Shown one piece after another: positions 1 through 64,000 of a stretch of DNA of 64,000 nt (within the stretch, counting starts at the first letter, position 1; every line of letters starts with the position of its first letter). This DNA is from an uncultured bacterium. GTDB lineage: Bacteria; Patescibacteriota; Saccharimonadia; UBA4664. The notes beneath the pieces were generated by a model. It did no database searches, was not told the DNA's origin, and worked only from the letters and a program-made list of their open reading frames with translations. Position numbers and translations under genes: made by a program. Location: the NCBI GenBank assembly GCA_963720265.1, contig CAVRET010000002.1, forward strand, positions 663,601-727,600. Reading direction: 5' to 3'.

Positions 1-1
1 G

Positions 2-724
2 GCAAAGCACCGGCATGTAATCGGCTACGGTGCAAGGGCTGAAGTACACTGGGACAAAAGCTCGATCGTACTCGCAAAACACAAAATCCCGGTCGAGCCG
101 CACGTTATCGGCGAGCATATGTTGCTCACACTCCTGGCCGCCGCCGCAGTTGCACGCGAGCTTGGCCTTTCCGACGAGCAAATCGCGGCAGGTGTTGCCA
201 AGGTCCACCCGGTATCCGGCCGCATGAACCCGCTGCCCGGCGTAAACGGCTCTCGCCTCATCGATGATACCTACAATTCCAGCCCTGACGCCGTCGTGGC
301 TGCGCTCGCGACGCTCGCAAAATACCCAGGTCAAGGCCGCCGCATTGCCGTACTCGGCTCCATGAATGAGCTTGGCGACGATGCCCCGCGCTACCACGAA
401 GAAACCGGCGCCCACGCGGCCGGCGTTGACCTGCTCATTACCATAGGCGAGCTGGCAAATAAGTATCTCGGACCGGCGGCCGTTAAGGCCGGCCTCGACC
501 CTACCCGTTTAAAGACAGCCGAAACCCCGGTTGCCGCCGGAAATTTCCTCAAATCAATGCTTACGCGAGACGACGTCGTGCTCATCAAAGGCTCCCAAGA
601 TCGCCTCTACACTGAGGAAGCCACCAAGCTCCTCCTCGCCAACTCGGCCGATGCCAAAAAACTCGTGCGCCAATCGCCGTTTTGGATGGCCAAGAAGCGC
701 AGGCAATTCCCGGACCTGCTCTAA
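2..724 (+). CDS. murF: UDP-N-acetylmuramoyl-tripeptide--D-alanyl-D-alanine ligase (MurF), C-terminal part; the 5' end lies outside the window
   Basis: The frame is open from the window edge. It carries the Mur ligase C-terminal domain with the MurF-typical RLIDDTYNSSP motif and the downstream VLGSMNELG block. Confidence 0.7.
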   Translation, partial: AKHRHVIGYGARAEVHWDKSSIVLAKHKIPVEPHVIGEHMLLTLLAAAAVARELGLSDEQIAAGVAKVHPVSGRMNPLPGVNGSRLIDDTYNSSPDAVVAALATLAKYPGQGRRIAVLGSMNELGDDAPRYHEETGAHAAGVDLLITIGELANKYLGPAAVKAGLDPTRLKTAETPVAAGNFLKSMLTRDDVVLIKGSQDRLYTEEATKLLLANSADAKKLVRQSPFWMAKKRRQFPDLL

Positions 725-819
725 ACACAAAGAACCGCCCTAGTTTGGGTGGTTCTTACAAACAATAATACCTTGGGCTGGTGCCTCCGGCTCTCGGCCT
801 CCGGCAGGCACCCGCGTTG

Positions 820-1425
820 TCATCCCTGGCTGCAGCTCACCCTGTAGGAAGTGTTGCGGTTGGTCACGGTGACCACGGCCACCGGGCCGACCGGGGCTCC
901 GGGTTTCGCCCATGACGCTAGGACGTTACCGTCTGTAACCTCGGTAATCAGCTGACCCATCACTGTCGCCTGAACGGCGATGGACGCGGTGGGCGGCAGA
1001 CACGTCATAACCCGCTGGTTGCCGTCCCACTCGATCTGGGCGTTGACGAAACTAAGATCGTCACCGGTACGGTAGTTGACCACACCGGCCGTGAGCTGGC
1101 ATGCCCGGGCGTCCGGGTACCAGGCGACTGCGGGCGAGGCGCCCGGAGCGGCCTGATAGCCTAGCGTGCTGAGATGGTTCAGAATCGGCGTAAAGGCGTC
1201 AGTAAGGGCTTGCACCTCGCTGGCGCTGCAGCCAGCCGGAGCTATCGCGCGCGGCCTGGGAGCCGAGTTGTTGTGGCTGGAAGCGGTAACTAGCGCCACG
1301 GCCCATACGACCGAGACGACAAGCACCACGGCCGCCACGATCGCCGGTCCGCGCCAGCGAGATCTGGCCAGCCTTCTAAGTATGGCCGACACACGTACGC
1401 TAGCAGGTCTCATGGTTCTCCCCAT
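820..1425 (-). CDS. hypothetical membrane-anchored protein
   Basis: A 201-aa ORF with an N-terminal Arg-rich stretch followed by a hydrophobic helix (IVAAVVLVVSVVWAVALV). No motif recognised. Confidence 0.45.
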   Translation of the reverse strand: MGRTMRPASVRVSAILRRLARSRWRGPAIVAAVVLVVSVVWAVALVTASSHNNSAPRPRAIAPAGCSASEVQALTDAFTPILNHLSTLGYQAAPGASPAVAWYPDARACQLTAGVVNYRTGDDLSFVNAQIEWDGNQRVMTCLPPTASIAVQATVMGQLITEVTDGNVLASWAKPGAPVGPVAVVTVTNRNTSYRVSCSQG

Positions 1426-1540
1426 GTCGTGAACGGGTCTAGGGTTGGTGATAGGACGGGGTTGGGATGTTAAAGCAACGTAAATTTATATTAGCATAAA
1501 AACACCAAAAAGTCAAATAATTCTTAAGCTTTACAAAGGC

Positions 1541-2110
1541 CTAAACCTGCTGCTCTTCCTCGTGAATCGCCACTCTTCCGCCCATATGTTGCCCCCGGTA
1601 GGCCGTACCACGCCCCTCGATCCGGTAAAATACAATATTGGCAATCCTAGCACCCAGCTGCAGCTGCACCGGAAAATCGCTCAAGTTCTTCAGCCCAAAC
1701 GCCAGCGGCCCTTCGTAGCCTGGGTCGGCCTTGTTGGTCAAAAGTAACAAACCCACCCGAAACAGCGTTCCCCGCGGGTAAACCATCGGCATCACATCGA
1801 GCGGCGTCTTTAACCCCTCGATCGAGCGCACTACGTAATACTTGCCCGGCTCAATGCTCACAAATTCCTCGCTCGCCGAATCCACCGCCCATTCCGCCAG
1901 CTGCTTCGTTTGCACACCCTTGCGTTTACCCAAACCTGCCTCGCCGTCGGCTTCAATAAACGCTCCGCCCTCATGAATCACATGCACCTGCCCGAGCCGC
2001 AGGTCCACGCCCACGCCCTCGGGGTTTTCCAGCTCACGCCGCCCCAGGTTCGTAATTAAGCCCTCTTCACGCACCCGCCTTAGCACTTCGTCAATGCCCA
2101 GCACTGCCAT
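1541..2110 (-). CDS. dcd: dCTP deaminase family protein (Dcd/dUTPase fold)
   Basis: The C-terminal block ADPGYEGPLAFGLKNLSDFPVQLQLGARIANIVFY matches the dCTP deaminase signature. I placed the start at ATG 2110 (MAVLGIDEV), which has a GGGAGAG SD, rather than the ORF-track Met at 2128. Confidence 0.6.
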   Translation of the reverse strand: MAVLGIDEVLRRVREEGLITNLGRRELENPEGVGVDLRLGQVHVIHEGGAFIEADGEAGLGKRKGVQTKQLAEWAVDSASEEFVSIEPGKYYVVRSIEGLKTPLDVMPMVYPRGTLFRVGLLLLTNKADPGYEGPLAFGLKNLSDFPVQLQLGARIANIVFYRIEGRGTAYRGQHMGGRVAIHEEEQQV

Positions 2111-2184
2111 GTCGCATCTCTCCCACAATCTTTCACCATCGTAGCAAATGCTATACTGATGGCGATATTGGTGGGAGGGAAACT

Positions 2185-2787
2185 ATGGCAACTCAGCCGT
2201 CCAAGCGTGATGTCGAACTAATCTATGAGGTTGGTTGCCTGCGCCTGATGCAGCGCATGTGGAGCCGGTTTCTCACGCCTGAGTTCGCCAATGTGGCCGA
2301 GCACCACTTTCGCGTGGCTTGGATCGCTCTGATTATCGCCAAATACGAACACGGCGATGAAGCCAAGGTGCTCAAAATGGCACTGGCTCACGACCTCTCG
2401 GAATCGCGCGCCGGTGATCTCGATTATGTTTCGCGGCTATATGCCGAGCGCCACGAAGACAAAGCCATTGCCGACATGCTTGACGGCACAGTGCTCGCGC
2501 CCGAAATCGTGGATCTCTGGCTCGAGTATGAAAAACTGGAGTCGCTCGAAGCCAAAATTGTCAAAGACGCCGATTATATTGATGTTGATGCTGAGTTGGC
2601 CGAGCAGCGCTCCCGTGGCAATCACGGAATCTACGACTTCAAAGAACCCATCCGGGAGCATGTCGGCGCGACCAAGCTCAAAACCGAAACCGGCAAACGC
2701 CTGTGGCAAGCAATCCGCGAGGGCAACCCCCTCGACTGGATTGCCAGTTCAAAAAACCGGCTCAACGCCGGCGACTGGAAAAAGTAA
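2185..2787 (+). CDS. HD-domain phosphohydrolase (YfbR-like 5'-deoxynucleotidase candidate)
   Basis: HD motif HHFRVAWIA...LAHDLSESRAGDL. Confidence 0.55.
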   Translation: MATQPSKRDVELIYEVGCLRLMQRMWSRFLTPEFANVAEHHFRVAWIALIIAKYEHGDEAKVLKMALAHDLSESRAGDLDYVSRLYAERHEDKAIADMLDGTVLAPEIVDLWLEYEKLESLEAKIVKDADYIDVDAELAEQRSRGNHGIYDFKEPIREHVGATKLKTETGKRLWQAIREGNPLDWIASSKNRLNAGDWKK

Positions 2788-2880
2788 ACCAAGTATTACA
2801 ATATTGCAATCCGTACAATTGAAAATACCTGCCCAGGCCGACCGAGATGCCGGCCGAGGCAGGTATTACGCGTCCCTTCG

Positions 2881-3282
2881 CTAGTCCGGCAACACAACAT
2901 CCGTCGCCGCAATAAGCGCGGCGATACAGTGCAGACACATGTCCATGCCTCTGCGGTCGTTCCATCCGCGAAAAGCGGTGTTGCAACAGGTAGAACCGTC
3001 CAGGTCGAGGAAGACATTGTGGACAACGCTTGGGCCCGTCACACGCCAAAGCTGGCCAAACAGGAACCTCACGCGCTTCTCTGCAACGGCCGTGACCGAC
3101 TGGCCAAGCATGACCACGATTCGGCCCGGCTGGCCGGACTCCTTGAAGTAGCGGATCATCCTGATGACTCGTTCCTGCATTGGCGTCTCCAGCCGGCCAA
3201 ACTGCACATTCATGCCTGTGCGCAGATAGCGCAGTCGCTCTTCTTGGCCGAGTATCTCGCCCAATGCATAACCACGGCTCAA
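2881..3282 (-). CDS. hypothetical protein. It may be the C-terminal continuation of the upstream SWIM protein (33-nt gap) and has a degenerate Cys/His cluster.
   Basis: A 133-aa ORF with protein-like composition and CCN...CLHC near its C-terminus. The overlapping + ORF 2929..4218 has R/H/Q-rich, noise-like composition. Confidence 0.35.
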   Translation of the reverse strand: MSRGYALGEILGQEERLRYLRTGMNVQFGRLETPMQERVIRMIRYFKESGQPGRIVVMLGQSVTAVAEKRVRFLFGQLWRVTGPSVVHNVFLDLDGSTCCNTAFRGWNDRRGMDMCLHCIAALIAATDVVLPD

Positions 3283-3315
3283 TCGTTGTCCCTCCTTTCA
3301 GGGCCGCCGTTCAGT

Positions 3316-4065
3316 TCACTCCGCCAACAGCTTGGCGAACGCCACCAGCAGGATTCCTTCACACAGCCGCGCTTCGGTGAAAGCCACGCAGGGGCAGGTC
3401 ATTGTGTCCAGATACACGTAGTGGTCGAGGTAGAAGTAGCGATTGGTGCCCACGTCGCTCAACGGCAACGCAGTGCCGAAGTGCTCTATCGCCAGCAGGC
3501 ACTGCTCAATGAGCGGCCGGTTGTAACTGCTACCGGTTTCCGCGCCGATCACCCAGGCGGCGACCAGTGCCAGTGCTGCCGGCTTCAACCGCTCCGGCAG
3601 GCCGGCGAACTGCATGCCCAAGAGCGGGTGGTCCTCGAGCAGATCGGGATCAGCGGACCGCTGCAAGACGTTCACCGGGTTGCTCAGGATAGCCACACCA
3701 TACTTGGCCAGGGCCACGATCAGGTGGCTACACATACCGACCTTACCCTCAAGACGCCCCTGGTACAGCGGGCAGGTGCAGGTAAGGTTGTTGAGATCGA
3801 CCGTGTACGTGCCGTCGTCGCCCGTAAACTCGAAGACGCCTGGTCCTTTACTCGTGAGCTTGCGTCCTTCGCGCAAGTATCTCGCTGCGCGCAGCGTCTT
3901 GTCGACCTGCGTTGTTTGCACATTGGCCACGAACATGATGATGAGCACATCGATCACGGCTGTCTGGGCCTTTGCCAGTCCGAATGGCCAGTCACGAATA
4001 ATCCCATGCTTGTCCATCAGCGGGCCATAACCGCGTCCGTCCAACAGCCTAAGCGTTTCAAGCAT
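3316..4065 (-). CDS. SWIM zinc-finger domain protein
   Basis: CTCPLYQGRLEGKVGMCSHL fits the SWIM pattern CxCx(n)CxH. A second Cys cluster MTCPCVAF follows. Confidence 0.5.
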   Translation of the reverse strand: MLETLRLLDGRGYGPLMDKHGIIRDWPFGLAKAQTAVIDVLIIMFVANVQTTQVDKTLRAARYLREGRKLTSKGPGVFEFTGDDGTYTVDLNNLTCTCPLYQGRLEGKVGMCSHLIVALAKYGVAILSNPVNVLQRSADPDLLEDHPLLGMQFAGLPERLKPAALALVAAWVIGAETGSSYNRPLIEQCLLAIEHFGTALPLSDVGTNRYFYLDHYVYLDTMTCPCVAFTEARLCEGILLVAFAKLLAE

Positions 4066-4189
4066 CGCGCACTCCGTTCTCCTCTGTCGTCGTTGCGATG
4101 GATATATCTTTACAACATCTTAGTAAACAACGCAACAAGCGCAGCGATCACTAGCCACAACCTCAAAAACCCCTATAATGTAGCCAGTT

Positions 4190-7100
4190 ATGAAGCAGTA
4201 CGATCCCAAAACCATTGAGCCCAAATGGCAGCAAATCTGGGCCGACACCAATCTGTATGCCGCCATCGACGGTGATTCCAGGCCAAAATATTACATGCTC
4301 ACTGAGTTCCCGTATCCGTCAGCCGCCGGTCTCCACGCCGGCCACGTACGCGAGTACACCATCGGCGACGTCATGGCCCGCCATAAACGTATGCTCGGCC
4401 ACAACGTGCTCTACCCCATGGGCTGGGACGCCTTTGGCCTGCCTACCGAAAATTACGCTATTAAGACCGGCCAGAAGCCAAAGGATGTCACTGCCACCAA
4501 CACGGCCATCTTTCGCCGCCAGATGCAATTGCTTGGCCTCGGTTTCGATTGGTCGCGCGAGGTCAATACCTCGGACCCGGCCTACTACAAATGGACCCAG
4601 TGGCTGTTTTTGCAATTCTTCAAGCACGGCCTCGCCTATCAGGCCGAGATTCCCATTAATTGGTGCCCATTTGAAAAAACCGGCCTGGCCAACGAAGAGG
4701 TGATAAATGGCGTCCACGAGCGCTGCGGCACCCCGGTTGAGAAAAAACTGCTTAAGCAATGGATGCTTAAAATCACCGCCTACGCCGACCGGCTGGTGGA
4801 TGGCTTAAAAACCGTCGACTACCCTCCCCGTATCGCCGACCAGCAAATCAACTGGATCGGCCGCTCTGAGGGTGCCAACATCGACTTCTCCGTTGCCGGC
4901 GAGAAAATTACTGTCTACACTACCCGCCCCGACACGCTCGCCGGCGCTACCTTCCTCGTGCTCGCGCCCGAGCATCCAGCCGTGGCCAAAATTACAAGAC
5001 CGCAGCAGAAAGACCGGGTTGAGCAATACGTTAAGAAAACCCAGTCCGAGACCGATCTAAACCGCCAGGAAGAAAACCGGCCCAAAACCGGTGTCTTTAC
5101 CGGCGTCCATACCATAAATCCCATCACCAAAGCCAGCATGCCGGTCTGGATTGCCGACTATGTGCTGGCCGGCTACGGTACCGGCGCCATTATGGCCGTT
5201 CCTGCCCATGATGAGCGAGATTTTGCCTTTGCCAAGGCCATGAATAAGCAGCTGGGCTACGACGTAGAGCCCACCTATGTTGACATTGAATCAACGCCTC
5301 GGCCGGACCAGCCATTCGAAAACCGCGAAGTTGCCCAGGCTATAGTCAAGCATCCGACCGAGCAAAAGTACCTATTGTTGGAGCTTAAAGCCTGGGACGA
5401 CAAATCTTACAGCTACCCCATGGGAGGAATCCACGACGGCGAAACCCCGACCGAAACGGCAGTGCGCGAGCTGACTGAGGAAACCGGCTACGACCATATC
5501 AGACACACCAGGCCGATCAGTGCGCCTTACTTTGCGGAATTTTATCACCAGCACAAACACGTCAATCGGCGCGCTCACGTCCACAGTGTATTCATTGAAC
5601 TTGCCGATCTTCACCAATCTGGCATTGCACAACACGAACGCGACCTGCACGGGCTTCATTGGCTTACCGGTGACGAGGTGGCCAGCAAGGTACTTGGTAC
5701 CGGCACAAAGAAATTAATGCTCGACTTCCTTGCCGGCCGCGCCACTCCGGCTATCGACATCATACCGGTGATCGACCCTGTCCTCATTCGCGACGATGCG
5801 AGGGATTTGAAGGAATTCAAGCGCCATCGCAAAATCGTCGCCGTCGTCGAAAATGCCGCAGGCGAAATCCTCACTATCAACTGGGGTCCAAAGTATGGCG
5901 GCCGCCTCACCATTGGCGGCACCATCGAAGGCGACGAGGCACCCGAAATTACAGCTATGCGCGAAGTCGCCGAAGAAACCGGTTACCACGACCTCGAAGT
6001 GCTCGAAACCGGCGCCGAAACCATGCATTACAAGTATTATGCCTTCTCTAAAAGGGAAGGGCACGATGTCACCGTCCGGTTCATTCATACGCGCCTTAAA
6101 AGCGACAAACGCAAAGCCCAAGATCTCAACGAATCCGAGAAAAACAAATTCACAGTCGAATGGGCAACACGCAACCAAGCCGAGCGCGAGATCGTTGAGC
6201 CGCTTCACCGCTACGCCATAAACAAATTCATCTTTGGTCATGTCCATGCCGGCGACGGTGTGCTCGTGAACTCCGGCCAATTTGACGGCCTGCAAAACGA
6301 CGAAGCCAGGCGTGCTATTGTCCAGTGGCTGTTTGATCAGGGCCTGGGCCGCCACGCCACCACCTACCGCTTGCGCGACTGGATTTTCTCACGCCAGCAC
6401 TACTGGGGCGAGCCTATCCCCATTATTCACTGCCCCAAAGACGGCGCCGTGCCCGTGCCCGACGACCAGCTGCCCGTAAAGCTGCCCGAGGTTGAGCATT
6501 ATGAACCCACCGATACCGGCGAATCGCCGCTCGCCGCCATTTCCGAATTCGTAAACACTACTTGCCCCAAGTGCGGCGGCCCGGCCAAACGCGAAACCGA
6601 CACCATGCCCAACTGGGCCGGCTCAAGCTGGTACTACCTACGCTACATGGACCCGCACAACGACCACGAATTCGCCGGCCGCGCCAACATGGATTATTGG
6701 GGCATGGTCGATATCTACCTCGGCGGAATGGAGCACACCACGCTCCACTTGCTCTATTCACGTTTTTGGCACCAGTTCTTTTACGATCAGGGCCTCGTGC
6801 CCACGCCGGAACCCTATGCCGCCCGCCGCGGTCAAGGCATAGTTTTGGCTTCGGACGGCCGTAAAATGAGTAAATCACTCGGCAACGTCGTCAACCCCAC
6901 TGACATCGTCGAACGCTACGGCGCCGATACCTTCCGTCTATACATCATGTTCATGGCGCCGTACGACGAAACCACACCCTGGAGTGACGAGCGTTTAAAC
7001 GGTGTCTCGCGCTTCCTCTACCGCGTCTGGGCGCTCGTTCAACAGTTACGTGAACCACAAGCCGAAATCGCGCCGAATGGCATTATCGAGACCGAAGTCG

Positions 7101-7588
7101 ATCGCACTACCCACAAAACCCTCAAAAAGGTCCACGACGACCTCGAAGGGATGCGCTTTAACACTTACGTCAGTGCACTTATGGAATGCGTCAATTACCT
7201 GAACTCGCCGGCGAACCTGACTGCGATTCGCAACCACCCGGCTCTCTCCGAGCGCACCATCCGGACGCTCATTCTCATGCTCGCCCCGGCCGCACCGCAC
7301 CTGGCCGAAGAGCTTTGGCACGAGCTGGGCGAGCAGGGGAGCGTGCATACTGCACCATGGCCCAAATACGACCCCGAGCTCATCAAGGACGACCTCATCA
7401 CCATAGTGGTACAGATAAACGGAAAGGTTCGTGGCCAAACCACGGCCCCGGCCGACGTCACCGAGGCCGACCTCATCAATTTAGCCTCAATCGAGCCCAA
7501 GGTGGCCGCTCTGCTTGATGGCAAAAAGGTTGCAAATACTATTGTCGTGCCCCGCCGCCTCGTCAATTTCGTCGTTAAGGAGAGCTAG
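4190..7588 (+). CDS. leuS: leucyl-tRNA synthetase with an insertion of about 335 aa containing two Nudix domains
   Basis: HAGH (HIGH variant), the editing-domain blocks TTRPDTLAGATFLVLAPEHP and GTGAIMAVPAHDERDF, YRLRDWIFSRQHYWGEPIP, KMSKSLGN, and the anticodon-binding region are all present. Two perfect Nudix boxes, GGIHDGETPTETAVRELTEETGY and [24 protein letters not shown], lie between the editing domain and SGQFDGL. Confidence 0.9.
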   Translation: MKQYDPKTIEPKWQQIWADTNLYAAIDGDSRPKYYMLTEFPYPSAAGLHAGHVREYTIGDVMARHKRMLGHNVLYPMGWDAFGLPTENYAIKTGQKPKDVTATNTAIFRRQMQLLGLGFDWSREVNTSDPAYYKWTQWLFLQFFKHGLAYQAEIPINWCPFEKTGLANEEVINGVHERCGTPVEKKLLKQWMLKITAYADRLVDGLKTVDYPPRIADQQINWIGRSEGANIDFSVAGEKITVYTTRPDTLAGATFLVLAPEHPAVAKITRPQQKDRVEQYVKKTQSETDLNRQEENRPKTGVFTGVHTINPITKASMPVWIADYVLAGYGTGAIMAVPAHDERDFAFAKAMNKQLGYDVEPTYVDIESTPRPDQPFENREVAQAIVKHPTEQKYLLLELKAWDDKSYSYPMGGIHDGETPTETAVRELTEETGYDHIRHTRPISAPYFAEFYHQHKHVNRRAHVHSVFIELADLHQSGIAQHERDLHGLHWLTGDEVASKVLGTGTKKLMLDFLAGRATPAIDIIPVIDPVLIRDDARDLKEFKRHRKIVAVVENAAGEILTINWGPKYGGRLTIGGTIEGDEAPEITAMREVAEETGYHDLEVLETGAETMHYKYYAFSKREGHDVTVRFIHTRLKSDKRKAQDLNESEKNKFTVEWATRNQAEREIVEPLHRYAINKFIFGHVHAGDGVLVNSGQFDGLQNDEARRAIVQWLFDQGLGRHATTYRLRDWIFSRQHYWGEPIPIIHCPKDGAVPVPDDQLPVKLPEVEHYEPTDTGESPLAAISEFVNTTCPKCGGPAKRETDTMPNWAGSSWYYLRYMDPHNDHEFAGRANMDYWGMVDIYLGGMEHTTLHLLYSRFWHQFFYDQGLVPTPEPYAARRGQGIVLASDGRKMSKSLGNVVNPTDIVERYGADTFRLYIMFMAPYDETTPWSDERLNGVSRFLYRVWALVQQLREPQAEIAPNGIIETEVDRTTHKTLKKVHDDLEGMRFNTYVSALMECVNYLNSPANLTAIRNHPALSERTIRTLILMLAPAAPHLAEELWHELGEQGSVHTAPWPKYDPELIKDDLITIVVQINGKVRGQTTAPADVTEADLINLASIEPKVAALLDGKKVANTIVVPRRLVNFVVKES

Positions 7589-8115
7589 TGGGCCTCAAAA
7601 TCGACTACAAATTTTGCCCGCAATGTCGACGGCCGATGACTCGTACCGCCGAGGGTGACCCGCATTGCGGGCATTGTGACATTACCGTTTATGACGATGT
7701 TGCCGCCGGTGCCTCAGCGCTGATTATCCGTGACGATCATGTTTTGCTCAGCCGGCGCGCCCGCGAGCCATATGAGGGTGACTATGACCTGGTTGGTGGA
7801 TTCATGAAGGCCGGCGAGTCACCTGAGCAAACGGCGGCCCGTGAGGCCATGGAAGAGACAGGACTAACCATAAAAATCAGTAAACTGCTTGGCATCTATC
7901 CCGATCAATACGGTGAAAACGGAAGCCCCGTCATTAGCATCGTCTATATCGGAGAGCACGTCGCCGGTTCAGAACAGGCAGGCGACGACGCTGCTGCTCT
8001 TGAATGGGTCGAAATTGAGCGGATCCCACCAGTCGCTTTTCAAAGCCGCTTCCAAAGCGTCCGCCAACCCTTGCACGATCTGCAGACCTGGTACCGCAGG
8101 CGAAAGGCGAGCTAG
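7588..8115 (+). CDS. NUDIX hydrolase with an N-terminal C4 zinc ribbon (NudC-like architecture)
   Basis: CPQC...CGHC zinc ribbon followed by the Nudix box GGFMKAGESPEQTAAREAMEETGL. The GTG start overlaps the leuS stop (TAGTG). Confidence 0.6.
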   Translation: MGLKIDYKFCPQCRRPMTRTAEGDPHCGHCDITVYDDVAAGASALIIRDDHVLLSRRAREPYEGDYDLVGGFMKAGESPEQTAAREAMEETGLTIKISKLLGIYPDQYGENGSPVISIVYIGEHVAGSEQAGDDAAALEWVEIERIPPVAFQSRFQSVRQPLHDLQTWYRRRKAS

Positions 8116-8777
8116 TGCCAGACCGCGCCGACTACTATCAAATTCTCGGCATCAAACCTTCTGCGACCGCAGCCGAAATCAAAACCGCCTATCACACTGC
8201 CGCCAAGCGCGCTCACCCGGACGCCGGCGGCTCGGCCGAAGCTATGCAGCGGGTCAACGAGGCGTATGCCGCGCTCAATGACCCGGATGCCCGGGCCGAC
8301 TACGACTACGACCACGCGGCAGTGAATCAGCCACCGCCCGAACGCCGGGCCACCCATACTGGACAGCCGCCCGCCTCGCCTCCCCATGCTGCCGCAGCCA
8401 CCGCCCGCGCTCAGGCCGAGGCCCAGGCCAGGGCCGATTATCGCCGCGCCATGGGCTACGCCCGCCGCTCAGCCTTCAAACAATTCGGCCTAAGTGCTTT
8501 CGCCGCCGCGGTCTTGTCCCCACCATGCCGCTTCTGGCCGCACGCGTACCCGATCGCAGCACCAAAACCATTTTTGCCCTCATTGCCTTCGCGCCCGTCT
8601 ATAGTCTCGCCATTGCCATCATGTTCTTGGCGCAACCGCGCCTACGTTTGGCCGTCGCCGTCATGGGCCACAGGAATGCCAGGCTTTCGCGCCACGACCG
8701 CACTGCTCTCGCTGGCATTGCCCTGGCTGCACTGCCACTTGCCGCCATTTGGGTCGTTCTCTTCAATTTTGGCCTGA
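8115..8777 (+). CDS. J-domain (DnaJ-like) protein. Its C-terminal third is probably frame-shifted relative to a membrane segment.
   Basis: J domain YYQILGIKPSATAAEIKTAYHTAAKRAHPDAGG. Downstream, the composition degenerates, while the alternate-frame ORF 8525..8785 encodes clean TM helices. Confidence 0.55.
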   Translation: MPDRADYYQILGIKPSATAAEIKTAYHTAAKRAHPDAGGSAEAMQRVNEAYAALNDPDARADYDYDHAAVNQPPPERRATHTGQPPASPPHAAAATARAQAEAQARADYRRAMGYARRSAFKQFGLSAFAAAVLSPPCRFWPHAYPIAAPKPFLPSLPSRPSIVSPLPSCSWRNRAYVWPSPSWATGMPGFRATTALLSLALPWLHCHLPPFGSFSSILA

Positions 8778-8884
8778 TTAAGTAATAAATGCTTTACATT
8801 CCGAGGCTCCCCCTCTAGAATGCATTTCTAAACGTCCCGTTGCCAATTCGTTCCAGATAACATATAATCTCACGCAAGAGTGCA

Positions 8885-9316
8885 ATGCGCATCAATGTCA
8901 GTGATCTTTTAGCCGAATCGGTTGGGTACTCACGCCAATTTATCATCGCAGATGAATGGCCGGTACTCGAGGACACAGTCCTTGTCGAAGCCGTGGATGG
9001 GCAAGTTACCATTATCCGGCTCGACGAGGGAGTAGCCGTTCGCGGCCGAGCTACAATCAAGGTTGAGCTCCAGTGCGATCGCTGTCTGTGCGAGTTCACG
9101 TGTCCGGTTACTCTTCCGCTGCAGCAACTCTACACTACCCTCCCGGGTGACGACGAGCTGCCGCTTGATCGCGGTGTCATTGATCTGGCCCCACTCATCG
9201 AGCAGGAAATCGTACTGGGCCTGCCTATAAAATCACTCTGCCGGCCGGATTGCGTCGGAATTAAGAACCTGCAAGAAACGAAAGGAACCCCTCGTGGCCG
9301 TACCAAAAAAACGTAA
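8885..9316 (+). CDS. yceD: YceD/DUF177 family protein (large ribosomal subunit accumulation protein)
   Basis: The conserved CDRCLCEF block sits immediately upstream of rpmF, as in the canonical yceD-rpmF pair. Confidence 0.6.
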   Translation: MRINVSDLLAESVGYSRQFIIADEWPVLEDTVLVEAVDGQVTIIRLDEGVAVRGRATIKVELQCDRCLCEFTCPVTLPLQQLYTTLPGDDELPLDRGVIDLAPLIEQEIVLGLPIKSLCRPDCVGIKNLQETKGTPRGRTKKT

Positions 9317-9461
9317 AACCCGTGGTGCCCAAGGTCAGCACCGCTCACATAATGCCCTCGTTCCCACTCAGCTGGTTAGCGCCACAGGCGGTCGGCTCAT
9401 TCCCCGCCGCCTCAAGAAAGCCGCTGAGCTCGGTCTCTTAAAAACCGTAGGCAAGGCGTAG
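9294..9461 (+). CDS. rpmF: 50S ribosomal protein L32
   Basis: Found by manual translation and absent from the ORF track because it is under 60 aa. It has a GTG start and encodes MAVPKKRKTRGAQGQHRSHNALVPTQLVSATGGRLIPRRLKKAAELGLLKTVGKA, whose N-terminus is the classic L32 N-terminus. It overlaps the yceD 3' end. Confidence 0.8.
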   Translation: MAVPKKRKTRGAQGQHRSHNALVPTQLVSATGGRLIPRRLKKAAELGLLKTVGKA

Positions 9462-9473
9462 TCACCAACCTCT

Positions 9474-9947
9474 ATGGCTTCCAATCGTCATCTCGGCCGC
9501 ATCGTTGCCATGCAAACGCTCTACGAGCATGATTTTCGTGGTGGCGACGGTACCGAGCTCGCTCTTGACCCCATTCTCCAGCGCAATCTCGATGAATTCC
9601 GCAGCTCCATCGACGACATCAACTTCGTTGAAGACCTAGTTTCCGGCGTGCACGAGCACCAGGCCGAAATCGACGGCATTATCGGTCCAGCCGCGCCCGA
9701 ATGGCCGGTTGAGCAGATTGCTAAGATCGACAAAATTATCCTGCGCATCGGTGTATACGAGCTCATGATCAAGCGGGATGTTCCACCGAAGGTTGCCATC
9801 AACGAGGCCGTTGAGCTGGCCAAAACCTTCGGCGGCGAAAACTCGAGTAAATTTATTAACGGTGTCCTCGGCACCATCTATCGGAACAGTGATTTTTATG
9901 AACCAGAAAGCGAAAAACCGGCCGTACCGACCGACCAAAACGAGTAA
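9474..9947 (+). CDS. nusB: transcription antitermination factor NusB
   Basis: AREIAMQ-like N-terminus ([11 protein letters not shown]), FVEDLVSGV, and [25 protein letters not shown]. Confidence 0.85.
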
Positions 9948-10461
9948 AACCCCGCCTCGCATTAAGGCCACCCGCGAATACACCGCCGGCGGCGTGGTGT
10001 TTCGGCGCATCGATGACCGCATCGACATCCTCATGATCCAAGACCGCCTCGGCCGTTGGACCATTCCCAAGGGCCACGTTGAACCCGGCGAAAGCTTGGA
10101 GCAAACAGCGCTGCGTGAAGTGGCTGAGGAAACCGGTCTGCAGCGCTTTCGCATCGGCGAAAAGCTCGACACATTGCGCTTTTTTTATCGCAAAGATGGC
10201 AAGCTCATCTTCATGACCACCGACGTGTTTGTCATGGAGGCGCTTGGTGATACCGAAAGCTTAAGCCACGGTGACTCAGCAGGCATCGTTGATGTGAAGT
10301 GGTTTGCAGCCGACCGCGCCCTCAAACTAGTGGAATACCGCGATACCGAGCGGCTGTTCCGCATGTGCCTGGCCAAACTCGATGCGCCGGGGTCAAAACA
10401 TCAGCACCGTCGTCCTCGCCGCCGCCTCGCCACTGCGACCGGAGGCCGCACTAGTGAATAA
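9898..10461 (+). CDS. NUDIX hydrolase
   Basis: Nudix box [23 protein letters not shown]. The start was moved to ATG 9898 (MNQKAK...), which is in frame with the track ORF 9778. Confidence 0.6.
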
Positions 10462-11146
10462 CCCGGAGTTGGCCGACTTCCAGCAGCGCCTCGCCGTAAC
10501 TTTCAATGACCCACAGCTACTCGAACGCGCCTTTATCCACCGTTCGTACCTCAACGAACACCCTAAGCTTGGTCTCGAGCACAACGAGCGCCTGGAGTTC
10601 CTGGGCGATGCAGTGCTCGAATTGGTAGTAACGGATCACCTCTACCGCAATTACCCGAATCCCGAAGGAGACCTCACCAACTGGCGCTCGGCCCTTGTTA
10701 AAACCGAATCGCTGGCCGCCGCCGCCGACAAGCTGCAGATTGCGCCCTATTTCAAGCTCAGCCGTGGCGAGGCCAAGGGCAACGCCAGATCGCACGCCCT
10801 CATTTCTGCCAATGCGGTTGAAGCCATTATCGGTGCGATCTATCTGGACCAGGGCTACGATACGGCCGCCGACTTTATTAATGAGCATATCGTTTCCCGC
10901 CTGCCAGAAATTCTCGAAACCGGAACTTGGATGGACCCCAAAAGCAAGTTCCAAGAGCTGGCCCAAGAACGTTACGGCCTAACCCCCGTCTACAAAGTTA
11001 TTGAAGAATCCGGCCCCGACCATGACAAGGTCTTCACTGTCGGCGCCTATGTTGGCGACAAGCGCTTCGGCCAAGGCACTGGATCATCCAAGCAGGCCGC
11101 CCAACAAGTTGCCGCTGCCACCGCCCTCAAGCAAATTAAGCAGTAA
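10454..11146 (+). CDS. rnc: ribonuclease III
   Basis: RNase III signature ERLEFLGDAVLELVV plus a C-terminal dsRBD. I prefer the GTG start at 10454, which is preceded by GGAGG. Confidence 0.85.
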   Translation: MNNPELADFQQRLAVTFNDPQLLERAFIHRSYLNEHPKLGLEHNERLEFLGDAVLELVVTDHLYRNYPNPEGDLTNWRSALVKTESLAAAADKLQIAPYFKLSRGEAKGNARSHALISANAVEAIIGAIYLDQGYDTAADFINEHIVSRLPEILETGTWMDPKSKFQELAQERYGLTPVYKVIEESGPDHDKVFTVGAYVGDKRFGQGTGSSKQAAQQVAAATALKQIKQ

Positions 11147-11221
11147 TAATTGCAAAAAACTTAAAGCATGTTATAATAAATAAAGAATAATTAGTACCCA
11201 ACCATCCGAATACACCAAGAG

Positions 11222-11836
11222 GTGCACATGCCTTGGGAAAGAGTTGAGCGGCGAAACCAACAGCCACTTCCGGCCGGATGCTGCCGGCTGATTGTGGTTG
11301 ATCTGCTAACGCTTATTACCAGTCCGCTATTTTCCGATCACGGCCAGTTCAACAAGCGGCTTGCGCTCGGAGACCGGGCTGACCGAAGTGGTAATGTCGC
11401 CTGGTTTGTGGTTACCGCACTGCCCGCAGCCGAGGCGCATACCTACCTGCATCCCTACCTCAATGTGTTCTTCCAGCAACGACGCTGGGCGCAGTCCGGG
11501 TTTAGCTGCCGGGTCAAGTATGTCAGCATCGAGGGCCGGACCATCACTGAGCGCGACTACCAATATGCCGGCATTCAAGCGCCGACCGCCATCGTGTATG
11601 TGACCTGTGCATCCGACGACACGGGCCTGCCGGCACGGCACGACTGGGCCCATCTGCTCCGCACGGCCGTCGGCGCCAAATCGGTTGAGCCGGGATTCGG
11701 GGAAATCGAGGACCTCATCCCCGCTCTGCCCGCTGGATCCGGCTTTGAGCACCTTGTCGTGCTCCGGTATTCTAGGGAAAAGCCCGGCTACTTGGTCGCG
11801 CTATTCAGATGGAGAGAGGTAACGGGCACCGGTTAA
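11222..11836 (+). CDS. hypothetical protein
   Basis: A 204-aa ORF with no recognisable motif. A 141-aa ORF overlaps it on the opposite strand, so the strand is uncertain. Confidence 0.3.
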   Translation: MHMPWERVERRNQQPLPAGCCRLIVVDLLTLITSPLFSDHGQFNKRLALGDRADRSGNVAWFVVTALPAAEAHTYLHPYLNVFFQQRRWAQSGFSCRVKYVSIEGRTITERDYQYAGIQAPTAIVYVTCASDDTGLPARHDWAHLLRTAVGAKSVEPGFGEIEDLIPALPAGSGFEHLVVLRYSREKPGYLVALFRWREVTGTG

Positions 11837-11885
11837 CGGCCCTGTTTGGCAAGGAGGTTTCGCGCCCGCGCGATTTACCCTGCCA
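11826..11885 (+). promoter_or_regulatory. imperfect hairpin (GGCCCTGTTTGGCAAGG ... CCCTGCCAGACAGGGCC) followed by a T-rich tract. It is probably a terminator or leader structure upstream of rpsP.
   Basis: Inverted repeat read directly from the sequence, followed by CTCTTTGTT. A candidate promoter, TTGACG-17-GTAAAC, lies at about 11911-11940. Confidence 0.3.
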
Positions 11886-11954
11886 GACAGGGCCTCTTTG
11901 TTATCCGTAAGTGCTTGACGCAGGCCTCATTTTTAAGGTAAACTGGCCTTCGTT

Positions 11955-12332
11955 ATGTTAACTATCCGATTGAGCCGCACCGGCCGCAACAAATATCCCA
12001 CCTACCGCATCGTCGCGGCCGAATCAGCTCGTGCCGCCACCGGTAAGTTTGTCGCGGTGCTCGGCCACTACAATCCCCACACCAAAGAGCTGGTATTGCA
12101 AAAAGACGCCGTTAAGACTCACCTCAGCCACGGCGCTCAGCCCTCCAACACCGTTATCAAACTCTTACAGCGCGAAAAAGTTGAGCTGCCCGACTGGGTC
12201 AAGCTGAAAACGAAGCAGTCGAAACCCAAGCACGAGCCTGCTGAAACCAAGGCCAAAGCCGCCGAGGCGCCAGCTGTCAAGGAAGAAGCCGGCGAGCAAG
12301 CCGAAACTACCCCCGTCCAAGCGCAAGAATAA
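11955..12332 (+). CDS. rpsP: 30S ribosomal protein S16
   Basis: MLTIRLSRTGRNKYPTYRIV... is the canonical S16 N-terminus. The C-terminal tail is Lys/Ala/Glu-rich. Confidence 0.9.
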   Translation: MLTIRLSRTGRNKYPTYRIVAAESARAATGKFVAVLGHYNPHTKELVLQKDAVKTHLSHGAQPSNTVIKLLQREKVELPDWVKLKTKQSKPKHEPAETKAKAAEAPAVKEEAGEQAETTPVQAQE

Positions 12333-12391
12333 TAAAGTTGTCGCACATAAAATGTTATTATGGGTACAACCGCAACCTCTAACGTAAAGGA

Positions 12392-12817
12392 GTGCCGGCA
12401 ATGCCTGATATGGATCAAGAATTTGTTGAATATGTTGTGAAGGCTCTCGTGGCTCATCCCGAGGATGTGTACGTCCGCCGTTCCGTTGATGACATGGGTG
12501 TTCTACTGGAGCTCACGGTCAACCCCGATGACATGGGTAAAGTCATCGGTAAGGCCGGTGCCACTGCCAAAAGCATCCGTACGCTCTTACGCGTGCTTGG
12601 CAGCCGCAGCGACGCCCGAGTCAATCTCAAAATCATCGAGCCTGAAGGCGCGAAATCGCCTGAAGATGGCGCCGCCGGTGCTGATACAGCTGAGGCTGCA
12701 GCCGATAATGTTTCGGCCAAAACCCCAGAACCCGCCGACCCCGAAGCGGATCGCCAGGCCGACCTGCTCGCCCGCACCAAGAGCGAGTTTGACGACCTCG
12801 ACGACCTGGATCTATAG
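12392..12817 (+). CDS. KH-domain RNA-binding protein (YlqC/UPF0109-like)
   Basis: VIGKAGATAKSIRTLLRV is a KH GXXG-type motif. Its position after rpsP is conserved. The C-terminal tail is acidic. Confidence 0.75.
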   Translation: MPAMPDMDQEFVEYVVKALVAHPEDVYVRRSVDDMGVLLELTVNPDDMGKVIGKAGATAKSIRTLLRVLGSRSDARVNLKIIEPEGAKSPEDGAAGADTAEAAADNVSAKTPEPADPEADRQADLLARTKSEFDDLDDLDL

Positions 12818-12838
12818 GCCTAACAACCCAGCATTTGT

Positions 12839-13426
12839 ATGCCAATATCAAAACTGCACGTAATCGGTGGGGCGCCACTCACCGGTAAAACAACTTTGGC
12901 CGCAGGCATCACCGAGCCTCAACACGCTATAATGCTGTCCACCGACAACATTCGCACCTGGATGCAGAGCATCTGCAGCCCCGCCGACTTCCCTCATCTT
13001 TTCTCTTCACATAATCTCAGCGCCGAGCAATACTACCAAAAATTTTCCACAGCTGAGTCAGCACTCCAAGAAGAAATCGATCAGGGTCGAGATGTTGGCG
13101 TCGGCGTTATTGAGCTATTAAGCATCCAAAACCTACCTTGGGACCATGTCGTGCTCGAAGGTATCGCGGTTACACCTGAGTTCGTCTCTGTGTTAGCTGA
13201 AAAACTACCTGAAGTCGATTGCGAAGCTACATTCCTCTACGACAACGACTTCGATCGCATCAAGCGTCGAGTATATGGCAGGGGGCTTTGGTCTGAAGCA
13301 AACGCCTACTCAGACACGATTAAGCCGATTGAAGTTGAATGGACGATTCTTTATAACGAATGGTATCGCGAGCAGGTCAGAAGGTTCAGATTCGAGATTA
13401 CGCCGGTCAAAGAGAACCAACCATGA
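12839..13426 (+). CDS. P-loop NTPase/kinase-like hypothetical protein, occupying the slot where rimM usually sits
   Basis: Walker A motif GGAPLTGKTT. Its stop overlaps the trmD start (ATGA). Confidence 0.45.
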   Translation: MPISKLHVIGGAPLTGKTTLAAGITEPQHAIMLSTDNIRTWMQSICSPADFPHLFSSHNLSAEQYYQKFSTAESALQEEIDQGRDVGVGVIELLSIQNLPWDHVVLEGIAVTPEFVSVLAEKLPEVDCEATFLYDNDFDRIKRRVYGRGLWSEANAYSDTIKPIEVEWTILYNEWYREQVRRFRFEITPVKENQP

Positions 13427-14103
13427 AAATCGACATCATCACGCTCTTCCCCGACATGTTCAAAGGCCCGTTTGATATGAGCATGTTGTGGAAGGCACAG
13501 GAGCGGAAACTGGTGCAAATCAAATTCCACGACCTGCGCGAGTTTGGCCTCGGGGCACGCCGCACGGTCGACGACACACCCTATGGCGGCGGCGACGGCA
13601 TGGTGCTGCGGCCCGAACCGGTCGTAGCGGCCATTGAAGCCGCCAAGGCTGAAAATCCGGATGCCCGCGTAATCGCACTCACACCCAGCGGCCGGCGCTA
13701 CGATCAGGCCGTTGCAAGCGAGCTCAGTCAGCTGCACGGGATCGTGCTCATAGCCGGCCACTACGAGGGCTTTGACGAGCGCATTATGGCCTACGTCGAC
13801 GACCAGCTATCCATTGGCGATTATGTGCTTACAGGCGGCGAACTTGCGGCCATGGTCGTGGTCGACAGCGTGGTCCGCCTCATTCCCGGAGTTCTCGGAG
13901 GTGAACAGTCTGCCCACGACGAATCGTTTAGCGACCCAAACCTACTCGAATATCCTCACTACACCAGACCGGTTGAGTTCCGCGGCTATCGCGTGCCCGA
14001 CGTACTCCAATCCGGCCACCATGCCGACATCAAAACCTGGCGAAGGGCCCAGGCCGAAGCCAAAACCAACCGGTTCCGCCCCGACCTAACGCCAGAGACA
14101 TGA
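13423..14103 (+). CDS. trmD: tRNA (guanine37-N1)-methyltransferase
   Basis: MKIDIITLFPDMF, TPSGRRYDQ, GHYEGFDERI, and YVLTGGELAAMVV. Confidence 0.9.
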   Translation: MKIDIITLFPDMFKGPFDMSMLWKAQERKLVQIKFHDLREFGLGARRTVDDTPYGGGDGMVLRPEPVVAAIEAAKAENPDARVIALTPSGRRYDQAVASELSQLHGIVLIAGHYEGFDERIMAYVDDQLSIGDYVLTGGELAAMVVVDSVVRLIPGVLGGEQSAHDESFSDPNLLEYPHYTRPVEFRGYRVPDVLQSGHHADIKTWRRAQAEAKTNRFRPDLTPET

Positions 14104-14546
14104 AAAAAGTTCAGCTTCGATACGTTGTCTCTAATATGTCCGATGACGAATTATGGCACTTGGTAAGAGATATTGAGTCGTATCCACAGCGCATCAAGTA
14201 TTGCAAAAAAGTCTATGACATAGATTTTAAGCACGGGGGGAGCTATACCGATGTCACAACCCTGCTCTGGATCCCTGCGACCATCCGGCACCAAATCGTG
14301 TCAGCCAAATATCCCACTGAGATCAAGTACTTCTTGAGCATGCCTTTAGGGGCTACCAGCAACTATTCCTTCAAACTAAAGCACAAGCAGGGAAAAACTA
14401 TTTTGGAAGTAGAAGTTGATTTCGATCTCGGCCATCACCACTTGCCGTTACTGCCCAGGATTGTCGGGTTTGTACTGGCGCGGCGATTGGTTAGCATGCT
14501 TAAAAGTGGGCTTCCGGAATTCGAGCCCGAGGTGTCCGTAACATGA
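14100..14546 (+). CDS. hypothetical protein in a low-GC segment, possibly of SRPBCC/cyclase-like fold
   Basis: A 148-aa ORF whose GC is clearly lower than its neighbours. No firm motif. Confidence 0.35.
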   Translation: MKKVQLRYVVSNMSDDELWHLVRDIESYPQRIKYCKKVYDIDFKHGGSYTDVTTLLWIPATIRHQIVSAKYPTEIKYFLSMPLGATSNYSFKLKHKQGKTILEVEVDFDLGHHHLPLLPRIVGFVLARRLVSMLKSGLPEFEPEVSVT

Positions 14547-15358
14547 GCCGCTCTTACTTGGACGACCGTAAAAAAATCATCTCATCTGCTCTTATTGGGC
14601 TGACAGTGGTGAGCGGCTTCGTACTCATGGGCCTGCAGGCCGAGCCCGCCGGCTGGTTGCTGCTGGCCACTGCCGTCGCCGCCACCTGGTTTTCCCGCGA
14701 TCCGTCGCGCCGCCACCTGCTCCCGATCCAGGGCTCGCTGATATTGCTCGGGCTCACTCCCATCGACACCAACATCGCGCTCTGGCACATGGTGTACATG
14801 GGCACAACCATCGCGCTGGCCGTCGCCATCCCCGCCTACCTGTCAATCAAAATCTACCGCGATGGCGTCATCCGTTTCCCGTTCCGCACCGGCCGCCGCT
14901 GGTACCGCAGCGAAATCCTCTACATCCTCTTCACGGCCGCCGTGGCTTACCTGATCTTGCCGTTCTACTTCCATGCCACCGGCGCTTACCACAATTGGCC
15001 GGTGTTACCCGGCGCCCGCAACCTCATCACGCTCTTCATTGGCACCAATGGCCTCGGCATCTGGGACGAACTCTTTTTCGTCGCTACCGTCATGGCCACC
15101 TTCCGTTGCTACCTCGACTTCAAATGGGCCAATCTTGCCCAGGCCGTTTTATGGACTTCATTCCTCTATGATCTCGGCTTCACTGGCTGGGCGCCGTTGC
15201 TTATTTTCCCGTTTGCAATGCTGCAAGGCTACATTTTTCGCCGCACCGACTCGCTTATATACATAATCACCATTCATCTCACGCTCGATCTCGTGCTCTA
15301 CTTGACGCTCATCCACGCCTATTATCCTGCTTGGATGCCGATCTTCATCACTGGCTGA
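14543..15358 (+). CDS. polytopic membrane protein (possible CPBP-type intramembrane protease family)
   Basis: Six to eight predicted TM helices, with WDELFF and a conserved His in a TM helix (IITIHLTLDL). Confidence 0.4.
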   Translation: MSRSYLDDRKKIISSALIGLTVVSGFVLMGLQAEPAGWLLLATAVAATWFSRDPSRRHLLPIQGSLILLGLTPIDTNIALWHMVYMGTTIALAVAIPAYLSIKIYRDGVIRFPFRTGRRWYRSEILYILFTAAVAYLILPFYFHATGAYHNWPVLPGARNLITLFIGTNGLGIWDELFFVATVMATFRCYLDFKWANLAQAVLWTSFLYDLGFTGWAPLLIFPFAMLQGYIFRRTDSLIYIITIHLTLDLVLYLTLIHAYYPAWMPIFITG

Positions 15359-15380
15359 ACCCGCACTGGCTCACCAAGAA

Positions 15381-16433
15381 TCATTGCTCAATATACTGCC
15401 ACAGCTGCTGCGATAGGCTGGCAAACTGGGCCGGAGCATTGCCTGGCTGCGCCCACGGGCCACTCATCACAACCACTACGTAATCGGCCCTGAGCCCATA
15501 CACAATGCCGGCGTCGTGCACCATGTTGTCCAGGTTGCCAGTCTTGTGCGCGATTACTGTACCGGCCGGCAGACCCTGCGGCAGGCGATCGTTTATCAAC
15601 TGGTTCTTCAGCAATCCTAAAAACGCCGTATTCGAGTCCGGCGAATCCAGCGTGTTGTCATACAGCCGCTCAAACAGCGTAGCCACGTCCCGGGCGCTTG
15701 TTTGCTGGGGCGTGGTGAGGTCGGTTTCGGTAAAGCCCTGCGCGTTCAGAGCCGGATTCTGTTCCCCCCAGTCCAGCAGGTTGCCGAGCACCAAACCACA
15801 GGTGTTGTCCGAAAGCGTGATCATGCGATTCAAGCAGGTACCGATTGTAGCGTTGCTACCACCGCCAGTCGCAGTGCTATACGACAACGTTTTTGCATCG
15901 ATCATGTGATAAATTTGTTCAGCCACAAACAGCTTGTACAAACTCGCGCTCTCCATCGATCGATCAGGATCAATACTCGCTGTCGCCCCGGTGTGCAGAT
16001 CCTGCACCACAATGGCAAACTGACCATCGTGCTGACCGCCCACAAATTGGTTTAGGAGCTGTTGCAAGCCGGCTTGCTCAACCGCCACTGACCGAACCGG
16101 CAGCGCCGTAGCAGCCGGGGTGGCTTCACTCGCTGCCCGCACACCCGATTCGGGTGGTGGTGCCAGTACGCGCACCACAATAGCCGAGGTCACAAACGCC
16201 AACATTACCAACCCGGCCGCTGCTGCCGGTCGTCGCCACGCCGTATTACTCAACCACAACAACATCGGCCGCTTGGGCACAGCCAACATTGGTGCCGACT
16301 TTGGCCGGGGCCGTCGCACGCCGTCCATGCGCACATAGGTGCGCGCCCGCGCGGGCACAACCCTCCCGGGCGGCCTTGCCCGCTGTATAGGCGCGGACGC
16401 CACCCCCCGAACTCCGTCCACCCGCGACTTCAT
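15381..16433 (-). CDS. membrane-anchored class A beta-lactamase-fold serine hydrolase/PBP-like protein
   Basis: SxxK (SLYK), SDN (SDNTCG) and KTG (HKTGNL) motifs in the canonical order. An N-terminal TM anchor is present. The actual start is likely downstream of 16433. Confidence 0.6.
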   Translation of the reverse strand: MKSRVDGVRGVASAPIQRARPPGRVVPARARTYVRMDGVRRPRPKSAPMLAVPKRPMLLWLSNTAWRRPAAAAGLVMLAFVTSAIVVRVLAPPPESGVRAASEATPAATALPVRSVAVEQAGLQQLLNQFVGGQHDGQFAIVVQDLHTGATASIDPDRSMESASLYKLFVAEQIYHMIDAKTLSYSTATGGGSNATIGTCLNRMITLSDNTCGLVLGNLLDWGEQNPALNAQGFTETDLTTPQQTSARDVATLFERLYDNTLDSPDSNTAFLGLLKNQLINDRLPQGLPAGTVIAHKTGNLDNMVHDAGIVYGLRADYVVVVMSGPWAQPGNAPAQFASLSQQLWQYIEQ

Positions 16434-16487
16434 GTCTTAAGTATAACCTAAGCGTATAATGAGAGTCGTAATGTTGGAGAAGAAAGT

Positions 16488-16883
16488 ATGAAACTTACCA
16501 GACTACTCCCAGCCACCACGGTCTATGCGCACTGTGATCTGCCGTGCGGCGTTTACGATCCCGCCCAGGCCCGTATTGAAGCCGAATCCGTACTCAAAAT
16601 TATGCAAAAATATGGGGATTCAGACGATCAGGTCTTCCGCACCCGTTGCCTTATCCTCAAAGAGGAACGCGCGGAGCTGGCCAAACGACACCTCTGGGTG
16701 CTCTGGACCGATTATTTCAAGCCCGAGCACTTGGAGAAGCACCAAAACCTGCACGATCTATTTTGGCGTGCCACCAAAGCCGCCGGCCAGGCCAAGCATT
16801 CGGTCGATCCGGCCGACGGCCAAAAGCTCCTCGACCTGATCGCGGAGATAACCGATGTCTTTAACGCTACCAAAAAAGCTTAA
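16488..16883 (+). CDS. sodN: nickel superoxide dismutase precursor
   Basis: The Ni-hook HCDLPCGVYDP sits directly after a 14-aa leader (MKLTRLLPATTVYA). Confidence 0.85.
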   Translation: MKLTRLLPATTVYAHCDLPCGVYDPAQARIEAESVLKIMQKYGDSDDQVFRTRCLILKEERAELAKRHLWVLWTDYFKPEHLEKHQNLHDLFWRATKAAGQAKHSVDPADGQKLLDLIAEITDVFNATKKA

Positions 16884-17181
16884 CCTGAGGCGCCTGCGCC
16901 CGCTTGGCCTGTACCGTGTTTCAGGACACAGCATGGAGCCCACGTATGAGCCCGGGGACACATTGCTCGGCCTGCACTGGTTTGCGCCGCGCCGGGGTCG
17001 GGTAGTAGTAGCGCGTACCGCGGGCGGGCGGCCGCTCATCAAGCGCCTCGCGGCTGTCGACCGGGTAAAAGGCACTGTCATACTTCTCGGCGACAATCCG
17101 GCCGCCTCTACTGACTCACGCCATTTTGGGCCGCTCCCGGACAGTGCGCTTGAAGCCGTGATCATTGCGAGACTGCCATGA
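16855..17181 (+). CDS. sodX: NiSOD maturation peptidase (S26 signal-peptidase family)
   Basis: S26 catalytic Ser motif SGHSMEPTY. It lies immediately downstream of sodN, and the two overlap. Confidence 0.75.
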   Translation: MSLTLPKKLNLRRLRPLGLYRVSGHSMEPTYEPGDTLLGLHWFAPRRGRVVVARTAGGRPLIKRLAAVDRVKGTVILLGDNPAASTDSRHFGPLPDSALEAVIIARLP

Positions 17182-17624
17182 GGGTCCATATGCGCAATGC
17201 TTTCTTGCGCGCCTATCGCGAGCTCATCGGTGACCGCCGCCGCCAAATCCCGTTCTGGATTCTGGTCGGGTTTTTGCCAACCTACATAATTGCCCGCACG
17301 CTCGTCGCCACTGATCCAAGCCTCTTTCTCAACATCCATGGGGTGCATGTGCATCACTTCATCTACGGCATCATCGTTTTGGCCGTGGTCGGCTTTATAT
17401 CACTCGTCTCGCCCGAGTTTCCGCCCCGGCCCTGGCTGGCTGCTGCATATGGGGTCGGTCTCGCCCTGTCATTTGACGAATTCGGCATGTGGGTACATCT
17501 CACCACGAATTACAATCTCGACTCATCCGAAGACGTCATGACCGGACTGCTGGTTTTTCTCGTCGTTCTCGTCTACTTCACGCGGCTACTCAGGCGCACC
17601 CTGCGCTTCGTTCGCCACCCCTAG
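17178..17624 (+). CDS. hypothetical membrane protein
   Basis: A 148-aa ORF with four hydrophobic helices. Confidence 0.45.
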   Translation: MRVHMRNAFLRAYRELIGDRRRQIPFWILVGFLPTYIIARTLVATDPSLFLNIHGVHVHHFIYGIIVLAVVGFISLVSPEFPPRPWLAAAYGVGLALSFDEFGMWVHLTTNYNLDSSEDVMTGLLVFLVVLVYFTRLLRRTLRFVRHP

Positions 17625-18198
17625 CCAAATGGAAACCTCCGGTGGCCAAGCTGGAGGGCCGGGCCACCGGAAGCTCTAATCTGACTGGCGCCACCTGGTC
17701 CCTCGCCATGAGCGTAGCCATTGCGTCACTTGCGCCGATCACCCGCAAGCCTTGCTCGAGGCAACCGAGCGCTCGCTCAATTGCCACCTCAACGCGTTCA
17801 TTCGACGCGGTCGGCGAAAAAGCATATGGGCAATGCGCGAACACTGCGAGCCATTGGGCTGCCCATATGAACTCCAAATCGAGCCCCTCGATACCTCTGA
17901 ACATCGAACCGTGAAGCTCGAGCAGCCTATCCTCGGAGTGCCCATCAAAGCGCAGGTCGCGCAGACCAAGCACATTGGTGAATCCACTGTAAGCCGGCTC
18001 GATACCAACGCGCACCAGCCGCTGAATCCGACTGCGATCTCCGAGCCCCCTCAAGCACTCGGGGAGGTTGGCCATAATGCGCTTCAGTTGCCGAGCCGCA
18101 TCCGGATCGGCCTTCGTACTAGTTGCATCAGCAATTGTCATACAATGTCCCTCGCGAGAGTCGATCGTGGATTCGGTCGTGCAGACACTTGTGCCCAC
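17590..18198 (-). CDS. hypothetical protein
   Basis: A 202-aa ORF. A competing + ORF runs 17752..18231. No motif. The strand choice is tentative. Confidence 0.3.
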   Translation of the reverse strand: MGTSVCTTESTIDSREGHCMTIADATSTKADPDAARQLKRIMANLPECLRGLGDRSRIQRLVRVGIEPAYSGFTNVLGLRDLRFDGHSEDRLLELHGSMFRGIEGLDLEFIWAAQWLAVFAHCPYAFSPTASNERVEVAIERALGCLEQGLRVIGASDAMATLMARDQVAPVRLELPVARPSSLATGGFHLARGGERSAGCA

Positions 18199-18314
18199 AA
18201 ACCGGCACTCTACACGGTCCGAACTAGATAGTCCTCAGGGCATTGTCCAAATTCCAATTGCGCGCCGCCCGCGGGTCTTTGGCGATACAACAAACAGCAT
18301 AACCGGCGCCGCTC

Positions 18315-18343
18315 TTGAGCCATCGCGCATTTATCTCTATAAT
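18315..18343 (+). promoter_or_regulatory. sigma70-like promoter for tRNA-Gln (TTGAGC-17-TATAAT)
   Basis: The -35 TTGAGC is at 18315-18320. A 17-nt spacer follows, and the -10 TATAAT is at 18338-18343, about 20 nt upstream of the tRNA. Confidence 0.5.
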
Positions 18344-18364
18344 TGCCCCTTGAACCAACCGTAA

Positions 18365-18439
18365 TGGGGCGTGGCCAAGTGGTAAGGCGCTTGATTCTGG
18401 CTCAAGAGATCGTAGGTTCGAATCCTACCGCCCCAGCCA
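18365..18439 (+). tRNA. tRNA-Gln (anticodon CTG), CCA encoded
   Basis: Manual cloverleaf. Acceptor TGGGGCG/CGCCCCA, D-arm GCCAAGTGGTAAGGC, anticodon stem CTTGA/TCAAG with loop TTCTGGC, and T-arm GTAGG-TTCGAAT-CCTAC. It closely resembles E. coli tRNA-Gln. Confidence 0.85.
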
Positions 18440-18456
18440 GGAATTATTTGGCTTTG
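18429..18456 (+). repeat. 28-nt direct repeat, copy 1 (tRNA 3' end CGCCCCAGCCA plus 17 nt of flank)
   Basis: CGCCCCAGCCAGGAATTATTTGGCTTTG is identical to 19524-19551. Homology of about 75% continues for roughly 80 nt downstream. Confidence 0.8.
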
Positions 18457-18654
18457 CAAAGCCACTATTCATAACCGCAGTTTCGTCTGTTTTAATTTAT
18501 CCCTCCGTTAAGCCATTATTTGGTTCGAATCCTATTGCTCCATCTGGACAGCATTGCAGTTTTATGGTAGAATATAGTAATCCTACTCTGGGTTTTCTCT
18601 CTACCCGGCGCCAAGGAGCTTTGTTCACACGTCAAAGAGAGATTTTGGAGACTG

Positions 18655-19317
18655 GTGATGACTCAGACCGACGGTACCGGCCCAATCGCCGTACTGGAGC
18701 CCCGACTCGGCTTCCCCGGCAGCCGCGACACGCGACCACTGTCGGGAAACGTGCCTAGCCTGGACATCCCCGCCCTGCTGGACCTCGGCTATGGCCCACG
18801 CATCGTCCCATTGCGCCGGGCCAGTACACCCATGCCAGACGGCGCGTTCAACGTCGTCCAGGTCCGCAGCGGCCGCATCGACTACTGCTGGAACCCGACC
18901 GTAATGCCTGGTTCCGACCGTCACTGGATCGAACAGGTGGCCGGGCTCGAGCTGACCGCCTTCGTGGCCATCGGCGTTATCGGCGCAGATGGTTTCCGGA
19001 TCCTGCCCAGCAACGTCCGCACCAACAACGGCTACCTGGTGTTCTACACCCGCTGGCCGGTGTTCAAGTCGCCTGGGTCCGACGAGGTCATAAACACCGG
19101 GTTCTACTACCGGCTGATCCGCTTCGATACCTTCGACAACGACCCCGCCAAGGGCGATGTCCTGCGTGTCAGGATTGCTCGGCCGGGTGGTCGCGGCTAC
19201 CTCTTCGGCGAGGACCCTGATACCCATCTGGTGTTCATCAACGACCCCGACCCCTGGATGGGCCTGATCTGGGCGGCCCGAGACGGGTACAGAAGGGAGT
19301 GCCAGGTCAGTCCGTAA
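18655..19317 (+). CDS. hypothetical protein (cassette 1 cargo, high GC)
   Basis: A 220-aa ORF with no recognisable motif. Confidence 0.45.
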   Translation: MMTQTDGTGPIAVLEPRLGFPGSRDTRPLSGNVPSLDIPALLDLGYGPRIVPLRRASTPMPDGAFNVVQVRSGRIDYCWNPTVMPGSDRHWIEQVAGLELTAFVAIGVIGADGFRILPSNVRTNNGYLVFYTRWPVFKSPGSDEVINTGFYYRLIRFDTFDNDPAKGDVLRVRIARPGGRGYLFGEDPDTHLVFINDPDPWMGLIWAARDGYRRECQVSP

Positions 19318-19392
19318 ATCACTACCTCCGCCCGGGAAAGCGACCCCCATCGCTTTCCCGGACTGAGCCAAGTTCTTAACTAGATTAAGCAT

Positions 19393-19590
19393 TTAGTTCA
19401 GTCTCCCACATTTACCGGCTTCGTCTCCATCATCCAGCAATCTGTGGATCTCATTGGTCTCGTGATCAAGCTTTTTTAGCTCATCCCAGGTCAAAGGCTC
19501 CCCAGTTTGGAACAAGACCTCTCGCCCCAGCCAGGAATTATTTGGCTTTGTTAAGCCACCGTTCAACGTCCCAATTTCACTAGTTTTCAT
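19393..19590 (-). CDS. small conserved-family protein A (65 aa, W-L-G...FQT...EI..LL motif)
   Basis: GGAGG RBS 5 nt upstream. It shares KPNNSWLGREVLFQTGE...EIHRLL with three paralogs in the array. Its 5' coding region contains the tRNA-derived repeat. Confidence 0.55.
   Translation of the reverse strand: MKTSEIGTLNGGLTKPNNSWLGREVLFQTGEPLTWDELKKLDHETNEIHRLLDDGDEAGKCGRLN
19524..19551 (+). repeat. 28-nt direct repeat, copy 2 (an att-like copy of the tRNA 3' end inside small gene A)
   Basis: Exact match to 18429-18456. Confidence 0.8.
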
Positions 19591-19673
19591 TTATGCCTCC
19601 GTTAAGACATTATTTAGTTCGAACCCTGCCACTCCCATAGAATCTTGATGTTATTGCCATGTAAGATGAACAC

Positions 19674-20600
19674 ATGAAGGTTCCATACATTGGCAAAGCC
19701 GAATACTGTTACTCGAATTCGACTGCGATGATGCTCGCTTCAATCGGCGAGGATGTGCCGCCCTCAAGGATCGAGGTACTCACCGGTATGGGAGTCGGTG
19801 CATTCAAGGAAAGAAATTCAAACGTTATTTTCTTTGATTGTTGGCATACCGACAAAGGCATAAGTGAAGCCCTGACTTCCCTAGGATTTTCCTTTGATGA
19901 ATCTGCCAACGAGAAACCAGACGACCCACCTTTCGAAGAGTTAAGGAGCGCACTTTCAAATGGACCAGTCGTTCTTGGACCGTTGGACATTGGCCTTCTA
20001 AGTTATCGCCCAAGGAACAGAGGCGCTAATGGCTCGGTGCATTACATCCTGGCTCACGGAATGGACGACCAAAGAGTCTATGTGCACGATCCATGGGGTT
20101 ACCCGTTCGTAAGCATCACGCTTGAGGACTTAAGGGAAGCGTGGGAAGCGCGCCTGATAGAGCAAAAGCATGGCTATTACCGCCATTGGAGCAATCCAGT
20201 CCGCATTGAATCTCCCGCAAACGATGACCTGTTCAGCCGGGCTCTTGCCACTTTCAAGAAAGTCTATGCTGATGGTCAAACCGAGCTGAAGCGCAAAGGC
20301 CATCAAACAGGACCGGAGGCTATCAGCGCGGTTGCGTCAGCGGCCCGGAATAATGGCCTTTCCGATGACGAGGTTTACAATTTAGCTGGTTTCTCACTTC
20401 CATTAGCAGCGAAGCGGGCTTTAGATTATTCATCCTATTTTCAAGAAAGGAACAAAGTAGTTTCAGACGCCAAGTACGAGATGGCCCAACTATTTGGGTC
20501 TGCCCAGACAAAATTGATGGCGAAGGACCTCAACAGCTTCTCGGCCGACCTGGAGAAGTTAGCTGATTTCGAGAACCGGATTGAAGGGATTCTCGGATAA
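19674..20600 (+). CDS. hypothetical protein with a possible papain-like/BtrH-N-like cysteine peptidase fold (cassette 2 cargo, low GC)
   Basis: A 308-aa ORF with a candidate Cys-His-Asp triad: YCYSNSTAMML ... HYILAHGMDDQRVYVHDPW. The length is typical of the BtrH_N plus C-terminal domain architecture. GC is low. Confidence 0.4.
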   Translation: MKVPYIGKAEYCYSNSTAMMLASIGEDVPPSRIEVLTGMGVGAFKERNSNVIFFDCWHTDKGISEALTSLGFSFDESANEKPDDPPFEELRSALSNGPVVLGPLDIGLLSYRPRNRGANGSVHYILAHGMDDQRVYVHDPWGYPFVSITLEDLREAWEARLIEQKHGYYRHWSNPVRIESPANDDLFSRALATFKKVYADGQTELKRKGHQTGPEAISAVASAARNNGLSDDEVYNLAGFSLPLAAKRALDYSSYFQERNKVVSDAKYEMAQLFGSAQTKLMAKDLNSFSADLEKLADFENRIEGILG

Positions 20601-20785
20601 CGCTCGCCTTTGCTCGAAAGGTAATCACTGACTTCGTCCTCCTCTAGCAATTTCCTGATCTCGGCCACATCACAATCTACATCGTCCTCAAAAGTCTGGA
20701 ACACGTAACAGAGCTCCAGCCAAGGACTTATTTTTACGAAGCCATCAAATTGACCCGTTTTAGGGTCGTTTTTTTTGCCGTCCAT
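20441..20785 (-). CDS. small conserved-family protein B. The ORF runs 114 aa as drawn, but its 3' part is antisense to the cassette 2 gene, so the real product may be shorter.
   Basis: N-terminal region KISPWLELCYVFQTFEDDVDCDVAEIRKLLEEDE. An RBS GGAGG sits 5 nt upstream of the ATG at 20785. Confidence 0.5.
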   Translation of the reverse strand: MDGKKNDPKTGQFDGFVKISPWLELCYVFQTFEDDVDCDVAEIRKLLEEDEVSDYLSSKGERYPRIPSIRFSKSANFSRSAEKLLRSFAINFVWADPNSWAISYLASETTLFLS

Positions 20786-20845
20786 GTTATACCTCCATTA
20801 AGCCATTAGTTCGTTCGAATCCGTCCTAAACTCAATAAAAATGGT

Positions 20846-20874
20846 TGACAAATGCAACCAAACATGTTAGATTT
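20846..20874 (+). promoter_or_regulatory. strong sigma70-like promoter TTGACA-17-TAGATT, followed by a 7-bp inverted repeat GTAACAG..CTGTTAC and an SD
   Basis: The hexamers and 17-nt spacing were read directly. The IR GTAACAGGGCTCCTGTTAC lies at about 20888-20906, just before the ATG at 20928. Confidence 0.45.
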
Positions 20875-20927
20875 TCTACAAGGTAACAGGGCTCCTGTTA
20901 CATAGTTCCTACAGGAGAGGAAGCCAC

Positions 20928-21221
20928 ATGGAACCTCTAGTGTTCCTCGAAGTGCTTCTCAAGCAGTTCAAGCGCGTTAGTGATCTGTACGTCCGTGATG
21001 GCTATCGCCTTCGGACCATTCCGGTCCAAGATGACAGCTTTACGAGCTCTGGTCGCACATATCGACTTGAGTTCGAAAAGGAGCGAAGCTCAGCCGGCGA
21101 CGGCAGCGTTACTCTCGATGTCATCGACGCTAAGCTAGTGGTCGATGATCAGGCTCAAGTATTGAGCCTCACTCAACGGAGTTCAGAAGAGTGCTACCCA
21201 TTGGGTAGGCCGGTGAACTAA
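20928..21221 (+). CDS. hypothetical protein (97 aa)
   Basis: An ORF downstream of a good promoter and the GGAGAGGAAG SD. No motif. Confidence 0.45.
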   Translation: MEPLVFLEVLLKQFKRVSDLYVRDGYRLRTIPVQDDSFTSSGRTYRLEFEKERSSAGDGSVTLDVIDAKLVVDDQAQVLSLTQRSSEECYPLGRPVN

Positions 21222-21596
21222 CCAGTAAAATCTGGAAATAGGTTCTCTAATTGTGAATATGCTTGCTTGATAACCGTACGCGTTATCCTCTGTCATACTC
21301 TGTAAAAGTCCCAACCTCTCCAGTGTGAGTCTAAACACTGGCGGCGCCGCATTACCGGGGCCGTTCTTTATTTTTGGCCATCAGGGGTTCGACCGAGCGT
21401 GGCGCAGCTTACTCGCCTGCGGTTGTTCGATAAGTTTGCATATTGCTCTGATATCTTGTGCGGCATCCTTCTCTGTTTGAACTTTCTCCTCAGAAGTTTG
21501 GACTAGGAACCATATCCCCAGCCATATGTCAAGCATAAGCATTAAGTCCTTCCGTGTTATTCATTTTTTTAGTCAATGATTTGTTATTATTAAGCG

Positions 21597-22253
21597 GTGA
21601 TTGACGACCAAGCACAGCTAATCTGGGAATACATGAAGCTAAACCAAGAGCTTAAACCTTGTGACGCCATCTTTGTGCTTGGAAGCATCGATGACAGAAT
21701 TGCAGAATATGGCGCCAAATTATTTTTGGAGGGATATGGCGACTGGTTGATTCTGTCCGGTGGTGAAGCGCACGCCAACGACATGCTCGCCACAAAATGG
21801 GCAGAAAAAACAGAGGCTGAGCACTTTGCTGCCATCGCCAAAAAACTTGGCGTACCAACCGACAAGATTATCACCGAAAACAGAGCAACAAATACGGGCG
21901 AAAACATTACGTTTACCTACGAATTAGTAAGGAGCAGAGGGCTAACACTTCACTCACTGTTGCTGGTTCAAAAGCCCTATATGGAGAGGCGAACGTACGC
22001 GACTTTTCAGAAGCAGTGGCCGGATGAAACCACACGCTTCATTGTTTCGTCTCCTCCAATACCCTACGCAGAATATTTCAATGACTCGCAGCCAAAAGAC
22101 AAGGTCATCAATATTATGGTTGGAGATCTGCAAAGAATCGCGGAGTACCCAAAGCTTGGTTTTCAAACTGCACAGGAAATCCCCGCAAAAGTCTGGACCG
22201 CGTACGAAACACTTGTGGCCAAGGGTTATGATAAACACCTCATGAAGCCCTAA
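21597..22253 (+). CDS. DUF218/YdcF(SanA/ElyC)-like protein (low GC)
   Basis: CDAIFVLGS ... RATNTGENI ... LLVQKPYMERR matches the DUF218 pattern. Confidence 0.6.
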   Translation: MIDDQAQLIWEYMKLNQELKPCDAIFVLGSIDDRIAEYGAKLFLEGYGDWLILSGGEAHANDMLATKWAEKTEAEHFAAIAKKLGVPTDKIITENRATNTGENITFTYELVRSRGLTLHSLLLVQKPYMERRTYATFQKQWPDETTRFIVSSPPIPYAEYFNDSQPKDKVINIMVGDLQRIAEYPKLGFQTAQEIPAKVWTAYETLVAKGYDKHLMKP

Positions 22254-22468
22254 AGCTGCGTTTTACCGCCGTCATTGTCAAGAATCCGTAGTATTTCATC
22301 CACATCACATTCGTCCATTTTGTCAAAAGTTTTAATTATATACCATCTCCCCAGCCATAAAATGTGAACGCCAAATAGTCCCGTAAAATGGTCTATTTTT
22401 GGTTTGGAATGTCGGTAGGGGCGATAGGACGTCCAAACTTCTTGATTTCCATCAGCAGTCATACTCAT
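22250..22468 (-). CDS. small conserved-family protein C (72 aa)
   Basis: HILWLGRWYIIKTFDKMDECDVDEILRILDND aligns with the core of paralogs A, B and D. Confidence 0.5.
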   Translation of the reverse strand: MSMTADGNQEVWTSYRPYRHSKPKIDHFTGLFGVHILWLGRWYIIKTFDKMDECDVDEILRILDNDGGKTQL

Positions 22469-22576
22469 AGACTTGCTTTTTTCTCCAATTTGTGCTAATA
22501 TATGTTCAAGTACTGCCCAGATGGCAGTCTCCTAGTAACGCACTAGGGCCTCTCCTCGGATGGAAGGATACAAGCC

Positions 22577-22924
22577 ATGCGTATTCGCATCACCGAAGGG
22601 CCTTGCGCCGCCGACACCATGTTCCGAGCATGTCTCGCGGCCACCGAGTTCGCCGGTCGCATCGTCGACATAGACATGACCGATACCAGCCCGCCCAGCC
22701 CAGGTCCGCGCTCAATCGAAATCACCGCACTGGTCGCGCTCCAGGGCGGACGCATGGTTGGGATCATGGCTAACTGCCACATAGTTCGCACGGAAGCCGG
22801 TTGGACTGACGGGCTCTGCGACTTCTACGGCCAACCCGCCAACCCAATGCTGGTTCGGTTCCTCTACGACATGGCCCAGCCCAACCCGGAGCCCGTCGTT
22901 TACAAGGCAACCTCCTCTCGGTGA
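22577..22924 (+). CDS. hypothetical protein (115 aa, high GC)
   Basis: An ORF with no recognisable motif. Confidence 0.4.
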   Translation: MRIRITEGPCAADTMFRACLAATEFAGRIVDIDMTDTSPPSPGPRSIEITALVALQGGRMVGIMANCHIVRTEAGWTDGLCDFYGQPANPMLVRFLYDMAQPNPEPVVYKATSSR

Positions 22925-23007
22925 TCAACCTCCCCGCTCTGCGGGGAGGCCCACCCCAAGATTTCAAGAATTTGAAGTTTTAGGATGGGTCAACTAGCGT
23001 CGACTTC

Positions 23008-23109
23008 CTAGAGCAACTCACGAATCATCTCGATCTCGCTCTGAATCACTTTGGGCTGAGAGGAATCATATTCATAAGTTTGGAACACGTAACAGAGCTC
23101 CAGCCATGT
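23008..23109 (-). pseudogene. remnant of a small conserved-family protein D (33 codons, no in-frame ATG)
   Basis: It translates to TWLELCYVFQTYEYDSSQPKVIQSEIEMIRELL. A 26-nt stretch (23081-23106) is identical to 20697-20722 inside paralog B. There is a stop upstream and no start codon. Confidence 0.5.
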
Positions 23110-23457
23110 AGAGCGAATTTCATTTTACAGCTCTTCGGAACTGTTTTTGTCTTTGTTCGCTTAGTCACTGTTAAGGGCTTGGAAGGTCATTCTTGGGCCT
23201 CCATTAAATCATGCTTTTCTGGACATTCGCAGCGATCACATGAGCGAATATCGAGTTTTCTACTGATATTGCACCGTCTTTTATCGAGTACAAACTTGAG
23301 CATCCTCCTCACCGGCTGCTACTGATCATTGACCGCAAGCACTTTCAAGCCTTGCTGCGAGAGCAACAGCGCAGGAATTTTTTGTACCTGCGCATGCCAA
23401 CCGTATGTTACTGCCTCACAGGCATTGCAATCGGACAACGGGTCAAAGCCGTATCGG

Positions 23458-24120
23458 CTATTCCTGCTGCCACTGACACTTTCCGCTACCGTAGTTAATG
23501 GCGCTCAACGCGAGATTAGTGCCGCCAAAGTCACACAGCCATGTCGGCTCGTCGTATTGGCCGTTATCCGAGGCTAGGACGTTCTCAACGTACCAACTCG
23601 TACCATCGCCGCCGGGAACGTTTTGGACGAAGATCGTTGAAGCTGATCCGCACGGCTCCAAGGCCGCTTGACCGTTACCGTGAGCAACCCAGCCCACACA
23701 GTCACTGGTATCAGGAGCGTAGACGAACTCGTCTATATCATCGTTGTAGTAGCGATTGTTCAACCCGTCGCCGACAGTAAACGGACAAGTGTGCGTTACG
23801 CGTCCGTCATTACACAAGCTGGTGCCGCGCGTATAAAAGTCTTCGTGATTATCGCCGCTCTCATACCCGTATGCGGCAACCCTGTTGCCGTAACTTTTGC
23901 CGCCGTTCCAGTCATTAAAGCACTGCTCGCTATACTCGAAGCTGCATATCGATTGCCCGGCTGCGCGAGACTGCGTACGGTAAATTGCCACCCCACTAAC
24001 CACAATTGCGGCCACAAAAATCGCCCCTAAAACCACTTGCGTAGATCGCAACGATAGTCTCTGTGATATTGTTTTTACTTGCGATTTTTGTTTTTTTCGC
24101 AACCCGGTTTTAGTTGGCAT
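23458..24120 (-). CDS. Cys-rich secreted/membrane-anchored hypothetical protein
   Basis: A basic N-terminus plus a TM helix (VVLGAIFVAAIVVSGVAIY), then a domain with ten Cys and many Gly/Asn/Asp/Tyr. Confidence 0.5.
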   Translation of the reverse strand: MPTKTGLRKKQKSQVKTISQRLSLRSTQVVLGAIFVAAIVVSGVAIYRTQSRAAGQSICSFEYSEQCFNDWNGGKSYGNRVAAYGYESGDNHEDFYTRGTSLCNDGRVTHTCPFTVGDGLNNRYYNDDIDEFVYAPDTSDCVGWVAHGNGQAALEPCGSASTIFVQNVPGGDGTSWYVENVLASDNGQYDEPTWLCDFGGTNLALSAINYGSGKCQWQQE

Positions 24121-24254
24121 TACGCATACCCATTATGTTTATTTTAGGAAACTATCAATCACACACCATTATAACGCTTACGCTTAGGGAATCAATGGGA
24201 TTAACCAGGTTACACCTTTAGGTAGTAAGCAAAAAATGATGCATGTATTGGAAG

Positions 24255-24270
24255 ATCCAGCAAATAACGA
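24255..24270. promoter_or_regulatory. 16-bp perfect palindrome TAACGATATATCGTTA (candidate operator) next to a TATAAT box (24281-24286), in the AT-rich leader of the ABC exporter
   Basis: The palindrome was read directly. The surrounding 210 bp are AT-rich, unlike the flanks. Confidence 0.45.
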
Positions 24271-24331
24271 TATATCGTTACTAATTGTACTATAATAAGT
24301 ATAGTTATGATTATTTATTCTTTGGCTATAG

Positions 24332-26275
24332 ATGCCTCCAGGTAGCGGTGGGCGTGGCATGCGCGGTCCGCTGCGGTCGTTTTCGCGAGACTCGACGGTA
24401 ACAAAACACAAGCTGGCGCCACACATACGCCGGCGTGTTATTCAGTTTGCCGCGCCCTATAAGATGCTACTGCTCGTATTCCTTGTCGTCGTCGTGGTGG
24501 ACGCGGCAATTGGAGTGGTCAATCCACTCATACTGAGAGACATCATAAACAAGGGCATCATCGGTCAGAACCCCAGTCTTATCATTGATCTGGCCTTCCT
24601 TGTGGCTGGCCTGGCCATCTTCGACGCTGGGCTGACATTCGTCAGCCGCCTCATCTCCGCCAAGATTGGCGAAGGGCTCATATTCGACATGCGCACACGC
24701 ATATTTACCCATATCCAAAGCATGCCGCTAGCCTTTTTTACACGGACACAGACGGGGGCGCTTGTCAGCCGTCTCAACAACGATGTTCTAGGAGCACAAG
24801 AAGCGTTTACGGATGTGCTGTCCAACGTCGTCGGAAATATCATCAGCGTTGGGCTCGTGCTCATCGCGATGTTCATACTATCATGGCAGCTCACCCTAGT
24901 CGCAATCGTTATTTTGCCCGTTTTTTTGCTGCCAGCTCGGTGGCTCGGACGTCGACTTCACGCAATTACACTTGAGAGCTATAACCTCAATTCGGTTATG
25001 AATAACACCATGATCGAGCGCTTCAATGTCGCCGGTGCCTTATTATCCAAAGTCTTTGGTAACCCGCAACAAGAAAACGAGCTCTTTCGCTCTCGGGCCG
25101 CCCGAGTACGGGATATCGGCGTGACCCAAGCCATGTACGCACGATTCCTTTTCATCGCCCTGATGCTCACCGCATCGCTCGCTACCGCCATCATATATGG
25201 GTGGGGCGGCGTGCAGGCAGCCGAGCGAGTCCTAAACGTCGGGACCGTCGTGGCCCTCACCGCCTATCTTACGCGACTATATGGACCGCTTACGCAACTA
25301 TCTAATATGAACGTTGATATTATGACCGCCCTAGTATCGTTTGAACGCGTGTTCGAGATCCTCGACCTACCGCCACTCATCAGGGAATCGTCGCATCCCA
25401 AGATAATTCCAGCCGGTCCGGCATCCGCATCCATCGCCTTTGAACACGTCGACTTTACATATCCAGCGCCCAAAGACGTGTCGCTGGCGTCGCTAGAATC
25501 CGTGGCGGTACTGGCCAAAAGTGACGCCAAACAGGTCTTGTTTGATGTTAGCTTTACGGTCCAACCGGGACAAATGGTAGCGCTTGTCGGGCCGTCCGGG
25601 GCCGGCAAAACGACCATCTCCCAACTTGTAGCCAGATTGTACGATGTGAGCTCAGGCAGCGTCCGCATTAGTGGTGTCGACGTCAGGGACGCATCATTTC
25701 GTACGCTCCGCGAACGGATTGGCCTGGTCACACAGGACGCCCACCTCTTTCACGAAACCATTCGTGACAATTTGCTTTTTGCTAAGCCGGACGCTACCGA
25801 TGAAGAGGTCTTAAAAGCTCTCGACGACGCCCAGCTGAGCAGCCTCGTTCAAAGTCTGCCGACAGGGCTAGGCACAATGGTTGGCGACCGCGGCTATCGG
25901 CTGTCGGGAGGAGAAAAGCAGCGGCTGGCTATCGCCCGCGTCCTACTCAAAGATCCAGATATCGTGATTCTTGATGAAGCCACTGCCCACCTGGATTCGG
26001 AATCGGAGCGAGCCATCCAGGACGCGCTTGGTCATACACTACATAATCGAACCTCGCTGGTCATTGCCCACCGGCTCTCCACTATTCGGATGGCCGATGA
26101 AATACTGGTTGTAGACCATGGCCGCATTCGTGAACGAGGCACGCACGACGAACTGCTCAGACAAAATGGCCAGTATGCTAAACTCTACGAACTGCAGTTT
26201 CGCGCAAGTGCTGCCGCGGTGAGCAATCAGGGGGAGTCAAATGAGAATTCAACATTGGCTACCTCAAGTCATTAG
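24332..26275 (+). CDS. ABC transporter, fused permease/ATPase exporter type (MsbA/type I exporter-like)
   Basis: Six TM helices, then Walker A GPSGAGKTT, signature LSGGEKQRLAIARV, and Walker B ILDEATAHLD. The real start may be an internal Met. Confidence 0.85.
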   Translation: MPPGSGGRGMRGPLRSFSRDSTVTKHKLAPHIRRRVIQFAAPYKMLLLVFLVVVVVDAAIGVVNPLILRDIINKGIIGQNPSLIIDLAFLVAGLAIFDAGLTFVSRLISAKIGEGLIFDMRTRIFTHIQSMPLAFFTRTQTGALVSRLNNDVLGAQEAFTDVLSNVVGNIISVGLVLIAMFILSWQLTLVAIVILPVFLLPARWLGRRLHAITLESYNLNSVMNNTMIERFNVAGALLSKVFGNPQQENELFRSRAARVRDIGVTQAMYARFLFIALMLTASLATAIIYGWGGVQAAERVLNVGTVVALTAYLTRLYGPLTQLSNMNVDIMTALVSFERVFEILDLPPLIRESSHPKIIPAGPASASIAFEHVDFTYPAPKDVSLASLESVAVLAKSDAKQVLFDVSFTVQPGQMVALVGPSGAGKTTISQLVARLYDVSSGSVRISGVDVRDASFRTLRERIGLVTQDAHLFHETIRDNLLFAKPDATDEEVLKALDDAQLSSLVQSLPTGLGTMVGDRGYRLSGGEKQRLAIARVLLKDPDIVILDEATAHLDSESERAIQDALGHTLHNRTSLVIAHRLSTIRMADEILVVDHGRIRERGTHDELLRQNGQYAKLYELQFRASAAAVSNQGESNENSTLATSSH

Positions 26276-26331
26276 AACATGGACAACATCCCACATCCCA
26301 CATCCCCAACCCAAGCGGCGGTATAATCTAC

Positions 26332-28008
26332 ATGATGCTCATGGTATTGATCAGTCTCGCGGCGGGAGTACTCACGGTTCTAGCGCCGTGCGTTTTGCCC
26401 CTTCTGCCGGTTATCATCGGCGGATCGCTGGCCGCCGGCCAGCACAACCGCAGTCGGCCCTATATTATTGCCGGGTCGCTTGTTATTGCAGTTGTCGGCT
26501 TCACGCTCATCTTAAAAGTCTCCACGCTGGCCGCCGGTATCTCGGAGCAAATCCTAGACATTGCGAGCGGCGGCTTACTCGTGCTCTTGGGCTTCGCCTT
26601 ATCCGCACCTGAGTTGTGGGCAAAAATGGCCGCGCTAACGAAACTGGAGGCAGTATCAAACCAACTGCTGTCCACAGCCGGGAACGACCGGCGACCCTTC
26701 ATCGGTGCTGCGTTAATCGGCCTTGCCCTCGGGCCAGTCTTCGCCAGCTGCAGCCCAACGTACGCCTTCATCCTGGCGTCGGTCTTGCCCAAAGATCTGC
26801 CAGTCGGCACGCTCGATTTGTTTGCGTACGCCGTTGGGCTCGCTGCCGCCCTGCTGGCAGTGGCCCTGGCCGGCAAACGGCTTACCTCGCGGCTTGGCTG
26901 GGCGTTAGATCCCAACGGCTGGTTTAGGCGGACGTTTGGTGCTGTGCTCATAGTCGTGGGCCTGGTGGTCGCATTTGGGCTCGCTTCCACTGTTGAGGTG
27001 TGGGTGGCCGCTCACTTGCCATTCGACGAGGCCAAGCTCGAGCAGCAGCTTTTGAGCACCCAAACTGGCACCAAGACCGATAAGCAAGCCGGTTCCGCGC
27101 TCAACGTCGAACCGATACCAGCCCCGCAGTTCACCGGGCTCACCAATTGGATCAACAGCCCGCCGCTCACTCTATCGAACCTGCGCGGCCAAGTAGTTCT
27201 CGTGGACTTTTGGACATACTCTTGCATCAACTGTATCCGAACGCTGCCGTATCTTGAGAAATGGTACCAAACGTACCACAACCAAGGCTTAGTTATAATA
27301 GGCGTGAATACGCCCGAGTTCGCATTTGAGCACGTGCCCGGGAATGTGGCAGCAGCGGTCCGCAAATTTGGCATTGCCTACCCTGTGGCGCTTGATAACA
27401 ATTACGCCACCTGGGATGCGTACAATAACGACTCGTGGCCTGCCGATTATCTCATTGACCGCTCCGGCGACATTCGTTATGTCGCGACCGGCGAAGGCGA
27501 CTACCCAACGACGGAACGAGCGATCCAAGAATTACTTGGGATCAACCACAGCCTTGTCACGCCGACTTCCAATGTACCGGTGGCGGCCGACCAAACCCCA
27601 GAAACGTATTTTGGCACCAACCGTGCCCAGAGCTATGTCGGATCCCCCTCTCTCGTCAACGGGTCGGCTAATTTTAGCCCAACTCAGCCATCGCCTGATC
27701 AGTGGACCTTAAGCGGCAAGTGGAAAATCTCCGGCGAGAGTATCACAAGTGAGGGGCCGGGCTCGCAGCTGGTCGCGTCCGTTGTTGCAAAAGACGTCTA
27801 CCTGGTCGCAAGCGGCGCCGGCAGTGTTCATGTCGGCCTCGATCCCGGCAGTAGCAGCGACTTTGGTAATGATGCGCCCGAGGGATTGGTGGCGGTGGCG
27901 GCCTCGCGTCTTTACCACATCGTGTCACGACCACAATCCGCTAGCATCACCGTGACGCTCACCGTGCCTACCGGCGTAACTCTGTACACCTTTACGTTTG
28001 GCAGCTAG
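26332..28008 (+). CDS. CcdA/DsbD-like transmembrane electron transporter fused to a TlpA/ResA-type thioredoxin domain, plus a C-terminal extension
   Basis: The N-terminus has a Cys pair in a TM helix (LAPCVLPLLP). Then comes a thioredoxin CxxC (WTYSCINC) in a TlpA-like context, followed by an uncharacterised region of about 150 aa. Confidence 0.7.
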   Translation: MMLMVLISLAAGVLTVLAPCVLPLLPVIIGGSLAAGQHNRSRPYIIAGSLVIAVVGFTLILKVSTLAAGISEQILDIASGGLLVLLGFALSAPELWAKMAALTKLEAVSNQLLSTAGNDRRPFIGAALIGLALGPVFASCSPTYAFILASVLPKDLPVGTLDLFAYAVGLAAALLAVALAGKRLTSRLGWALDPNGWFRRTFGAVLIVVGLVVAFGLASTVEVWVAAHLPFDEAKLEQQLLSTQTGTKTDKQAGSALNVEPIPAPQFTGLTNWINSPPLTLSNLRGQVVLVDFWTYSCINCIRTLPYLEKWYQTYHNQGLVIIGVNTPEFAFEHVPGNVAAAVRKFGIAYPVALDNNYATWDAYNNDSWPADYLIDRSGDIRYVATGEGDYPTTERAIQELLGINHSLVTPTSNVPVAADQTPETYFGTNRAQSYVGSPSLVNGSANFSPTQPSPDQWTLSGKWKISGESITSEGPGSQLVASVVAKDVYLVASGAGSVHVGLDPGSSSDFGNDAPEGLVAVAASRLYHIVSRPQSASITVTLTVPTGVTLYTFTFGS

Positions 28009-28073
28009 CCAAAGGAGTTCGAATATGCGCCGTACACGCGTATAATAAGCCCCACATTGAGGGAGGTGGGGCT

Positions 28074-28631
28074 ATGGCAACGTCCAATATGACCTTGAAC
28101 GAACCGGCCACGGCTGTGTTTAGCTGGACGGTGAAACCCGGCAAGGAACAGGAATTTGAGCAAAGAATGCACGAAATCCACCGAGTTGCCAGGACGTATC
28201 CTGGACACATGGGCGTTACCACTATCAAATCTCCGGGGCGCAGCGACAATTTCCAAACGGTGCTGCGCTTCGACACACAGGCTCATCTCGACGCTTGGTT
28301 GCGCTCCCCGACCCGCCAGGAGCTAGCGCAGGCCCTAGAGGAAGTCGCCCATAATGAGAGTGCCAAAAAAGCCACCGGCCTAGAAACTTGGTTTAACATC
28401 CCCGGCCAACCACAAATCACGCCTCCACCCAGGTGGAAAATGGTTATAGCGACCTCTATCGCGATCTACCCAATCAGTCTCGTATACGGATTATTCGTGG
28501 CTCCCCATATTCTACATTGGTCCGTCTGGGTCCGCTCGCTGTGCTTACCGATCTTCGCTCCAATCATATTGACCTACCTCTTGATGCCGTTTTTAACTCA
28601 GCATGTCCTGAAGCGTTGGCTCTATAAATAG
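28074..28631 (+). CDS. hypothetical protein with a soluble N-terminal domain (possibly ABM-like) and two C-terminal TM helices
   Basis: A 185-aa ORF with a hydrophobic C-terminus. Confidence 0.45.
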   Translation: MATSNMTLNEPATAVFSWTVKPGKEQEFEQRMHEIHRVARTYPGHMGVTTIKSPGRSDNFQTVLRFDTQAHLDAWLRSPTRQELAQALEEVAHNESAKKATGLETWFNIPGQPQITPPPRWKMVIATSIAIYPISLVYGLFVAPHILHWSVWVRSLCLPIFAPIILTYLLMPFLTQHVLKRWLYK

Positions 28632-28666
28632 CGCCCCAACATAGCGGAAGGAGCACATAAAGGAGA

Positions 28667-29188
28667 TTAGCGTCGCCGAAGCTGCGCCTTTCGAGCCAGC
28701 TTCAAAAACTTCCCCTTGGGCACAAGCCAGAACCGGTGCGCCGATGGGGGCTTCTCGTGTGCGTGTTGGCCATCATTCAATACTTGAGTCTCCGCCACAA
28801 CATGCCTGCCGGTGTCTACCAGCTCGACTTCGACGAACTCTTTCTTATACCAGCCCAGCTCTACCATCTCCCATCGGTCTAGCTTATGTCGGGCTTGTAT
28901 GCTGAGACGAAGAAGCGTGCCGTCCACTTGTGAGCCGGGCTTCCTAACTAGTACGTAGCTTCTAAAATCGGGCCCCCATACTTTACGGAGGATCTGCCTG
29001 GGGTTTATCCCCGCGGTCGTAATCTCAGGCAGATGCTGGACACGCAGTTCGTAGTCTCGTAAGACCGCGGGGCCAATAACCTCAGGCTTCTCCCCAGTAA
29101 CAGCCAGTAGCATCTCCGCGCCACCGCCGCCGGTGACGTAGCCAAAAAAATATCCACGACGACGCCTATGCCATATGCCTCGTATCAT
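28667..29188 (-). CDS. hypothetical protein
   Basis: A 173-aa ORF with a Gly-rich N-terminus (GYVTGGGGAE). No confident family assignment. Confidence 0.4.
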   Translation of the reverse strand: MIRGIWHRRRRGYFFGYVTGGGGAEMLLAVTGEKPEVIGPAVLRDYELRVQHLPEITTAGINPRQILRKVWGPDFRSYVLVRKPGSQVDGTLLRLSIQARHKLDRWEMVELGWYKKEFVEVELVDTGRHVVAETQVLNDGQHAHEKPPSAHRFWLVPKGKFLKLARKAQLRRR

Positions 29189-29425
29189 AATCGCATTCTA
29201 GCAATATTCTGATGACCGGCCAAAGCAGTTTTCGATGTTTTTCAGGGCGGTAAACACGAATTACACAATATCGGTGGACGCTGAGCCGGAAAGCTGATAT
29301 AATAGCCGCAATCTAGAAACAAGCTATACTTGTCGATTCCGTTAGTAGTCATACCCGAGACCACACAACGCCCGAATCTTATTCCGGAGCACACATAACA
29401 CTATGCGGGTACAAGAAAGAGAAGT

Positions 29426-29719
29426 ATGGCTTCTAAGTTATATGTCGGTTCACTGAGTTTCAATATTAATAACGACCAGCTCAAAGAGCTGTTCGATCCG
29501 TTCGGCAACGTTGTCAGCGCCAGCGTCATTACTGACCGAGATACGGGTCGTTCGAAGGGCTTCGGCTTTGTCGAGATGGAGACCGATGAGGAGGCCCAAG
29601 CCGCTATCACCGGTCTCAGCGGCAAAGAGGTGGATGGCCGAACCATCATCGTGAATGTCGCCCGGCCCAAAGAAGATCGCCCTGCGCGGCCCAATTTTAA
29701 CAACCGTCGTCGCTACTAG
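29426..29719 (+). CDS. RRM-type RNA-binding protein
   Basis: RNP-2 KLYVGSLSF and RNP-1 KGFGFVEM, with an RG-rich tail. An AGAAAGAGAAG SD is present. Confidence 0.85.
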   Translation: MASKLYVGSLSFNINNDQLKELFDPFGNVVSASVITDRDTGRSKGFGFVEMETDEEAQAAITGLSGKEVDGRTIIVNVARPKEDRPARPNFNNRRRY

Positions 29720-29730
29720 CGGCAATCGGC

Positions 29731-30057
29731 ATGCCCCAGCCGATGCGATTCTTCATACCTAATACCTCCAAGACAGACACCGAGCCCGTCTATTTTGAGA
29801 TGAGACATGCATTGGTCGACCAGCTGCGTTTCACTATCCAGGAGCGTCGCATCTTTAAGCTCAGCTACACCAATAGTAAACGCAATTGGCATGTTGAAGT
29901 TGGGAAACCTAAGCCGCAAGAAAACCAATACGTAGTCATGGCCATTTTTGAGGCCGGCGTCTTCGTAATTGTCAATCAAACCTTGTCCGGCGGTTCGGGC
30001 CCCATTGTGCTCGTAGATAAGGCCGAGGTTACTGCAGTCGAAGAGTTTCAGGCGTAA
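29731..30057 (+). CDS. hypothetical protein (low GC)
   Basis: A 108-aa ORF whose GC is lower than its neighbours. No motif. Confidence 0.4.
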   Translation: MPQPMRFFIPNTSKTDTEPVYFEMRHALVDQLRFTIQERRIFKLSYTNSKRNWHVEVGKPKPQENQYVVMAIFEAGVFVIVNQTLSGGSGPIVLVDKAEVTAVEEFQA

Positions 30058-30248
30058 AACCGGCTGCTAAGACCTTACCCGCCGCCACTTGGTGGTGGGT
30101 AAGGTCTGGCACTGGCACGGGGCACACCGCCACCGCCACCGCCACCGCTTGGAGCCATGCTCGACTTGGTACTTGGCAACACACTGCCGGCACCAAACTT
30201 CACCGATATGCTTCAATCTCATCATAGATTTCAGTATAGCAACCGGGG

Positions 30249-30686
30249 CTAAACTGCCCTCTTCGTAAGGGCCACACCCTCAGCACTCAACGCCAACTTC
30301 ACCTCGCCTAGTAGCTTCCAGAACTCATCATGCACCGGCTGGACATCGTCCCGCCCCGCTCCAATCACCAGCGCCGCGTGTGCTGCTCCGGCGCCCGCGT
30401 AAAAACTCAGCCATTCCAGTACCTCCACCGGGTTGTCCCATTCATCGCCGACATACAAATCCATCATTGTCGTAAGCTTGGCCATCGTGCGTTTAACTTT
30501 CTCTCCGAATACGGCCCGGTTTGCTTCGTCGACCAACAATGCCGGCCGGGAACCGAGCCGGTCCAGCCGATGTGACACCGCAGGTACCTGCTTCGCCAGT
30601 GCCTCGCCGCCTCGCTGCCGGATTTCCGGTGCCAGGCTCACAAACGCCTGCACCTCGGCCAGTTTTTTCACGGTTCGGACTATCAT
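30249..30686 (-). CDS. hypothetical protein
   Basis: A 145-aa ORF. A competing + ORF looks like noise. Confidence 0.35.
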   Translation of the reverse strand: MIVRTVKKLAEVQAFVSLAPEIRQRGGEALAKQVPAVSHRLDRLGSRPALLVDEANRAVFGEKVKRTMAKLTTMMDLYVGDEWDNPVEVLEWLSFYAGAGAAHAALVIGAGRDDVQPVHDEFWKLLGEVKLALSAEGVALTKRAV

Positions 30687-30701
30687 ATAATCTCAATATA
30701 T

Positions 30702-31469
30702 ATGATTCAGTATCATGCCTCCACGGATGCGCTCTTTCTTACCGTCTTCATCGCCGCCACAGTCGAGATGGTGGAAGCGCTCACCATCGTTCTGGCGATC
30801 GGGCTCACCCGCGGTTGGCGCTCCACCCTAATCGCACTTGGGGCAGCCCTGCTGGCATTAGCCTCCATTGTGGCACTGCTCGGTCCAGCTCTCGCCTACA
30901 TTCCGTTACAAATTTTGCACTTGCTGGTCGGCGGCTTGTTGCTGGTGTTTGGATTGCAATGGCTTCGCAAAGCTATTCTGCGCGCCAGTGGTGTCATTTC
31001 GCTCCACGACGAGGACGCGCTCTACGCCCGCGAAGTTAAAAAGGCGCGTAGTACCGGCCGCCACCTCTTGCACGGGCTGGACTGGTATGGTTTCACCGTG
31101 GTCTTTAAAGGTGTGCTCCTCGAGGGCTTGGAAGTGGTGTTTATCGTACTGAGTTTCGGCGCTGCCCAGGGCAGCGTACCGGTGGCCGCCGTGGCTGCCG
31201 CATTAAGTCTCGTAATGGTGTCAGTCCTGGGGTTGTTCTTGCGCCGTCCATTGGCAAGTATCCCCGAAAACACGCTCAAGTTTATTGTCGGCATCATGCT
31301 AACGGTCTTCGGCATGTTCTGGGCCGGCTCAGGCGCGGGCTTGCACTGGCCTGGAGGTAATTTGGCAATACTCGGCCTGCTCGCATATACTTCGGCCGTT
31401 GCGCTCGCCATGGTGCCACTGACGAGTTATCTCTCAGGCGGCCGCACATCAGTAGGGCCGGCTAAATGA
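30702..31469 (+). CDS. hypothetical polytopic membrane protein
   Basis: Seven to eight TM helices. No family recognised. Confidence 0.5.
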   Translation: MIQYHASTDALFLTVFIAATVEMVEALTIVLAIGLTRGWRSTLIALGAALLALASIVALLGPALAYIPLQILHLLVGGLLLVFGLQWLRKAILRASGVISLHDEDALYAREVKKARSTGRHLLHGLDWYGFTVVFKGVLLEGLEVVFIVLSFGAAQGSVPVAAVAAALSLVMVSVLGLFLRRPLASIPENTLKFIVGIMLTVFGMFWAGSGAGLHWPGGNLAILGLLAYTSAVALAMVPLTSYLSGGRTSVGPAK

Positions 31470-33313
31470 AGCGCTTGCAGGCATTTTTTAAGTTCTGGTA
31501 CCGCTTTATCGTGGGCGACGATCGGCATCTGGCGGCCGGTATTGTGATGGCTCTTGTCATTACCGACGCGTTTACCGCTGCCGGTCTCAACGTTTGGGTG
31601 CTTTTCCCGGTACTGATCACAATGTGCTTATTGCTGTCAACCAGGCAAGCGGCTCGTAAAACGCGCAAGCAGCCGCGCGGACCGCACCACCCGGCGCCTC
31701 TGGTGGTGAGTTGGCTGCAATTGTGGCTGCCACTCGCACTGCTCGCCCTTACCCCAATAGCTGACACCTATCTAAAACAACTGTCGGTTGCCACGGCGCA
31801 GGACCTGGTGCTCCCCTGTGCCCTAAACCTTGTCGCGGTCGCGGTCATCGCGGGCCTGTTCTTTCGCGGCTTTCGGCGCGACCCACTGCCGTTCTTTCTT
31901 GCCAGTGTTTTCATTACCGTCGCGGTCGTCATTGATTACGCCAGCAACTTTAATTGGGCACTCCAGGCCTTTAGCTCGATCTGGCCCTTGCCGGTGCTGG
32001 TTGGGCCGTTTGCGCCATTGTACTGGATTGTGGCCGGCTATCTCATGTTTCAGCTCGGACGTTGGACCGCTAGATTACTCACCGCATACCATGTTCAGCC
32101 TGGCAACGTCATGCTGGCCACAACGCTCGCGGCCGCCGGGGTATTTTTGATCCAGGCGGTCCCCGCCGGCATTGATCTGGCCAGCGCTTGGCCGCAATTT
32201 TTTTACCACCCGCCAGTGCTTGCAATTAGCAAACTTTCCGTGGCCCCGTCAGGGTACAAACCCGACATCTACTACTTTCTCCTCGAAGACGATGACTCCC
32301 AAATGCCACTAACCAATCAGCCCGCGTTCAAGAACAGTCTTGGTCAGTTCTTGCCCGGCCATGGCTTCTATGTAGTTCCAAATGCGCTCAGCAATTATCC
32401 CAATATCGAAAGTTCGGCCGCGGCCACTCTCAGCGCAGGCTTTCTGTCAGATCAAACCAGTAACTTTAGCGGCGCCCGCAACCAACCCATCGCAGCCGTC
32501 AACCAAACGGTCAAGCTCGCTCCGGTCGCTAGGCGATTGGAGGGCGTGGGCTACACCCTCCACGTTATTGGTTACCCCCCCAGCGTGAGCGCGTTGGTAC
32601 TGGCCGGCCACAATTATTTGCTCGATAGTTTCAGTGACAGTCTGCTTGGTGGCTCGCTTTTCGCTCCGGTCATTCAAACTGGCCTGAGTCTGGGCGGCGT
32701 TCAGCTATTGGGCTACCAGCCCAACGTAACCGCGATGCAGCAGGAGTTCGGGCAGACCGAGAGCATTGGCAAACGCTCATCCGGTGGGCAGTTTGTGTTC
32801 CAAGACATCCCGACCCTGACGAATTACGCTCAGTTCCAAGCCGCATTGAGCTCCATAATGACGCGCAGCCACGGCCGTGATGTCATCATTTTGCAATCCG
32901 GCAATGCTACCAGGGGCGTTGTTCCGAGCACCAAGTCGCTGATCACGGCCCAGGACATGCGCACCTGGACGCCAGCGAGCCTTCAGGACAAATACGGCCA
33001 ACTGGCCGCCTATTACATTCCCGGCGCCACGCCGACCCAACTTACCGCTACTGCCAACGCCGTCAACGTCTTTCGCGTAGTACTCAACTCTAACTTTTCA
33101 ACTCGTTTGAACATGTTGCCGGCCTGCTACTATGGTTACCCTCAGGGCCTGGGTTATTCATTTGTGTTCTCCAATCTCGGCCCACGACTGACCGGCCATA
33201 CGAACCCAAGCTGCCCGGCCAACGGCAATTTTCTCCATCCCGGCCCCACCAAGCTTATTCAGTCCACGGCGAGGCGCCCTCCCACGAGTGGGCTCGAAGG
33301 CGATGACGACTAA
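31466..33313 (+). CDS. large membrane protein. It has an N-terminal multi-TM region and an extracytoplasmic domain, possibly of the alkaline-phosphatase superfamily (LTA-synthase/sulfatase-like).
   Basis: A 615-aa ORF. Its start overlaps the preceding stop (ATGA). KPDIYYFLLEDDD resembles the sulfatase N-terminal block. This is weak. Confidence 0.45.
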   Translation: MKRLQAFFKFWYRFIVGDDRHLAAGIVMALVITDAFTAAGLNVWVLFPVLITMCLLLSTRQAARKTRKQPRGPHHPAPLVVSWLQLWLPLALLALTPIADTYLKQLSVATAQDLVLPCALNLVAVAVIAGLFFRGFRRDPLPFFLASVFITVAVVIDYASNFNWALQAFSSIWPLPVLVGPFAPLYWIVAGYLMFQLGRWTARLLTAYHVQPGNVMLATTLAAAGVFLIQAVPAGIDLASAWPQFFYHPPVLAISKLSVAPSGYKPDIYYFLLEDDDSQMPLTNQPAFKNSLGQFLPGHGFYVVPNALSNYPNIESSAAATLSAGFLSDQTSNFSGARNQPIAAVNQTVKLAPVARRLEGVGYTLHVIGYPPSVSALVLAGHNYLLDSFSDSLLGGSLFAPVIQTGLSLGGVQLLGYQPNVTAMQQEFGQTESIGKRSSGGQFVFQDIPTLTNYAQFQAALSSIMTRSHGRDVIILQSGNATRGVVPSTKSLITAQDMRTWTPASLQDKYGQLAAYYIPGATPTQLTATANAVNVFRVVLNSNFSTRLNMLPACYYGYPQGLGYSFVFSNLGPRLTGHTNPSCPANGNFLHPGPTKLIQSTARRPPTSGLEGDDD

Positions 33314-33330
33314 CGATAAGTAAGGCTCTC

Positions 33331-33930
33331 ATGGAACACTCCAAAACCGTTTTTGCCAAGGTCAGTGAGCTGTATCGTGGCGCCCACACCGTCATGGGCC
33401 AATGGATGTGGCGCAATCATACCCAGTGGGTCGCAGACAAGACCCAGCGGCTGGCACAAAAATACGGCGCCGATGTCGAGATCGCGTACTGTGCGGCCTT
33501 ACTCCACGATTTAGGCGACAGCCGGTACGAACGGGGTCATCCCGATTTTAATACCTGGTCATGGGAAACCGGCAAAACCGTTCTGAAACAGGCCGGCTTT
33601 CGCCACGCTAAGCGAGCGGCCATCCTTGAAGCCGTCAGTACCCATGCCTGCCATCCTGGTTATCTGCCTAAGGCCAAAGAGGGAAAAGTGCTCGCCACCG
33701 CCGACGCCATGTGGCACCTGCAAACCAATTTTTTCCCGGTCATTTGCTATATGAATCGTCCGGACAACACTCGCACGTATGAGGAGTGGCAGGACTGGTT
33801 TAACGATAAGATCGAACGAGACTTTGGGCCAAAGATTTTCTTTGAGGACGAAAGAAATGAAGTAAGGGCCGATTACGAGGCGCTCAAAAGGGTATTCGCA
33901 AATACATCCCTGAGCGGCCAAACCGACTAA
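33331..33930 (+). CDS. HD-domain phosphohydrolase
   Basis: The HD motif lies in AALLHDLGD. Confidence 0.55.
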   Translation: MEHSKTVFAKVSELYRGAHTVMGQWMWRNHTQWVADKTQRLAQKYGADVEIAYCAALLHDLGDSRYERGHPDFNTWSWETGKTVLKQAGFRHAKRAAILEAVSTHACHPGYLPKAKEGKVLATADAMWHLQTNFFPVICYMNRPDNTRTYEEWQDWFNDKIERDFGPKIFFEDERNEVRADYEALKRVFANTSLSGQTD

Positions 33931-33973
33931 CCAGACCGCACCGCTTTACGCCGGCGCCTCCCTCAGCGATACT

Positions 33974-34807
33974 GTGAGGACAATGCTACCCACATTCGCT
34001 GCCCACAACCTGCTGATCCAAATAGCGTTCATACTCGTGGTGGCAGCTGTTCTCGCACTTACGAGCGGCCCGGTCACCGGCTTCATCGTGCGCCGCCTCA
34101 ACCGCCGCCGCAAAGACGAAACCGAGCTCGACCACACTAAGCGCGTCCAAACCATTATCGTCATTTTCAACACCACGTTCACCGCCTTCCTTGCTATTGC
34201 CACGATCTGCCTCATTTTATCGGTTTTGGGCGTCAACGTTACTGCCTTGCTCACCGGTGCTGGCTTAGTCGGCGTAATAGTTGGTTTAAGTGCGCAAAAC
34301 ACGGTCAAAGACCTGCTCTCCGGCATGTTCATTGTGCTTGAACAGCAATACCGGGTCGGCGATACCATTTCGCTATCCGGCGGCACGACTGGTACCGGCG
34401 TCACCGGCAAGGTCGAAGAGATAACCTTGCGTGCCACAAAATTGCGCGACCTCAGCGGCAATCTTATTACCGTGCGCAACGGCGATCCTAGCATCATCAC
34501 TAACAAAACCTTCTCTGATGCCAGCCTGGTGCTAGATTTTATTATTACCTACGACAGCGACATCACGGCCGTCGAGCGGGTCATCAATGCCGTAGGGGCC
34601 AAGCTTGAGCACGATGAACAGTGGGGCAAATATTTACGCAGCCCGATCAGCTTTATGCGCGTCGACAACTTTACCGACAGTGGAGTGGTAGTCCGCGCCA
34701 TTGGCGTAACCGCTCCGGCGCGCCAGTGGGACATTGCCGGCGAATACCGCAAACGACTACTCGCCGCCGTCGTCGACGAGCCTGACATCAAGTTTGCCCA
34801 CTCGTAA
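33974..34807 (+). CDS. small-conductance mechanosensitive channel (MscS family)
   Basis: MscS core GLSAQNTVKDLLSGMFIVLEQQYRVGDTI, with three N-terminal TM helices. Confidence 0.75.
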   Translation: MRTMLPTFAAHNLLIQIAFILVVAAVLALTSGPVTGFIVRRLNRRRKDETELDHTKRVQTIIVIFNTTFTAFLAIATICLILSVLGVNVTALLTGAGLVGVIVGLSAQNTVKDLLSGMFIVLEQQYRVGDTISLSGGTTGTGVTGKVEEITLRATKLRDLSGNLITVRNGDPSIITNKTFSDASLVLDFIITYDSDITAVERVINAVGAKLEHDEQWGKYLRSPISFMRVDNFTDSGVVVRAIGVTAPARQWDIAGEYRKRLLAAVVDEPDIKFAHS

Positions 34808-34816
34808 GCCGCTAAG

Positions 34817-35551
34817 TTAGTTGCGTGATCTGCCCACAATCCTGAGCAACGTGAGGAACAGGTTCACAATATCGACAATCAGTGCCCCGCTCACGTCAAT
34901 CGCGTTATCCAGTGTTTTGGGCAACTTCATCGCCCTGGCCCAATCGAACCAAATGTAGAGCGAGAAAATGAACACGCCCAGCCAATCCAGCGCCGTCAAG
35001 CTTGCGTGAATACCAAACAGCAGCAAAATCGATGCGCCAAAATATCCCACCAAAAGCACGAGCAAACCCACGAACAAAACGCCGGCAAACCGCATAATCA
35101 CATTCGGGAGCAACACCCCCAAAATCGCCATGCCAAAGGTCACAAATAGCGTTAGCGCCAGTGCATTCACTACCGTATCGACCGCGTAGTAAGCAATCAC
35201 CGGTCCGATCGACAGCCCCATAAAAAAGCTCAAGATCGATACACCAATGAGTGAGACCACCGGCTTATCCGATTTCGTAAAGATGAAGATCCCGGCAATC
35301 GAAATAATAAACGTCAGCAGCACGAGTCCCGGCCCATACTGCCAGTTCAGGCTAGTCCGGGCCCCTAGCGCCACTAAAAACACTGCCCAGCTCAACGCCA
35401 GGCCCAGCGCAAAGGCATACGAGCGCACACTCAAAACGTCTCGTCCCTCCTTGTCCCAGATTGCTTTGGAGCTGGCGTCGAGTGCCATTGGTATGCCCTT
35501 ATTTAACCCAATTATACACAAGCAGATTGACTCCGCCATGCTCGCGTACAT
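34817..35551 (-). CDS. Bax-inhibitor-1/YccA (TMBIM) family membrane protein
   Basis: Seven TM helices and a C-terminal DxxxDxxNxF-like block (DVSGALIVDIVNLFLTLLRIV). Confidence 0.6.
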   Translation of the reverse strand: MYASMAESICLCIIGLNKGIPMALDASSKAIWDKEGRDVLSVRSYAFALGLALSWAVFLVALGARTSLNWQYGPGLVLLTFIISIAGIFIFTKSDKPVVSLIGVSILSFFMGLSIGPVIAYYAVDTVVNALALTLFVTFGMAILGVLLPNVIMRFAGVLFVGLLVLLVGYFGASILLLFGIHASLTALDWLGVFIFSLYIWFDWARAMKLPKTLDNAIDVSGALIVDIVNLFLTLLRIVGRSRN

Positions 35552-35594
35552 CTGGTAAACCTGATACGATACGGCTATTAAAGAGGGGAGGCGT

Positions 35595-36008
35595 ATGCGG
35601 GGACCTATCGATTACATAATCGTCGGTTTTGAGGGTAATCACTTTGACGGCAGCATCTTGCGAGCCTTGTCCGACGCCATCGATTCCGGCGTAATCGCTC
35701 TGATCGCGCTGTCAGTCATCAGCAAAGACGGCAAGGGCACTGTCACAGTCGCCAATATCGACGAGGCCGGCGACAACTTTTTCGCTCAGTTTGTGCGGGA
35801 TCATCCCACCAATGAGTCTGTGATATCACTCAGCGATATCAACGAGATGGCCGAACTCATCAACAACAACTGTACCGCCGGCCTGCTCGTGGTTGAGCAA
35901 CTCTGGGCCAAGCCGCTCAAACAGGCGCTTATTAAAGCCAAGGGCATATTACTTGCCGAAGGCCGACTTCACCCCGACGCCGAAGCAGAGCTCGAAACCG
36001 TAATCTAA
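35595..36008 (+). CDS. hypothetical protein
   Basis: A 137-aa ORF preceded by a GAGGGGAGG SD. Confidence 0.45.
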   Translation: MRGPIDYIIVGFEGNHFDGSILRALSDAIDSGVIALIALSVISKDGKGTVTVANIDEAGDNFFAQFVRDHPTNESVISLSDINEMAELINNNCTAGLLVVEQLWAKPLKQALIKAKGILLAEGRLHPDAEAELETVI

Positions 36009-36019
36009 AGGAGGATAAC

Positions 36020-36313
36020 ATGCCGGGACTATTAAGAGGAATGGCCCGTACCACGGCAATTGTCGGTACTGCGACGGCGGTTTCCAACGGCGTTAGCCGA
36101 CGCCAATACAGCCGCTGGAACGAACAACAGCAAGCGCAAGCTGCTGCCGAGCCCCAGGCTGCGGCCGCAACCACGCCGGTACCGGAAGCCCAGCCGGCTC
36201 AGGCCGCCACTGATCCTTACGATGAGCTCGAAAAGCTCGGCCGCTTGAAAGACCAAGGCCTCATCACACAGGCCGAATTTGACGCCAAAAAGCAACAGTT
36301 GCTGGGTCTCTAG
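36020..36313 (+). CDS. SHOCT-domain protein
   Basis: C-terminal LGRLKDQGLITQAEFDAKKQQLL. An AGGAGG SD is present. Confidence 0.55.
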   Translation: MPGLLRGMARTTAIVGTATAVSNGVSRRQYSRWNEQQQAQAAAEPQAAAATTPVPEAQPAQAATDPYDELEKLGRLKDQGLITQAEFDAKKQQLLGL

Positions 36314-36378
36314 CACGACCAACGCCAGGCAGCGCCCCCAGGCGTCTGTTGTCATATGTGTAGTTAGTAAATGGCTCT

Positions 36379-36720
36379 ATGTTGGAAAAGAAGCTACAGC
36401 TTAAAAACGGCCAGACCATCGCGGTAGTCGGTACCATAGTGCCGGCACTCACGCTTTCGGCGCCGCGTACCGATAGTAAGGACGCCGATGCACTGCTGAT
36501 GTTTGTCGCTAACGAGGCCGAACTCAGACAGCATTTGAGTGAGCTCGGATCCGCTACCGAGACCGGCAAGCTCACCTGGCTGGCCTACCCAAAGGCTGGG
36601 CAGCTCGACACTGACATTAACCGCGACATCATTCGAACGATCGCCAACGACAATGGCCTTGATCCGGTCCGCCAAATCGCGATTGATGATATCTGGTCTG
36701 CCCTCAGGCTAAAGGCCTAG
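36379..36720 (+). CDS. hypothetical protein
   Basis: A 113-aa ORF. Confidence 0.4.
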   Translation: MLEKKLQLKNGQTIAVVGTIVPALTLSAPRTDSKDADALLMFVANEAELRQHLSELGSATETGKLTWLAYPKAGQLDTDINRDIIRTIANDNGLDPVRQIAIDDIWSALRLKA

Positions 36721-37226
36721 CATTGTTCGCTGGCATCGAGCACCTGCTCCAGTAGATCTACGACCCGCCGGTTGGCTTGTTTAAGTCCGTGCTCAGTCTG
36801 CTTCATCTGTGTAATCTCTTGAAATATCGTCACCACGTAAGTTGGTTTTGCTGACCCATCTTCTTGGATCGAGGAGGCCTTCACCCAGGCCCATTTCCAG
36901 GCTCCGGGCTGGGCATCCCGGGGCTGTACACGCACAATTTGCACAGGCTCAACTTCGCCGCGTAGTGCCTGTCGGCCGGGTAGCTGCTCAACCGATAGTG
37001 GCATGCCGTTATCGTCAAACAAGGCCGAAAAGTCCTTTAAGATGCCATGGACTCCAGCGCGCAACGCCGCCCCCGCCGATTCAAAGCCCAATAACTTAGC
37101 CGCCGCCGGATTAATGTATACCAGGTCAGTTCTTTCGTCCTGCACCACGACACCGTCGACAATATGATCAAGTATTAGCCTAAATTGTGCCCGCGCAGAC
37201 GCGCGCTCTTGCTTGCTCATAATCAT
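36717..37226 (-). CDS. PAS-domain protein
   Basis: PAS-like block DLVYINPAAAKLLGF. Confidence 0.5.
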   Translation of the reverse strand: MIMSKQERASARAQFRLILDHIVDGVVVQDERTDLVYINPAAAKLLGFESAGAALRAGVHGILKDFSALFDDNGMPLSVEQLPGRQALRGEVEPVQIVRVQPRDAQPGAWKWAWVKASSIQEDGSAKPTYVVTIFQEITQMKQTEHGLKQANRRVVDLLEQVLDASEQC

Positions 37227-37364
37227 CTATAATGTTAACGCTTATAATAACTGATCATACCTCGCGGAGAATAGCTTTTCTGCCAACTATTGTTTGCCTC
37301 GGCCGCTCAAATTCAGCATATCGTCTAAGCATAAGCACTTCTCGGCATACGGTATAGTAGTCGT

Positions 37365-38339
37365 ATGCAAAAAGCGCACACGTGCGACGTAGTACTTGAG
37401 GGCGGTGGGGTAAAAGGCCTCGGCCTCGTCGGCGCCGTCACAACACTGGAGCATCACGGTTATTCATTCCGCCGCGTGGCCGGCACTTCCGCAGGAGCGG
37501 TTGTCGGCTCACTCGTCGCCGCAGGCATGGACGCGCCGACCATGCTGAGTACGATGCGCAACCTCGATTACACCAAGTTTCAGGACAAAAACCTGCTCGA
37601 CTACTTTGGCCTACCGGGCGAAATGGCATCGCTCCTTATTAATAAAGGCATCTTTAAAGGCGATTACCTTCACCATTGGCTGGCCGCCGAGCTGAAAAAA
37701 CTCGGAGTAGTAACGTTCAAAGACCTGCGCCTCAAAGAGGACTGGGCCGACCGCTTCCCGGCACCCGAGCGCTACAAGCTCGTTGTTATCGCCTCAGATG
37801 TGTCGCGCGGCCAACTTATCCGCCTGCCGTGGGATTACCATCGCTACGGCCTCGACCCAGATAAGCAACTCGTAGCCGACGCCGTCCGCGCCTCGATGTC
37901 GATACCGTTCTTCTACATCCCCAAAAAGCTTGGTCGCAGCCGGCTCGTCGACGGCGGCTTCTTGTCCGACTTTCCGGTTAGCATTTTTGATAGCACCACC
38001 AGGCCACGCTGGCCCACCTTTGGCGTTAAGCTTTCGGCCAGGCCCAATTTAAAAGCGACCATCCACCCCACGCATACCACCTGGCAGCTCGCCACAGCCC
38101 TGTTTTCAACCATGCAACAAGCTCATGACATGATGCACCTGCAAGATCCGTCGGTCGTTCGACGTACCATATTTGTTGATTCCGGTCAGATCAAACCAAC
38201 CGATTTTGGCATTACTAAGGCCCAGCAGCAATACCTATACGAATCGGGCCGGCATGGCGCTACCAAATTCCTCGCAAACTGGAGCTTCACAGACTACCAA
38301 AACTCAACCGCGACCGCAGCCTCGTCCGGCGATCTCTAG
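37365..38339 (+). CDS. patatin-like phospholipase
   Basis: GGGVKG oxyanion motif, GTSAG nucleophile elbow, and a catalytic DGG. Confidence 0.85.
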   Translation: MQKAHTCDVVLEGGGVKGLGLVGAVTTLEHHGYSFRRVAGTSAGAVVGSLVAAGMDAPTMLSTMRNLDYTKFQDKNLLDYFGLPGEMASLLINKGIFKGDYLHHWLAAELKKLGVVTFKDLRLKEDWADRFPAPERYKLVVIASDVSRGQLIRLPWDYHRYGLDPDKQLVADAVRASMSIPFFYIPKKLGRSRLVDGGFLSDFPVSIFDSTTRPRWPTFGVKLSARPNLKATIHPTHTTWQLATALFSTMQQAHDMMHLQDPSVVRRTIFVDSGQIKPTDFGITKAQQQYLYESGRHGATKFLANWSFTDYQNSTATAASSGDL

Positions 38340-38405
38340 GCAACGAGCCGACGGCTGCATTTGCACATAGTGCTTGCCATTGTCCATTGTTAAATCTAAA
38401 CTTTA

Positions 38406-38696
38406 ATGCAAACGGCAACCATAAGAAGGGATATGTTCATGCAACCACGAGACCAGCAGCAACAAGGTCAGGATGACCAGCAGGCCCAGCAACAATTCCA
38501 GCAGGACGACCACCAGCAGGACGACCACAAGCAGGATGACCAGCAGCAGGCCCAGCAATTCCAGCAGGATGACGACCAGCAGGTTGATAGCCAGCAACAG
38601 CAAGGCGACCAGCACGAGCAGCAGCCGCATATGCAACAACAGCAACAGCAGCAGGATGACGACCAGCGTCAGCAGCACGAGCAGCACCAGCAATAA
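38406..38696 (+). CDS. Gln/Asp/His-rich low-complexity small protein (tentative)
   Basis: The ORF is built from CAGCAG/GACGAC-type repeats and encodes a ...QQDDHQQDD... polypeptide. The minus strand encodes a poly-Leu ORF. Confidence 0.3.
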   Translation: MQTATIRRDMFMQPRDQQQQGQDDQQAQQQFQQDDHQQDDHKQDDQQQAQQFQQDDDQQVDSQQQQGDQHEQQPHMQQQQQQQDDDQRQQHEQHQQ

Positions 38697-38763
38697 TCGC
38701 CGGTACTGACAAGCTAAAGAAAGTTGTGGCCGGAGCCACAAACACGATACTGTAAGGTTAATC

Positions 38764-40590
38764 ATGTGCGGTATCATCGCCTACTGTGGCAAACCTGAAC
38801 ATCTCATGCAAGACCTCATGGGCGGACTTAAGCGCCTTGAGTATCGGGGGTATGACTCGGCCGGTGTTGCGGTAATCGCCGGAGACGGCGTGTATGTCAA
38901 AAAAACGCCGGGCAAAATTGCTAAGCTCGAGGAGGCCGTTGGCGCCAAGCCACCAAGCCATCTCGGGCGCGTTGGTATTGCCCACACCCGCTGGGCAACT
39001 CACGGCGCTGCTACCAAGGAAAACGCCCACCCGCACAGATCCGCCGATGGGAATATCTGGCTAGTCCACAACGGCATCATCGAAAACTACTCCACAATCA
39101 AACAGGAGTTACAGGCCAAGGGCATTAAATTTGAGAGCGAAACCGACACCGAAGTGGCTGCCAAGCTTATTGGTGATCTCTACGACGGCGATTTGCTAAA
39201 AGCTGTGTTACGGGCCACTGATCGGCTGCACGGCGCTTTTGCCATGTGTGTTATGGCGGGCAGCGAGCCGGGCCGTCTTATCGGAGTTAAGCAATTTAGC
39301 CCGCTCGTCGTTGGCCTGGACAAAGATGCCATTCTAATAGCGTCCGATGCCAGCGCTGTCATACCTGAGACCAAAAACGTCATTTACCTTAAAGACGGCG
39401 AATTGGTGGACGTCCAAAACGGCACGTACACCATCCACGATTTTAAAGGCGCAGTGCGCACTGAGTTGGTCGCCAAGATCAACTGGGATGCCCAGGCCGC
39501 TACCAAACAAGGCTTCGACCACTACTTGTTAAAAGAAATTATGGAACAGCCCACCGCCGTGCGCGAGACGATCCGTGGCCGGATTATCAGGGATGCGGGC
39601 GAAGTTATGCTGGGCGGGCTGACCGATATCCAGGATCGCCTTGCAAGCATAAATCACATCGTGCTGCTGGGTGTTGGCACCTCGAATTATGCTGCCAAGC
39701 TCGGTGAGCTGTACTTTAACGCACTCACTGGAGTGCCAACCAGTGCCGTCATGTCCCCTGAGTATCGCTATACCGACAATCCCATCGACGAGCACACGTG
39801 GCTCATAGCCGTTTCACAATCCGGCGAAACCGCTGACACTATCGCCGCGATTGAAAAAGCCAAGCATCACGGCGCGCTTGTAACCGGCATTGTCAATGTG
39901 GTGGGCTCGAGTATAGCGCGAATGACCGATGCCGGCGCCTACAACCACATTGGGCCGGAAATTTCGGTCGCCTCCACCAAGGCCTTCACTTCTCAGGCAG
40001 TGCTTTTGCTCTTACACGCGCTGTACTTTGGGCAAGTTCGTGGTAGCACCTCGGCTCTGGCACCGCAACTTCTGCTCGCGCTCGAGCGTCTGCCCGAGGG
40101 GATCGGCCGCCTGCTCGAAGAGTACGGCAGCATCGCCGAGGTAGCAGCCGGACTCAAGAGTTACCACAATCTGCTCTATATCGGCCGCCGCTACAACTAC
40201 CCCGTGGCGCTCGAAGGCGCACTCAAGATCAAAGAAATCGCCTATGTGCACGCCGAAGGCCTCAGCGGTGGTGAGCTAAAGCACGGCTTTATCGCACTCA
40301 TTGATAAAACCATGCCGACCATAGCACTTGCTACTCGCGATTCGGTCACCGACAAGATGCTCGACAACATCCAGGAGGTCAAAGCTCGCGGCGGCCGAGT
40401 GATCGGCATTGCGAGCGCACCAAATGATCTCTTTGATGACACCATAACGGTGCCGGATGTCGGTCCCGAGCTGCTTCAGCCACTGGTCAACAATGTGGCG
40501 TTGCAACTCCTGGCCTATTATTCAGCCAAGCTGCGCGGGCACAACATCGATCAACCGCGCAATCTCGCCAAGAGTGTCACGGTCGAGTAG
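38764..40590 (+). CDS. glmS: glutamine--fructose-6-phosphate aminotransferase
   Basis: N-terminal MCGIIAY with the catalytic Cys2, and two SIS domains. Confidence 0.95.
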   Translation: MCGIIAYCGKPEHLMQDLMGGLKRLEYRGYDSAGVAVIAGDGVYVKKTPGKIAKLEEAVGAKPPSHLGRVGIAHTRWATHGAATKENAHPHRSADGNIWLVHNGIIENYSTIKQELQAKGIKFESETDTEVAAKLIGDLYDGDLLKAVLRATDRLHGAFAMCVMAGSEPGRLIGVKQFSPLVVGLDKDAILIASDASAVIPETKNVIYLKDGELVDVQNGTYTIHDFKGAVRTELVAKINWDAQAATKQGFDHYLLKEIMEQPTAVRETIRGRIIRDAGEVMLGGLTDIQDRLASINHIVLLGVGTSNYAAKLGELYFNALTGVPTSAVMSPEYRYTDNPIDEHTWLIAVSQSGETADTIAAIEKAKHHGALVTGIVNVVGSSIARMTDAGAYNHIGPEISVASTKAFTSQAVLLLLHALYFGQVRGSTSALAPQLLLALERLPEGIGRLLEEYGSIAEVAAGLKSYHNLLYIGRRYNYPVALEGALKIKEIAYVHAEGLSGGELKHGFIALIDKTMPTIALATRDSVTDKMLDNIQEVKARGGRVIGIASAPNDLFDDTITVPDVGPELLQPLVNNVALQLLAYYSAKLRGHNIDQPRNLAKSVTVE

Positions 40591-40606
40591 CCCTTGATGG
40601 GATAAA

Positions 40607-42004
40607 CTAAATACCGGCCTTGACGACGCGCTCGAGCAATTGAGTGAGGAGGTCGTGCGCCATATCAATCTCCGCCTTGCTTACCAGCAGATTTGGCGCC
40701 ATTGTAATCACGTTCTTATGGTAGCCGCCGATATCAAGCACTAAACCCAAGGGCTCGCCGTCATGCGATAGATTGCCGTCGAGCCCTTCGTTAAACAGAA
40801 AGTCAGCCCGTTTTTCGCTCGGCGTCCAGCCGTCGTCTTCACAAAGCTCCATCCTGAGTGCGAGTCCCAAACCGTCGACATCGCCCACAATGTGCGGAAA
40901 ACGGTCTTTAAGATCGCGCAATTTATCCAGGAAATACGCGCCCTTGTCAGCAATCTCAGCTTCCCGGTTCTCCCACGCTTCAAAGTAATCCAAGGTCGCG
41001 AGCCCAGCCGCTGTCCCCAGCGGGTTGCCGGCAAACGTTGAGTGCGCCGACCCGGGGTGAAAAGCCTGCGGCGTAATCAATGATTCCTTGGCCCATAGCG
41101 CCGACAGCGGGTTCATACCGTTAGTCATGGCCTTGCCAAACACGATAATATCCGGCGTCACGTCAAAATGCTCAATCGCCCACAATTTGCCGGTCCGGTA
41201 AAAGCCCATCTGAATTTCATCAACCACCAGCAAAATGCCATATTCATCAAGTACTTTTTTAAGCTCTTTAAAATAATTGCGCGGTGGAATAATATATCCG
41301 CCCGTGCCCTGGATCGGCTCCACAAACACGGCCCTAAACTCACTCAACTTGTGCTTAGCATCGTACACGCCGTTATATTCCGATTCAAACAGATGTTTAA
41401 ATTGGCTCACGTAATAGTCGGTTATATCGGAGACCCCTTTGGGCGCCCGGAATGTGTACGGAAACTCAATGAACTCCGCCCGGTCGCCGAAGTGCCCAAA
41501 CCGGCTGCGGTACCGGTAGCTCGACGTGATGGCCGAGGCCGCAATTGTGCGGCCATGATAGCCGCCCTGAAACGCAAACACGCGATTATTGTGCGTGTTC
41601 ATACGCACAAGCTTCAACGCATCTTCCACGGCCTGCGCGCCGCCCACATTGTAGTGCACCCGGCCTTTTTCACCAAAGCGGCGCTCTGCCGCCCGGGCTA
41701 GGCGCGCCGCCAGCATGATGCGCCCTTCGTGTAGATATTGTGATGCCAGCTGCGGCAGGGTGTCGATTTGCTGCTTGATCGCATCATTGATGGCCTGGTT
41801 GCCATAGCCCAGGTTAACCGCCGAATACCACATTTGCAGGTCAAAAAACTTTTTTCCGGCTGCATCATACAGATAGGAGTCCTTGCTGCGATCAAAGATA
41901 TCGGCTCGGTCGGCATAATGAACCGTGTCGCCATACGAACAATAGGCTTTCTCAAGCTCTAGTAGTTCCTGAAATGATTCGTGCTCATGAATCTGCATAA
42001 TCAA
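40607..42004 (-). CDS. class III pyridoxal-phosphate-dependent aminotransferase
   Basis: VVDEIQMGFYRTGKLWA ... FGKAMTNG carries the PLP-binding Lys. Confidence 0.75.
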   Translation of the reverse strand: MIMQIHEHESFQELLELEKAYCSYGDTVHYADRADIFDRSKDSYLYDAAGKKFFDLQMWYSAVNLGYGNQAINDAIKQQIDTLPQLASQYLHEGRIMLAARLARAAERRFGEKGRVHYNVGGAQAVEDALKLVRMNTHNNRVFAFQGGYHGRTIAASAITSSYRYRSRFGHFGDRAEFIEFPYTFRAPKGVSDITDYYVSQFKHLFESEYNGVYDAKHKLSEFRAVFVEPIQGTGGYIIPPRNYFKELKKVLDEYGILLVVDEIQMGFYRTGKLWAIEHFDVTPDIIVFGKAMTNGMNPLSALWAKESLITPQAFHPGSAHSTFAGNPLGTAAGLATLDYFEAWENREAEIADKGAYFLDKLRDLKDRFPHIVGDVDGLGLALRMELCEDDGWTPSEKRADFLFNEGLDGNLSHDGEPLGLVLDIGGYHKNVITMAPNLLVSKAEIDMAHDLLTQLLERVVKAGI

Positions 42005-42019
42005 CTCTCACTTTACCAC

Positions 42020-43249
42020 TTATGCTTGCCCGATCCCAGATGCAATCGCGGGTTGTGGCTGAGCCGGCGCGCGGGCCGACAACACTTCCAATACACTCGA
42101 AGCCGATGCGCTCCAGTTGCCGTCTGCGTCCCGAGCCCGCACTTGCAGCGTATAGGAACCAGGGTTCAGGGGAGAGACAATTGAAGCCGACAGGCCGGCC
42201 TCCGATACTTGCATTGGTATGCCGCCGCCGGCGCTTGGATCCTTCGCGCCAAAATACTCGCCTTCAACTGCCGGAGACCCACGGCCGAGTAGCGGCACTG
42301 TTAAAGTCGTCGGTGCACCACTCACAACCGGGTTGGCCGACCATACCGGCTGCCCGAGCTCCGGCGACATTTGCCGCATATGCACGACGATTTCGTCACT
42401 GGGCAAGCCCTCCGCGCCTGCCGCGCTGGCGGTCACGCAGTAGCGATGGGAACCGGAGCGGACGGTGGTGTCAACAAAACTCGTGCCGCTAGATCCGCCC
42501 AGCGCAAGCCCATCACGGTAAATGTAGTAGGCTTGTGCTTCCGGCACCGGCAGCCAGACCAACGTCAGCGTTTGTGTAACAGAGGCGGCCGCAAGCTTCA
42601 TAGGGGCTGCAATTGCCGGAGCCGGCACCGGTGCGGTTGCGGGGCCGCTGACGGGCTGAGCTGTCGGCGTCCCCATCAAGGCCTCACGCCTGCCCAGAAT
42701 AATAGCCACAAATAAGGCGTTGACGAGCAGAATGTCGATCGGGGAGGCAATCGCCGTAATCCTAAGATCCGTTGCGGCCAGAAGCGCGGCTAACCCACTG
42801 ACCGAACTCAAGAAAAACGTTGACCAGGTTTCCTCAAACGGCTTTTGCCACATATGTTTAATCGTTGGCAACGAGCCGATAAGATCCACAATCACGGACG
42901 CCAGCACTGCCATGGCAGGGGAGTTAAACCACCACCACAACCCCAGCCCGACCAAAGCTCCGATCAGACATACAACGTCGAAGCTTGCGATCGCGAGAAT
43001 TCCCGCCATCATCAGCCCGAGCACTGCGATCGTCAGAGTTTCGACCGTTTCGCTCGCGGTCAGCACCGCACTTGCGTACTGGTGATCGCTAAAAGATGCC
43101 GCCGCTGCCAGGCCGGTTAGCAGCGACCACACCAGCCACGTCACAACCCTGGGCTTGGTCTTCTGCGCCCAAACATCTCGCAAGTACGGCACGCCAGCCC
43201 CCAAGGTCAACGCGCTACTTACGACAATAAGTATCGTCCTGATTAGCAA
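42020..43249 (-). CDS. membrane protein with an N-terminal polytopic domain and C-terminal FN3/Ig-like repeats
   Basis: About eight TM helices, then a Pro/Ala linker and two beta-sandwich-like repeats. Confidence 0.5.
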   Translation of the reverse strand: MLIRTILIVVSSALTLGAGVPYLRDVWAQKTKPRVVTWLVWSLLTGLAAAASFSDHQYASAVLTASETVETLTIAVLGLMMAGILAIASFDVVCLIGALVGLGLWWWFNSPAMAVLASVIVDLIGSLPTIKHMWQKPFEETWSTFFLSSVSGLAALLAATDLRITAIASPIDILLVNALFVAIILGRREALMGTPTAQPVSGPATAPVPAPAIAAPMKLAAASVTQTLTLVWLPVPEAQAYYIYRDGLALGGSSGTSFVDTTVRSGSHRYCVTASAAGAEGLPSDEIVVHMRQMSPELGQPVWSANPVVSGAPTTLTVPLLGRGSPAVEGEYFGAKDPSAGGGIPMQVSEAGLSASIVSPLNPGSYTLQVRARDADGNWSASASSVLEVLSARAPAQPQPAIASGIGQA

Positions 43250-43320
43250 ATCTCACCCTTCTTATCCGCATTATATCAACTAAGCATAGGCGTTATACAG
43301 CAGTCTGGTATACTGCGCTC

Positions 43321-43980
43321 ATGATACGGGCCGCAATCTTCGATATGGACGGCTTACTCGTGGACAGCGAGCCGCTTTGGAGGCAAGCCGAAACCAAGGT
43401 TTTTCGTGACCTCGGTGTGCCAATCACCACGAAAAGCGCGGCCGAAACCACGGGTCTGCGCACCGATCAAACAGTGCATTACTGGTATGAGCGCTATCCC
43501 TGGAAAGACACAACTGAGGCAGAGGTAGGCAGCCGCATTGACCAAACGGTACTTGAACTAATCCGCCGGCTGGCAATACCAAAAGTTGGCGTTCACGAGG
43601 CCATCACAGCCTGCCGGGAGCTGGATCTCGCGATTGCCCTGGCGTCATCGTCGTCACCGGATATTATTACAGGTGTTGTCACAAAGCTGGGGCTCGAACA
43701 CGAGTTTAGGGCTACGCATTCAGCCGAAGCCGAGGTCTACGGCAAACCCAACCCGGCGGTCTACCTTGATACAGCCAAGAAGCTGGGCCTAGCTCCCGAG
43801 GTCTGCGTAGCACTCGAAGATTCGCTCAACGGTGTGATTTCAGCCAAGTCTGCCGGAATGTATTGCATCGCTGTACCTGACGCTTCGGAGCGCGACCACC
43901 CGCAATTTAGCATTGCCGATAGGGTGGTGGATTCACTGCTTGAAGTCACACCCGCACTCATTCGGAGCCTCACGCGCTAA
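43321..43980 (+). CDS. HAD-superfamily hydrolase (beta-phosphoglucomutase-like)
   Basis: N-terminal DMDGLLVDSE (DxDG). Confidence 0.75.
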   Translation: MIRAAIFDMDGLLVDSEPLWRQAETKVFRDLGVPITTKSAAETTGLRTDQTVHYWYERYPWKDTTEAEVGSRIDQTVLELIRRLAIPKVGVHEAITACRELDLAIALASSSSPDIITGVVTKLGLEHEFRATHSAEAEVYGKPNPAVYLDTAKKLGLAPEVCVALEDSLNGVISAKSAGMYCIAVPDASERDHPQFSIADRVVDSLLEVTPALIRSLTR

Positions 43981-44015
43981 TGCCCGTGGTCGTCACAGCG
44001 GAACCACCGGCCGGT

Positions 44016-45413
44016 TCACGAGTCCGTATCACGTATCGGCGCCACCAGCGGTTCTCGTTCAAACAGCTCGGATAGAAAATTATTGGTCCACCAAAACACG
44101 TCTTGTTGTCGCACATTCGCCAGCAGCGAATTCCAGCGCCGGCCCTGCTCCGGCAGTCGCATATGCAAAGCGTGCCTGAGGCCGCGCGCAATATCATCGA
44201 CATTAGCAGGGTTAACCAAGACGGCATCGTGCAGTTGCCAGGCCGCACCAATGGTTTTGCTAAGGACCACGGCGCCCAGTTTCGCTCCGCGAGCCGCAAT
44301 ATATTCTTTTACCATCAAATTCATCCCGTCCATGATGGGCGTCACCAAAAACACATCCGCCATCCGATACAAGGCATTAAGCTCTTCAAAGCCATGGCTA
44401 CGGTATTCCAGTGACACGGGAGTAATGCCCAGCCGCTTCCGGTAGCCTGCGTTGATTCGCGCCACTTCCTGTTCAATCTGATCCTTCAACAACCGGTATT
44501 CCGACAAATCCTCGCGCGACGGCGCCACCACCATGTGATACTCCAACTTGCCGGCCGGGTAATGTTCCAGCACCTTTTCCACACCTTGCAGCTGCTGGAT
44601 AATCCCCTTTGTGTAATCAAGCCGCGACGCCGATAAGATCAATCTCGCATCCGCCGATTTGAGTAGTCGTAGTTGCTTGAGGTAGGCGATAACTTCACGC
44701 TGCCTGCCGGCTGATCGGTACGTCTTGTAATCAATACCAATCGGGAACGCCTTCACTGTAGCGCCTGGCTTAGGTTCAATGCCGGTGGCCTTGAGGCAGT
44801 CATTAAAATTACGCACATCACGTTCGGTCTGAAAGCCCAGCACATCAACCACACTCAAACTTTCCAACAACGGCCGGTGGTGCTTCCATTGCAAAAACAC
44901 CGCCGCTGTCGGAAACGGGGTGTGCAGGAAAAAGCCGATGCGGTTGCGAATTCCACGTTCACGCAAAACCCGCGGCAGCAATTGTAAATGGTAATCATGG
45001 ATCCAAATCACATCGCCGGCCTGGAGGTTGGCCTCCACGGCATTGGCAAATAAGTTGATGACCTCCCGGGTCGCTTTCCAATCCGCTTCTTGGTCGAGCT
45101 TGGCCGGCTTAATGCCGTGGAAAAGCGGCCACAACACACCGTTGGACAACCGGTTGTAATAGCGTGTAAGTTGGCGTTTCGAAATCAACACTGGTATCAA
45201 AAGATCTGGGAAGTTGAGCTGCAACAACTGCTGTTTGGTGAGCCGTTGCCAGGTGCCCGGCCACCCAATCCACAGCATTGGATGGCTACTCATGACCGAA
45301 CCCAAAGCTGTCGCTAAACCGCCGAGGCTGCGTTTGAGCACGAGTTCCCCGGCTTCATGCGTAATGTTAACCGGCAAGCGGTTTGACACTACTACTATCC
45401 GTGTTTTTGACAT
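44016..45413 (-). CDS. otsA: alpha,alpha-trehalose-phosphate synthase
   Basis: Glycosyltransferase family 20 blocks: IVVVSNRLP, WIHDYHLQLLP, GFFLHTPFP. Confidence 0.85.
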   Translation of the reverse strand: MSKTRIVVVSNRLPVNITHEAGELVLKRSLGGLATALGSVMSSHPMLWIGWPGTWQRLTKQQLLQLNFPDLLIPVLISKRQLTRYYNRLSNGVLWPLFHGIKPAKLDQEADWKATREVINLFANAVEANLQAGDVIWIHDYHLQLLPRVLRERGIRNRIGFFLHTPFPTAAVFLQWKHHRPLLESLSVVDVLGFQTERDVRNFNDCLKATGIEPKPGATVKAFPIGIDYKTYRSAGRQREVIAYLKQLRLLKSADARLILSASRLDYTKGIIQQLQGVEKVLEHYPAGKLEYHMVVAPSREDLSEYRLLKDQIEQEVARINAGYRKRLGITPVSLEYRSHGFEELNALYRMADVFLVTPIMDGMNLMVKEYIAARGAKLGAVVLSKTIGAAWQLHDAVLVNPANVDDIARGLRHALHMRLPEQGRRWNSLLANVRQQDVFWWTNNFLSELFEREPLVAPIRDTDS

Positions 45414-45449
45414 ATACTTATCAGCCTCAACACATTACCGTGGGCAAGT

Positions 45450-46211
45450 ATGGACAGCAGACTAACAGGGCACTATGTACAAAGTCACAAGCGGTTACTG
45501 TTGTTTGACTACGATGGCACCTTGGTCAATTTTCACCGCGTCCCAGAAAAGGCTACGCCAACGGAAAGACTAATGCAAGTACTGCGACGGTTGTGCGCCG
45601 ACCCTCACAACCAAGTGGTAATTATTTCCGGCCGCGATCGGCATTTTCTCGATCGTTATTTTGCCAAACTACCGCTCGCACTAACGGCCGAGCACGGTTA
45701 CCTGGTGCGTGATAAAGTCGGAGTCTGGCGTGAAACTAAAACCCAGCCGCCACACTGGAAGCCAATAATTCGTCGTGAACTGGACGAGGCTGCTCGCGAC
45801 CTGCCCGGTGTCAAGCTCGAAGAAAAAGCCTCATCGCTGGTTTGGCATTTCGACGGCGCGACTGACGAAGCGGCCTGTGCGGTCGTGGCGGCCGATTTGC
45901 GTGAACGACTTAGGCCCCAGCTCGACCAGCTCGGTCTTGTCGCCGAAAGCGGCCGTAAAATCCTCGAGGTCCGGATTGCAGGAGTAACGAAAGGTCATAT
46001 TGCGCGCCGGTGGCTTGACGCTGCGCCCTGGGATTTTGTGCTGGCCGCCGGCGATGACACAACCGACGAAACCATGTTTGCAGAACTACCACCCGGCGCC
46101 TTTAGCATCAAAGTGAGGCCCGGCGCCACCGCTGCCCGCTATCACCTCGCCGACGCTGCAGCCATGCTCGTCCTGCTCGAAGGCCTCACGGCATCGGCGC
46201 CAACCCCATAG
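45450..46211 (+). CDS. otsB: trehalose-6-phosphate phosphatase
   Basis: HAD motif LLLFDYDGTLV. It is adjacent to and divergent from otsA. Confidence 0.75.
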   Translation: MDSRLTGHYVQSHKRLLLFDYDGTLVNFHRVPEKATPTERLMQVLRRLCADPHNQVVIISGRDRHFLDRYFAKLPLALTAEHGYLVRDKVGVWRETKTQPPHWKPIIRRELDEAARDLPGVKLEEKASSLVWHFDGATDEAACAVVAADLRERLRPQLDQLGLVAESGRKILEVRIAGVTKGHIARRWLDAAPWDFVLAAGDDTTDETMFAELPPGAFSIKVRPGATAARYHLADAAAMLVLLEGLTASAPTP

Positions 46212-46237
46212 TGCATCTCTATCCTCAAAGGCTGGGG

Positions 46238-47818
46238 TTAACTCGGATCGTGGGCCTCATGTGCGAAATCGGCCACGGGCTGGGCGGGAGGGGCAGCACT
46301 CTCGGCCGTCGTCGTGGCAGGAGGCGTCGTACTTGGGGCTGCCGAAGGAACGGCTGTACGAATGGTAAAAATCGCCAACAAGCCGGCGGCCAGCGCGAAG
46401 AAACCTGCCACCAATAATCCATTCTCAAATCCATGCACGGTCGCGGCCGCCACAAAGGCCTGAAACATCGGCGTCTGCGGCAGCCCTTTGATCAGGTTGT
46501 GCAAATAGTTGGCCGCGCTCGACGTTAACACGGCCGTGATGGCTGCCAGGCCAATCGCGCCTCCAATTTGCTGCGAAGTTGTCAGCAGACCCGAAGCCAG
46601 CCCGGCCTCGGTTGGCGCCACTCGGGAAGTGGCCGCGATCGTGGTACTCACAATGGTTGCACCCATACCAAAGGCCATAATAATAATGCCTGGCGCCACA
46701 CCACTCCAGTAGTGCCCGGCCAACTGGATCCCGGACTCCAAAAACAAGCCGGCCGCCATCAGCATTGGCCCGCCGATCAAAATCGGCCGGTAGCCGATGC
46801 GCGCAATCAGCCGCGGTACGTTAGTGGCCGCAATCGCAATACAGACCGGGAAGATCAAAAAGCTAAAGCCGGTTTTCACTGGTGAGTAGCCCAAAATTGT
46901 CTGCACATACAGCGTCACGATAAACAACGAAGAAAACACGCTCGCCGACATCAGCAGCATCTCCAGATCAGCTCCGGCCATGTTGCGGGTCCGGAAAATC
47001 GATAGCGGCATGAGCGGGTACTTCACCGACATCTCGTTAAATATGAACCCAGCCAGCGCCGCCAAGCTAATGTCGAAAAACAATAATGTGCGGGCCCCGG
47101 TCCAGCCATAGGTTGGCACAATTGACAGAGCATAGACCAAGCTAATCAGGCCTCCGGTCACCAACACGGCCCCGGGCAGGTCAAGATGCTTACGTCCAGG
47201 CGCCGGTGCCAGCTTCGGAATCACCGCCAACGTGGCAGCAAACACGACCACCCCGATCGGCACATTAATGAAAAAGTTCCACCGCCAACCCAAATATTGG
47301 GTAAAAATGCCGCCCAAGAGCACGCCCAAAGCGCCGCCGGCGGCGGCAATCGCACCCCACACCGATAGTGCGATGTTGCGTTGTTTCGTCTCCTGATAAG
47401 TGATAAGCACTGTTGACAATGCGGCCGGTGACATGAATGCCCCGGCCAGACCTTGCAACGCTCGGAACAAAATCAGCATGTCACCCGACCGCGACAGCCC
47501 TGAGCCCAACGATGCCAGTACGAATACGGTGAGTCCGCTCAAAAACAGCTGGCGCCGGCTAAAATAGTCAGAACTGCGGCCACCCAGCAATAAAAACCCG
47601 CCAAAGGTCAGCGAATAGGCTGTTAGGATCCACTGCAAATTGGAATCAGTCATGGAGAAATCGCGCTGAATCGACGGCAGTGCGATGTTCACGATCGACA
47701 CGTCCACGATCAACATAAATTGTGCCGCCGCCAGCACTACTAGCGGCAACCAGCTGATTTTTGGCTTCACTTCGGAAACGGCATCGGCATCCATCATCAT
47801 ATCCTTGCTGCGTCCCAT
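46238..47818 (-). CDS. MFS transporter, DHA2 (EmrB/QacA-like, 14 TMS)
   Basis: 14 predicted TM helices with a GGRSSDYFSRRQ motif. Confidence 0.8.
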   Translation of the reverse strand: MGRSKDMMMDADAVSEVKPKISWLPLVVLAAAQFMLIVDVSIVNIALPSIQRDFSMTDSNLQWILTAYSLTFGGFLLLGGRSSDYFSRRQLFLSGLTVFVLASLGSGLSRSGDMLILFRALQGLAGAFMSPAALSTVLITYQETKQRNIALSVWGAIAAAGGALGVLLGGIFTQYLGWRWNFFINVPIGVVVFAATLAVIPKLAPAPGRKHLDLPGAVLVTGGLISLVYALSIVPTYGWTGARTLLFFDISLAALAGFIFNEMSVKYPLMPLSIFRTRNMAGADLEMLLMSASVFSSLFIVTLYVQTILGYSPVKTGFSFLIFPVCIAIAATNVPRLIARIGYRPILIGGPMLMAAGLFLESGIQLAGHYWSGVAPGIIIMAFGMGATIVSTTIAATSRVAPTEAGLASGLLTTSQQIGGAIGLAAITAVLTSSAANYLHNLIKGLPQTPMFQAFVAAATVHGFENGLLVAGFFALAAGLLAIFTIRTAVPSAAPSTTPPATTTAESAAPPAQPVADFAHEAHDPS

Positions 47819-47870
47819 ACTGTAGCAATCTGGTGGGCCTGGTCAAGTGGTTGTTTGATACACTTGGATT

Positions 47871-49259
47871 ATGCCGAACCCAAATCTTTCCGATCTCAGG
47901 CGCGATATCGAGAGTCAGCGCGCCACTTTTGAGCAGCGCTTGAGCCGGCTCGTGGCCGTACCGACGGTGAGCGCCGACCCAGCCCATCTGCCTGACATCA
48001 GGCGCGGTGCCGAGCTCGCGGTTGAGCTATTACAAAACGCCGGGCTCCAGGCCGAATCCGTTCAGACTGCCGGCAATCCGGTTGTGGTCGGGCGTCTGGT
48101 GCAAAACCCCGGCTTTCCCGCAATTACGCTCTATAATCATCTCGACGTACAGCCGGCCGACGCGACGGCCTGGGAGACTCCGCCATTTGATCTCAGCATC
48201 CACGACGGCCGCTATATCGGCCGCGGCGCCACCGACGACAAGGGCCCGGCGCTGACAATGCTCATGGCAGTCGAATACGCCCTCGCGCATCGCCTCCCGC
48301 TGAATTTCAACATCATTTGGGAACTGGAAGAGGAGCTTGGTAGCCCGCACTTCGAAGCCTTTATGCAGGCTCATACCTCGAGACTGGCCTGCGATGTGGC
48401 CGTGGTCTCAGATACCATGTGGATTTCCAACAAGCACCCGGCTATTTCGTATGGCCTGCGCGGCCTTATTACCTTTGAATTGAGCTTACGGACAGCCGAA
48501 GAAGAGGCGCATTCCGGTACGGTGGGTGGCGTCGCCCGTAACCCAATCAGTGAGCTCGCCCAGGCCATTAGCGAGTGCTATGACGCGACCACCGGCCGCG
48601 TTCTGATTCCCGGGTTCTACGATAACGTCCGCTCCGCTTCAGCTGCCGAGCTCGAAGAATTTGTGCGTTCCGGATTTGATGTCGACCAATTTGCCAAAGT
48701 TCACAAACTCCTAAAACTGCGCACGCGCGAAACCAAAGCAGTCCTGTCACGCATTATGGCCGAGCCCACCTTTGAGGTACACGGCCTGGTTGGCGGCTAT
48801 ACTGGGCCGGGCATTAAAACCGTGGTACCTCCGAACGCTACTGCCAAACTAAGTACACGTCTCGTGCCAAACCAGGATCCCGAGGCCATCTTTAGGCTTA
48901 TTAAAACCTTTACTACCGATCGCCATCCCGATATTCAGGTAAAACTCGAAGCCGGCGCTGGGCCGTATCTCGGCGACGTTGATGGACCGTATATGCAAGC
49001 GGCTCGAGCGGCCATGCGAGCAAGCTTTGGAGTCGAGCCGGCTTTAGTGCGCGAGGGCGGCTCGATCGGTGCTGTGCTCTCGCTGCAGCGACATCTCAAA
49101 GTTCCAGTTATTATGCTTGGGCTCAGCCTGCCGGAACACGGCTATCACGCCCCGGGAGAAAACTTTGATTGGCACCAAGCTGCAGGCGGCACAGCCATGT
49201 TTGTAGACTATTTCCAAGCCGTGACAGATATGCAGCCTAGAAACCACAAACTATCTTGA
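47871..49259 (+). CDS. M20-family metallopeptidase/dipeptidase
   Basis: HLDVQPA, GRGATDDKG, and metal-binding blocks. Confidence 0.75.
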   Translation: MPNPNLSDLRRDIESQRATFEQRLSRLVAVPTVSADPAHLPDIRRGAELAVELLQNAGLQAESVQTAGNPVVVGRLVQNPGFPAITLYNHLDVQPADATAWETPPFDLSIHDGRYIGRGATDDKGPALTMLMAVEYALAHRLPLNFNIIWELEEELGSPHFEAFMQAHTSRLACDVAVVSDTMWISNKHPAISYGLRGLITFELSLRTAEEEAHSGTVGGVARNPISELAQAISECYDATTGRVLIPGFYDNVRSASAAELEEFVRSGFDVDQFAKVHKLLKLRTRETKAVLSRIMAEPTFEVHGLVGGYTGPGIKTVVPPNATAKLSTRLVPNQDPEAIFRLIKTFTTDRHPDIQVKLEAGAGPYLGDVDGPYMQAARAAMRASFGVEPALVREGGSIGAVLSLQRHLKVPVIMLGLSLPEHGYHAPGENFDWHQAAGGTAMFVDYFQAVTDMQPRNHKLS

Positions 49260-49319
49260 ATATAGTCATCGATACGCGTACCATAAGCATTAACAATAAC
49301 GTAAAGAAAGGAACGAAGC

Positions 49320-49469
49320 ATGGCTGACCACGACCACGATCACGACCACGATCGCGAACAGCACATTCATGTCCACGTCCACGTCCACTTGCACGATGAC
49401 GACCGTCATCACAGTGATCACGATCACCACGACCATGACCACGACCGCGAAGAAGAGCACCACGACTAA
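49320..49469 (+). CDS. 49-aa His/Asp-rich peptide (candidate metal-binding)
   Basis: Manual translation gives MADHDHDHDHDREQHIHVHVHVHLHDDDRHHSDHDHHDHDHDREEEHHD. A purine-rich SD, AAAGAAAGGAACG, lies upstream. It is not in the ORF track because it is under 60 aa. Confidence 0.4.
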   Translation: MADHDHDHDHDREQHIHVHVHVHLHDDDRHHSDHDHHDHDHDREEEHHD

Positions 49470-49534
49470 GTCGTAAACGCCTCATAATACGGGGCGTTAT
49501 TCGTGCAGAAAAAGGGCAGCCTAGCTGCTCTTTT

Positions 49535-49900
49535 TTAAAATTCTTTAAACACTAGTTCGTCGGCGATAAAGAACTTGCGCGTAAATTCCACCGCCTTATG
49601 CGGTTCAAACGGCTTGCAAGTGTAGATATCCGCACTAAAAAATAGCCGAGGATGATGCTCGTTCCAGGCGTAAAAATGTGCACCGGAAGTCTCCCAGTGA
49701 GTCCAACCGGCCCAGCCGAAACGACTACTCCGGTTTGTTACGGGCTTAATGAGCGGGGTCATATCAAGTACATCCGATAATTCGGTCAGATAGTCCTTAA
49801 TTTGTTTATCAGTTATAGAAGCCGACGGGAAACCTTCAATGACTAGTCTCTGTCGGAAAATATCCGGCGCAATATCGCGATAGTTCGACAATAGATTCAT
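49535..49900 (-). CDS. speH: S-adenosylmethionine decarboxylase proenzyme (SpeH-type, class 1)
   Basis: ETSGAHFYAWNEHH ... ADIYTCKPF parallels the ESHISIHTWPE ... VDVFTCG blocks of SpeH. Confidence 0.55.
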   Translation of the reverse strand: MNLLSNYRDIAPDIFRQRLVIEGFPSASITDKQIKDYLTELSDVLDMTPLIKPVTNRSSRFGWAGWTHWETSGAHFYAWNEHHPRLFFSADIYTCKPFEPHKAVEFTRKFFIADELVFKEF

Positions 49901-49967
49901 CCTTTCTATATAAGCATAGGGCCTATATAAATCATATCAAAGCGGTATAGTAAGTATAGTAAGCAAT

Positions 49968-51650
49968 ATGCCAATCACCCGTCCGACCGCCGCACCTGGT
50001 CCACATTACAAGTGGATCGCACTATCCAATACCACGCTCGGCATGCTCATTGCCACGCTCAACGCCACGAGCCTCATTATCGCCCTGCCGGTAGTGTTTC
50101 GAGGCCTCGGAATTAACCCGCTTGATGCCGGGAGCTTTGACTATCTGCTGTGGATACTAATGGGCTATATGCTGGTTACGGCCGTGTTTGTGGTAACGCT
50201 CGGCCGGCTTGGCGACATCTACGGTCGCGTCAAGCTCTACAACCTCGGCTTTGTCGTTTTCACTCTCGGCGCGCTCGGGGCAGCGGCAACCTGGAGTCAC
50301 GGCAATGCCGGCGCGCTTGAGCTCATTATTATGCGTATGATACAAGCCGTGGGCGGCGCCATTCTTATGGCCAATTCCGCCGCCATCCTCACCGACGCCT
50401 TTCCTCACAATCAACGCGGCATGGCGCTTGGTATTAACCAAATCGCCATGCTGGCCGGCTCATTCCTGGGCATTCTGGCCGGCGGTATCCTAAGCCAGTT
50501 TTCCTGGCGCTGGGTATTTTTCTTTAATGTACCGATCGGACTTGCTGGCGCCGTTTGGTCGTACATTGCGCTCAGAGAAATCGATCATCCCAAGCCGGCC
50601 AAAATTGACATACTCGGTAATCTCACGTTTGCCGTCGGCCTGGCCATGCTGTTGATCGGTATCACCTACGGCATTCGGCCGTATCGTTCACATCCAATGG
50701 GCTGGTCCAGCCCATTCGTACTCGCCATGATTGCCTTCGGTCTGCTTGCCCTCTGCCTATTCGTGGTTGTGGAGCGGCGGGCAGCCGAGCCGATGTTTAA
50801 TCTCGGGCTGTTTCGGATTCGTGCCTTTACGGCCGGCAATATTGCCGGACTACTGGCGGCCGTTGGTCGCGGGGGCCTGCAATTTATGCTCATTATGTGG
50901 TTGCAGGGGATTTGGCTGCCGCTGCACGGCTACGCCTTCGCGCAGACCCCACTGTGGGCCGGCATTTACATGCTACCAACGACGCTCGGATTCCTCATCG
51001 CAGGGCCCTTGTCTGGTTATCTGTCTGACCGCTACGGCGCCCGCCCTTTCGCCACCGGCGGCATGCTGCTCGCAGCTGTCAGTTTTGCACTTATGATGAC
51101 GCTGCCGGTTAACTTTCCGTACCCGGCCTTTGCCGGCATTCTAGTGCTCAACGGCCTGTCTTTCGGCCTGTTTAGCTCGCCCAACACGGCCGGCATCATG
51201 AACTCAGTACCGGCACAGTTTCGGGGCGCCGCATCAGGCATGCGGGCAACCTTTCAAAACGTTGGTTTGCCCCTGTCCATCGGCATCTTTTTCACCCTCA
51301 TGATTAGCGGGCTGTCGACCCAAGTGCCAAAAGCGCTATACACCGGCCTCACCACCAACGGGGTAGCTCCGGCTCTAGCCGGGCAGCTCTCGCATCTGCC
51401 GGCCATAAGCTACTTGTTCGCGGCTTTCTTGGGCTACAATCCGCTCAAAAACCTGCTCGGGCCGCAGGTTTTGGGCGCACTGCCGTCGGCCGAAGCCGCC
51501 CGGCTGACATCCAAACAATTCTTTCCCACGCTCATCGGTGCACCGTTTAAGCACGGGCTCACGATCGTATTAACCTTTGCTATAATTGCCTGCCTCATTG
51601 CCGCGGTCGCCAGCTGGTTGCGTGGTGGCAAATACGTTCGTCAAGCCTAA
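49968..51650 (+). CDS. MFS transporter (14-TMS drug:H+ antiporter-like)
   Basis: 14 TM helices with a GRLGDIYGRVK MFS motif. Confidence 0.8.
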   Translation: MPITRPTAAPGPHYKWIALSNTTLGMLIATLNATSLIIALPVVFRGLGINPLDAGSFDYLLWILMGYMLVTAVFVVTLGRLGDIYGRVKLYNLGFVVFTLGALGAAATWSHGNAGALELIIMRMIQAVGGAILMANSAAILTDAFPHNQRGMALGINQIAMLAGSFLGILAGGILSQFSWRWVFFFNVPIGLAGAVWSYIALREIDHPKPAKIDILGNLTFAVGLAMLLIGITYGIRPYRSHPMGWSSPFVLAMIAFGLLALCLFVVVERRAAEPMFNLGLFRIRAFTAGNIAGLLAAVGRGGLQFMLIMWLQGIWLPLHGYAFAQTPLWAGIYMLPTTLGFLIAGPLSGYLSDRYGARPFATGGMLLAAVSFALMMTLPVNFPYPAFAGILVLNGLSFGLFSSPNTAGIMNSVPAQFRGAASGMRATFQNVGLPLSIGIFFTLMISGLSTQVPKALYTGLTTNGVAPALAGQLSHLPAISYLFAAFLGYNPLKNLLGPQVLGALPSAEAARLTSKQFFPTLIGAPFKHGLTIVLTFAIIACLIAAVASWLRGGKYVRQA

Positions 51651-51716
51651 TAAAAAATCGCCCGGGGCGCAGCGGCTTCATTGGCCGCGCCCCGGTATTC
51701 CAGGCCACAAACGTTC

Positions 51717-52313
51717 TCACTGGTCCTGCCCACGCGCAGCGCGCAACTCAGCCAAGACGTCGGCCATGTCGAGTGAACGCAGCAGGCCCTGCGTCATCTC
51801 GCAGGCCGCTTGCAGCCTGCTGGCCACGCTACTGTCCTCGCCTGCGATCTGGAGTTGCATTTGGAGCCGCCCCAAATGCCTTTGTAGCTGCCGCTCCACG
51901 ACGCCCAACCGGGCCGTCTGATCAGTGGTGTCAGCGAAAATTCCGTCCGGATTGTGCCACCAGCAGCAGACCTGGTCGCTGCCGAATCGTGCCTGCACAA
52001 CTGCATCCAAATAGCGCTGCCTTTCGGCAAAGGATGCCAAAACCACCAGCAACTGTCCGCCGGCGAGGGCTAGCGCGACTTCAGGTCGCAGCGCGTCCGG
52101 TGATGGTAGTCGCGACAGAAGCACCTCGCCGCTGAGTACTGAGCCGTTATGCCGGTCCGGTGCGAATTGCGGGTGAACGACGAGATCATGCGGTCCGGCT
52201 CGCAGGCCCGGAACCGTGGCCAGCGCAACCGGAATCAGATCTTCAAGCAGGGCCCTAAGCTCCTCGCGCCCGCGCAGCCACTCTGGCAAGCCATCTACGC
52301 GTATGATGTGCAT
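51717..52313 (-). CDS. hypothetical protein
   Basis: A 198-aa ORF. A competing + ORF is present. No motif. Confidence 0.35.
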   Translation of the reverse strand: MHIIRVDGLPEWLRGREELRALLEDLIPVALATVPGLRAGPHDLVVHPQFAPDRHNGSVLSGEVLLSRLPSPDALRPEVALALAGGQLLVVLASFAERQRYLDAVVQARFGSDQVCCWWHNPDGIFADTTDQTARLGVVERQLQRHLGRLQMQLQIAGEDSSVASRLQAACEMTQGLLRSLDMADVLAELRAARGQDQ

Positions 52314-52415
52314 GTGCTACTCCTCCCGATTGGATTGAGCCAGGCAGTGTACACATCTTATAGCATGCACATGCGGAAGAGGGCAACGCAAAAAGCTTAT
52401 GGTATAAAAGGGTGT

Positions 52416-53540
52416 ATGAAGCCGTCATTGCCGCCACAGCCAACCATTCCTGCCGGTCCGGTGTCAATGCCGGCTGCGCCCGCGCCGCCAGCAAAACAGC
52501 CGCCATTTTGGCAGCGGCCACCGTTTCAGGCAGCGACCGCCATCGTTGCGCTCGGCCTCGTGTTTGCGCTCGGCTACTTTGCGTCCGTCGCAGTCCGCCC
52601 AGCCTCGGTAGCAAAAACCACCAGCCCGGCGCCCACTAGCACCACCAAGCCTACCGTTGCGGCCTCGGCCACGCCGGCTGTGCAGGGTTTGCAGCTCGAT
52701 CCGAACAAAAATTATGGCAACAAGTATGCCGACGGCATCTTGCCTGTTGGGGACGGCAAATACACCACCACCGGTCCCGAAACCGGATATGTTTACGCCT
52801 GTCCGCAGTATGCTCAAAATCTCGCCACGAGCCAGGGCGGCGCCCAAGCACGCGGCCCCTGGTTTACTGATAACAACACCGAGTACAACGTCAACGAAAA
52901 AATTCACGTCCAGGGCAATGTTACCTGGCAAGCGCAGTACTCAATGGACGTCTCTGGCGGCACGCGCACGATCACCACCAACGACCTGCCCAATCACCCC
53001 ACCGGCATTTTCCCCATCGGCCGGAGCGACCCAGCCTACGCCTACGACCACAACCCTAACAGCATTGCCGCCCAGCATCTCACGTATGCGCTGCCGGCTG
53101 ATCCGGCCTACGGGAGCCCTACGTGCATGGGTGGGGAAGTGGGCATTATGACCACCGGCGTAGCCCTGTTCTCGGCCTTTGACGCCGGCGGCCGCGATGC
53201 CGGCGCCTGGGAAGTCCAAGATGAGTGCAACGGCCACCCGCAAATGGACAGCCTCTACCACTACCACACGTTAAGCGCCTGCATTAAAGACACGAGCGTG
53301 CACACGGTAATCGGCTACGCTCTCGATGGGTTCCCCATTACCGGTCCGCAAGTTGGGCCAAATAATGTCCTCACCACGTCCGACCTCGACGCCTGCCACG
53401 GTATCACAAGCCAAATTACCCTCGATGGTAAATCCGTCACCATGTATCACTACGTCATGACCCAAGACTTTCCGTATTCGGCCAGCTGTTTCCGGGGCCA
53501 TGCTATCCAGCCACCGGATTTGGCCGGCGGCCAGCCCTAA
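52416..53540 (+). CDS. secreted/membrane-anchored YHYH-motif protein
   Basis: The start was moved to ATG 52416 (MKPSLPP...), which is in frame with the track ORF. It has a Pro-rich region, a TM helix, a Thr/Pro linker and a C-terminal YHYHTLSAC motif. Confidence 0.5.
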   Translation: MKPSLPPQPTIPAGPVSMPAAPAPPAKQPPFWQRPPFQAATAIVALGLVFALGYFASVAVRPASVAKTTSPAPTSTTKPTVAASATPAVQGLQLDPNKNYGNKYADGILPVGDGKYTTTGPETGYVYACPQYAQNLATSQGGAQARGPWFTDNNTEYNVNEKIHVQGNVTWQAQYSMDVSGGTRTITTNDLPNHPTGIFPIGRSDPAYAYDHNPNSIAAQHLTYALPADPAYGSPTCMGGEVGIMTTGVALFSAFDAGGRDAGAWEVQDECNGHPQMDSLYHYHTLSACIKDTSVHTVIGYALDGFPITGPQVGPNNVLTTSDLDACHGITSQITLDGKSVTMYHYVMTQDFPYSASCFRGHAIQPPDLAGGQP

Positions 53541-53593
53541 AATTTGAAGCATTTACCAAATACAAGCCAGGGTTCGCTTGCTATATTGCCGCC

Positions 53594-55204
53594 ATGGACA
53601 CAAATTGGTTTGCCAACGCCATAATCTATGGAGTTAATATTCCCACGTTCCAAGACTCGAACGGCGACGGCATCGGCGACATTGCCGGCCTCACCAGCCG
53701 CCTCGATTATTTGGCCGATCTGGGGGTGACGTGTCTGTGGCTGCTGCCCTTTTATCCCAGCCCACGCCGCGACAACGGGTATGATGTGTCGCACTACTAC
53801 GGAGTCGACCCGCGGCTCGGCACGCTCGATGATGTCCGCGAGCTGGCCGCACAGGCCAAGGCCCGCGGCATTCGCCTCATGACCGACTTAGTGGTTCACC
53901 ACACCTCGGATCGCCACCCCTGGTTTGAAGCTGCCAAATCCGACCGCCACTCGTCCTATCGTGATTATTACATCTGGAGTGACGAGCGCCCGGAAGAAGA
54001 GGAAGAGCCAAACTTTCCAGAGGCGGAATCGGGCATGTGGCGCTACGAGCCGATTTCACGCTCGTATTATCATCATGCGTTCTATCATTTCCAGCCTGAC
54101 CTTAACTTCGCCAACACGCGCGTCCAGGAGGAGGTATTGCGCATCATGGACTTTTGGCTGGCACTCGGTGTATCCGCTTTCCGGCTCGATGCCGCCCCGC
54201 TTATCATCGGTCGCAAAGGCTTGCCCGGCACCGAGGTTGAGCCGAGCCAATTTTGGAACCGCATCAGGGCCTGGCTCAGCCATCGCAACCCCCAGGCCGC
54301 ACTCATGGCCGAGGCCAACATTCCAATGGAGGAGATCAACAAGTATGTGAACGACGGCCGTGGCATTCATATGTTTCTCAACTTCTGGACCAATCAGACC
54401 ATTATCTATGCTCTCGCCGCCGGCCGTGCCGATCCCGTCATCGGCACGCTCAAGGAGCTACCGATACTTCCGAGTGGAGCGCAATACGTTACATTCTTGC
54501 GCAACCTGGACGAGCTCAACATCGCACGCCTGAGCGAAAGCGAGCAGCAGCTGGTATACAAAAAGTTCGGTCCCAGGAAAAATATGCAAATCTACCATCG
54601 CGGCATCAGACGCCGGCTCGCACCCATGCTCAAGGGCAATGGGCGTCGGCTGCGGCTCGCCTTTAGTCTCATGTTCGCCATGCCCGGGGCGCCCATGATC
54701 GTCTACGGCGACGAGATCGGTATGGGTGAAAATTTGATGCTCACCGAGCGCGATAGCGTGCGGACGCCCATGCAATGGAACAGCTCAGATCAGGCCGGCT
54801 TTTCTCCTGCTGAGTCCAGTCACATGATTCACCGCATGGTCACCAACCCGGGCTACCATTTTCGTACCGTGAACGTCGCCGACCAGCAAGCCGACCCCAA
54901 CTCACTCTGGCACTTTATGAAGCGGCTCATTGCCACCCGCAAAGATTGCCCGGCCATCGGCGAAGGTACATTTTCGCAGCTCGACTGCGGTGACCCGGCC
55001 GTCTTAGCGATAGGCTACACCAACAAGCACCGGTTGGTTGTAGTGCACAATTTGTCCGCCCAGTCAAAAACAGTCTCGCTTCCAATCGGGATCAAGCTCC
55101 AGGCACTAACTGAAATCTTGAGCGATCGGCCGTACGGGCCGCTCCATGCCGGTAAACTTAAGCTTGGGCCATACGGCTTTCGGTGGCTGTATGGCGAGCG
55201 CTAG
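53594..55204 (+). CDS. GH13 alpha-amylase-family enzyme, trehalose synthase (TreS)-like
   Basis: FQDSNGDGIGDIAGLTSRLDYLADLGVTCLWLLP, DLVVHHTSDRHPWF, and GFRLDAA. Confidence 0.75.
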   Translation: MDTNWFANAIIYGVNIPTFQDSNGDGIGDIAGLTSRLDYLADLGVTCLWLLPFYPSPRRDNGYDVSHYYGVDPRLGTLDDVRELAAQAKARGIRLMTDLVVHHTSDRHPWFEAAKSDRHSSYRDYYIWSDERPEEEEEPNFPEAESGMWRYEPISRSYYHHAFYHFQPDLNFANTRVQEEVLRIMDFWLALGVSAFRLDAAPLIIGRKGLPGTEVEPSQFWNRIRAWLSHRNPQAALMAEANIPMEEINKYVNDGRGIHMFLNFWTNQTIIYALAAGRADPVIGTLKELPILPSGAQYVTFLRNLDELNIARLSESEQQLVYKKFGPRKNMQIYHRGIRRRLAPMLKGNGRRLRLAFSLMFAMPGAPMIVYGDEIGMGENLMLTERDSVRTPMQWNSSDQAGFSPAESSHMIHRMVTNPGYHFRTVNVADQQADPNSLWHFMKRLIATRKDCPAIGEGTFSQLDCGDPAVLAIGYTNKHRLVVVHNLSAQSKTVSLPIGIKLQALTEILSDRPYGPLHAGKLKLGPYGFRWLYGER

Positions 55205-56861
55205 GCATGAGCATCACTATTTTCGCGGCCGGGTTGTATACCAGATCTATCCGCGCAGTTTCCAGGATTCGAACGGCGATGGCATTGGTGATCTGGCCGG
55301 CATCATAAGCCGGCTGGACTATCTTAATGACGGTCACCCGGCCGCCGCCACCTCGCTCGGCGTCAACATGATTTGGCTGTCGCCGTTTTATCCCTCGCCT
55401 ATGGCCGATTTCGGCTATGATGTGTCGGATTATTGCAATGTCGATCCCATTTTCGGCACGCTGGCCGACTTCAAACTGCTGGTGAAAGAATCTCACCGTC
55501 GCGGTATAAAACTCATGATCGACTTCGTGCCCGACCACTCATCCAATCAGCATCCATGGTTTCTCGAATCGCGTAAAAGCCGTAAAAACCCCCGCCGCCA
55601 CTGGTACTATTGGCGTGATCCTGCGCCGGGTGGTGGGCCGCCCAACAATTGGCTCAGCGTCTTCGGCGGTTCGGCCTGGGAGCTTGATCCAACAACTGGC
55701 CAATACTACCTCCACAGCTTTCTCAAGGAGCAGCCGGATCTCAATTGGGAAAACTCAGGAATGCGTGCCGCCATGCTCGAGGCCATCCGTTTTTGGCTTA
55801 AATTGGGCGTAGACGGCATCCGCGTGGACGCGGTTGATTGGATGGCCAAAGATCTCAAATTCCGTGACAACCCGGTAAATCCCAATTACCGCGCAGGCAT
55901 CGGCGACCCCTATCACCGATTTCTCCACCGTTACAGCCAAAACGGCCCCCAGCTCTACCATTATTTGCGCGCTATGGCCGAGGTTGTGCGAGAGTCGCCC
56001 TACGGCTTCATGGTTACCGAAACCTACCCCGAGCGCCGTGACATCGTGCAAGAGTACCGCAAGATCTACCGCAATTACCTTGCCAGCGTCTCGGCGCCGT
56101 TCAACTTCGAACTCCTGCACTTGCCCTGGTCGGCCGCCGCCTTTAAACAGTTCATTGATCGCTATCAAGCCTCACTCGAGCATGATTATGTGCCCATCTA
56201 CGTGCTCGGCAACCACGACACCGCGCGCCTGGCCAGCCGCATCGGGCCGGCTGCGGCCCGCACCGCCGCTACCATGCTCTTAACCTTGCCCGGCGCAGCC
56301 TTCATTTACTACGGCGAAGAACTCGGCCTACAAAACGTTGCGATTCCGCCCGAGCGCGTCCAGGATCCGTTTGAAAAGCGCGTGCCGGACCTTGGCCTCG
56401 GCCGCGATCCGGAACGCACGCCGATGCCGTGGACGGGTAGTATCCACGCCGGGTTCTCGACCGCCCAGCCGTGGTTGCCGCTTGGTCCCGGTTACCGTAC
56501 CCATAACGTTGCAAGCCAGCTCAGCGACCCAGCCTCGAGCCTACACCTGTACCAAAAGCTCATTCATTTGCGCAACACGTCGCCGATTCTGCAGTATGGT
56601 GTCTATCGTCCGCTCGACACTCATCACTGCGACGTCTTTGGCTACGTGCGTGAACACAACGGCTTCGAGCTGGCAATCGTGCTCAACTTCTCCGGCCGCA
56701 CCGCTGCCATTACCACCGACCTCGGCCCCGGGCTACTCATGTACTCGTCGCAATTAGCTCGCGAAGGCGTGCTCATCAACCTCGCGCGCACCACGATTCC
56801 ACCATATGAAGGCTATGTCGTGGCGCTTGAACGGCGCGATCAAGCGGGCAACCAGTCATGA
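55191..56861 (+). CDS. GH13 alpha-glucosidase/oligo-1,6-glucosidase-like enzyme
   Basis: FQDSNGDGIGDLAGIISRLDYL, DFVPDHSSNQHPWF, and GVDGIRVDAV. The start ATG 55191 overlaps the upstream gene's end by 14 nt. Confidence 0.75.
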   Translation: MASARHEHHYFRGRVVYQIYPRSFQDSNGDGIGDLAGIISRLDYLNDGHPAAATSLGVNMIWLSPFYPSPMADFGYDVSDYCNVDPIFGTLADFKLLVKESHRRGIKLMIDFVPDHSSNQHPWFLESRKSRKNPRRHWYYWRDPAPGGGPPNNWLSVFGGSAWELDPTTGQYYLHSFLKEQPDLNWENSGMRAAMLEAIRFWLKLGVDGIRVDAVDWMAKDLKFRDNPVNPNYRAGIGDPYHRFLHRYSQNGPQLYHYLRAMAEVVRESPYGFMVTETYPERRDIVQEYRKIYRNYLASVSAPFNFELLHLPWSAAAFKQFIDRYQASLEHDYVPIYVLGNHDTARLASRIGPAAARTAATMLLTLPGAAFIYYGEELGLQNVAIPPERVQDPFEKRVPDLGLGRDPERTPMPWTGSIHAGFSTAQPWLPLGPGYRTHNVASQLSDPASSLHLYQKLIHLRNTSPILQYGVYRPLDTHHCDVFGYVREHNGFELAIVLNFSGRTAAITTDLGPGLLMYSSQLAREGVLINLARTTIPPYEGYVVALERRDQAGNQS

Positions 56862-56887
56862 CATCGGTGCTCAGTAACAGGTTGCGG

Positions 56888-59356
56888 CTAAACTGACATC
56901 CGCCCAAGCGCAGCCAGCACATCGACCCCTGCTCCGAGCACGCCTTGCCACAAATCGCCAACCTTGTCGAGACGCTCCGGCATGGTTCTGAGAGTAAACG
57001 CTTTCGGATCGAGCCGCTCATTCACCTCGCCCCAATCAAGCGGCGTCGACACCGTCGCCCCGGGCACCGGCCGCACGCAATAGGCCACCGCCATGGTCTG
57101 CCCGTGCCCGTTTTGCAAGTAGTCCAGGTAAATTTTGCCCTTGCGCTTATCTGGACTGCGCTCAACGCTCGTCAGCTCGGGCAATCGGCTGTGCAGCAAA
57201 TTCATAATAATCTCGGCCAACTGTTTGCTCTGCTCATACGTATAATTGGCACCCAGCGGAATGCAAACGTGCAGACCCGTCTTGCCGCTTGTCTTGGGAT
57301 AGGCCGGAATCTCATATTCATCAAGCAGCTTATGGGCCGCCATGGCTACTTTCACCACTGCATCAAACCCGCTGGTTTTGGCATCAATATCGAGTAGGCA
57401 ATAATCCGGCCGGCCGAGATTCTGCGTGCACGAGTGCCATGGGTTGAGCTCGATGCAGCCTAAATTAACTAAATATTCCAGAACATCGCGGTCATTGGCC
57501 ACCACCCAACGAATGTCCTTGTTACTCGATTCTGAGTATATTGGCACCGTCTTCACCCAATGCGGCGCCCCTTCCACGTCCTTTTGGAAAAAATGCTGGC
57601 CGCTAATGCCACCGGGATAACGGTTGAGTGATTCGGGTCGGTCTTTGAGATAGGGCAGTAACACCTCACTCACACGATCGTAATAATCCAGCAAATCGCC
57701 CTTGGTAATGCCCTCATCAGGCCAAAATACTTTGTCGCGGTGAGTAATGTGTGCTCGGCTATCCGGCTGATCAGTCTTCGCGCCGGATTTGTATTCCGCA
57801 GCGGCCTGCGGCAATTCGCGTCGCACGTCACGAGCCGACTTGTCTTCGCGCCAACCCACAAAAATCGGTTGTCGCATATGATCGTCCTGCGTCCAGCCGG
57901 CAAAACTCACCTCCGCCACCAATTCTGGCTTCACCCAATGTACTGGCGCGTTGGTTCGAAAGCTTGTCGCAAACGGCGAGGCTTTGCGCTCGAGCGGCTT
58001 CAGCCGGGCATGCGCCTCGGCGAGCGACTGTTCTGTAAACCCGCCACCGGTATGCCCAATGTAGCGCAGCTGGCCGTCCTCGCCGTACAACCCGAGCACT
58101 AGTGCGCCCAGGTCATGCCGGCTGCCCTTCGGCTCAGTGTAGCCGCCTACCACAGCCTCTTGTCGGGCATGGGTCTTGATTTTGAGCCAATCCCGGCTGC
58201 GTTTGCCATCCTGATATGTGCTTACGGCGGATTTAGCCATAATGCCCTCCAGATTCTGCGCCTGAGCCAATGCAAACAGCCTTTTCCCAACGCCGGCCAC
58301 ATGATCGCTCAGGCGCACCCGCGTAAACGGCGCCACTAGCTGCGCCAGCACCTCCTTGCGCCGCGTAAGCGGCCAACCGCGTAAATCGTGCCCGTAGGCA
58401 TACGGCAAATCGAACACATAATACACGAGCGTGCCGCTGCCGGTCCGCTGCCAGTCCTGCAACGCGCCGAAATCCGACCGGCCGGCCTCGTCCACCACGA
58501 CCATTTCACCGTCCAAGATGGCATCCACGACCAGGCCGGACAGCTCCTTGGCCACTAACTGGTACCGCTCTGTGTAATCCTGATCACCGCGAGTGATAAG
58601 CCGCACTCGGCCACCTCCCACATGCGCCATAATCCGGTAGCCGTCCCATTTCACCTCATACAACCACTCCGGATCGTCAAACGGCGTTTCCCTGAGTGTC
58701 GCCAGCATTGGCGCCAACTCCGCCGGCGCCTGAGCCCTGGGTGCATCGTCAAAATCCTGCACAACCGGCTTCCCAGCCGCAATCTCCTCCAGCGTCCGGC
58801 CTGTGGCTGCACTCCGGTTACGCTGCGTCACATCCTCGTCCCGCGCCCACTGGTCTTTCTCGGCTTTAATCAGTAGCCAAGCATTCTCCTCGGCGTCCTT
58901 CATTTTCACCAACGCAAATTCGCCGTTCAACTTCTGCCCGTGCAAAATAAACGTCAAATGCCCGGCATGCACACCGGCCCGGGCTTTTTTATCATCCTCC
59001 TCGCGGTCGCCGGTAGCGCCGAGTGGCTCGTACGTACCTTCATCCCATACCATGACCGTACCACCGCCGTAATTGCCTTTGGGGATCGTACCCTCAAACG
59101 TCCGGTAATCGAGCGGATGATCCTCGACCATCATGGCAAGTCGCTTGTCCTCGGGCCTCAGTGACGGGCCTTTGGGCACGGCCCAGCTCTTGAGTGCGCC
59201 GCCCATCTCCAGTCGAAAATCATAATGCAACTGCGACGCGTCATGCTTTTGCACCACAAACCGCAGGCCGCCGCGCTCATCGCTCTGATCATCGCCGCCG
59301 GTCGGCTCGGGCGTCGTGTCAAACGTACGTTTCGACTGGTACTTGTCCAAACTCAC
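56888..59356 (-). CDS. ligD: multidomain ATP-dependent DNA ligase LigD (3'-phosphoesterase - ligase - polymerase/primase)
   Basis: The N-terminal PE domain has VVQKHDASQLHYDFRLE. The middle ligase domain has the EVKWDGYR motif I. The C-terminal Pol domain has SGKTGLHVCIPL. Confidence 0.9.
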   Translation of the reverse strand: MSLDKYQSKRTFDTTPEPTGGDDQSDERGGLRFVVQKHDASQLHYDFRLEMGGALKSWAVPKGPSLRPEDKRLAMMVEDHPLDYRTFEGTIPKGNYGGGTVMVWDEGTYEPLGATGDREEDDKKARAGVHAGHLTFILHGQKLNGEFALVKMKDAEENAWLLIKAEKDQWARDEDVTQRNRSAATGRTLEEIAAGKPVVQDFDDAPRAQAPAELAPMLATLRETPFDDPEWLYEVKWDGYRIMAHVGGGRVRLITRGDQDYTERYQLVAKELSGLVVDAILDGEMVVVDEAGRSDFGALQDWQRTGSGTLVYYVFDLPYAYGHDLRGWPLTRRKEVLAQLVAPFTRVRLSDHVAGVGKRLFALAQAQNLEGIMAKSAVSTYQDGKRSRDWLKIKTHARQEAVVGGYTEPKGSRHDLGALVLGLYGEDGQLRYIGHTGGGFTEQSLAEAHARLKPLERKASPFATSFRTNAPVHWVKPELVAEVSFAGWTQDDHMRQPIFVGWREDKSARDVRRELPQAAAEYKSGAKTDQPDSRAHITHRDKVFWPDEGITKGDLLDYYDRVSEVLLPYLKDRPESLNRYPGGISGQHFFQKDVEGAPHWVKTVPIYSESSNKDIRWVVANDRDVLEYLVNLGCIELNPWHSCTQNLGRPDYCLLDIDAKTSGFDAVVKVAMAAHKLLDEYEIPAYPKTSGKTGLHVCIPLGANYTYEQSKQLAEIIMNLLHSRLPELTSVERSPDKRKGKIYLDYLQNGHGQTMAVAYCVRPVPGATVSTPLDWGEVNERLDPKAFTLRTMPERLDKVGDLWQGVLGAGVDVLAALGRMSV

Positions 59357-60135
59357 TTGACCTGCGCCTCCAAGCTCGCTTTAAGTGCGGCCATCAGATC
59401 GGCCGGAGCTTTGGCCGTCGCTTCGTGCGGCGCTGCTTTCTCCTTACCCTTCGCCTTAGCCTCGATCCGTGCCTGCAGCTCCTCAGTATAGGTATCGTGA
59501 AAATCCTCAGGGATAAACGGTTGCGTTTGCTGATCGACCAGCTCAACGGCCAGGTCGAGTTCACGCTCATTCGCTACATCTTTTCCCGGTAACGTAAGGC
59601 TGCCCGGGGTACGCAAATCAGCCGGGAACCGCATTTGGTTTAGCACGAGCACCTGGCCCACAGTCTTCAAAATCGCCAAATGTTCCCGTTCGCGCAGCAC
59701 AAACGTTGCCACCGCCAGTCGATTCCGCTTACGCAAAGCCTCGCGCAAAAGCGCATATGCTTTCTCGCCGCCCTTGCCCGGCTCCAGATAGTATGGCCGT
59801 TCCAAATACCGCACATCAATCTGCTGCTCGTCGCAAAACTCCACAATATCAATCGTCGTCGTTTTCTTTACGTCCGCGGCTTCGAAGTCCTCGTCCGTAA
59901 TTCGCACAAATTCGCCTTTCTCGTATTCGTAACCCTTAACGATCTCGCTAAACGGCACCTCTTTGTCCTCGGCTTTGCAGATCTTGGCATAGCGAATGGG
60001 GGACAGGTCTTTTTTGTGTAACATGTGCAAATCAATCCCGTCGCGCGTCTCCGCGCCGGAATAGAGCTTCACCGGAATATTAATAAGCCCAAACGAGATT
60101 GCCCCAGACCAGATCGCGCGCATTGCATCCTCCAA
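59353..60135 (-). CDS. ku: Ku protein (non-homologous end joining)
   Basis: MRAIWSGAISFGLINIPVKLY is the canonical Ku N-terminus. Its 4-nt overlap with ligD suggests operon organisation. Confidence 0.9.
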   Translation of the reverse strand: MEDAMRAIWSGAISFGLINIPVKLYSGAETRDGIDLHMLHKKDLSPIRYAKICKAEDKEVPFSEIVKGYEYEKGEFVRITDEDFEAADVKKTTTIDIVEFCDEQQIDVRYLERPYYLEPGKGGEKAYALLREALRKRNRLAVATFVLREREHLAILKTVGQVLVLNQMRFPADLRTPGSLTLPGKDVANERELDLAVELVDQQTQPFIPEDFHDTYTEELQARIEAKAKGKEKAAPHEATAKAPADLMAALKASLEAQVK

Positions 60136-60229
60136 TCAGTTTGTTGTTAGTCTAGGCGAAATGTGTCTGCCCTGTCACTGGAAATAGTCACAGCGCGGTA
60201 TATAATGGCGGCAATTTAGGGAGGCACTC

Positions 60230-60421
60230 ATGTCTCACTCCAATCGAGTAGTTCAAACCGGCGGCTCCGGCGCCGTCTATGGCCTCGGACTTGTTGGCGC
60301 CCTCATATACTATATTCATTTTCATTCCGGCAGCCTCTGGCTGGTGATTTTGGCCGTCATCAAAGCCATTCTTTGGCCCGCGTTCCTCGTATACCAGCTG
60401 CTGTTGTTCCTGCACATGTAA
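60230..60421 (+). CDS. small two-TM membrane protein (hypothetical)
   Basis: A 63-aa ORF with an AGGGAGG SD at the right spacing. Confidence 0.45.
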   Translation: MSHSNRVVQTGGSGAVYGLGLVGALIYYIHFHSGSLWLVILAVIKAILWPAFLVYQLLLFLHM

Positions 60422-60481
60422 TTGCACTACGCTTATGCTTAAAAATCTGTTATAGTCAGGGCAACATCTAAGGGACTCATT

Positions 60482-61012
60482 ATGAAACTTCGCACTTCAC
60501 AAGCCGGCAACATTGGTTTAGAAGTCGTGTTAGCGGTCGTGGTCTTGGTCTTGGCCGTCGGCGCCTACTGGACGTACCAGCAGCACATGAAGTCGCAATC
60601 GGCTTCCAGCACCACAGCTGCTGCACTTTCGGCCAACGCTAAAACCGCGGCTGCAAACGCCAAGCAATCGCAGGCTGCCCTAACAGACGTCAAAGCCTTC
60701 TACATGGCCTGGCTGGCAGATCCGATGCCGACAGCCTCCAGCATGGAGCAGCAAGGCTACCTAACCTCAACTGCGGTCTCAGCTGCAGCTGCCGCCAAGA
60801 CATATGACCTCTTTACCTGCAACCAGTCCGCGCTCGCGTTTGACAAGTACAAGTTCTCCAACCCGATTGCGGACGGCAACACCGCCACGATGTTAGCCAG
60901 TGCCGTTTACTCCGGTTCCACAACCACAACCATTCACCTAGGCCTCAAGATGGTTGGCAGCAAATGGCAGATCAACAGCGTTTCCTGTCCCGACATGACC
61001 ACATCAAAGTAG
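60482..61012 (+). CDS. hypothetical secreted protein with an N-terminal TM anchor
   Basis: A 176-aa ORF with an N-terminal hydrophobic helix and an Ala/Ser/Thr-rich extracellular region. Confidence 0.5.
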   Translation: MKLRTSQAGNIGLEVVLAVVVLVLAVGAYWTYQQHMKSQSASSTTAAALSANAKTAAANAKQSQAALTDVKAFYMAWLADPMPTASSMEQQGYLTSTAVSAAAAAKTYDLFTCNQSALAFDKYKFSNPIADGNTATMLASAVYSGSTTTTIHLGLKMVGSKWQINSVSCPDMTTSK

Positions 61013-61148
61013 CTTACACAGCCAAAAAATTAAACCTATGAGCTAAGCACCAATGCTTGGCTCATAGTTTGTTTGATAGCATAAAGTATTGACAAAGATA
61101 TAAAAATAATATATAATATCTCGCATTCCATTAAGGAGTGTGTAGATA

Positions 61149-61595
61149 ATGTCTATTAAAGCTTACTCAACTGCCCGCTATACGACCCAGGTGGCCGTTG
61201 CGGCAGTTGCCCTCACGGTTGCGGGCACCGGCATCGCCTTAGCCTGCTCAAGTCCGCACCCGACCCCGGTGGTCAAGCATTGCAACCCGACGCCGAAGCC
61301 TACGCCTAAGCCGGTTTGCCCGCCCAAACCCACTCCAACACCAAAACCGACGAGCAAACCCTGCCCGCCTAAAGAAACCCCTACACCAACCCCGACCCCG
61401 ACAGTAATCCCTACCCCCACACCCACTCCGTCGGTAACACCGACCCCGACGCCCACGCCTCAGGTGCTCAGCGCCTCCACGCAGGCTACAACCCTGCCGG
61501 ATACCGGTGCCAGCTTCGGCGGTTCCACCATTGGCCTTGGCTCAATGATTACCGCCGGTGTGGCATACGCCCGGTCGCGTAAAAACCGAAAGTAA
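61149..61595 (+). CDS. LPXTG-anchored Pro/Thr-rich cell-surface protein
   Basis: A signal-like N-terminus, PTPKPT repeats, then LPDTG, a hydrophobic segment and RSRKNRK — a sortase sorting signal. An AGGAG SD is present. Confidence 0.7.
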   Translation: MSIKAYSTARYTTQVAVAAVALTVAGTGIALACSSPHPTPVVKHCNPTPKPTPKPVCPPKPTPTPKPTSKPCPPKETPTPTPTPTVIPTPTPTPSVTPTPTPTPQVLSASTQATTLPDTGASFGGSTIGLGSMITAGVAYARSRKNRK

Positions 61596-61616
61596 CCAAC
61601 CCTAAACCAATCAAAA

Positions 61617-61647
61617 AGACTCCCGCTCGGGAGTCTTTTTGTGCGCC
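61617..61647. terminator. rho-independent (bidirectional) terminator
   Basis: AAAAAGACTCCCG-CTC-GGGAGTCTTTTT is a perfect GC-rich hairpin flanked by an A-run and a T-run. It sits between convergent genes. Confidence 0.8.
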
Positions 61648-62715
61648 TCAATTAGCCGTCAGTGAGAAGTTGTTAACCGCGAAATTAACCGACTCGTTAT
61701 TGGTCGAGACCAGCTCGGCGCCGTAATCTATCTGGCCGAGTGTTGCATTTGAGCCCAACCACCCCTTGGTTTTGATGACATAGTTGTAGAAGTCGAGAAT
61801 ATTCACTGTGCCGCTCGTGGTATTATTTTCGGCTACGAACGCGATGTAGCAGCCGCTATCGCAGCTCGTGCCGTCGCTATAGACGTCGTACGTCTGGCCG
61901 CCGTCGCTAAACGTTCCCCGTAAGCTTCCGCCCGGCGTTTGGCCGTAGTTATCGTTCCAGATCATGATCTCAGTAGAATTATTATCAGCCACGCCGTTCA
62001 GCCACATGTCATAGGCAAATTCGTAAATGCCCACATGCGGACCAGTTTCAGCATAGCTGCTCGAAATCGTGTGGAACGAGCTAATGAGCGGGCTCGAGTC
62101 AAAATCTTCGTGCACATTGGGATAGGTTTTAACCGCCCCGTCGCCATTATTGTTATTCATCTTCGCGGTGACGTACCAATTGTCGAAATCGCAGGCGTAC
62201 AAGGTCTGCGCTACCGAGTAACCCGAGGCGTTCCAGGTGTCGTTGGTGACGTAATAGTTTCCGATTGTGACGCCGCTTTGGGCGTTGTTGGGGTCGAACG
62301 GAATCGTGTACTGCGGGTTGCTGCAGGTCTGGCTGACCGGAGTCGAGCTCGGTGTGGGCGTTGTAGTGGGGGTAGGGGTTGTTATCGGCGTGCTGCTCGG
62401 GGTTGGTGTGGGGGTCGCCGCCGTTTGCCCCCAGTGTGACAAGAGAATCGACAAGTCAAACACATTGACCGTACCGTCACCGTTAAGATCAGCCGTAGCG
62501 TTGTTCGTACCCCAGTCACTGAGCATGATTGAGAGGTCAAACACATTTACCACCCCGTCATGATTCAAGTCACCCACCAGCGGGCCGGCCGCAAAGGTAT
62601 GGAAAATCACCAGCCCAAACACCACCACCGCAAGTACCACCAACGACGCCTGGGGATAGTGGTCAAATTTTTTCGGCAACCGAATCATGCGATGAGCTCT
62701 AGTCTCCCTCCGCAC
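61648..62715 (-). CDS. secreted protein with an N-terminal dockerin-type repeat pair and a C-terminal GH12-like domain
   Basis: TM/signal N-terminus, then DLNHDGVVNVFDLSIML ... DLNGDGTVNVFDLSILL (dockerin-like Ca-binding repeats), a TPTP linker, and an EIMIW motif as in the GH12 nucleophile block. Confidence 0.55.
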   Translation of the reverse strand: MRRETRAHRMIRLPKKFDHYPQASLVVLAVVVFGLVIFHTFAAGPLVGDLNHDGVVNVFDLSIMLSDWGTNNATADLNGDGTVNVFDLSILLSHWGQTAATPTPTPSSTPITTPTPTTTPTPSSTPVSQTCSNPQYTIPFDPNNAQSGVTIGNYYVTNDTWNASGYSVAQTLYACDFDNWYVTAKMNNNNGDGAVKTYPNVHEDFDSSPLISSFHTISSSYAETGPHVGIYEFAYDMWLNGVADNNSTEIMIWNDNYGQTPGGSLRGTFSDGGQTYDVYSDGTSCDSGCYIAFVAENNTTSGTVNILDFYNYVIKTKGWLGSNATLGQIDYGAELVSTNNESVNFAVNNFSLTAN

Positions 62716-63808
62716 AAGATATCGGTGCGCATGTTAGGGAGAAGTTGTTGAGGTCAAACCTCTGAGTCCCGTCCGTGTATGCGACCTCCACGCCATACTC
62801 GACGGCGCTCAGCTCCGCGGGATTAGCACCACCGGCCTTACACGCCGCTGTAGAAGTGCAATCGAACCAGGCCGGATTATTGGCAATAACCCAGTTATAG
62901 AGGGCCAGCAGGTCTACCGTACCTGAGGCTGTCTGAGTCGTTGGTGCAAAGCCGACGTACCCACAATTGCCGCCGCCGGGATTGCCAAACGTCCAGATAT
63001 CCCAGGTATTGCCGCCAATGCTCACGTTCGTATCTACAAAGGAGGCGCCACTCAGGTCATTCTCCCACTGGTTCCAGACCATCATTTCCTCACAGTTGCC
63101 GTTATTGAGCCCGTCAATCCACGTGTCGTAGGCTTCATCATAACCAAGGCTGGTGCCCGCCGGCGCTGACATCCCGAACGTGCTCGTAACATTCGTTAAG
63201 GACGAGATAACCGGACCGCAGTCGGGCATGTTACAGGCGTACGGTGCCGGTGCCAGATCAACTTGCGTGTCGGGATAGGTTTCAACTTGGCCGCCGTCGT
63301 TCGGTTGGTTGGATTCGACGTACCAGCTTTTGGAGTTGCAGACATATATGGTTTGCGGGCCGTGGCTGCCACTCCAAGCATCGTTACCGACCTGATAGCC
63401 GTTGGTATCGGTCCAGCCGAATTCGGCGTCGGAGCTGCTGGTGACAGGGTTAGTGCACGTCTGTGCCACTGGGCTCGAGCTTGGTGTCGGCGTGGGCGTC
63501 GACGTTGGTGTGGGGGTCGGCGTTGGGGTTGAGCTCGTCTGGCCCCAGTGCGACAGCAGAATTGAAAGATCATACACGTTCACCGTACCGTCGCCGTTAA
63601 GATCGGCCGTAGCATTGCTGGTACCCCAATCGCTCAACATGATCGAGAGGTCATACACGTTGACCACCCCGTCATTATTAAGATCGCCCACGAGCGACGA
63701 CGCGAAACTGTGCACAATCACCAGTCCCAACGCCACAGCCACAAGCACGATTGCCGCTGCCTGCGGATATTGAATGGTTCGTTTATGCAACCGAATAAGG
63801 TGTTTCAC
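62699..63808 (-). CDS. paralogous secreted dockerin-repeat / GH12-like protein
   Basis: Same architecture as 61648..62715: DLNNDGVVNVYDLSIML ... DLNGDGTVNVYDLSILL, a TPTP linker, and EEMMVW. Confidence 0.55.
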   Translation of the reverse strand: MKHLIRLHKRTIQYPQAAAIVLVAVALGLVIVHSFASSLVGDLNNDGVVNVYDLSIMLSDWGTSNATADLNGDGTVNVYDLSILLSHWGQTSSTPTPTPTPTSTPTPTPSSSPVAQTCTNPVTSSSDAEFGWTDTNGYQVGNDAWSGSHGPQTIYVCNSKSWYVESNQPNDGGQVETYPDTQVDLAPAPYACNMPDCGPVISSLTNVTSTFGMSAPAGTSLGYDEAYDTWIDGLNNGNCEEMMVWNQWENDLSGASFVDTNVSIGGNTWDIWTFGNPGGGNCGYVGFAPTTQTASGTVDLLALYNWVIANNPAWFDCTSTAACKAGGANPAELSAVEYGVEVAYTDGTQRFDLNNFSLTCAPISCAEGD

Positions 63809-63869
63809 AGCTTCTTATTGTGAACAATAACTGCCGTAATGCTCAAACACAAGCATTATCAGGGGTGGT

Positions 63870-64000
63870 TAGGCCTCGCGGTCGTAGGCCGCCTGAAGGG
63901 CGACGATGTCCAGCCTGTCCATCGTCAGCATGGCTTTGGTAACGCGTTCCGCCCTTTTGGGATCGGGATCGCCCATGAGTTCATCCAGCAGCTTGGGTAC
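63870..64000 (-). CDS. hypothetical protein, C-terminal fragment (continues beyond the window)
   Basis: An open frame reads ...VPKLLDELMGDPDPKRAERVTKAMLTMDRLDIVALQAAYDREA and stops at 63870-63872. Confidence 0.3.

Follow-up and report, generated by a model that had tools for sequence, protein, structure and literature searches.

A leucyl-tRNA synthetase with two Nudix domains in its CP1 editing domain from a Saccharimonadia bacterium

The leuS gene and the site of the insertion

The window, a 64-kb stretch of DNA analysed here as a whole, carries leuS as one unbroken open reading frame (ORF) at 4190-7588 of the forward strand, on which all features described below also lie. The ORF list and the NCBIfam model TIGR00396 (leuS_bact) identify its product as a bacterial-type leucyl-tRNA synthetase (LeuRS) of 1132 aa with a double Nudix insertion; the protein scores 997.8 bits against a curated equivalog cut-off of 548.4, and the match splits into two stretches that flank the insertion. 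No second LeuRS-like ORF is present in the 64-kb window besides that at 4190-7588. The best solved relative is the Thermus thermophilus (Tth) LeuRS 1H3N (E = 1e-229). Pfam assigns the editing domain PF13603 to aa 221-361 (197 bits, profile positions 2-142 of 185), together with tRNA-synt_1, Anticodon_1 and NUDIX (PF00293). The HIGH-type class I signature reads HAGH (aa 49-52; 4334-4345) and aligns with HMGH of Tth LeuRS, and the KMSKS signature (aa 892-896; 6863-6877) aligns with its Tth counterpart. The part of the CP1 editing domain lying 5' of the insertion (4850-5272, from PF13603) contains the T-rich motif TTRPDT (aa 244-249; nt 4919-4936) and AHDERD (aa 339-344; nt 5204-5221). CP1 and the catalytic core resume at 6251-6382 (GDGVLVNSGQFDGL ... 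YRLRDW), and an anticodon-binding-type helical domain (PF08264, aa 972-1089) follows at 7103-7456. HAGH, KMSKS, TTRPDT and AHDERD all lie in this single ORF. Its product probably serves as the working LeuRS of a bacterium of the Saccharimonadia (TM7/Patescibacteria), a placement taken from the names of relatives.

The alignment with 1H3N breaks at query residue 352 (Tth 355) and restarts at query residue 688 (Tth 379), so that ~335 aa stand in place of ~24 aa. The insertion takes the place of a short, variable hairpin on the CP1 surface, close to the C-terminal end of this domain and inside PF13603; the AHDERD helix precedes it and the SGxFDGL strand follows. A sequence-only reading of this DNA had proposed a LeuRS of 1132 aa in total with an insertion of about 335 aa at 5255-6259 (aa 356-690). 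The ORF, Pfam and the 1H3N alignment confirm both, the structure alignment mapping the insertion between Tth residues 355 and 379, and the segment GTGAIMAVPAHDERDF lies at aa 330-345, exactly where it had been placed.

The insert has a GC content of 0.53-0.55, the same as its flanks, and matches no Pfam family beyond NUDIX, which leaves a recent gain as foreign DNA, an intein or a mobile element unsupported. A protein identical to the window LeuRS (P0004) is encoded on a public contig of 1,108,292 bp, and two Nudix domains occupy the same LeuRS site in P0006, P0010 and P0012, which come from other public sources and contigs. P0010 and P0012 carry the same pair of first (Nud1) and second (Nud2) units as the window protein; P0006 differs in having a divergent second domain. 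An assembly chimera or frameshift is ruled out by the single ORF, the identical public protein and these independent double-Nudix LeuRSs. In one relative (L001/P0003), leuS is broken into two ORFs; this looks like an indel error and not biology, the contig name hinting at a nanopore-polished assembly.

Two Nudix modules of different subtype

Nud1 spans aa 356-519 (5255-5746) and Nud2 aa 527-687 (5768-6250), on the evidence of Pfam NUDIX (aa 544-676 in Nud2), AlphaFold2 and Foldseek. Both contain an exact match to the Nudix box GX5EX7REUXEEXGU, namely GGIHDGETPTETAVRELTEETGY at aa 412-434 (5423-5491) in Nud1 and a second box at aa 577-599 (5918-5986) in Nud2. The two exact boxes had been predicted from the sequence, with residue numbers that were off by 1-2, and PF00293 indeed matches in two stretches (90.6 bits; cut-off 21.1). 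As the region is Nudix and its boxes lie in the synthetase frame, a frame mismatch and a known non-Nudix LeuRS insertion both fail as alternatives. Both modules are modelled with the alpha/beta/alpha sandwich of the Nudix fold. The AlphaFold2 models reach a pLDDT of 94.6 for Nud1 and 93.0 for Nud2, each with a pTM of 0.88, and Foldseek returns more than 450 PDB Nudix chains per model at E <= 1e-3, the top 50 all having a probability of 1.0. Nud1 starts with a degenerate copy of a junction motif (GYDVEPTYVD), and a second copy, PAIDIIPVIDPV (aa 520-531; 5747-5782), recognised from relatives and by hhalign, joins the two units. The latter is the counterpart of the "LPIxPVIxPV" segment found ahead of single Nudix inserts in relatives, and hhalign aligns both junctions between the two units, one copy standing ahead of each module.

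Profile comparison identifies Nud1 and Nud2 as homologous units of ~20% identity, and BLASTP between them aligns the Nudix box alone (13/23 identities). No DNA repeat was found between the two regions beyond the EETGY codons. A recent tandem duplication is ruled out by the restriction of the BLASTP match to the 23-aa box and by this lack of a DNA repeat. Nud1-type and Nud2-type domains are each found alone at the same site of other LeuRSs. The earlier description of the pair as "tandem" thus holds for position and fails in the sense of a simple duplicate, since the two are diverged subtypes, both belonging to one Nudix clade, that each occur singly elsewhere.

Each of the three box glutamates is retained in nearly all of 267 related domain copies (263, 259 and 263). 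Outside the box, K456 and N459 of Nud1 are invariant in its family alignment (A1); in that of Nud2 (A2), the box residues R591, E592, E595 and E596 are invariant, as are W565, K621 and H673 outside the box. The kept glutamates and invariant residues suggest that catalysis by both modules is under selection. A very different role, in which the Nudix folds would act as a non-catalytic sensor or scaffold that binds a nucleotide metabolite, a protein or RNA and regulates LeuRS, can be likened to the NUDT9-H domain of TRPM2 or the NrtR regulators. Nudix domains without enzymatic activity form a recognised class (PMC5389931), and in a minority of the 267 copies the Gx5E glutamate is changed to Q or D or the box Arg is lost. 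However, both boxes are exact in the window protein, and retention of the metal-binding glutamates in ~97-99% of copies is unexpected for pure binding modules. Of the roles considered here, this one is given the slightest credence.

Regarding the substrate, the X-loop motifs are FYHQHKHVNRR in Nud1 (5540-5572; column counts, 32 sequences) and HYKYYAFSK in Nud2 (6026-6052; 33 sequences), with F451/Y452 and Y616/Y617, respectively, at positions +17/+18 from the box. A Tyr in the X-loop ~17 aa past the box correlates with ApnA activity (Dunn 1999, summarised in PMC5389931). The aromatic pair, a weak and non-exclusive marker for ApnA hydrolases, is missing from just one sequence (A1, n = 32; A2, n = 33). 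In the fold searches of both modules, the Ap6A hydrolase Ndx1, the Ap4A hydrolases CT771 and aq_158, and RppH appear near the top. The closest solved homologue of both is 2AZW, an Enterococcus faecalis Nudix protein without characterised activity, which aligns across the whole domain with both module profiles. The Nud1 profile matches lupin Ap4A hydrolase (1.3e-9) within the confines of the box, and the Nud2 profile gives no match to characterised Ap4A/Ap6A hydrolases at 1e-5. Neither module reaches any NCBIfam Nudix equivalog cut-off, and the characterised subfamilies RppH, MutT, NudB, NudC, NudE, ADPRase and YtkD were rejected as assignments, all lying far below their curated cut-offs. The scores are 44.6 bits against 116 for RppH (NF001938 and related models), the match comprising ~35 box residues; 32.6 against 97.9 (TIGR00586) and 38.6 against 148 (NF008044) for MutT 8-oxo-dGTPase; 21.6 against 79.55 for ADP-ribose pyrophosphatase (TIGR00052, YffH/AdpP); 30.6 against 169 for NudE (NF008736); and, for the window LeuRS, 17.9 against 158 for NudC NADH pyrophosphatase (NF001299), whose motif SQPWPFPxS is absent from both X-loops.

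These matches also bear on the idea that the modules strip a 5' triphosphate or a cap (NAD, Np4A) from RNA held by the synthetase, tRNALeu or other. Their action would resemble that of RppH, NudC or AvrM14, with the editing domain placing them near the acceptor end. It is established structural knowledge that CP1 of LeuRS binds the tRNA 3' end, which adjoins the 5' end. RppH structures stand high in both fold searches, the Nud1 profile matches the mRNA-decapping effector AvrM14 over the full domain (E = 4e-8), and RNA-binding-type ASCH domains occur at CP1 sites of relatives. RNA pyrophosphohydrolase models are the top NCBIfam matches of Nud1, but all are below cut-off and limited to the Nudix box. 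Furthermore, mature tRNA 5' ends are monophosphates made by RNase P, and free-standing relatives of the modules are found beside valS and thrS too, leaving no particular tie to tRNALeu. An RNA-end function is considered unlikely.

Gene neighbours, relatives and possible roles

Directly 3' of leuS, a gene at 7588-8115 encodes a zinc-ribbon and Nudix protein of 175 aa (Pfam NUDIX, 72 bits; 54.7 bits with the NudC model NF001299, below the cut-off of 158). Its GTG start overlaps the TAG stop of leuS and an AAGGAG lies 8 nt upstream, which makes translational coupling to leuS probable. The gene at 9898-10461, 2.3 kb downstream of leuS, encodes a canonical Ap4A-hydrolase homologue that matches 3I7U over its full length (E = 1e-16), Ndx1 (3e-14) and also NUDT2, and it is far closer to Ap4A/Ap6A hydrolases than either Nudix module is. 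Its product may already cover ApnA clearance, and the simple idea of a LeuRS-tethered Ap4A hydrolase was down-weighted because of it. The neighbours in the window also include a dCTP deaminase/dUTPase-like protein and a YfbR-like HD 5'-deoxynucleotidase.

PF00293 is present in most of the best 120 LeuRS relatives, and in all of the best 120 matches when a low-GC LeuRS is used as the query. In 80/80 of the best GTDB loci, a Nudix domain lies within or adjoins the LeuRS coding sequence (in the same ORF in 79); the closest GTDB match to the window LeuRS is 67% identical. By record title, these 80 loci belong to Saccharimonadia, Paceibacteria/Parcubacteria and low-GC "Bacilli" metagenome-assembled genomes (MAGs). 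Some MAG loci bear the titles "Gammaproteobacteria" or "Muribaculaceae", which were not trusted, whereas the "Bacilli" titles are plausible because the loci form a coherent group of 27-33% GC and one relative is named "leucine--tRNA ligase [Bacilli bacterium]" by NCBI. LeuRSs with Nudix at the CP1 site are very common in Patescibacteria and in these "Bacilli"-titled MAGs. The window architecture is no one-off: LeuRSs of this hybrid kind form a large family in bacteria with tiny genomes, of which the window protein is an elaborate example. One such protein bears the automatic JGI product name "leucyl-tRNA synthetase/ADP-ribose pyrophosphatase YjhB", and no published description of a Nudix-bearing LeuRS was found in the literature on aaRS or LeuRS with Nudix or ASCH and on Saccharibacteria and Patescibacteria.

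The inserts of relatives vary from 0 to 3 Nudix domains (three modules in L005 and P0017); in some, a Ser-hydrolase or ASCH module takes the same CP1 position, and three sites are used overall. The closest relative, P0005 (87% identity in the best local alignment), is without Nud1, and LeuRSs of ~820 aa without any insert occur in the same clade. Architectures are patchy on the LeuRS core tree, and even between closely related cores inserts have come, gone or been exchanged. Among nine free-standing Nudix relatives, five are encoded immediately upstream of a synthetase gene (three before leuS, one before valS and one before thrS), one of them with a 2-nt gap to a leuS without an insert, and the other four adjoin no synthetase gene. 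Such adjacency in 5/9 is very unlikely by chance if, as assumed, synthetases make up ~2% of genes. The Nud1/Nud2 clade is almost always embedded in the LeuRS site or encoded directly upstream of an aaRS gene.

The variability raises the possibility that the modules merely hitch-hike on a permissive CP1 hairpin. They would be ordinary house-cleaning or salvage enzymes of the MutT, ADP-ribose or NTP type, and embedding in an essential gene would give them constitutive expression in a tiny genome without any mechanistic tie to leucylation. The free variation in module type and number, the patchy architectures, the loss of Nud1 in P0005, the adjoining genes for nucleotide house-cleaning and the 4/9 free-standing relatives away from any synthetase all favour hitch-hiking. 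On the other hand, the association is LeuRS-specific across very divergent lineages, the link persists in unfused form in the 5/9 genes upstream of leuS, valS or thrS, and the inserts, although easily lost, are mostly kept. Hitch-hiking is a serious contender, if a somewhat improbable one.

The occurrence of Nudix, Ser-hydrolase and ASCH modules at the same sites inside the editing domain also allows them to be regarded as swappable add-ons that broaden what CP1 can edit, with Nudix hydrolysing non-cognate aminoacyl-adenylates and Ser-hydrolase aminoacyl esters. The unfused Nudix genes, moreover, pair solely with the editing-proficient synthetases LeuRS, ValRS and ThrRS. This idea, which is entirely inferential, conflicts with the chemistry: acyl-adenylates do not have the diphosphate that Nudix enzymes attack, and to our knowledge no Nudix enzyme cleaves them. 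As the canonical CP1 editing residues of the window LeuRS are intact, there is no obvious need for extra proofreading, and such a role is very unlikely.

The explanation preferred here, tentatively and with its chance put somewhat below even, is that the Nudix pair in the CP1 hairpin acts beside a functional LeuRS on adenine-nucleotide by-products. The two autonomous Nudix-fold modules that stand one after the other in place of the hairpin are both predicted to be active Mg2+-dependent pyrophosphohydrolases, and the synthetase and its CP1 editing site would stay functional. Working next to the synthetase, the modules would remove by-products of aminoacyl-adenylate chemistry, the candidates being ApnN-type dinucleoside polyphosphates or the matching 5'-5' polyphosphate RNA caps, and the two subtypes might take different members of one substrate class. 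The fold neighbours (ApnA hydrolases and RppH), the aromatic X-loop and the aaRS-adjacent free-standing genes are consistent with an Ap4A- or cap-hydrolase function. LeuRS is not known to be among the strongest Ap4A producers. The ApnA reading is weakened by the Ser-hydrolase and ASCH modules at the same CP1 sites, because these cannot cleave pyrophosphate bonds, and the gain, loss and swapping of inserts between close cores, together with the insert-free ~820-aa LeuRSs, also count against the preferred explanation. Its least secure step is the assignment of the substrate. In a wider and more doubtful form, Nud1 and Nud2 would represent an unrecognised synthetase-associated Nudix family, and CP1 would be a modular docking platform on which reduced-genome bacteria mount Nudix, Ser-hydrolase and ASCH as accessory hydrolases for clean-up or proofreading. 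Such activities might include the destruction in cis of ApnN alarmones or Np4 caps arising at the adenylate site, or hydrolysis of non-cognate aminoacyl-adenylates by Nudix; in either case, the quality control of aaRS or the control of alarmones would gain a new layer.

Aminoacyl-tRNA synthetases are among the best-studied enzymes, and the accretion of extra domains is seen mainly as a eukaryotic theme. Here, a bacterial synthetase has catalytic domains of an unrelated superfamily built into its proofreading domain, where they are kept under selection in many lineages, and fusion and gene-neighbourhood evidence together point to a previously undescribed functional partnership between Nudix and synthetase. 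Should their substrates prove to be dinucleotide polyphosphates or caps made by the synthetase, the modules would provide a direct, testable handle on the control of Ap4A-type alarmones at the source. If the modules do not act in this way, the family is still a clear natural case in which domains were inserted and modules exchanged within an essential enzyme, in minimal-genome and mostly uncultured bacteria. It would also be a useful guide to permissive positions for LeuRS engineering.

Comparison with known systems

The window protein aligns collinearly over its full length with the LeuRSs of T. thermophilus (1H3N/2BYT) and Escherichia coli (4AQ7 family), including the HIGH-type and KMSKS signatures, and shares with canonical bacterial LeuRSs a CP1 with the T-rich motif and the AHDxRD aspartates and a C-terminal tRNA-binding region. 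It differs from the Tth enzyme in having ~335 aa with two Nudix domains for the ~24-aa hairpin of residues 355-379, and the leucine-specific domain (Tth ~581-636) is missing. Some Cys at putative zinc-ligand positions of Tth LeuRS are replaced. Another class Ia editing synthetase with an extra enzymatic domain is IleRS with GNAT (NF040702, ileS_w_GNAT); there, the added domain is an N-acetyltransferase, and the window protein is far below the NF040702 cut-off.

The small Nudix comparators aq_158 (3I7U, Aquifex), Ndx1 (1VC8, T. thermophilus), CT771 (4MPO, Chlamydia), E. coli RppH and E. faecalis 2AZW resemble the modules in their compact single-domain fold, complete box and aromatic X-loop, at 15-25% identity and TM-scores of 0.5-0.7. 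The known small ApnA hydrolases and RppH are free-standing proteins, whereas the window modules are loops of a synthetase. NUDT2 and RppH remove synthetase-made Ap4A or Ap4-cap products, and the axis of LysU/LysRS, Ap4A and Nudix (NUDT2 in humans; RppH and ApaH in E. coli) follows the functional logic proposed here. LysU makes Ap4A and adds Ap4 caps to RNA (PMC9437257). That axis differs in that the synthetase is of class II and the hydrolase is a separate protein, and the LeuRS parallel is a proposal by analogy.

NMN adenylyltransferases and class I synthetases share the HxGH nucleotidyltransferase fold. In NadM-Nudix (Synechocystis NADM_SYNY3; NMN adenylyltransferase/ADP-ribose pyrophosphatase), a bifunctional enzyme mentioned in PMC5389931, a nucleotidyltransferase is likewise fused to an active Nudix domain, which handles a product of related nucleotide chemistry. 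In contrast to the window protein, the fusion is terminal, the transferase is another one, and the Nudix half belongs to an ADP-ribose-type clade with a Pro signature. The single-Nudix LeuRSs of Patescibacteria and low-GC "Bacilli" MAGs resemble the window protein in insertion site, Nudix clade and junction motifs. They carry one module, of the Nud1 or the Nud2 type, in ~940-985 aa, whereas the window protein has one of each in series, a double arrangement common to a few relatives (P0010, P0012 and P0006).

A leucyl-tRNA synthetase with two Nudix units in CP1

The leuS gene (4190-7588, forward strand) is a single open reading frame encoding 1132 aa. A Pfam scan of the product matched the class I catalytic domain, the editing domain, the anticodon-binding domain and, in two stretches, NUDIX (PF00293), and the bacterial LeuRS model of NCBIfam (TIGR00396, leuS_bact) gave 997.8 bits (cut-off 548.4). 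The synthetase signatures HAGH (aa 49-52), TTRPDT (aa 244-249), AHDERD (aa 339-344) and KMSKS (aa 892-896) are intact. The editing domain CP1 was matched by PF13603 at aa 221-361, corresponding to profile positions 2-142 of 185. Alignment to the solved LeuRS of T. thermophilus (Tth; 1H3N) breaks at residue 352 (Tth 355) and restarts at residue 688 (Tth 379). Therefore, about 335 residues stand in place of a hairpin of about 24 residues within CP1. This insert, whose GC content equals that of its flanks, comprises two Nudix units, Nud1 (aa 356-519) and Nud2 (aa 527-687). A regular-expression scan located an exact Nudix box (GX5EX7REUXEEXGU) in each unit, at aa 412-434 (nt 5423-5491) and aa 577-599 (nt 5918-5986), both on the forward strand and in the synthetase frame, which runs counter to an assembly artefact. 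The sequence-only reading had described a LeuRS with an insertion of two Nudix domains; this description was right within one or two residues, and the architecture is practically certain. Compared with Tth LeuRS, the protein lacks the leucine-specific domain, as residues 888 and 892 (window 6857-6863), only four positions apart, align with Tth 580 and 637. Some of the cysteines at what we take to be the zinc-ligand positions of Tth LeuRS are replaced (WCPFEKT, HCPKDG).

A perfect TATAAT (4175-4180) lies only 10 nt ahead of the leuS ATG (4190), and no obvious Shine-Dalgarno sequence was seen between them (window 4171-4192), which may mean that the transcript has no leader or a very short one. 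Just upstream lie two genes for nucleotide house-cleaning, a dCTP deaminase/dUTPase-like gene (1541-2128, reverse strand) and an HD-domain YfbR-like 5'-deoxynucleotidase gene (2185-2787, forward strand), as well as a gene for a SWIM zinc-finger protein (3316-4065, reverse strand).

Origin and turnover of the inserted modules

BLASTP aligned the Nud1 and Nud2 halves over the box alone (13/23 identities), and the codons of EETGY are the only stretch common to their DNA, ruling out a fresh tandem duplication. Homologues of the inserts split into two families, Nud1-type (motifs VQxIVKHPTEDKYLLL, SFVTGGI and FYHxxKxxNRRA) and Nud2-type (ILTINWGP..GG, YKYYAFSK, LDESEK..FxVEW and EPLHRY), each of which occurs singly at the identical site in other LeuRSs, behind an 'LPIxPVIxP' junction and ahead of 'GEGxL-VNSG'. 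In the window protein, a degenerate junction (GYDVEPTYVD) precedes Nud1, and a second junction copy, PAIDIIPVIDPV, stands ahead of Nud2. Profile-profile comparison aligned the two families over 161 columns including the junctions (99.9% probability, E 1e-31, 20% identity), and the top structural match of both models is 2AZW, an uncharacterised Nudix protein. The single occurrence of each family, the repeated junctions and the profile homology mean that Nud1 and Nud2 are best read as having diverged from a single ancestral 'junction + Nudix' cassette; an old duplication would have brought them together, or else LeuRS alleles carrying different subtypes recombined. The two domains noted from the sequence are thus homologous units but not recent duplicates.

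A protein identical to the window LeuRS (P0004) is present in NCBI/ENA on a 1,108,292-bp contig, and the named relatives carry depositors' labels of Candidatus Saccharimonadia/Saccharimonadales or other Patescibacteria groups. Segment mapping of 153 full-length LeuRS-like proteins found one Nudix domain in 112, two in 10, three in 2 and none in 29. Nud1 and Nud2 occur together in P0010 and P0012; P0006 likewise has two domains, the second of them divergent, and the triple forms are encoded at locus L005 (1461 aa) and by P0017 (1616 aa). When one GTDB genome per species was scanned with the Nud2 profile, at least 401 relatives were confirmed; among the best 80 loci, the Nudix domain accompanied a LeuRS coding sequence in all 80 and lay within the same ORF in 79. 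By depositors' titles, these loci include Saccharimonadia, Parcubacteria/Paceibacteria, Taylorbacteria and Giovannonibacteria, together with a coherent group of 27-33% GC titled Bacilli/Bacillota/Tenericutes/Mycoplasmatota. PF00293 was found in all of the best 120 matches of one LeuRS of this low-GC group, and one match is named 'leucine--tRNA ligase [Bacilli bacterium]' at NCBI. The Nudix insertion is spread over records of both the Patescibacteria group and the low-GC 'Bacilli'. At locus L001 (8001-10912), leuS-Nudix comes out as two separate ORFs (523 and 383 aa) that overlap out of frame; the 464-kb contig bears a name (_np1212) suggesting a nanopore-polished assembly, and an indel error rather than a genuine split gene is most likely.

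Relatives carry modules at three sites, corresponding in the window protein to aa ~236-242 (site 1; CP1 start, Pfam position ~14-17), aa ~353-687 (site 2, occupied here by Nud1 and Nud2) and aa ~747-757 (site 3; nt 6428-6460, within the HCxxC...VPVP knuckle of the catalytic core), the last of which holds no insert in the window protein. The modules are Nudix, Ser_hydrolase (PF06821 and related alpha/beta-hydrolase families) and ASCH (PF04266), in many combinations. Seven relatives (P0011, P0017, P0018, P0048, P0050, P0072 and P0090) have PF06821 or PF04266 at the two CP1 sites that bear Nudix elsewhere, P0090 having Ser-hydrolases at both, and in three more (P0124, P0125 and P0133) site 1 bears a pair of Nudix domains. 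Site 3 is occupied in P0005, P0058, P0017, P0206 and P0223: by a module of about 130 aa that is ASCH-like by eye, to which a Pfam scan assigned no family in P0005 and P0017, and in P0223 by a putative Ser-hydrolase (GHSLGS motif). On a crude neighbour-joining tree of LeuRS cores, built from simple distances, the architectures are patchy: double-Nudix LeuRSs are not monophyletic, insert-less LeuRSs of ~820 aa are nested among insert-bearers, and P0005, to which the window protein is most closely related, has no Nud1 but does have the ASCH-like module at site 3. This patchiness indicates that the CP1 modules are gained, lost and exchanged far faster than the LeuRS core diverges. The rapid turnover and the Ser-hydrolase and ASCH modules at Nudix sites are the main facts poorly absorbed by a link between the Nudix modules and synthetase chemistry; a rival explanation is that the Nudix modules are house-cleaning enzymes, uncoupled from LeuRS, hitch-hiking in a permissive loop.

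Synthetase-linked relatives and other Nudix genes

Genomic context was checked for nine relatives of the Nud1 and Nud2 families that are encoded as stand-alone genes. Three lie immediately upstream of leuS: P0134 (locus L082), P0165 (a JGI contig) and P0195 (L093/L094), the last with a 2-nt gap and a leuS without insert (TIGR00396 946 bits, single stretch). The Nud2-type P0140 (L084, region 711-3462) lies 4 nt upstream of a short valS (760 aa; NF004349 767 bits, cut-off 704), and the Nud1-type P0149 (L085, region 661-1986) lies 48 nt upstream of thrS. No synthetase gene adjoins P0153, P0158, P0169 or P0189. A tenth candidate, P0171, is just one piece of a disrupted leuS-Nudix gene. Adjacency in 5/9 is far above chance if ~2% of genes are assumed to be synthetases, with some cases sharing synteny and hence not fully independent. 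L082 represents a mixed state, having a free Nud1-type gene and a leuS with a Nud2-type insert. The fused, adjacent and mixed states provide the classical fusion and neighbourhood argument for partnership with synthetases, contrary to mere hitch-hiking, and the valS and thrS cases extend the association of this Nudix clade beyond LeuRS. LeuRS, ValRS and ThrRS are all editing-proficient and all act via aminoacyl-adenylates; an extended proofreading platform is another rival reading of the CP1 modules.

The window contains four exact Nudix boxes within ~6.3 kb. Directly downstream of leuS, a gene of 175 aa (7588-8115, forward strand) encodes a zinc ribbon (CxxC...CxxC) and a Nudix domain; the TAG stop of leuS and the GTG start of this gene overlap (TAGTG), and AAGGAG lies 8 nt upstream, an arrangement suggestive of translational coupling to leuS. 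The product resembles the zinc-ribbon and Nudix part of NudC (NF001299 54.7 bits, cut-off 158; PDB NudC matches ~1e-10), whereas the SQPWPFPxS motif of NudC is absent. The GTG start of the next gene (8115-8777, forward strand) overlaps the stop of this 175-aa gene; its product combines a DnaJ J domain (PF00226, aa 6-64) with a long C-terminal half that is rich in Ala and Pro, of low complexity and encoded at high GC (0.65). The fourth Nudix gene (9778-10461, forward strand, probable start near 9898) lies between nusB (9474-9947) and rnc (10382-11146), a position also holding a Nudix gene in L001 (12586-13089) and L082 (9283-9783). Over its full length, the product is homologous to characterised diadenosine polyphosphate (ApnA) hydrolases (3I7U 1e-16, Ndx1 3e-14, C. 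elegans 1KT9 and human NUDT2), so dedicated ApnA hydrolysis is probably already encoded outside leuS. This weighs against the simplest form of the earlier suggestion, a LeuRS-tethered Ap4A hydrolase; the modules in LeuRS may act on other compounds of the ApnA-type chemical class, or on something else.

Catalytic competence, substrates and known systems

The three box glutamates are kept in 263, 259 and 263 of 267 related domain copies. The box arginine is retained in 228; the Gx5E glutamate, where replaced mostly by Q or D, remains in 223. Outside the box, K456 and N459 are invariant in the Nud1 family, and W565, K621, E650 and H673 in the Nud2 family. AlphaFold2 models from the family alignments were confident (pLDDT 94.6 for Nud1 and 93.0 for Nud2; pTM 0.88) and matched Nudix structures with probability 1.0. 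These features argue for active hydrolases and against decayed or purely structural domains, as well as against the rival of a non-catalytic sensor; both units are likely to be catalytically competent.

No curated NCBIfam equivalog cut-off was reached by the LeuRS modules, including RppH (44.6 vs 116), MutT (32.6 vs 97.9), NudB (43.9 vs 103), NudC (17.9 vs 158) and ADPRase (21.6 vs 79.55). The best structural neighbours following 2AZW are the Ap6A hydrolase Ndx1, the Ap4A hydrolases CT771 and aq_158, RppH, NudI and YmfB, at TM-scores of only 0.5-0.7. The decapping effector AvrM14 aligned with the Nud1 profile over the whole domain (E 4e-8). In the X-loop downstream of the box, both families keep two adjacent aromatic residues (+17/+18) and, at +22, a Lys that is invariant; an X-loop Tyr correlates with diadenosine-polyphosphate activity (PMC5389931). 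Together, the fold neighbours, the AvrM14 match and the X-loop aromatics hint at dinucleoside polyphosphates or 5'-5' caps. Processing of tRNA or RNA 5' ends is a rival reading of the same modules. Adenylate-derived dinucleotide polyphosphates or 5'-5' polyphosphate caps would be the most plausible substrates, a tentative assignment with somewhat less than an even chance of being correct.

The best supported interpretation is that the window protein is a functional LeuRS displaying two putatively active Nudix pyrophosphohydrolases, for which the permissive CP1 hairpin would serve as the display site and which selection would tie to synthetase chemistry. No description of a Nudix or other enzymatic module inside LeuRS CP1 was found in full-text searches of the literature; Nudix-LeuRS proteins are already in public databases, one with an automatic bifunctional JGI product name. 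LysU, which synthesizes Ap4A and caps RNA with Ap4 (PMC9437257), is a functional precedent for the proposed LeuRS-linked ApnN/cap chemistry. LeuRSs, Nudix hydrolases and multidomain synthetases are all known kinds, and their combination here does not make a new category of system. With two different Nudix subtypes in series, the window protein ranks among the more elaborate members.

Follow-up and report, generated by a model that had tools for sequence, protein, structure and literature searches.

We analysed a 64-kb window (the whole stretch of DNA under study, 64,000 nucleotides) from an uncultured member of the Saccharimonadia (CPR/Patescibacteria) with a tiny genome. In it, a leucyl-tRNA synthetase (LeuRS) gene and its downstream neighbours form a run of forward-strand genes extending to nusB and rnc (Table 1). 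A six-frame scan with the strict Nudix box GX5EX7REUXEEXGU returned exactly four matches in the window, all on the forward strand: two within leuS (modules N1 and N2), one in the gene directly downstream (N3) and one in a gene between nusB and rnc (N4). No fifth box was found in the 64-kb window by a relaxed scan requiring at least 7 of the 9 consensus positions. The Pfam NUDIX model (PF00293) marks two stretches in LeuRS and one in each of the two smaller proteins, and its score lies above the model's cut-off for every module. The sequence-only reading had described a Nudix-dense neighbourhood with four intact catalytic boxes, and these searches bear out both its density and the intactness of the boxes.

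Table 1. Features of the leuS–rnc region (window coordinates).
Feature	Position	Strand	Evidence or details
HD-domain protein, YfbR 5'-deoxynucleotidase-like	2185..2787	+	Pfam HD_3, YfbR-like
leuS, bacterial-type leucyl-tRNA synthetase, 1132 aa	4190..7588	+	TIGR00396, Pfam, motifs in translation
CP1 editing-domain insertion, ~335 aa (LeuRS aa 353-687)	5246..6250	+	phmmer, BLAST
N1, nested Nudix 'type 1'	5333..5713	+	Pfam NUDIX 4.6e-13; strict box 5423-5491
N2, nested Nudix 'type 2'	5819..6217	+	Pfam NUDIX 1.6e-13; box 5918-5986
N3, free-standing zinc-ribbon Nudix, 175 aa	7588..8115	+	CxxC..CxxC 7615-7677; box 7798-7866
J-domain (DnaJ) protein, hydrophobic C-terminal half	8115..8777	+	Pfam DnaJ 1.2e-17
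yceD, large ribosomal subunit accumulation protein	8885..9316	+	Pfam YceD 2.1e-12
rpmF (ribosomal protein L32), 55 aa	9294..9461	+	ORF starting MAVPKKRKTRG
nusB	9474..9947	+	Pfam NusB 7.1e-37
N4, Nudix with basic N-terminal tail, 187 aa	9898..10461	+	box 10072-10140
rnc (RNase III)	10454..11146	+	Pfam Ribonucleas_3_3, dsrm

All four boxes fall within 4.7 kb while the other 59 kb of the window holds none, a clustering not attributable to chance. Similarity between pairs of modules is largely limited to the region of the Nudix box, and the clustering thus reflects a nested double domain and a conserved gene order rather than local duplication. The four modules are not recent duplicates of one another and make up three separately conserved features of the Saccharimonadia; all of them are genuine, folded and under selection. 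None of N1–N4 reached any NCBIfam equivalog cut-off.

A pair of Nudix domains nested in LeuRS

The host protein is a bacterial LeuRS, scoring 997.8 bits against the TIGR00396 (leuS_bact) cut-off of 548.4 and matching known bacterial LeuRS (T. thermophilus 1H3N/2BYT, E. coli 4AQ7) over its full length. Like these enzymes, it has intact motifs for synthesis (HIGH-type, here HAGH, and KMSKS) and for editing (TTRPDT and AHDERD), with the Thr-rich editing motif and the conserved Asp both present in the translation. It differs from them in the CP1 editing domain, where a 23-residue hairpin (T. thermophilus LeuRS residues 356-378) is replaced by the insertion, which holds two complete Nudix domains. 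The site was located with phmmer against LeuRS structures in the PDB (query residues 1-53 and 389-473 aligning to T. thermophilus 303-355 and 379-463) and with BLAST against an insert-free relative, which placed the insertion at reference positions 353-360. Pfam and the strict boxes agree on both domains, which the earlier reading had treated as a side remark; nothing else in the finding is as unusual as this nested pair. Our literature search found no paper on LeuRS-nested Nudix domains or on a recurrent cluster of Nudix and translation genes.

Of 80 species-level genome loci, 23 have a Nudix domain at this CP1 site, as do most of the best 120 database homologues. N1 and N2 fall in the type-1 and type-2 clades of a tree, respectively, and are members of a single dedicated Nudix family, divided long ago into two branches, which resides in a surface hairpin of CP1 in many Saccharimonadia (metagenome-assembled genomes lacking an oral label). 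The number of copies per LeuRS in relatives ranges from one to three, and two-unit proteins invariably have type 1 followed by type 2. In other relatives, a serine hydrolase or an ASCH domain is found in the CP1 loops where Nudix sits here. Because of such extra domains, the NCBI annotation pipeline often gives these proteins only as 'class I tRNA ligase family protein'.

Among the nested units, the box is perfect in 100 of the 119 scored, the catalytic glutamates (E-x2-EE) are kept in all 119, and both types share an invariant aromatic pair 17/18 residues past the box, followed by Lys, Glu and Trp. AlphaFold2 models of N1 and N2 (pLDDT 95.4 and 92) have the alpha/beta/alpha Nudix fold, and dN/dS for N2, measured against the relative L081, was 0.10 compared with 0.074 for the LeuRS core. 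As far as sequence can tell, the complete retention of the glutamates together with a dN/dS of ~0.1 argues for pyrophosphohydrolase activity of the nested domains.

To place N1, N2 and N4 among known enzymes, we compared them with Nudix ApnA hydrolases (Aquifex aq_158, 3i7u; Thermus Ndx1, 1vc8; NUDT2; Chlamydia CT771) and E. coli RppH. For both nested domains, Foldseek returned 2azw, a free-standing, uncharacterised MutT/Nudix family protein from Enterococcus faecalis (~20% identical), with ApnA hydrolases and RppH directly behind it. Since 2azw is of no known function, no substrate can be transferred from it. The resemblance of N1 and N2 to ApnA hydrolases and RppH is tentative and consists of this Foldseek rank and the aromatic pair; an X-loop Tyr ~16-18 residues after the Nudix box is given as the marker of ApnA hydrolases in PMC5389931. 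Against the RppH equivalogs of NCBIfam, the best scores of N1, N2 and N4 were 27-40 bits (cut-offs 116-259), which weakens RppH orthology and leaves an RppH-like action untouched.

The same family also has free-standing members, and in two of the four cases examined these adjoin a synthetase gene. The nearest free-standing type-2 member (E 1.6e-47) adjoins valS, and a type-1-like member adjoins leuS; the gene orders found were tsaD-nudix-valS, with a 4-nt gap, and nudix-leuS, with a 1-nt gap.

The free-standing modules and their gene order

N4 overlaps nusB by 50 nt (9898-9947). Its overlap with rnc amounts to 80 nt only if rnc begins at its first ATG (10382, the longest ORF) and to 8 nt if it begins at the GTG at 10454. 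The latter start is likely, being preceded by GGAGG (10441-10445) and agreeing with the start position in relatives. The initial claim that N4 overlaps both of its neighbours was therefore right, with the extent of the rnc overlap set by the choice of start codon.

The order nusB-N4-rnc was found in 51 of 51 Saccharimonadia loci with all three genes. All 51 N4 orthologues have the strict box and an F[RF]YR[RK] motif, within which a Tyr lies 16 residues past the box, as in the X-loop of ApnA hydrolases. A phmmer search of the PDB with N4 returned Aquifex Ap4A hydrolase (3i7u, 1.1e-16), Thermus Ndx1 (2.6e-14), C. elegans Ap4A hydrolase (2.6e-10) and NUDT2 (9e-9); the likeness to characterised ApnA hydrolases is full-length, extending over the whole alignment to 3i7u and Ndx1. 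N4 is under purifying selection (dN/dS 0.07-0.11), and the character of its basic N-terminal tail is conserved in the orthologue alignment. By sequence, N4 is a class-wide Nudix protein resembling Ap4A hydrolases and RppH, with an overlap with nusB and a stop codon that meets or overlaps the start of rnc.

N3 is tied to leuS at the junction itself: the leuS stop TAG (7586-7588) contributes its G to the GTG start of N3, with AAGGAG just upstream. The junction with the DnaJ-domain gene at 8115 is likewise TAGTG, so N3 overlaps each neighbour by 1 nt. Both the TAGTG overlap with leuS and the N-terminal CxxC..CxxC ribbon, noted at the outset, are read directly in the sequence; the four cysteines (C10-x2-C13 and C27-x2-C30) form a zinc site ahead of the Nudix fold. 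Orthologues with 46-64% identity occupy the same position in relatives L085-L087, where they overlap the leuS stop, except for one that follows leuS remnants. The closest relative examined has no N3, which is thus not fixed in the neighbourhood, and more distant N3 homologues are located elsewhere in their genomes. N3 is co-translated with leuS in one subclade.

Conservation of gene order had been named beforehand as the point on which the proposed neighbourhood could fail, and here it held. Besides the constant nusB-N4-rnc order, the full order leuS-N3-dnaJ-yceD-nusB-N4-rnc was found again in independent contigs with N3 orthologues. A DnaJ-domain gene lies downstream of leuS or N3 in L081, L085, L086 and L087 as well, and an L32p Pfam match was found at the rpmF position in relatives. 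On the strength of this synteny, it is reasonable to link the neighbourhood to RNA processing and translation, and the link is best supported for N4, which closely abuts rnc. Gene order is generally stable in these small genomes, however, and synteny alone is therefore a weak sign of shared function. Of the RNA-metabolism link put forward in the sequence-only reading, the part concerning RNA and translation is supported in this way, whereas its NAD-cap version is not (see below).

Possible roles of the Nudix modules

Anatomy, conservation, fold, gene order and purifying selection are shown by the data above, whereas all substrates and functional couplings discussed below are inferred. The explanation we favour, with a probability of roughly 60%, is that the locus brings together three independent conserved features, with the nested domains acting on by-products of the synthetase and N4 working with RNase III processing; the modules are neighbours because leuS lies beside a yceD-rpmF-nusB-X-rnc-rpsP cluster throughout the class. 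N1 and N2 would be active monomeric pyrophosphohydrolases acting in cis on LeuRS. They would most likely clear a nucleotide that arises as a by-product when class-Ia synthetases charge tRNA, the foremost candidate being Ap4A or another dinucleoside polyphosphate made when aminoacyl-adenylate reacts with ATP. N4 might trim RNA 5' ends, converting a triphosphate or Np4 cap to a monophosphate, alongside processing by RNase III, or could alternatively hydrolyse Np4N in the same setting.

A serious contender, which we nevertheless judge unlikely, is housekeeping sanitation. Here the modules would be cleaners of the nucleotide pool (MutT, NTP or dNTP pyrophosphatase types), fused into or parked beside an essential gene that is strongly expressed from a streamlined genome, with the LeuRS loop merely permissive and no mechanistic tie to aminoacylation or RNA processing. 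Several neighbouring genes are in keeping with this. One free-standing member of the nested family lies 4 nt downstream of the 8-oxoG repair gene fpg/mutM (three contigs) and another faces a uridine-kinase-family gene, and these neighbours, which point to pool sanitation rather than synthetase by-products, count against our proposal. The YfbR-like HD 5'-nucleotidase gene lies before leuS here and in L081, and in L085 it is found ~2.3 kb upstream; L081 additionally has a dCTP deaminase gene upstream. Relatives are annotated by JGI as MutT or YjhB, and the unrelated serine-hydrolase and ASCH domains in LeuRS loops of relatives suggest that CP1 may simply be tolerant of passenger domains. On the other hand, no module reached the cut-offs of the MutT models TIGR00586 and PRK10776 (at most 34.5 bits against 97.9 and 148; 20.6-24.6 bits for TIGR00586 alone). 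A random passenger would also not be expected to recur as free-standing genes beside valS and leuS. The nested family has kept one LeuRS site through deep divergence with a fixed type 1 to type 2 order, and throughout the class N4 holds its position between nusB and rnc.

It is very improbable that N3 is a NudC-type NADH hydrolase or NAD-RNA decapper and the neighbourhood a decapping module with RNase III and NusB, as the sequence-only reading had suggested. N3 does share with NudC a zinc ribbon immediately before the Nudix fold, NudC is its best NCBIfam match, and E. coli NudC structures match its residues 7-102 at ~1e-10. These PDB matches, however, end at residue 102, short of the region that sets specificity. 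The motif SQPWPFPxS, a mark of NADH pyrophosphatases according to PMC5389931, is missing from N3, whose sequence past the Nudix box is TIKISKLLGIYPDQYGENGSPV. At 175 aa compared with ~257 aa, N3 lacks the NudC N-terminal domain; neither PF09296 (NudC N-terminal domain) nor PF09297 (NudC zinc ribbon) matched it even at E<=5, and its score for the NudC equivalog PRK00241 was 54.7 bits, with the cut-off at 158. With motif, N-terminal domain and equivalog score all failing, an assignment of N3 as NudC is not supported. In its two-part architecture and size, N3 equals the zinc-ribbon Nudix proteins (PF14803, Zn_ribbon_Nudix; Nitrosomonas 3cng, matching N3 residues 8-105). A few distant homologues (<=38% identity) carry the generic PF14803, although N3 itself is unmatched by that model at E<=5. 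The wider decapping module is further disfavoured by the three genes separating N3 from nusB-N4-rnc and by the absence of N3 from the closest relative.

The least probable explanation is that CP1-nested hydrolases (Nudix, serine hydrolase, ASCH) repair or protect the tRNA acceptor end by removing a 3'-pyrophosphate or other toxin-installed group from the CP1-bound end, or else destroy adenylate-mimicking synthetase inhibitors from actinobacterial hosts. In its favour, each of the three kinds of passenger is a hydrolase or an RNA-binding module and occupies the one domain of LeuRS in which the tRNA 3' end is handled, the family recurs beside the gene of a second editing synthetase (valS), and 3'-diphosphates, including that of (p)ppGpp, are substrates of some Nudix enzymes. 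The idea is purely inferential, however; no genes for toxins or antitoxins were noticed in the vicinity, and PADLOC gave a generic Nudix match only.

Beyond the favoured explanation of by-product clearance by N1 and N2 and RNA processing by N4, a broader and decidedly doubtful reading is that CP1 in many Saccharimonadia serves as a platform for additional hydrolases (a serine hydrolase, ASCH or between one and three Nudix domains) that extend quality control beyond deacylation. Such hydrolases might destroy adenylate-derived by-products or inhibitor mimics where they are formed, or repair blocked tRNA acceptor ends. If true, a synthetase would have a novel type of proofreading or repair built into it, and the same Nudix family would serve ValRS in trans in other lineages.

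A precedent for a class-Ia synthetase with a second enzyme domain is NCBIfam NF040702 ('isoleucine--tRNA ligase, N-acetyltransferase domain-containing'). It concerns another synthetase and another passenger fold, whereas here Nudix domains lie inside the editing domain and vary in copy number. The NF040702 model is among the NCBIfam matches listed for this locus.

Four Nudix boxes around leuS, nusB and rnc

Using a strict six-frame scan of the window we found exactly four matches to the Nudix box, and a relaxed scan revealed no further boxes in the other 59 kb, which confirmed the sequence-only reading of four intact boxes clustered around leuS, nusB and rnc. Two of them belong to domains nested in the CP1 editing domain of leucyl-tRNA synthetase (LeuRS), which we refer to as N1 (type 1) and N2 (type 2); the others belong to N3, a free-standing zinc-ribbon Nudix gene after leuS, and N4, a Nudix gene between nusB and rnc. 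The gene overlaps claimed in the same reading were also present. Specifically, a TAGTG stop/start overlap, preceded by AAGGAG, joins leuS to N3 (with a second TAGTG overlap where N3 meets the J-domain gene), and N4 overlaps nusB by 50 nt and rnc by 8 nt when the GTG start of rnc is used (it lies behind GGAGG and agrees with relatives), the overlap reaching 80 nt only with the longest rnc ORF.

Coordinates of genes and Nudix boxes in and around the cluster
Feature	Position	Strand	Remarks
HD protein	2185-2787	+	YfbR 5'-deoxynucleotidase-like
SWIM ORF	3316-4065	-	249 aa; SWIM zinc finger
leuS	4190-7588	+	1132 aa
Nudix box of N1	5423-5491
Nudix box of N2	5918-5986
N3, Nudix gene	7588-8115	+	175 aa
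Nudix box of N3	7798-7866
J-domain gene	8115-8777	+	C-terminal half hydrophobic, probably membrane-spanning
yceD	8885-9316	+
rpmF	9294-9461	+
nusB	9474-9947	+
N4, Nudix gene	9898-10461	+	187 aa
Nudix box of N4	10072-10140
rnc	ends 11146	+	start GTG 10454 or longest ORF
ORF between rnc and rpsP	11222-11836	+	204 aa; no family match
tRNA-Gln(CTG)	18365-18439	+

Nudix domains nested in the LeuRS editing domain

The window LeuRS scored 997.8 bits on the bacterial equivalog model (cut-off 548) and kept its synthetic and editing motifs; its closest counterparts in a species-level genome collection all came from Candidatus Saccharimonadia/Saccharibacteria. In an alignment with T. thermophilus LeuRS, residues 353-687 (~335 residues) took the place of 23 residues of the CP1 editing domain (356-378 in the Thermus enzyme), just past the AHDxRD editing motif. 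Across 80 related genome loci, the motifs on either side lay ~78 aa apart in insert-free proteins; 22 loci had a spacing of ~220-240 aa, and a single locus (L001) shared the 393 aa of the window LeuRS. PF00293 was found at this site in most of the best 120 database homologues. These homologues were gathered with the full-length query (the insert alone matched only two fragments in a word-index search), and the nested-unit alignments (A3 and A4) consist of insert fragments only. An assembly chimera was ruled out, as a LeuRS with two Nudix units recurs in independent assemblies (L001, P0009, P0011, and P0005 with a degenerate second box).

A non-catalytic role of the nested domains is unlikely, because the E-x2-EE glutamates were kept in all 119 nested units scored; the perfect nine-position box was found in 100 of them. 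A neighbour-joining tree divided the units into two large clades, type 1 and type 2, and two-unit proteins always carried a type-1 unit followed by a type-2 unit; three units were found in one relative (P0016, 1616 aa). Beyond the box, both types share an invariant aromatic pair 17/18 residues after it, followed by Lys, Glu and Trp. In comparison with the closest relative with available DNA, N2 had a dN/dS of 0.10 and the LeuRS core had 0.074, and AlphaFold2 predicted canonical Nudix folds for both N1 (pLDDT 95.4) and N2 (92.0). Single-sequence PDB searches with the nested domains matched little outside the box. In the literature, a tyrosine in the X-loop marks ApnA hydrolases (Dunn et al. 1999, cited through PMC5389931), and an ApnA-type substrate is at most suggested for the nested domains. 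One subclade of nested units (P0018, P0048, P0108, the second unit of P0005, L010 and L040) carries the degenerate box GGIExGQT...AALTEIKEEAxL, which retains E-x2-EE and has other residues in place of the first Glu and of Arg; this may reflect either altered chemistry or loss of activity.

Other domains were found in the CP1 of relatives as well. Its start can hold a serine hydrolase (PF06821) or an ASCH domain (PF04266), a serine hydrolase can also stand where the Nudix would, and further downstream we found a 129-aa insert with no family match. Such passengers combine, P0016 having a serine hydrolase together with its three Nudix units. In this lineage, therefore, CP1 serves in general as a host of nested domains. 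Three CP1 loops host nested domains in relatives (P0049, P0047, P0017, P0010, P0016, P0004). In one metagenome LeuRS (L099:3302-6292), a Nudix match falls between alignments to LeuRS residues 1-235 and 231-784, and so appears to occupy the first CP1 loop, unlike the loop used in the window.

Free-standing Nudix genes

A full HMMER search of the type-2 profile against 1.84 billion cluster representatives returned 280 clusters at E<=1e-10, most of them long LeuRS proteins or LeuRS fragments, together with genuine free-standing members of the family (154-200 aa). The closest of these (E 1.6e-47) is flanked by tsaD and valS, with a gap of 4 nt to valS, and just 1 nt separates a type-1-like member from a downstream leuS which has its own nested Nudix (the synthetase-abutting members are in L091:711-3462 and JGI sample 3300071358). 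A third lies 4 nt downstream of fpg/mutM (L092:4016-5513; also L093 and L094), and a fourth faces a gene of the uridine-kinase family. That two of four members stand beside genes of class-Ia editing synthetases is suggestive of a real link, in a sample that is anecdotal because a metagenome scan for free-standing members returned mainly LeuRS-nested units. Such a link would fit nested domains that act on by-products of the synthetase. The alternative, that they are MutT-like sanitation enzymes carried as passengers, is kept alive by the fpg-adjoining member, which hints at a MutT-like role in at least that branch.

N4 proved to be conserved in its position across the class: the order nusB-N4-rnc was found in all 51 Saccharimonadia loci with all three genes, including mammal-associated lineages whose LeuRS is insert-free. 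The distance from N4 to the first possible rnc start ranged from a 14-nt overlap to a 38-nt gap, with 228 nt in one locus. Every N4 orthologue has the strict box and F[RF]YR[RK], with Tyr 16 residues past the box, and the basic character of the N-terminal tail is conserved. N4 aligned along its whole length with the Aquifex Ap4A hydrolase (1.1e-16), the next matches being Thermus Ndx1 and NUDT2, and its dN/dS (0.07-0.11) was similar to that of nusB and rnc. The most economical reading is that N4 would be an RppH-like or Np4N hydrolase coupled to RNase III. The class-wide nusB-Nudix-rnc unit supplies a concrete candidate for the RNA 5'-end processing enzyme of Saccharibacteria.

N3, which the sequence-only reading took for a NudC-like enzyme, combines a four-Cys ribbon with a Nudix fold. 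That assignment did not hold: neither SQPWPFPxS nor the N-terminal domain of NudC is present, N3 gave no NudC-specific Pfam match and fell below the NudC equivalog cut-off, and its PDB matches to NudC end at residue 102. Orthologues of N3 with 46-64% identity come right after leuS with 1-4-nt overlaps in L085 and L087, and after remnants of a fragmented leuS in L086, with dnaJ, yceD, nusB and rnc downstream in all three; N3 is absent from the window's closest relative, and more distant homologues are placed elsewhere. A synteny scan over the species-level loci showed no N3, a sampling effect given the leuS-adjoining orthologues in other contigs. Taken together, these sequence comparisons point to N3 being a subclade-level companion of leuS and not NudC.

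Origin of the cluster, its meaning and neighbouring features

Pairwise similarity among N1-N4 was 22-47%, largely in the box region, which rules out recent local duplication as the source of the Nudix density; by sequence, the four are only distantly related to one another. The high density of Nudix modules here is genuine and not random, yet it is a superposition of three components. These would be a Nudix family dedicated to class-Ia synthetases and twice nested in LeuRS, a zinc-ribbon Nudix (N3) coupled to leuS, and the class-wide nusB-Nudix-rnc unit, and they come together because leuS conservedly adjoins a ribosome/RNA-processing cluster.

Few enzymes are as conserved as the aminoacyl-tRNA synthetases, and those of bacteria are only rarely known to acquire further catalytic domains. 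Here, the proofreading domain of an essential synthetase in an ultra-small episymbiont genome retains between one and three Nudix hydrolases that appear active, while in relatives a serine hydrolase or ASCH takes their place. Should these nested enzymes act on by-products of the synthetase or on tRNA ends, they would add a new level to translational quality control and offer a ready-made natural case in which to study the nesting of one domain in another. If they are passengers only, the case would still show streamlined genomes packaging housekeeping enzymes into essential genes, and it also explains why automatic annotation reduces these LeuRS to the name 'class I tRNA ligase family protein'. 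The architecture is a variation on known LeuRS and Nudix and is without description in the literature searched. Specifically, full-text searches returned no paper on Nudix domains in LeuRS or any synthetase editing domain, none on Nudix genes in Saccharibacteria and nothing relevant on Nudix with Patescibacteria or synthetase fusion. Its trace in databases consists of automatic labels only (that downgraded name and 'leucyl-tRNA synthetase/ADP-ribose pyrophosphatase YjhB'), and a clan-wide Nudix survey published in 2017 makes no mention of tRNA synthetases.

PADLOC gave only a generic Nudix candidate match, and Rfam gave no match in the Nudix region, its single match in the window being the tRNA-Gln(CTG) gene, the sole RNA gene by Rfam and ARAGORN. 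The J-domain gene is kept after leuS or N3 in relatives. The HD gene is kept upstream of leuS in relatives and is preceded by a dCTP-deaminase-family gene in L081 (the closest relative examined), so that more nucleotide-metabolism genes adjoin the Nudix cluster. The SWIM ORF, which separates the HD gene from leuS, appears to be an insertion specific to the lineage, since these two genes are only ~75 nt apart in L081; a weak SWIM homologue was found upstream of leuS in L002. Finally, the ORF with no family match occupies an 800-nt gap between rnc and rpsP, genes which are adjacent in L081.

Follow-up and report, generated by a model that had tools for sequence, protein, structure and literature searches.

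The 64,000-nt stretch of DNA analyzed here (hereafter the window) carries, at the 3' end of a tRNA-Gln(CTG) gene, what looks like a compact and so far undescribed gene-capture site. With a probability that we put at roughly 0.7, at least five recombinase-less mini-cassettes of 0.75-1.2 kb accumulated at this tRNA end by site-specific recombination, a large serine recombinase (LSR) being the best candidate enzyme. The gene-capture reading follows from the presence of a tRNA-derived core at every joint, combined with the differing cassettes, or the recombinase-bearing element, that occupy the locus in relatives.

Architecture of the array

The tRNA-Gln(CTG) gene lies directly 5' of the array, as the first-pass annotation had proposed and as ARAGORN and Rfam agree (Table 1), and its 3' end is the first of six copies of a core 9-mer, C(C/T)CCAGCCA, which is the invariant element of the repeated modules (starts at 18431, 19525, 20714, 21516, 22349 and 23098, c1 to c6). 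The six cores are in register and match the last 9 nt of the intact tRNA-Gln, a direct-repeat feature of tRNA-targeting elements, and they bound five cassettes, 749-1189 nt long, that contain a single + strand cargo gene apiece. At the tRNA end, an exact 28-nt repeat (18429-18456 and 19523-19550, the second copy having initially been placed one nucleotide off) sits within 110 nt of homology at 81%, slightly better than the earlier estimate of approximately 75% over about 80 nt; some 3e-8 exact 28-nt repeats of such kind are expected by chance per 64 kb. All five module copies named at first are real, but a sixth, at approximately 21483-21545, had been overlooked. Similarly, an RBS motif (CCTCC(G/A)TTAAG) that was thought to lie in every module is found in copies 1-3 and, in a decayed form, in copy 6, whereas copies 4 and 5 lack it. 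Promoter-like and terminator-like consensus matches in the array show no enrichment relative to shuffles.

The strong GC contrast originally noticed among the cargo genes was recovered by measurement (0.65, 0.50, 0.52, 0.47 and 0.62 for cassettes 1 to 5), cargo 1 having a GC3 of 0.82 in its + frame vs approximately 0.6-0.68 for host genes. Pfam also agrees with the initial assignment of two cargo genes to a BtrH-like peptidase and a DUF218 protein, the peptidase match being weak.

Table 1. Features of the tRNA-Gln(CTG) array, in window coordinates (position 1 is the first nucleotide of the window).
Feature	Position	Strand	Remarks
tRNA-Gln(CTG)	18365-18439	+	ARAGORN; Rfam RF00005, 70 bits
Core c1, last 9 nt of tRNA-Gln(CTG), CCCCAGCCA	18431-18439		Chromosomal attachment point
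Cassette 1, 1094 nt	18440-19533		Ends with core c2 (19525-19533), C-half before it
Cassette 1, N-half stub	18440-18496		Decayed; ATG lost (ATT)
Cassette 1, RBS motif	18502-18506		
Cassette 1, T-arm-like copy	18523-18548		
Cargo 1, 220 aa	18655-19317	+	High GC; no family match
Cassette 1, hairpin	19326-19367		
Junction ORF 2, 65 aa	19393-19590	-	N-half MKTSEIGTLNGGLTKPNNS from cassette 2; W-L-G core and C-half from cassette 1
Cassette 2, 1189 nt	19534-20722		Core c3 at 20714-20722
Cargo 2, 308 aa	19674-20600	+	Peptidase_C39_2/BtrH_N/YobF_C-like; Pfam (Peptidase_C39_2/BtrH_N weak)
Junction ORF 3, 114-aa ORF	20441-20785	-	Conserved part approximately 20600-20785
Cassette 3, 802 nt	20723-21524		Core c4 at 21516-21524
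Cargo 3, 97 aa	20928-21221	+	No family match
Junction ORF 4, 53 aa	21381-21542	-	Short N-half MLMLDI; tail WLGIWFLVQTSEE...
Cassette 4, 833 nt	21525-22357		Core c5 at 22349-22357
Cargo 4	21597-22253	+	DUF218; Pfam, E = 2e-20
Junction ORF 5, 72 aa	22250-22468	-	'Canonical' full-length form, ..EVWTSY..HSKPK..ILWLGRWYIIKTFD..DVDEILRIL..
Cassette 5, 749 nt	22358-23106		C-half 23008-23106; core c6 23098-23106 (CTCCAGCCA)
Cargo 5, 115 aa	22577-22924	+	High GC; no family match
Decayed 3'-end stub of an LSR gene	23107-23215	-	In-frame stops; DNA alignment to the L025 LSR 3' end and the L030 stub
Hairpin plus T-run inside the decayed LSR stub	23127-23149		Fold
RBS-like CCTCCATTAAAT in the decayed LSR stub	23198-23209		

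Small ORFs at the joints

Small ORFs on the minus strand straddle the joints between cassettes, where they are encoded in frame as a stub plus a tail. Their C-half, located after the W-L-G codons of the core, goes with the tRNA-proximal cassette, and their N-half, located before the core, with the next one. For example, comparison of junction ORF 2 with a syntenic relative (L003) finds the N-half kept and the C-half different, and the N-half of junction ORF 3 (MDGKKNDPKTGQFDGFVKISP) is similar to the C-terminus of the LSR found in the closest relative (L025). Because such an ORF spans the joint and its halves segregate separately, it is not a cargo partner, and the suggestion of the first-pass annotation that each cassette is paired with one member of a small-protein family does not hold. 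By an exhaustive protein search, the C-half tail family amounts to 521 clusters (50% identity). Of the members listed, nearly all are short and align at their C-terminal end, and the 150 matches listed (521 clusters matched) include no full-length fusion of a recombinase with the tail.

Variation among relatives and at other tRNA-Gln loci

Four syntenic relatives (L003, L028, L025 with its variant L026, and L030) hold different contents behind the same tRNA, whose identical sequence heads the variable loci of L003, L025, L026 and L028; no strictly empty site allele was found among the relatives examined. The peptidase cassette block of the window (19504-20733) is 83.5% identical to its counterpart in L003, the flanking housekeeping identity being 67-76%, and this homology stops no more than approximately 20 nt from c2 and c3, beyond which the neighboring units differ (L003 has a CN_hydrolase unit where the window has cassette 1). 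Such breaks at the cores agree with the organization first proposed, serial integration at a tRNA 3' end or an integron-like array. Two of the observations that had been named beforehand as contrary to it, an invariant locus and repeats that do not join the tRNA 3' end, are not what was found: the locus varies among relatives, and the junction lies at the tRNA end.

The tRNA end itself serves as the first copy at seven tRNA-Gln loci, including both CTG and TTG isoacceptors. At tRNA-Gln(TTG), L015 carries a single-unit insertion of 777 nt and L017 one of 889 nt, both flanked by an 11-12-nt direct repeat of the tRNA end, and a two-unit array is present at the tRNA-Gln(TTG) of L021. In these three loci, the tRNA runs directly into the N-half and the opposite end of the insert is occupied by the C-half, the direct repeats being 9-12 nt long; in L015 and L021, a terminator hairpin resembling that of the tRNA itself comes next. 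Some other joints are classical 25-nt tRNA 3' remnants (L002, L022, L009). Several cassette types recur at different positions in different arrays, such as an S51 peptidase type (L017 and L006), a MazE-Fic type (L002, L009 and the P0036 contig) and a Hydrolase_3 type (L021 and the P0036 contig). Part of the cargo of related arrays consists of toxin-antitoxin modules (Fic/VbhA, MazE-Fic, PIN/RHH, YafQ/RelB).

Recombinase genes and their remnants

No recombinase is encoded at 18.4-24.1 kb, a profile search agreeing with the initial reading that this region holds neither a tyrosine nor a serine recombinase. None was found among the scanned window ORFs of at least 180 aa (a set that leaves out a 1132-aa ORF at 4190-7588 and some overlapping ORFs), the window ORFs scanned gave no Phage_integrase match, and a motif screen of ORFs of at least 120 aa in the window and in the loci fetched by then returned no recombinase. 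The other arrays inspected have no adjoining recombinase either. An att site with its own recombinase was found only in L025, where an intact 527-aa LSR (Resolvase + Recombinase + Zn_ribbon_recom) sits on the joint and abuts the identical tRNA, its C-terminus (...NELRPIWLGR-stop) lying within the tRNA antisense.

Remnants of such genes are found at several loci. The variant L026 diverges from L025 within the LSR gene, the N-half of L030 matches the final 32 aa of the L025 LSR at 75% identity, and L014 has a stub similar to this LSR-derived N-half. In the window, the right arms of c3 and c6 align to the LSR 3' end, and the decayed stub that follows c6 marks an older unit, now boundary-less, which may extend over a 220-aa ORF at 23458-24120.

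Conservation of the attachment site

Codon-position analysis of 26 unique C-halves separates two segments, with an information content at codon positions 1/2/3 of 1.16/1.40/1.18 for nt 10-36 after the core and of 0.42/0.59/0.12 for nt 37-60. The former is conserved even at synonymous positions, which matches the expectation for a recombination site, and the positional pattern of the latter is the protein-coding signature of an acidic tail; approximately 27 nt beside the core are under constraint at the DNA level. Across peptide-defined joints, the core codons are Leu CTG in 30/30 and Gly GGG in 29/30. Canonical right arms carry GTTTGGR at +53 and YCCAAAC at +83, and at least six distinct cargo genes, on independent contigs, share one 95-nt right arm of this canonical type. 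LSRs use short att sites (about 40-50 bp) that have a small core in common and need no arm sites; here, the common core is 9 bp, approximately 27 nt are conserved on the left, and the motifs at +53 and +83 fall outside a 50-bp site.

A model for cassette accumulation

Taken together, the joints probably arose by recombination of the LSR type. The shared crossover core would be the 9 bp CCCCAGCCA, comprising the acceptor 3' strand, the discriminator base and CCA, and its element-side copy would lie within the 3' end of the recombinase gene of the element, where the minus strand reads Trp-Leu-Gly. Integration would split this gene, its 3'-terminal stub (N-half) landing against the tRNA and ending in WLGR-stop, and its acidic tail of approximately 40 aa (C-half, WLGRWFLVQTFE..DIREIRELLDE) moving to the far end of the element. 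In stacked units, each internal joint would bring one unit's stub and its neighbor's tail together again as a chimeric small ORF. The window cassettes would have lost the recombinase body and retained the att arms and one cargo gene, and the enzyme would be an LSR like the intact one of L025, working in trans if the cassettes still move. They may remain mobilizable, and perhaps are mobile at present; however, no recombinase was found among the window ORFs scanned or beside the other arrays inspected, which counts against this model and makes mobilization in trans a conjecture. In the excised form, the LSR gene would continue in frame into the C-half, and the tail would then be a functional extension of the enzyme.

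How could units stack at an occupied site? To our knowledge, the well-studied phiC31-type LSRs recombine attP with attB only, and given this restriction, stacking, which amounts to attP x attL, would need either a relaxed enzyme or homologous recombination. Relaxed behavior has been reported for CcrAB.

Alternative origins of the array

The joints could also result from decay in situ alone, complete autonomous elements having each shrunk to one gene and its att ends to become immobile relics. Stub lengths do vary (the divergence within the LSR gene of L026, the tyrosine-integrase fragment of L029, the 32 codons of L030, and c6 in the window), every array inspected lacks a local recombinase, and copies c1 and c6 of the window are decayed. 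This scenario nevertheless appears doubtful, as all units are of a similarly small size, 0.75-1.2 kb in the window and 0.78-0.89 kb where L015 and L017 have single insertions, the 95-nt right arm occurs with different cargo genes on independent contigs, cargo cassettes recur at other positions and at other tRNA-Gln isoacceptors, the peptidase cassette is closer between genomes than the housekeeping flanks, and long recombinase pseudogenes are rare among the approximately 30 joints inspected.

It is unlikely that the acting enzyme is instead a tyrosine integrase with arm-type sites, the approximately 150-bp module being a lambda-like attP (left arm, core, and right arm with three GTTTGGAC motifs) and the L025 LSR an unrelated user of the tRNA end. 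In L029, the C-terminal fragment of a tyrosine integrase reads in frame through a WLE core into the tail, so that the LSR is not the sole candidate enzyme; this fragment, however, is high in GC and truncated, on a contig without a tRNA. The GTTTGGR/YCCAAAC motifs fixed at -20, +53 and +83 in canonical arms resemble arm-type binding sites, and the 25-nt tRNA 3' remnants of L002, L022 and L009 are typical of tRNA-targeting tyrosine integrases, but the seven tRNA-Gln loci inspected include an intact LSR and no intact tyrosine integrase, and the stubs of L030, L014 and the window derive from an LSR.

Site-specific recombination could be dispensed with altogether if homologous recombination or gene conversion between the modules, following natural transformation for instance, had diversified and shuffled paralogous gene pairs, the tRNA match being incidental. 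Homology of 40-110 nt is available in the modules, natural transformability has been reported for Saccharibacteria, and tandem stacking beyond what a strict LSR allows would be explained. Such an origin is highly improbable, since it leaves aside that the tRNA end is itself the first copy at seven loci, that single insertions have just a 9-12-nt repeat between unrelated flanks, that the core codons do not vary at synonymous sites (CTG 30/30) and that a recombinase gene lies exactly on the joint. Finally, the toxin/immunity or defence pair envisaged by the first-pass annotation, a variable cargo with a cognate small protein, is scarcely credible: toxin-antitoxin cargo exists in some related arrays but carries its own antitoxin, and the small ORFs have halves belonging to different cassettes, N-termini that are hypervariable or, in several cases, 3'-end stubs of a recombinase, and no match in PADLOC, Pfam or NCBIfam.

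Comparison with known systems

The closest parallels to an array probably accumulated by an LSR at the tRNA-Gln 3' end come from several families of mobile elements. In the SCC and pseudo-SCC elements of staphylococci, the CcrAB LSRs integrate at the 3' end of rlmH/orfX, and composite islands form as tandem stacks in which every joint has a short direct repeat and recombinase-less units lie beside recombinase-bearing ones. The present array similarly adjoins a conserved gene at its 3' end, with stacked units, joint repeats and an LSR as candidate, a likeness of organization. Its target, in contrast, is a tRNA-Gln 3' end, its units are single-gene and of approximately 1 kb instead of 5-60 kb, its att site would lie within the 3' coding end of the recombinase gene, from which a conserved tail would be split off, and its host is of the Saccharibacteria type, with a genome of approximately 1.1 Mb. 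Streptococcal CIMEs are likewise att-flanked, recombinase-less and located beside the 3' end of a conserved gene, and they can be mobilized in cis or in trans by the integrase of a related element; their site-specific accretion with ICEs gives tandem arrays. The cassettes share this recombinase-less, att-flanked state at a conserved 3' end, whereas CIMEs and ICEs have tyrosine integrases, larger units and no coding joint.

Integrons and CALINs are arrays of single-gene cassettes of approximately 1 kb with a recurring recombination site, CALINs being devoid of a linked integrase, and chromosomal super-integrons are long arrays rich in toxin-antitoxin cassettes. One-gene cassettes of about 1 kb and the lack of a linked integrase are found here too, and the long array of L022 is rich in toxin-antitoxin cassettes. 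Unlike integrons, there is no IntI and no attI, the core CCCCAGCCA is anchored in a tRNA, and the candidate enzyme is a serine recombinase. Reading of the joints revealed neither a GTTRRRY core nor an attC-type R''/L''-L'/R' palindrome, and a repeat search found no inverted repeats of attC type at the joints, which share CCCCAGCCA and asymmetric arms.

Prochlorococcus tycheposons target tRNA genes, and partial repeats of the tRNA flank the inserted elements. Older elements are displaced inward by later integrations, and degenerate remnants together with additional partial tRNAs make up a variable island of the streamlined genome. Each tycheposon comprises several genes, its own integrase and replication modules being the defining features (bioRxiv 10.1101/2020.12.28.424599). 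A tRNA-seeded variable island with partial tRNA repeats and remnants is also seen here, but it is made of one-gene cassettes without hallmark genes, with a 9-12-nt repeat at the extreme 3' end and a coding joint.

In mycobacteriophage BPs, whose immunity is integration-dependent, attP lies inside a coding sequence, that of the repressor, whose prophage form is 33 residues shorter and has lost a degradation tag (PMC4557955). With attP in a coding sequence, integration into a tRNA gene alters the encoded C-terminus, and here also the core would lie inside an element ORF, approximately 40 residues being exchanged for Arg-stop on integration. In the SSV1-type partition, the integrase is split near its 5' end. 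In contrast to BPs, the tail is acidic and helical rather than ssrA-like, and in contrast to both, the gene that is split would be that of the recombinase itself (an LSR, or elsewhere a tyrosine-integrase fragment), near its 3' end.

An array of single-gene units behind tRNA-Gln

Downstream of tRNA-Gln(CTG), a sequence module recurs in six copies, as delimited by a repeat finder and a MAFFT alignment; the five listed in the first-pass annotation all stand, and a further copy at about 21483-21545 had been overlooked. The sole block invariant among the copies is a nonamer (cores c1 to c6 in the table), whose first occurrence is the terminal 9 nt of the tRNA itself. An exact 28-nt repeat covers c1 and c2, with a chance expectation of about 3e-8, and the homology around it extends to 110 nt at 81%. 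The core-to-core intervals (1094, 1189, 802, 833 and 749 nt) hold one plus-strand gene apiece, and each unit reads, on the plus strand, core, N-half, intergenic region, cargo, C-half and core, the two halves being those of small minus-strand ORFs that run across the joints. Searches of these small ORFs and of the cargo in Pfam, PADLOC and NCBIfam returned nothing useful except the Peptidase_C39_2/BtrH_N and DUF218 families. A domain scan agreed with the earlier claim that the array encodes no recombinase: such domains were absent from the scanned window ORFs of at least 180 aa (a set excluding the 1132-aa ORF at 4190-7588 and some overlapping ORFs), and a motif screen for tyrosine and serine recombinases in ORFs of at least 120 aa, covering the window and the loci collected ahead of the relatives reached through a flanking 148-aa membrane protein, found none; it was at the tRNA-Gln loci of those relatives that a recombinase turned up (see below).

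Features of the tRNA-Gln locus and of the loci compared with it
Feature	Locus	Position	Strand	Description
tRNA-Gln(CTG)	window	18365-18439	+	ARAGORN and Rfam agree
Cores c1 to c6	window	18431, 19525, 20714, 21516, 22349, 23098		C(C/T)CCAGCCA
28-nt repeat	window	18429-18456, 19523-19550		exact
Cargo 1	window	18655-19317	+	220-aa ORF, GC 0.65, GC3 0.82
Cargo 2	window		+	Peptidase_C39_2/BtrH_N-like protein
Cargo 3	window		+	97-aa ORF
Cargo 4	window		+	DUF218 protein
Cargo 5	window	22577-22924	+	115-aa ORF, GC 0.62, GC3 0.74
Peptidase unit	window	19504-20733		compared with L003
Decayed right arm of c6	window	23107-23215		aligns with recombinase 3' end
T-arm-like copies	window	18523-18548, 19617-19640, 20811-20830		decayed T-arm and acceptor 3' strand
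Stretch upstream of tRNA	window	17590-18336		about 700 nt; 202-aa minus-strand ORF, no family match
Unit behind tRNA-Gln(TTG)	L015			one unit, 777 nt; 188-aa ORF without family match, membrane-protein-like
Unit behind tRNA-Gln(TTG)	L017			one unit, 889 nt; Peptidase_S51 gene
Units behind tRNA-Gln(TTG)	L021			two units
tRNA-Trp(CCA)	L009	2228-2303		3' end TCTCCCCTGCCA
tRNA-Gln 3' remnant	L009	2690-2718		decayed; closes adjacent MazE-Fic unit
Ni-superoxide dismutase gene, then its S26-type maturation peptidase gene	window	16488-17181
LigD gene, adjoining Ku gene	window	56888-60135		phosphoesterase, ligase and primase-polymerase domains
Two adjacent glycoside hydrolase genes	window	61648-63808		each family 12 domain plus N-terminal dockerin type I domain

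Cargo genes 1 and 5 are of high GC content compared with the genome's genes (GC3 about 0.6-0.68), and a similar high-GC cargo gene of 125 aa occurs in contig L002; the composition of the two genes suggests foreign high-GC donors. Saccharibacteria live on Actinobacteria. The decayed second copies of the tRNA T-arm and acceptor 3' strand (for example GGTTCGAATCCTATTGCTCCATCTGG) follow cores c1-c3 on the right at a distance of about 85 nt, immediately past the RBS motif, and are present also in the syntenic relatives L003, L028 and L030, the last with a similar copy about 60 nt past a decayed C-half. They may be what is left of an old tRNA end since displaced, or else a nested att site.

Small ORFs as joints between units

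Read on the minus strand, the core is TGG CTG G(G/A)G, encoding Trp-Leu-Gly/Glu, and falls in the middle of an ORF at each internal joint (65, 114, 53 and 72 aa); the N-half lies upstream of this tripeptide, and the C-half, with its acidic tail, begins with it. The c6 copy carries stop codons, and copy 1, its ATG mutated, consists of the part upstream of the core alone, fused to the tRNA. The first-pass annotation had taken these ORFs for a small-protein family of which each cargo gene is paired with a member. That pairing has to be abandoned on comparison with L003, a metagenomic contig obtained by exact-sequence look-up of members of the small-ORF family. At joint 2, the N-half is conserved (MKTSEIGTLNGGLTKPNNS in the window versus MKMKENRTINCGLTKPNNS in L003) whereas the C-halves are different; at joint 3, it is the C-half that is conserved (..CDVAEIRKLLEED) and the N-halves that are different. 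Since the units of L003 differ on both sides of the peptidase unit, the small ORFs are chimeric, that is, they are joints whose halves are conserved separately. An AlphaFold2 model of a junction protein, built from a 39-sequence alignment, gives a beta-hairpin and a helix in a poor prediction (pLDDT 61, pTM 0.22).

Variation among syntenic relatives

The window and L003 share the gene order S16, KhpA, TrmD, beta-lactamase-like, Ni-SOD, signal peptidase, 148-aa membrane protein and tRNA-Gln(CTG). In blastn comparisons, their housekeeping flanks are 67-76% identical and the peptidase unit 83.5%, and the homology block of this unit stops no more than about 20 nt from cores c2 and c3. L003 carries a CN_hydrolase unit in place of the window's high-GC gene, and a 122/158-aa ORF with a 377-aa ORF in place of cassettes 3-5. 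Further syntenic relatives (L028, L030 and the pair L025/L026) were fetched via the flanking 148-aa protein, whose homologues bear the source names Patescibacteria or Candidatus Saccharimonas; a motif scan of GTDB species genomes matched Saccharibacteria MAGs almost exclusively, which places the window in that group. L028 has the same tRNA, and its module shares 83% identity with copy 1 of the window, but its cargo is different; L030 has a short unit behind the same tRNA. As the first-pass annotation had anticipated for mobile cassettes, none of these relatives carries an identical array: units are bounded by the terminal 9 bp of the tRNA, and their contents vary among relatives with breakpoints at the cores. 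A strictly empty allele at tRNA-Gln was found in none of the relatives compared.

Several features of these loci deserve mention in their own right. The array of L028 includes a dockerin/beta-helix protein. The stretch between the 148-aa gene and the tRNA is missing in L003 and lacks DNA-level conservation in L025, and other ORFs, of 130-179 aa, occupy the corresponding position in L025, L026 and L030; variability thus extends to the region upstream of the tRNA. L001, a contig of an independent assembly of the same genome (Logan ERR11523669), is 100% identical to the window over 11 kb and ends at window position 18414, inside the T-arm of tRNA-Gln, a stop that could reflect an assembly-graph branch at the locus, i.e. 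population heterogeneity.

Single units and long arrays at other loci

The simplest arrangements are seen on three tRNA-Gln(TTG) contigs (L015, L017 and L021), where an N-half directly continues the 3' end of the tRNA and a C-half follows farther on, with end-to-end repeats CCCCAGCCATA in L015 and TCTCCCCAGCCA in L017 and a minimum of CCCCAGCCA. The layout corresponds to attL and attR after site-specific integration at the extreme end of the tRNA, which stays intact. A strong terminator hairpin follows the distal core in L015 and L021, like the hairpin found directly 3' of tRNA-Gln in L006. Array or unit begins exactly at the tRNA end at seven tRNA-Gln loci (CTG in the window, L003, L028 and L030; TTG in the other three); in L006, cores recur behind tRNA-Gln(CTG), but the terminator of the tRNA comes first.

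At the other extreme, L022 (ENA ERZ25039593 contig_114701, 1-20144) consists of at least 20 kb of small units, whose cargo includes three NUDIX genes, a hydrolase, a glucokinase and many toxin-antitoxin pairs (PIN/RHH, YafQ/RelB). The same unit types are found in different arrays at different positions. L022 also holds an rve_3 transposase fragment, and several of its joints are 25-nt remnants of a tRNA-Gln 3' end in place of C-halves; similar joints occur in L002 (contig_114700), from the same sample, so that two kinds of left arm coexist there. In L009, tRNA-Trp(CCA) lies 400 nt from a decayed C-half. It is a less likely second target, its 3' end being one base off the core and a tRNA-Gln remnant standing at the other side of the cassette; its proximity is probably incidental.

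Recombinase genes on the joint

Where does the coding joint come from? In L025, the closest relative by the 148-aa flank protein (80% identity with its window counterpart), the gene of a 527-aa large serine recombinase (LSR) with Resolvase, Recombinase and Zn_ribbon_recom domains abuts the identical tRNA-Gln(CTG) on the opposite strand, and its end, ...NELRPI-W-L-G-R-stop, is the antisense of the tRNA 3' end. The gene thus occupies the N-half position and reads the core in the frame of the small ORFs. The element continues behind this gene for over 9 kb, where Replic_Relax, DUF3768 and two DNA methyltransferases are among the genes encoded. L026 matches L025 at 99.99% identity but diverges from it within the LSR gene. 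Several N-halves are stubs derived from such a gene: the L030 stub (MDIKTIKNDPADRYVEGHFELENELRPIWLGR) matches the C-terminal 32 residues of the LSR at 75% identity and has a GGAGG and an ATG of its own, a related stub is found in L014, and the right arms (N-half side) of window cores c3 (MDGKKNDP..) and c6 align with the LSR 3' end. A hairpin after c6, considered as the native tRNA terminator and hence array end, falls by this alignment within the decayed LSR stub. L029 has the C-terminal portion of a tyrosine integrase (PF00589, profile positions 87-170), which continues in frame across a WLE core to a C-half; recombinases of at least two families are therefore associated with this tail.

An excised, phage or plasmid form was sought by DNA scans of viral contigs for the coding motif, for each of the two arms and for the LSR-stub motif, by comparing the LSR protein with viral contigs, and by comparing the tail peptide with phage and plasmid collections, all without a match. 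Capture of the dif/Xer type (IMEX, pdif) was judged unlikely, as the conserved arms, on reading, contain no dif-like XerD arm.

Constraint on the joint sequence

The site beside the core is constrained at the DNA level. Among 26 unique C-halves, the 27 nt after the core have an information content of 1.16/1.40/1.18 at codon positions 1/2/3, third positions being conserved as strongly as first, and the following 24 nt (0.42/0.59/0.12) bear a coding signature. At 30 peptide-defined joints, a set that includes matches of two scans with the Leu and Gly codons left free, Leu is CTG in 30/30 and Gly is GGG in 29/30. C-halves facing unrelated flank (for example in L008, L009 and L007-5731), where nothing can translate them, keep the DNA-constrained part and have scrambled tails. 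From these sequence patterns, we read the joint as a recombination half-site overlapping a truly translated peptide, in which the hydrophobic strand WFLVQTF is followed by an acidic helix D-I-x-E-I-R-x-L-L-D/E. In public data, an exhaustive HMM search recovered the tail family as 521 clusters; of the members listed, almost all have a length of 38-140 aa, with the match at the C-terminus and hypervariable N-termini.

A widespread 'canonical' right arm of about 95 nt bears a hairpin and U-run directly behind the tRNA, as a putative substitute terminator, and GTTTGGR at -20 and +53, with its inverse at +83. On the plus strand of the 64-kb window, 4/5 copies of GTTTGGA lie inside the array. Scans for promoter and terminator consensus found no enrichment over shuffles.

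Other genes in the window

The Ni-superoxide dismutase and S26 peptidase pair, just upstream of the variable locus, is kept in all syntenic relatives. With LigD and Ku, this genome of about 1.1 Mb has both members of an NHEJ pair. Two dockerin-bearing glycoside hydrolase genes lie further on (table).

A possible mechanism and its significance

Autonomous elements may carry attP within the 3' end of their own recombinase gene, so that integration at the tRNA-Gln end would truncate the enzyme to ...WLGR and send the tail to the far end. Derivatives without the recombinase body would persist as one-gene cassettes, possibly moved in trans, and the stacking of units would produce the chimeric stub-plus-tail ORFs. 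For an array to grow in tandem, attP would have to recombine with attL at an already occupied site, a reaction that classical LSRs avoid but that CcrAB-type enzymes are reported to tolerate. Homologous recombination between arms possibly contributes to tandem growth as well. More speculatively, and on the model of the integration-dependent immunity of phage BPs (PMC4557955), the excised form could have its recombinase modulated by the tail.

Taken together, the locus may belong to a tRNA-Gln-anchored gene-capture system of Saccharibacteria, integron-like in function and LSR-based, with attP in the recombinase 3' end. Its enzyme would have a conserved acidic tail (about 40 aa) when encoded by the excised element and none when encoded by the integrated one, a built-in switch of activity or directionality. 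Cassettes reduced to one gene and the two att arms would rely on mobilisation in trans and pile up behind the tRNA. We hold this full reading tentatively, at a probability of roughly 0.3. If the cassettes are mere relics, the locus is still a clear example of an integration hot spot decaying into a gene array.

Genome size in Saccharibacteria and other Patescibacteria is about 1 Mb, and to our knowledge their routes of gene gain are little documented. A recurrent tRNA-Gln cassette store would offer a concrete and testable route of gene flux in these epibionts; its recurrence is indicated by the tail-family clusters and by arrays of at least 20 kb with toxin-antitoxin, NUDIX, hydrolase and peptidase cargo. 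If the reading is true, genomes of this size would gain a compact, exchangeable store of accessory genes, including high-GC genes possibly from other organisms, and a recombinase gene with an att site in its 3' end would represent a regulatory layout new to the serine recombinases. These enzymes are widely used in genome engineering, and a minimal modular 'landing pad plus cassette' could become an exploitable genetic tool in a transformable member of the group.

Comparison with known systems

Full-text literature searches returned no account of such a system in Saccharibacteria or Patescibacteria; parts of it have counterparts elsewhere. Among the closest analogues, SCC and pseudo-SCC composite islands are LSR-driven, sit at the 3' end of a conserved gene and contain recombinase-less units, and tycheposon-seeded islands are tRNA-anchored and keep the remnants of successive integrations. 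Similarly, integrons and CALINs are arrays of 1-kb cassettes, and BPs and SSV1 carry attP within a gene, as proposed for the joint. In none of these is a core at the 3' end of a tRNA found together with single-gene units and with a coding joint that the recombinase gene itself supplies through its 3' end.
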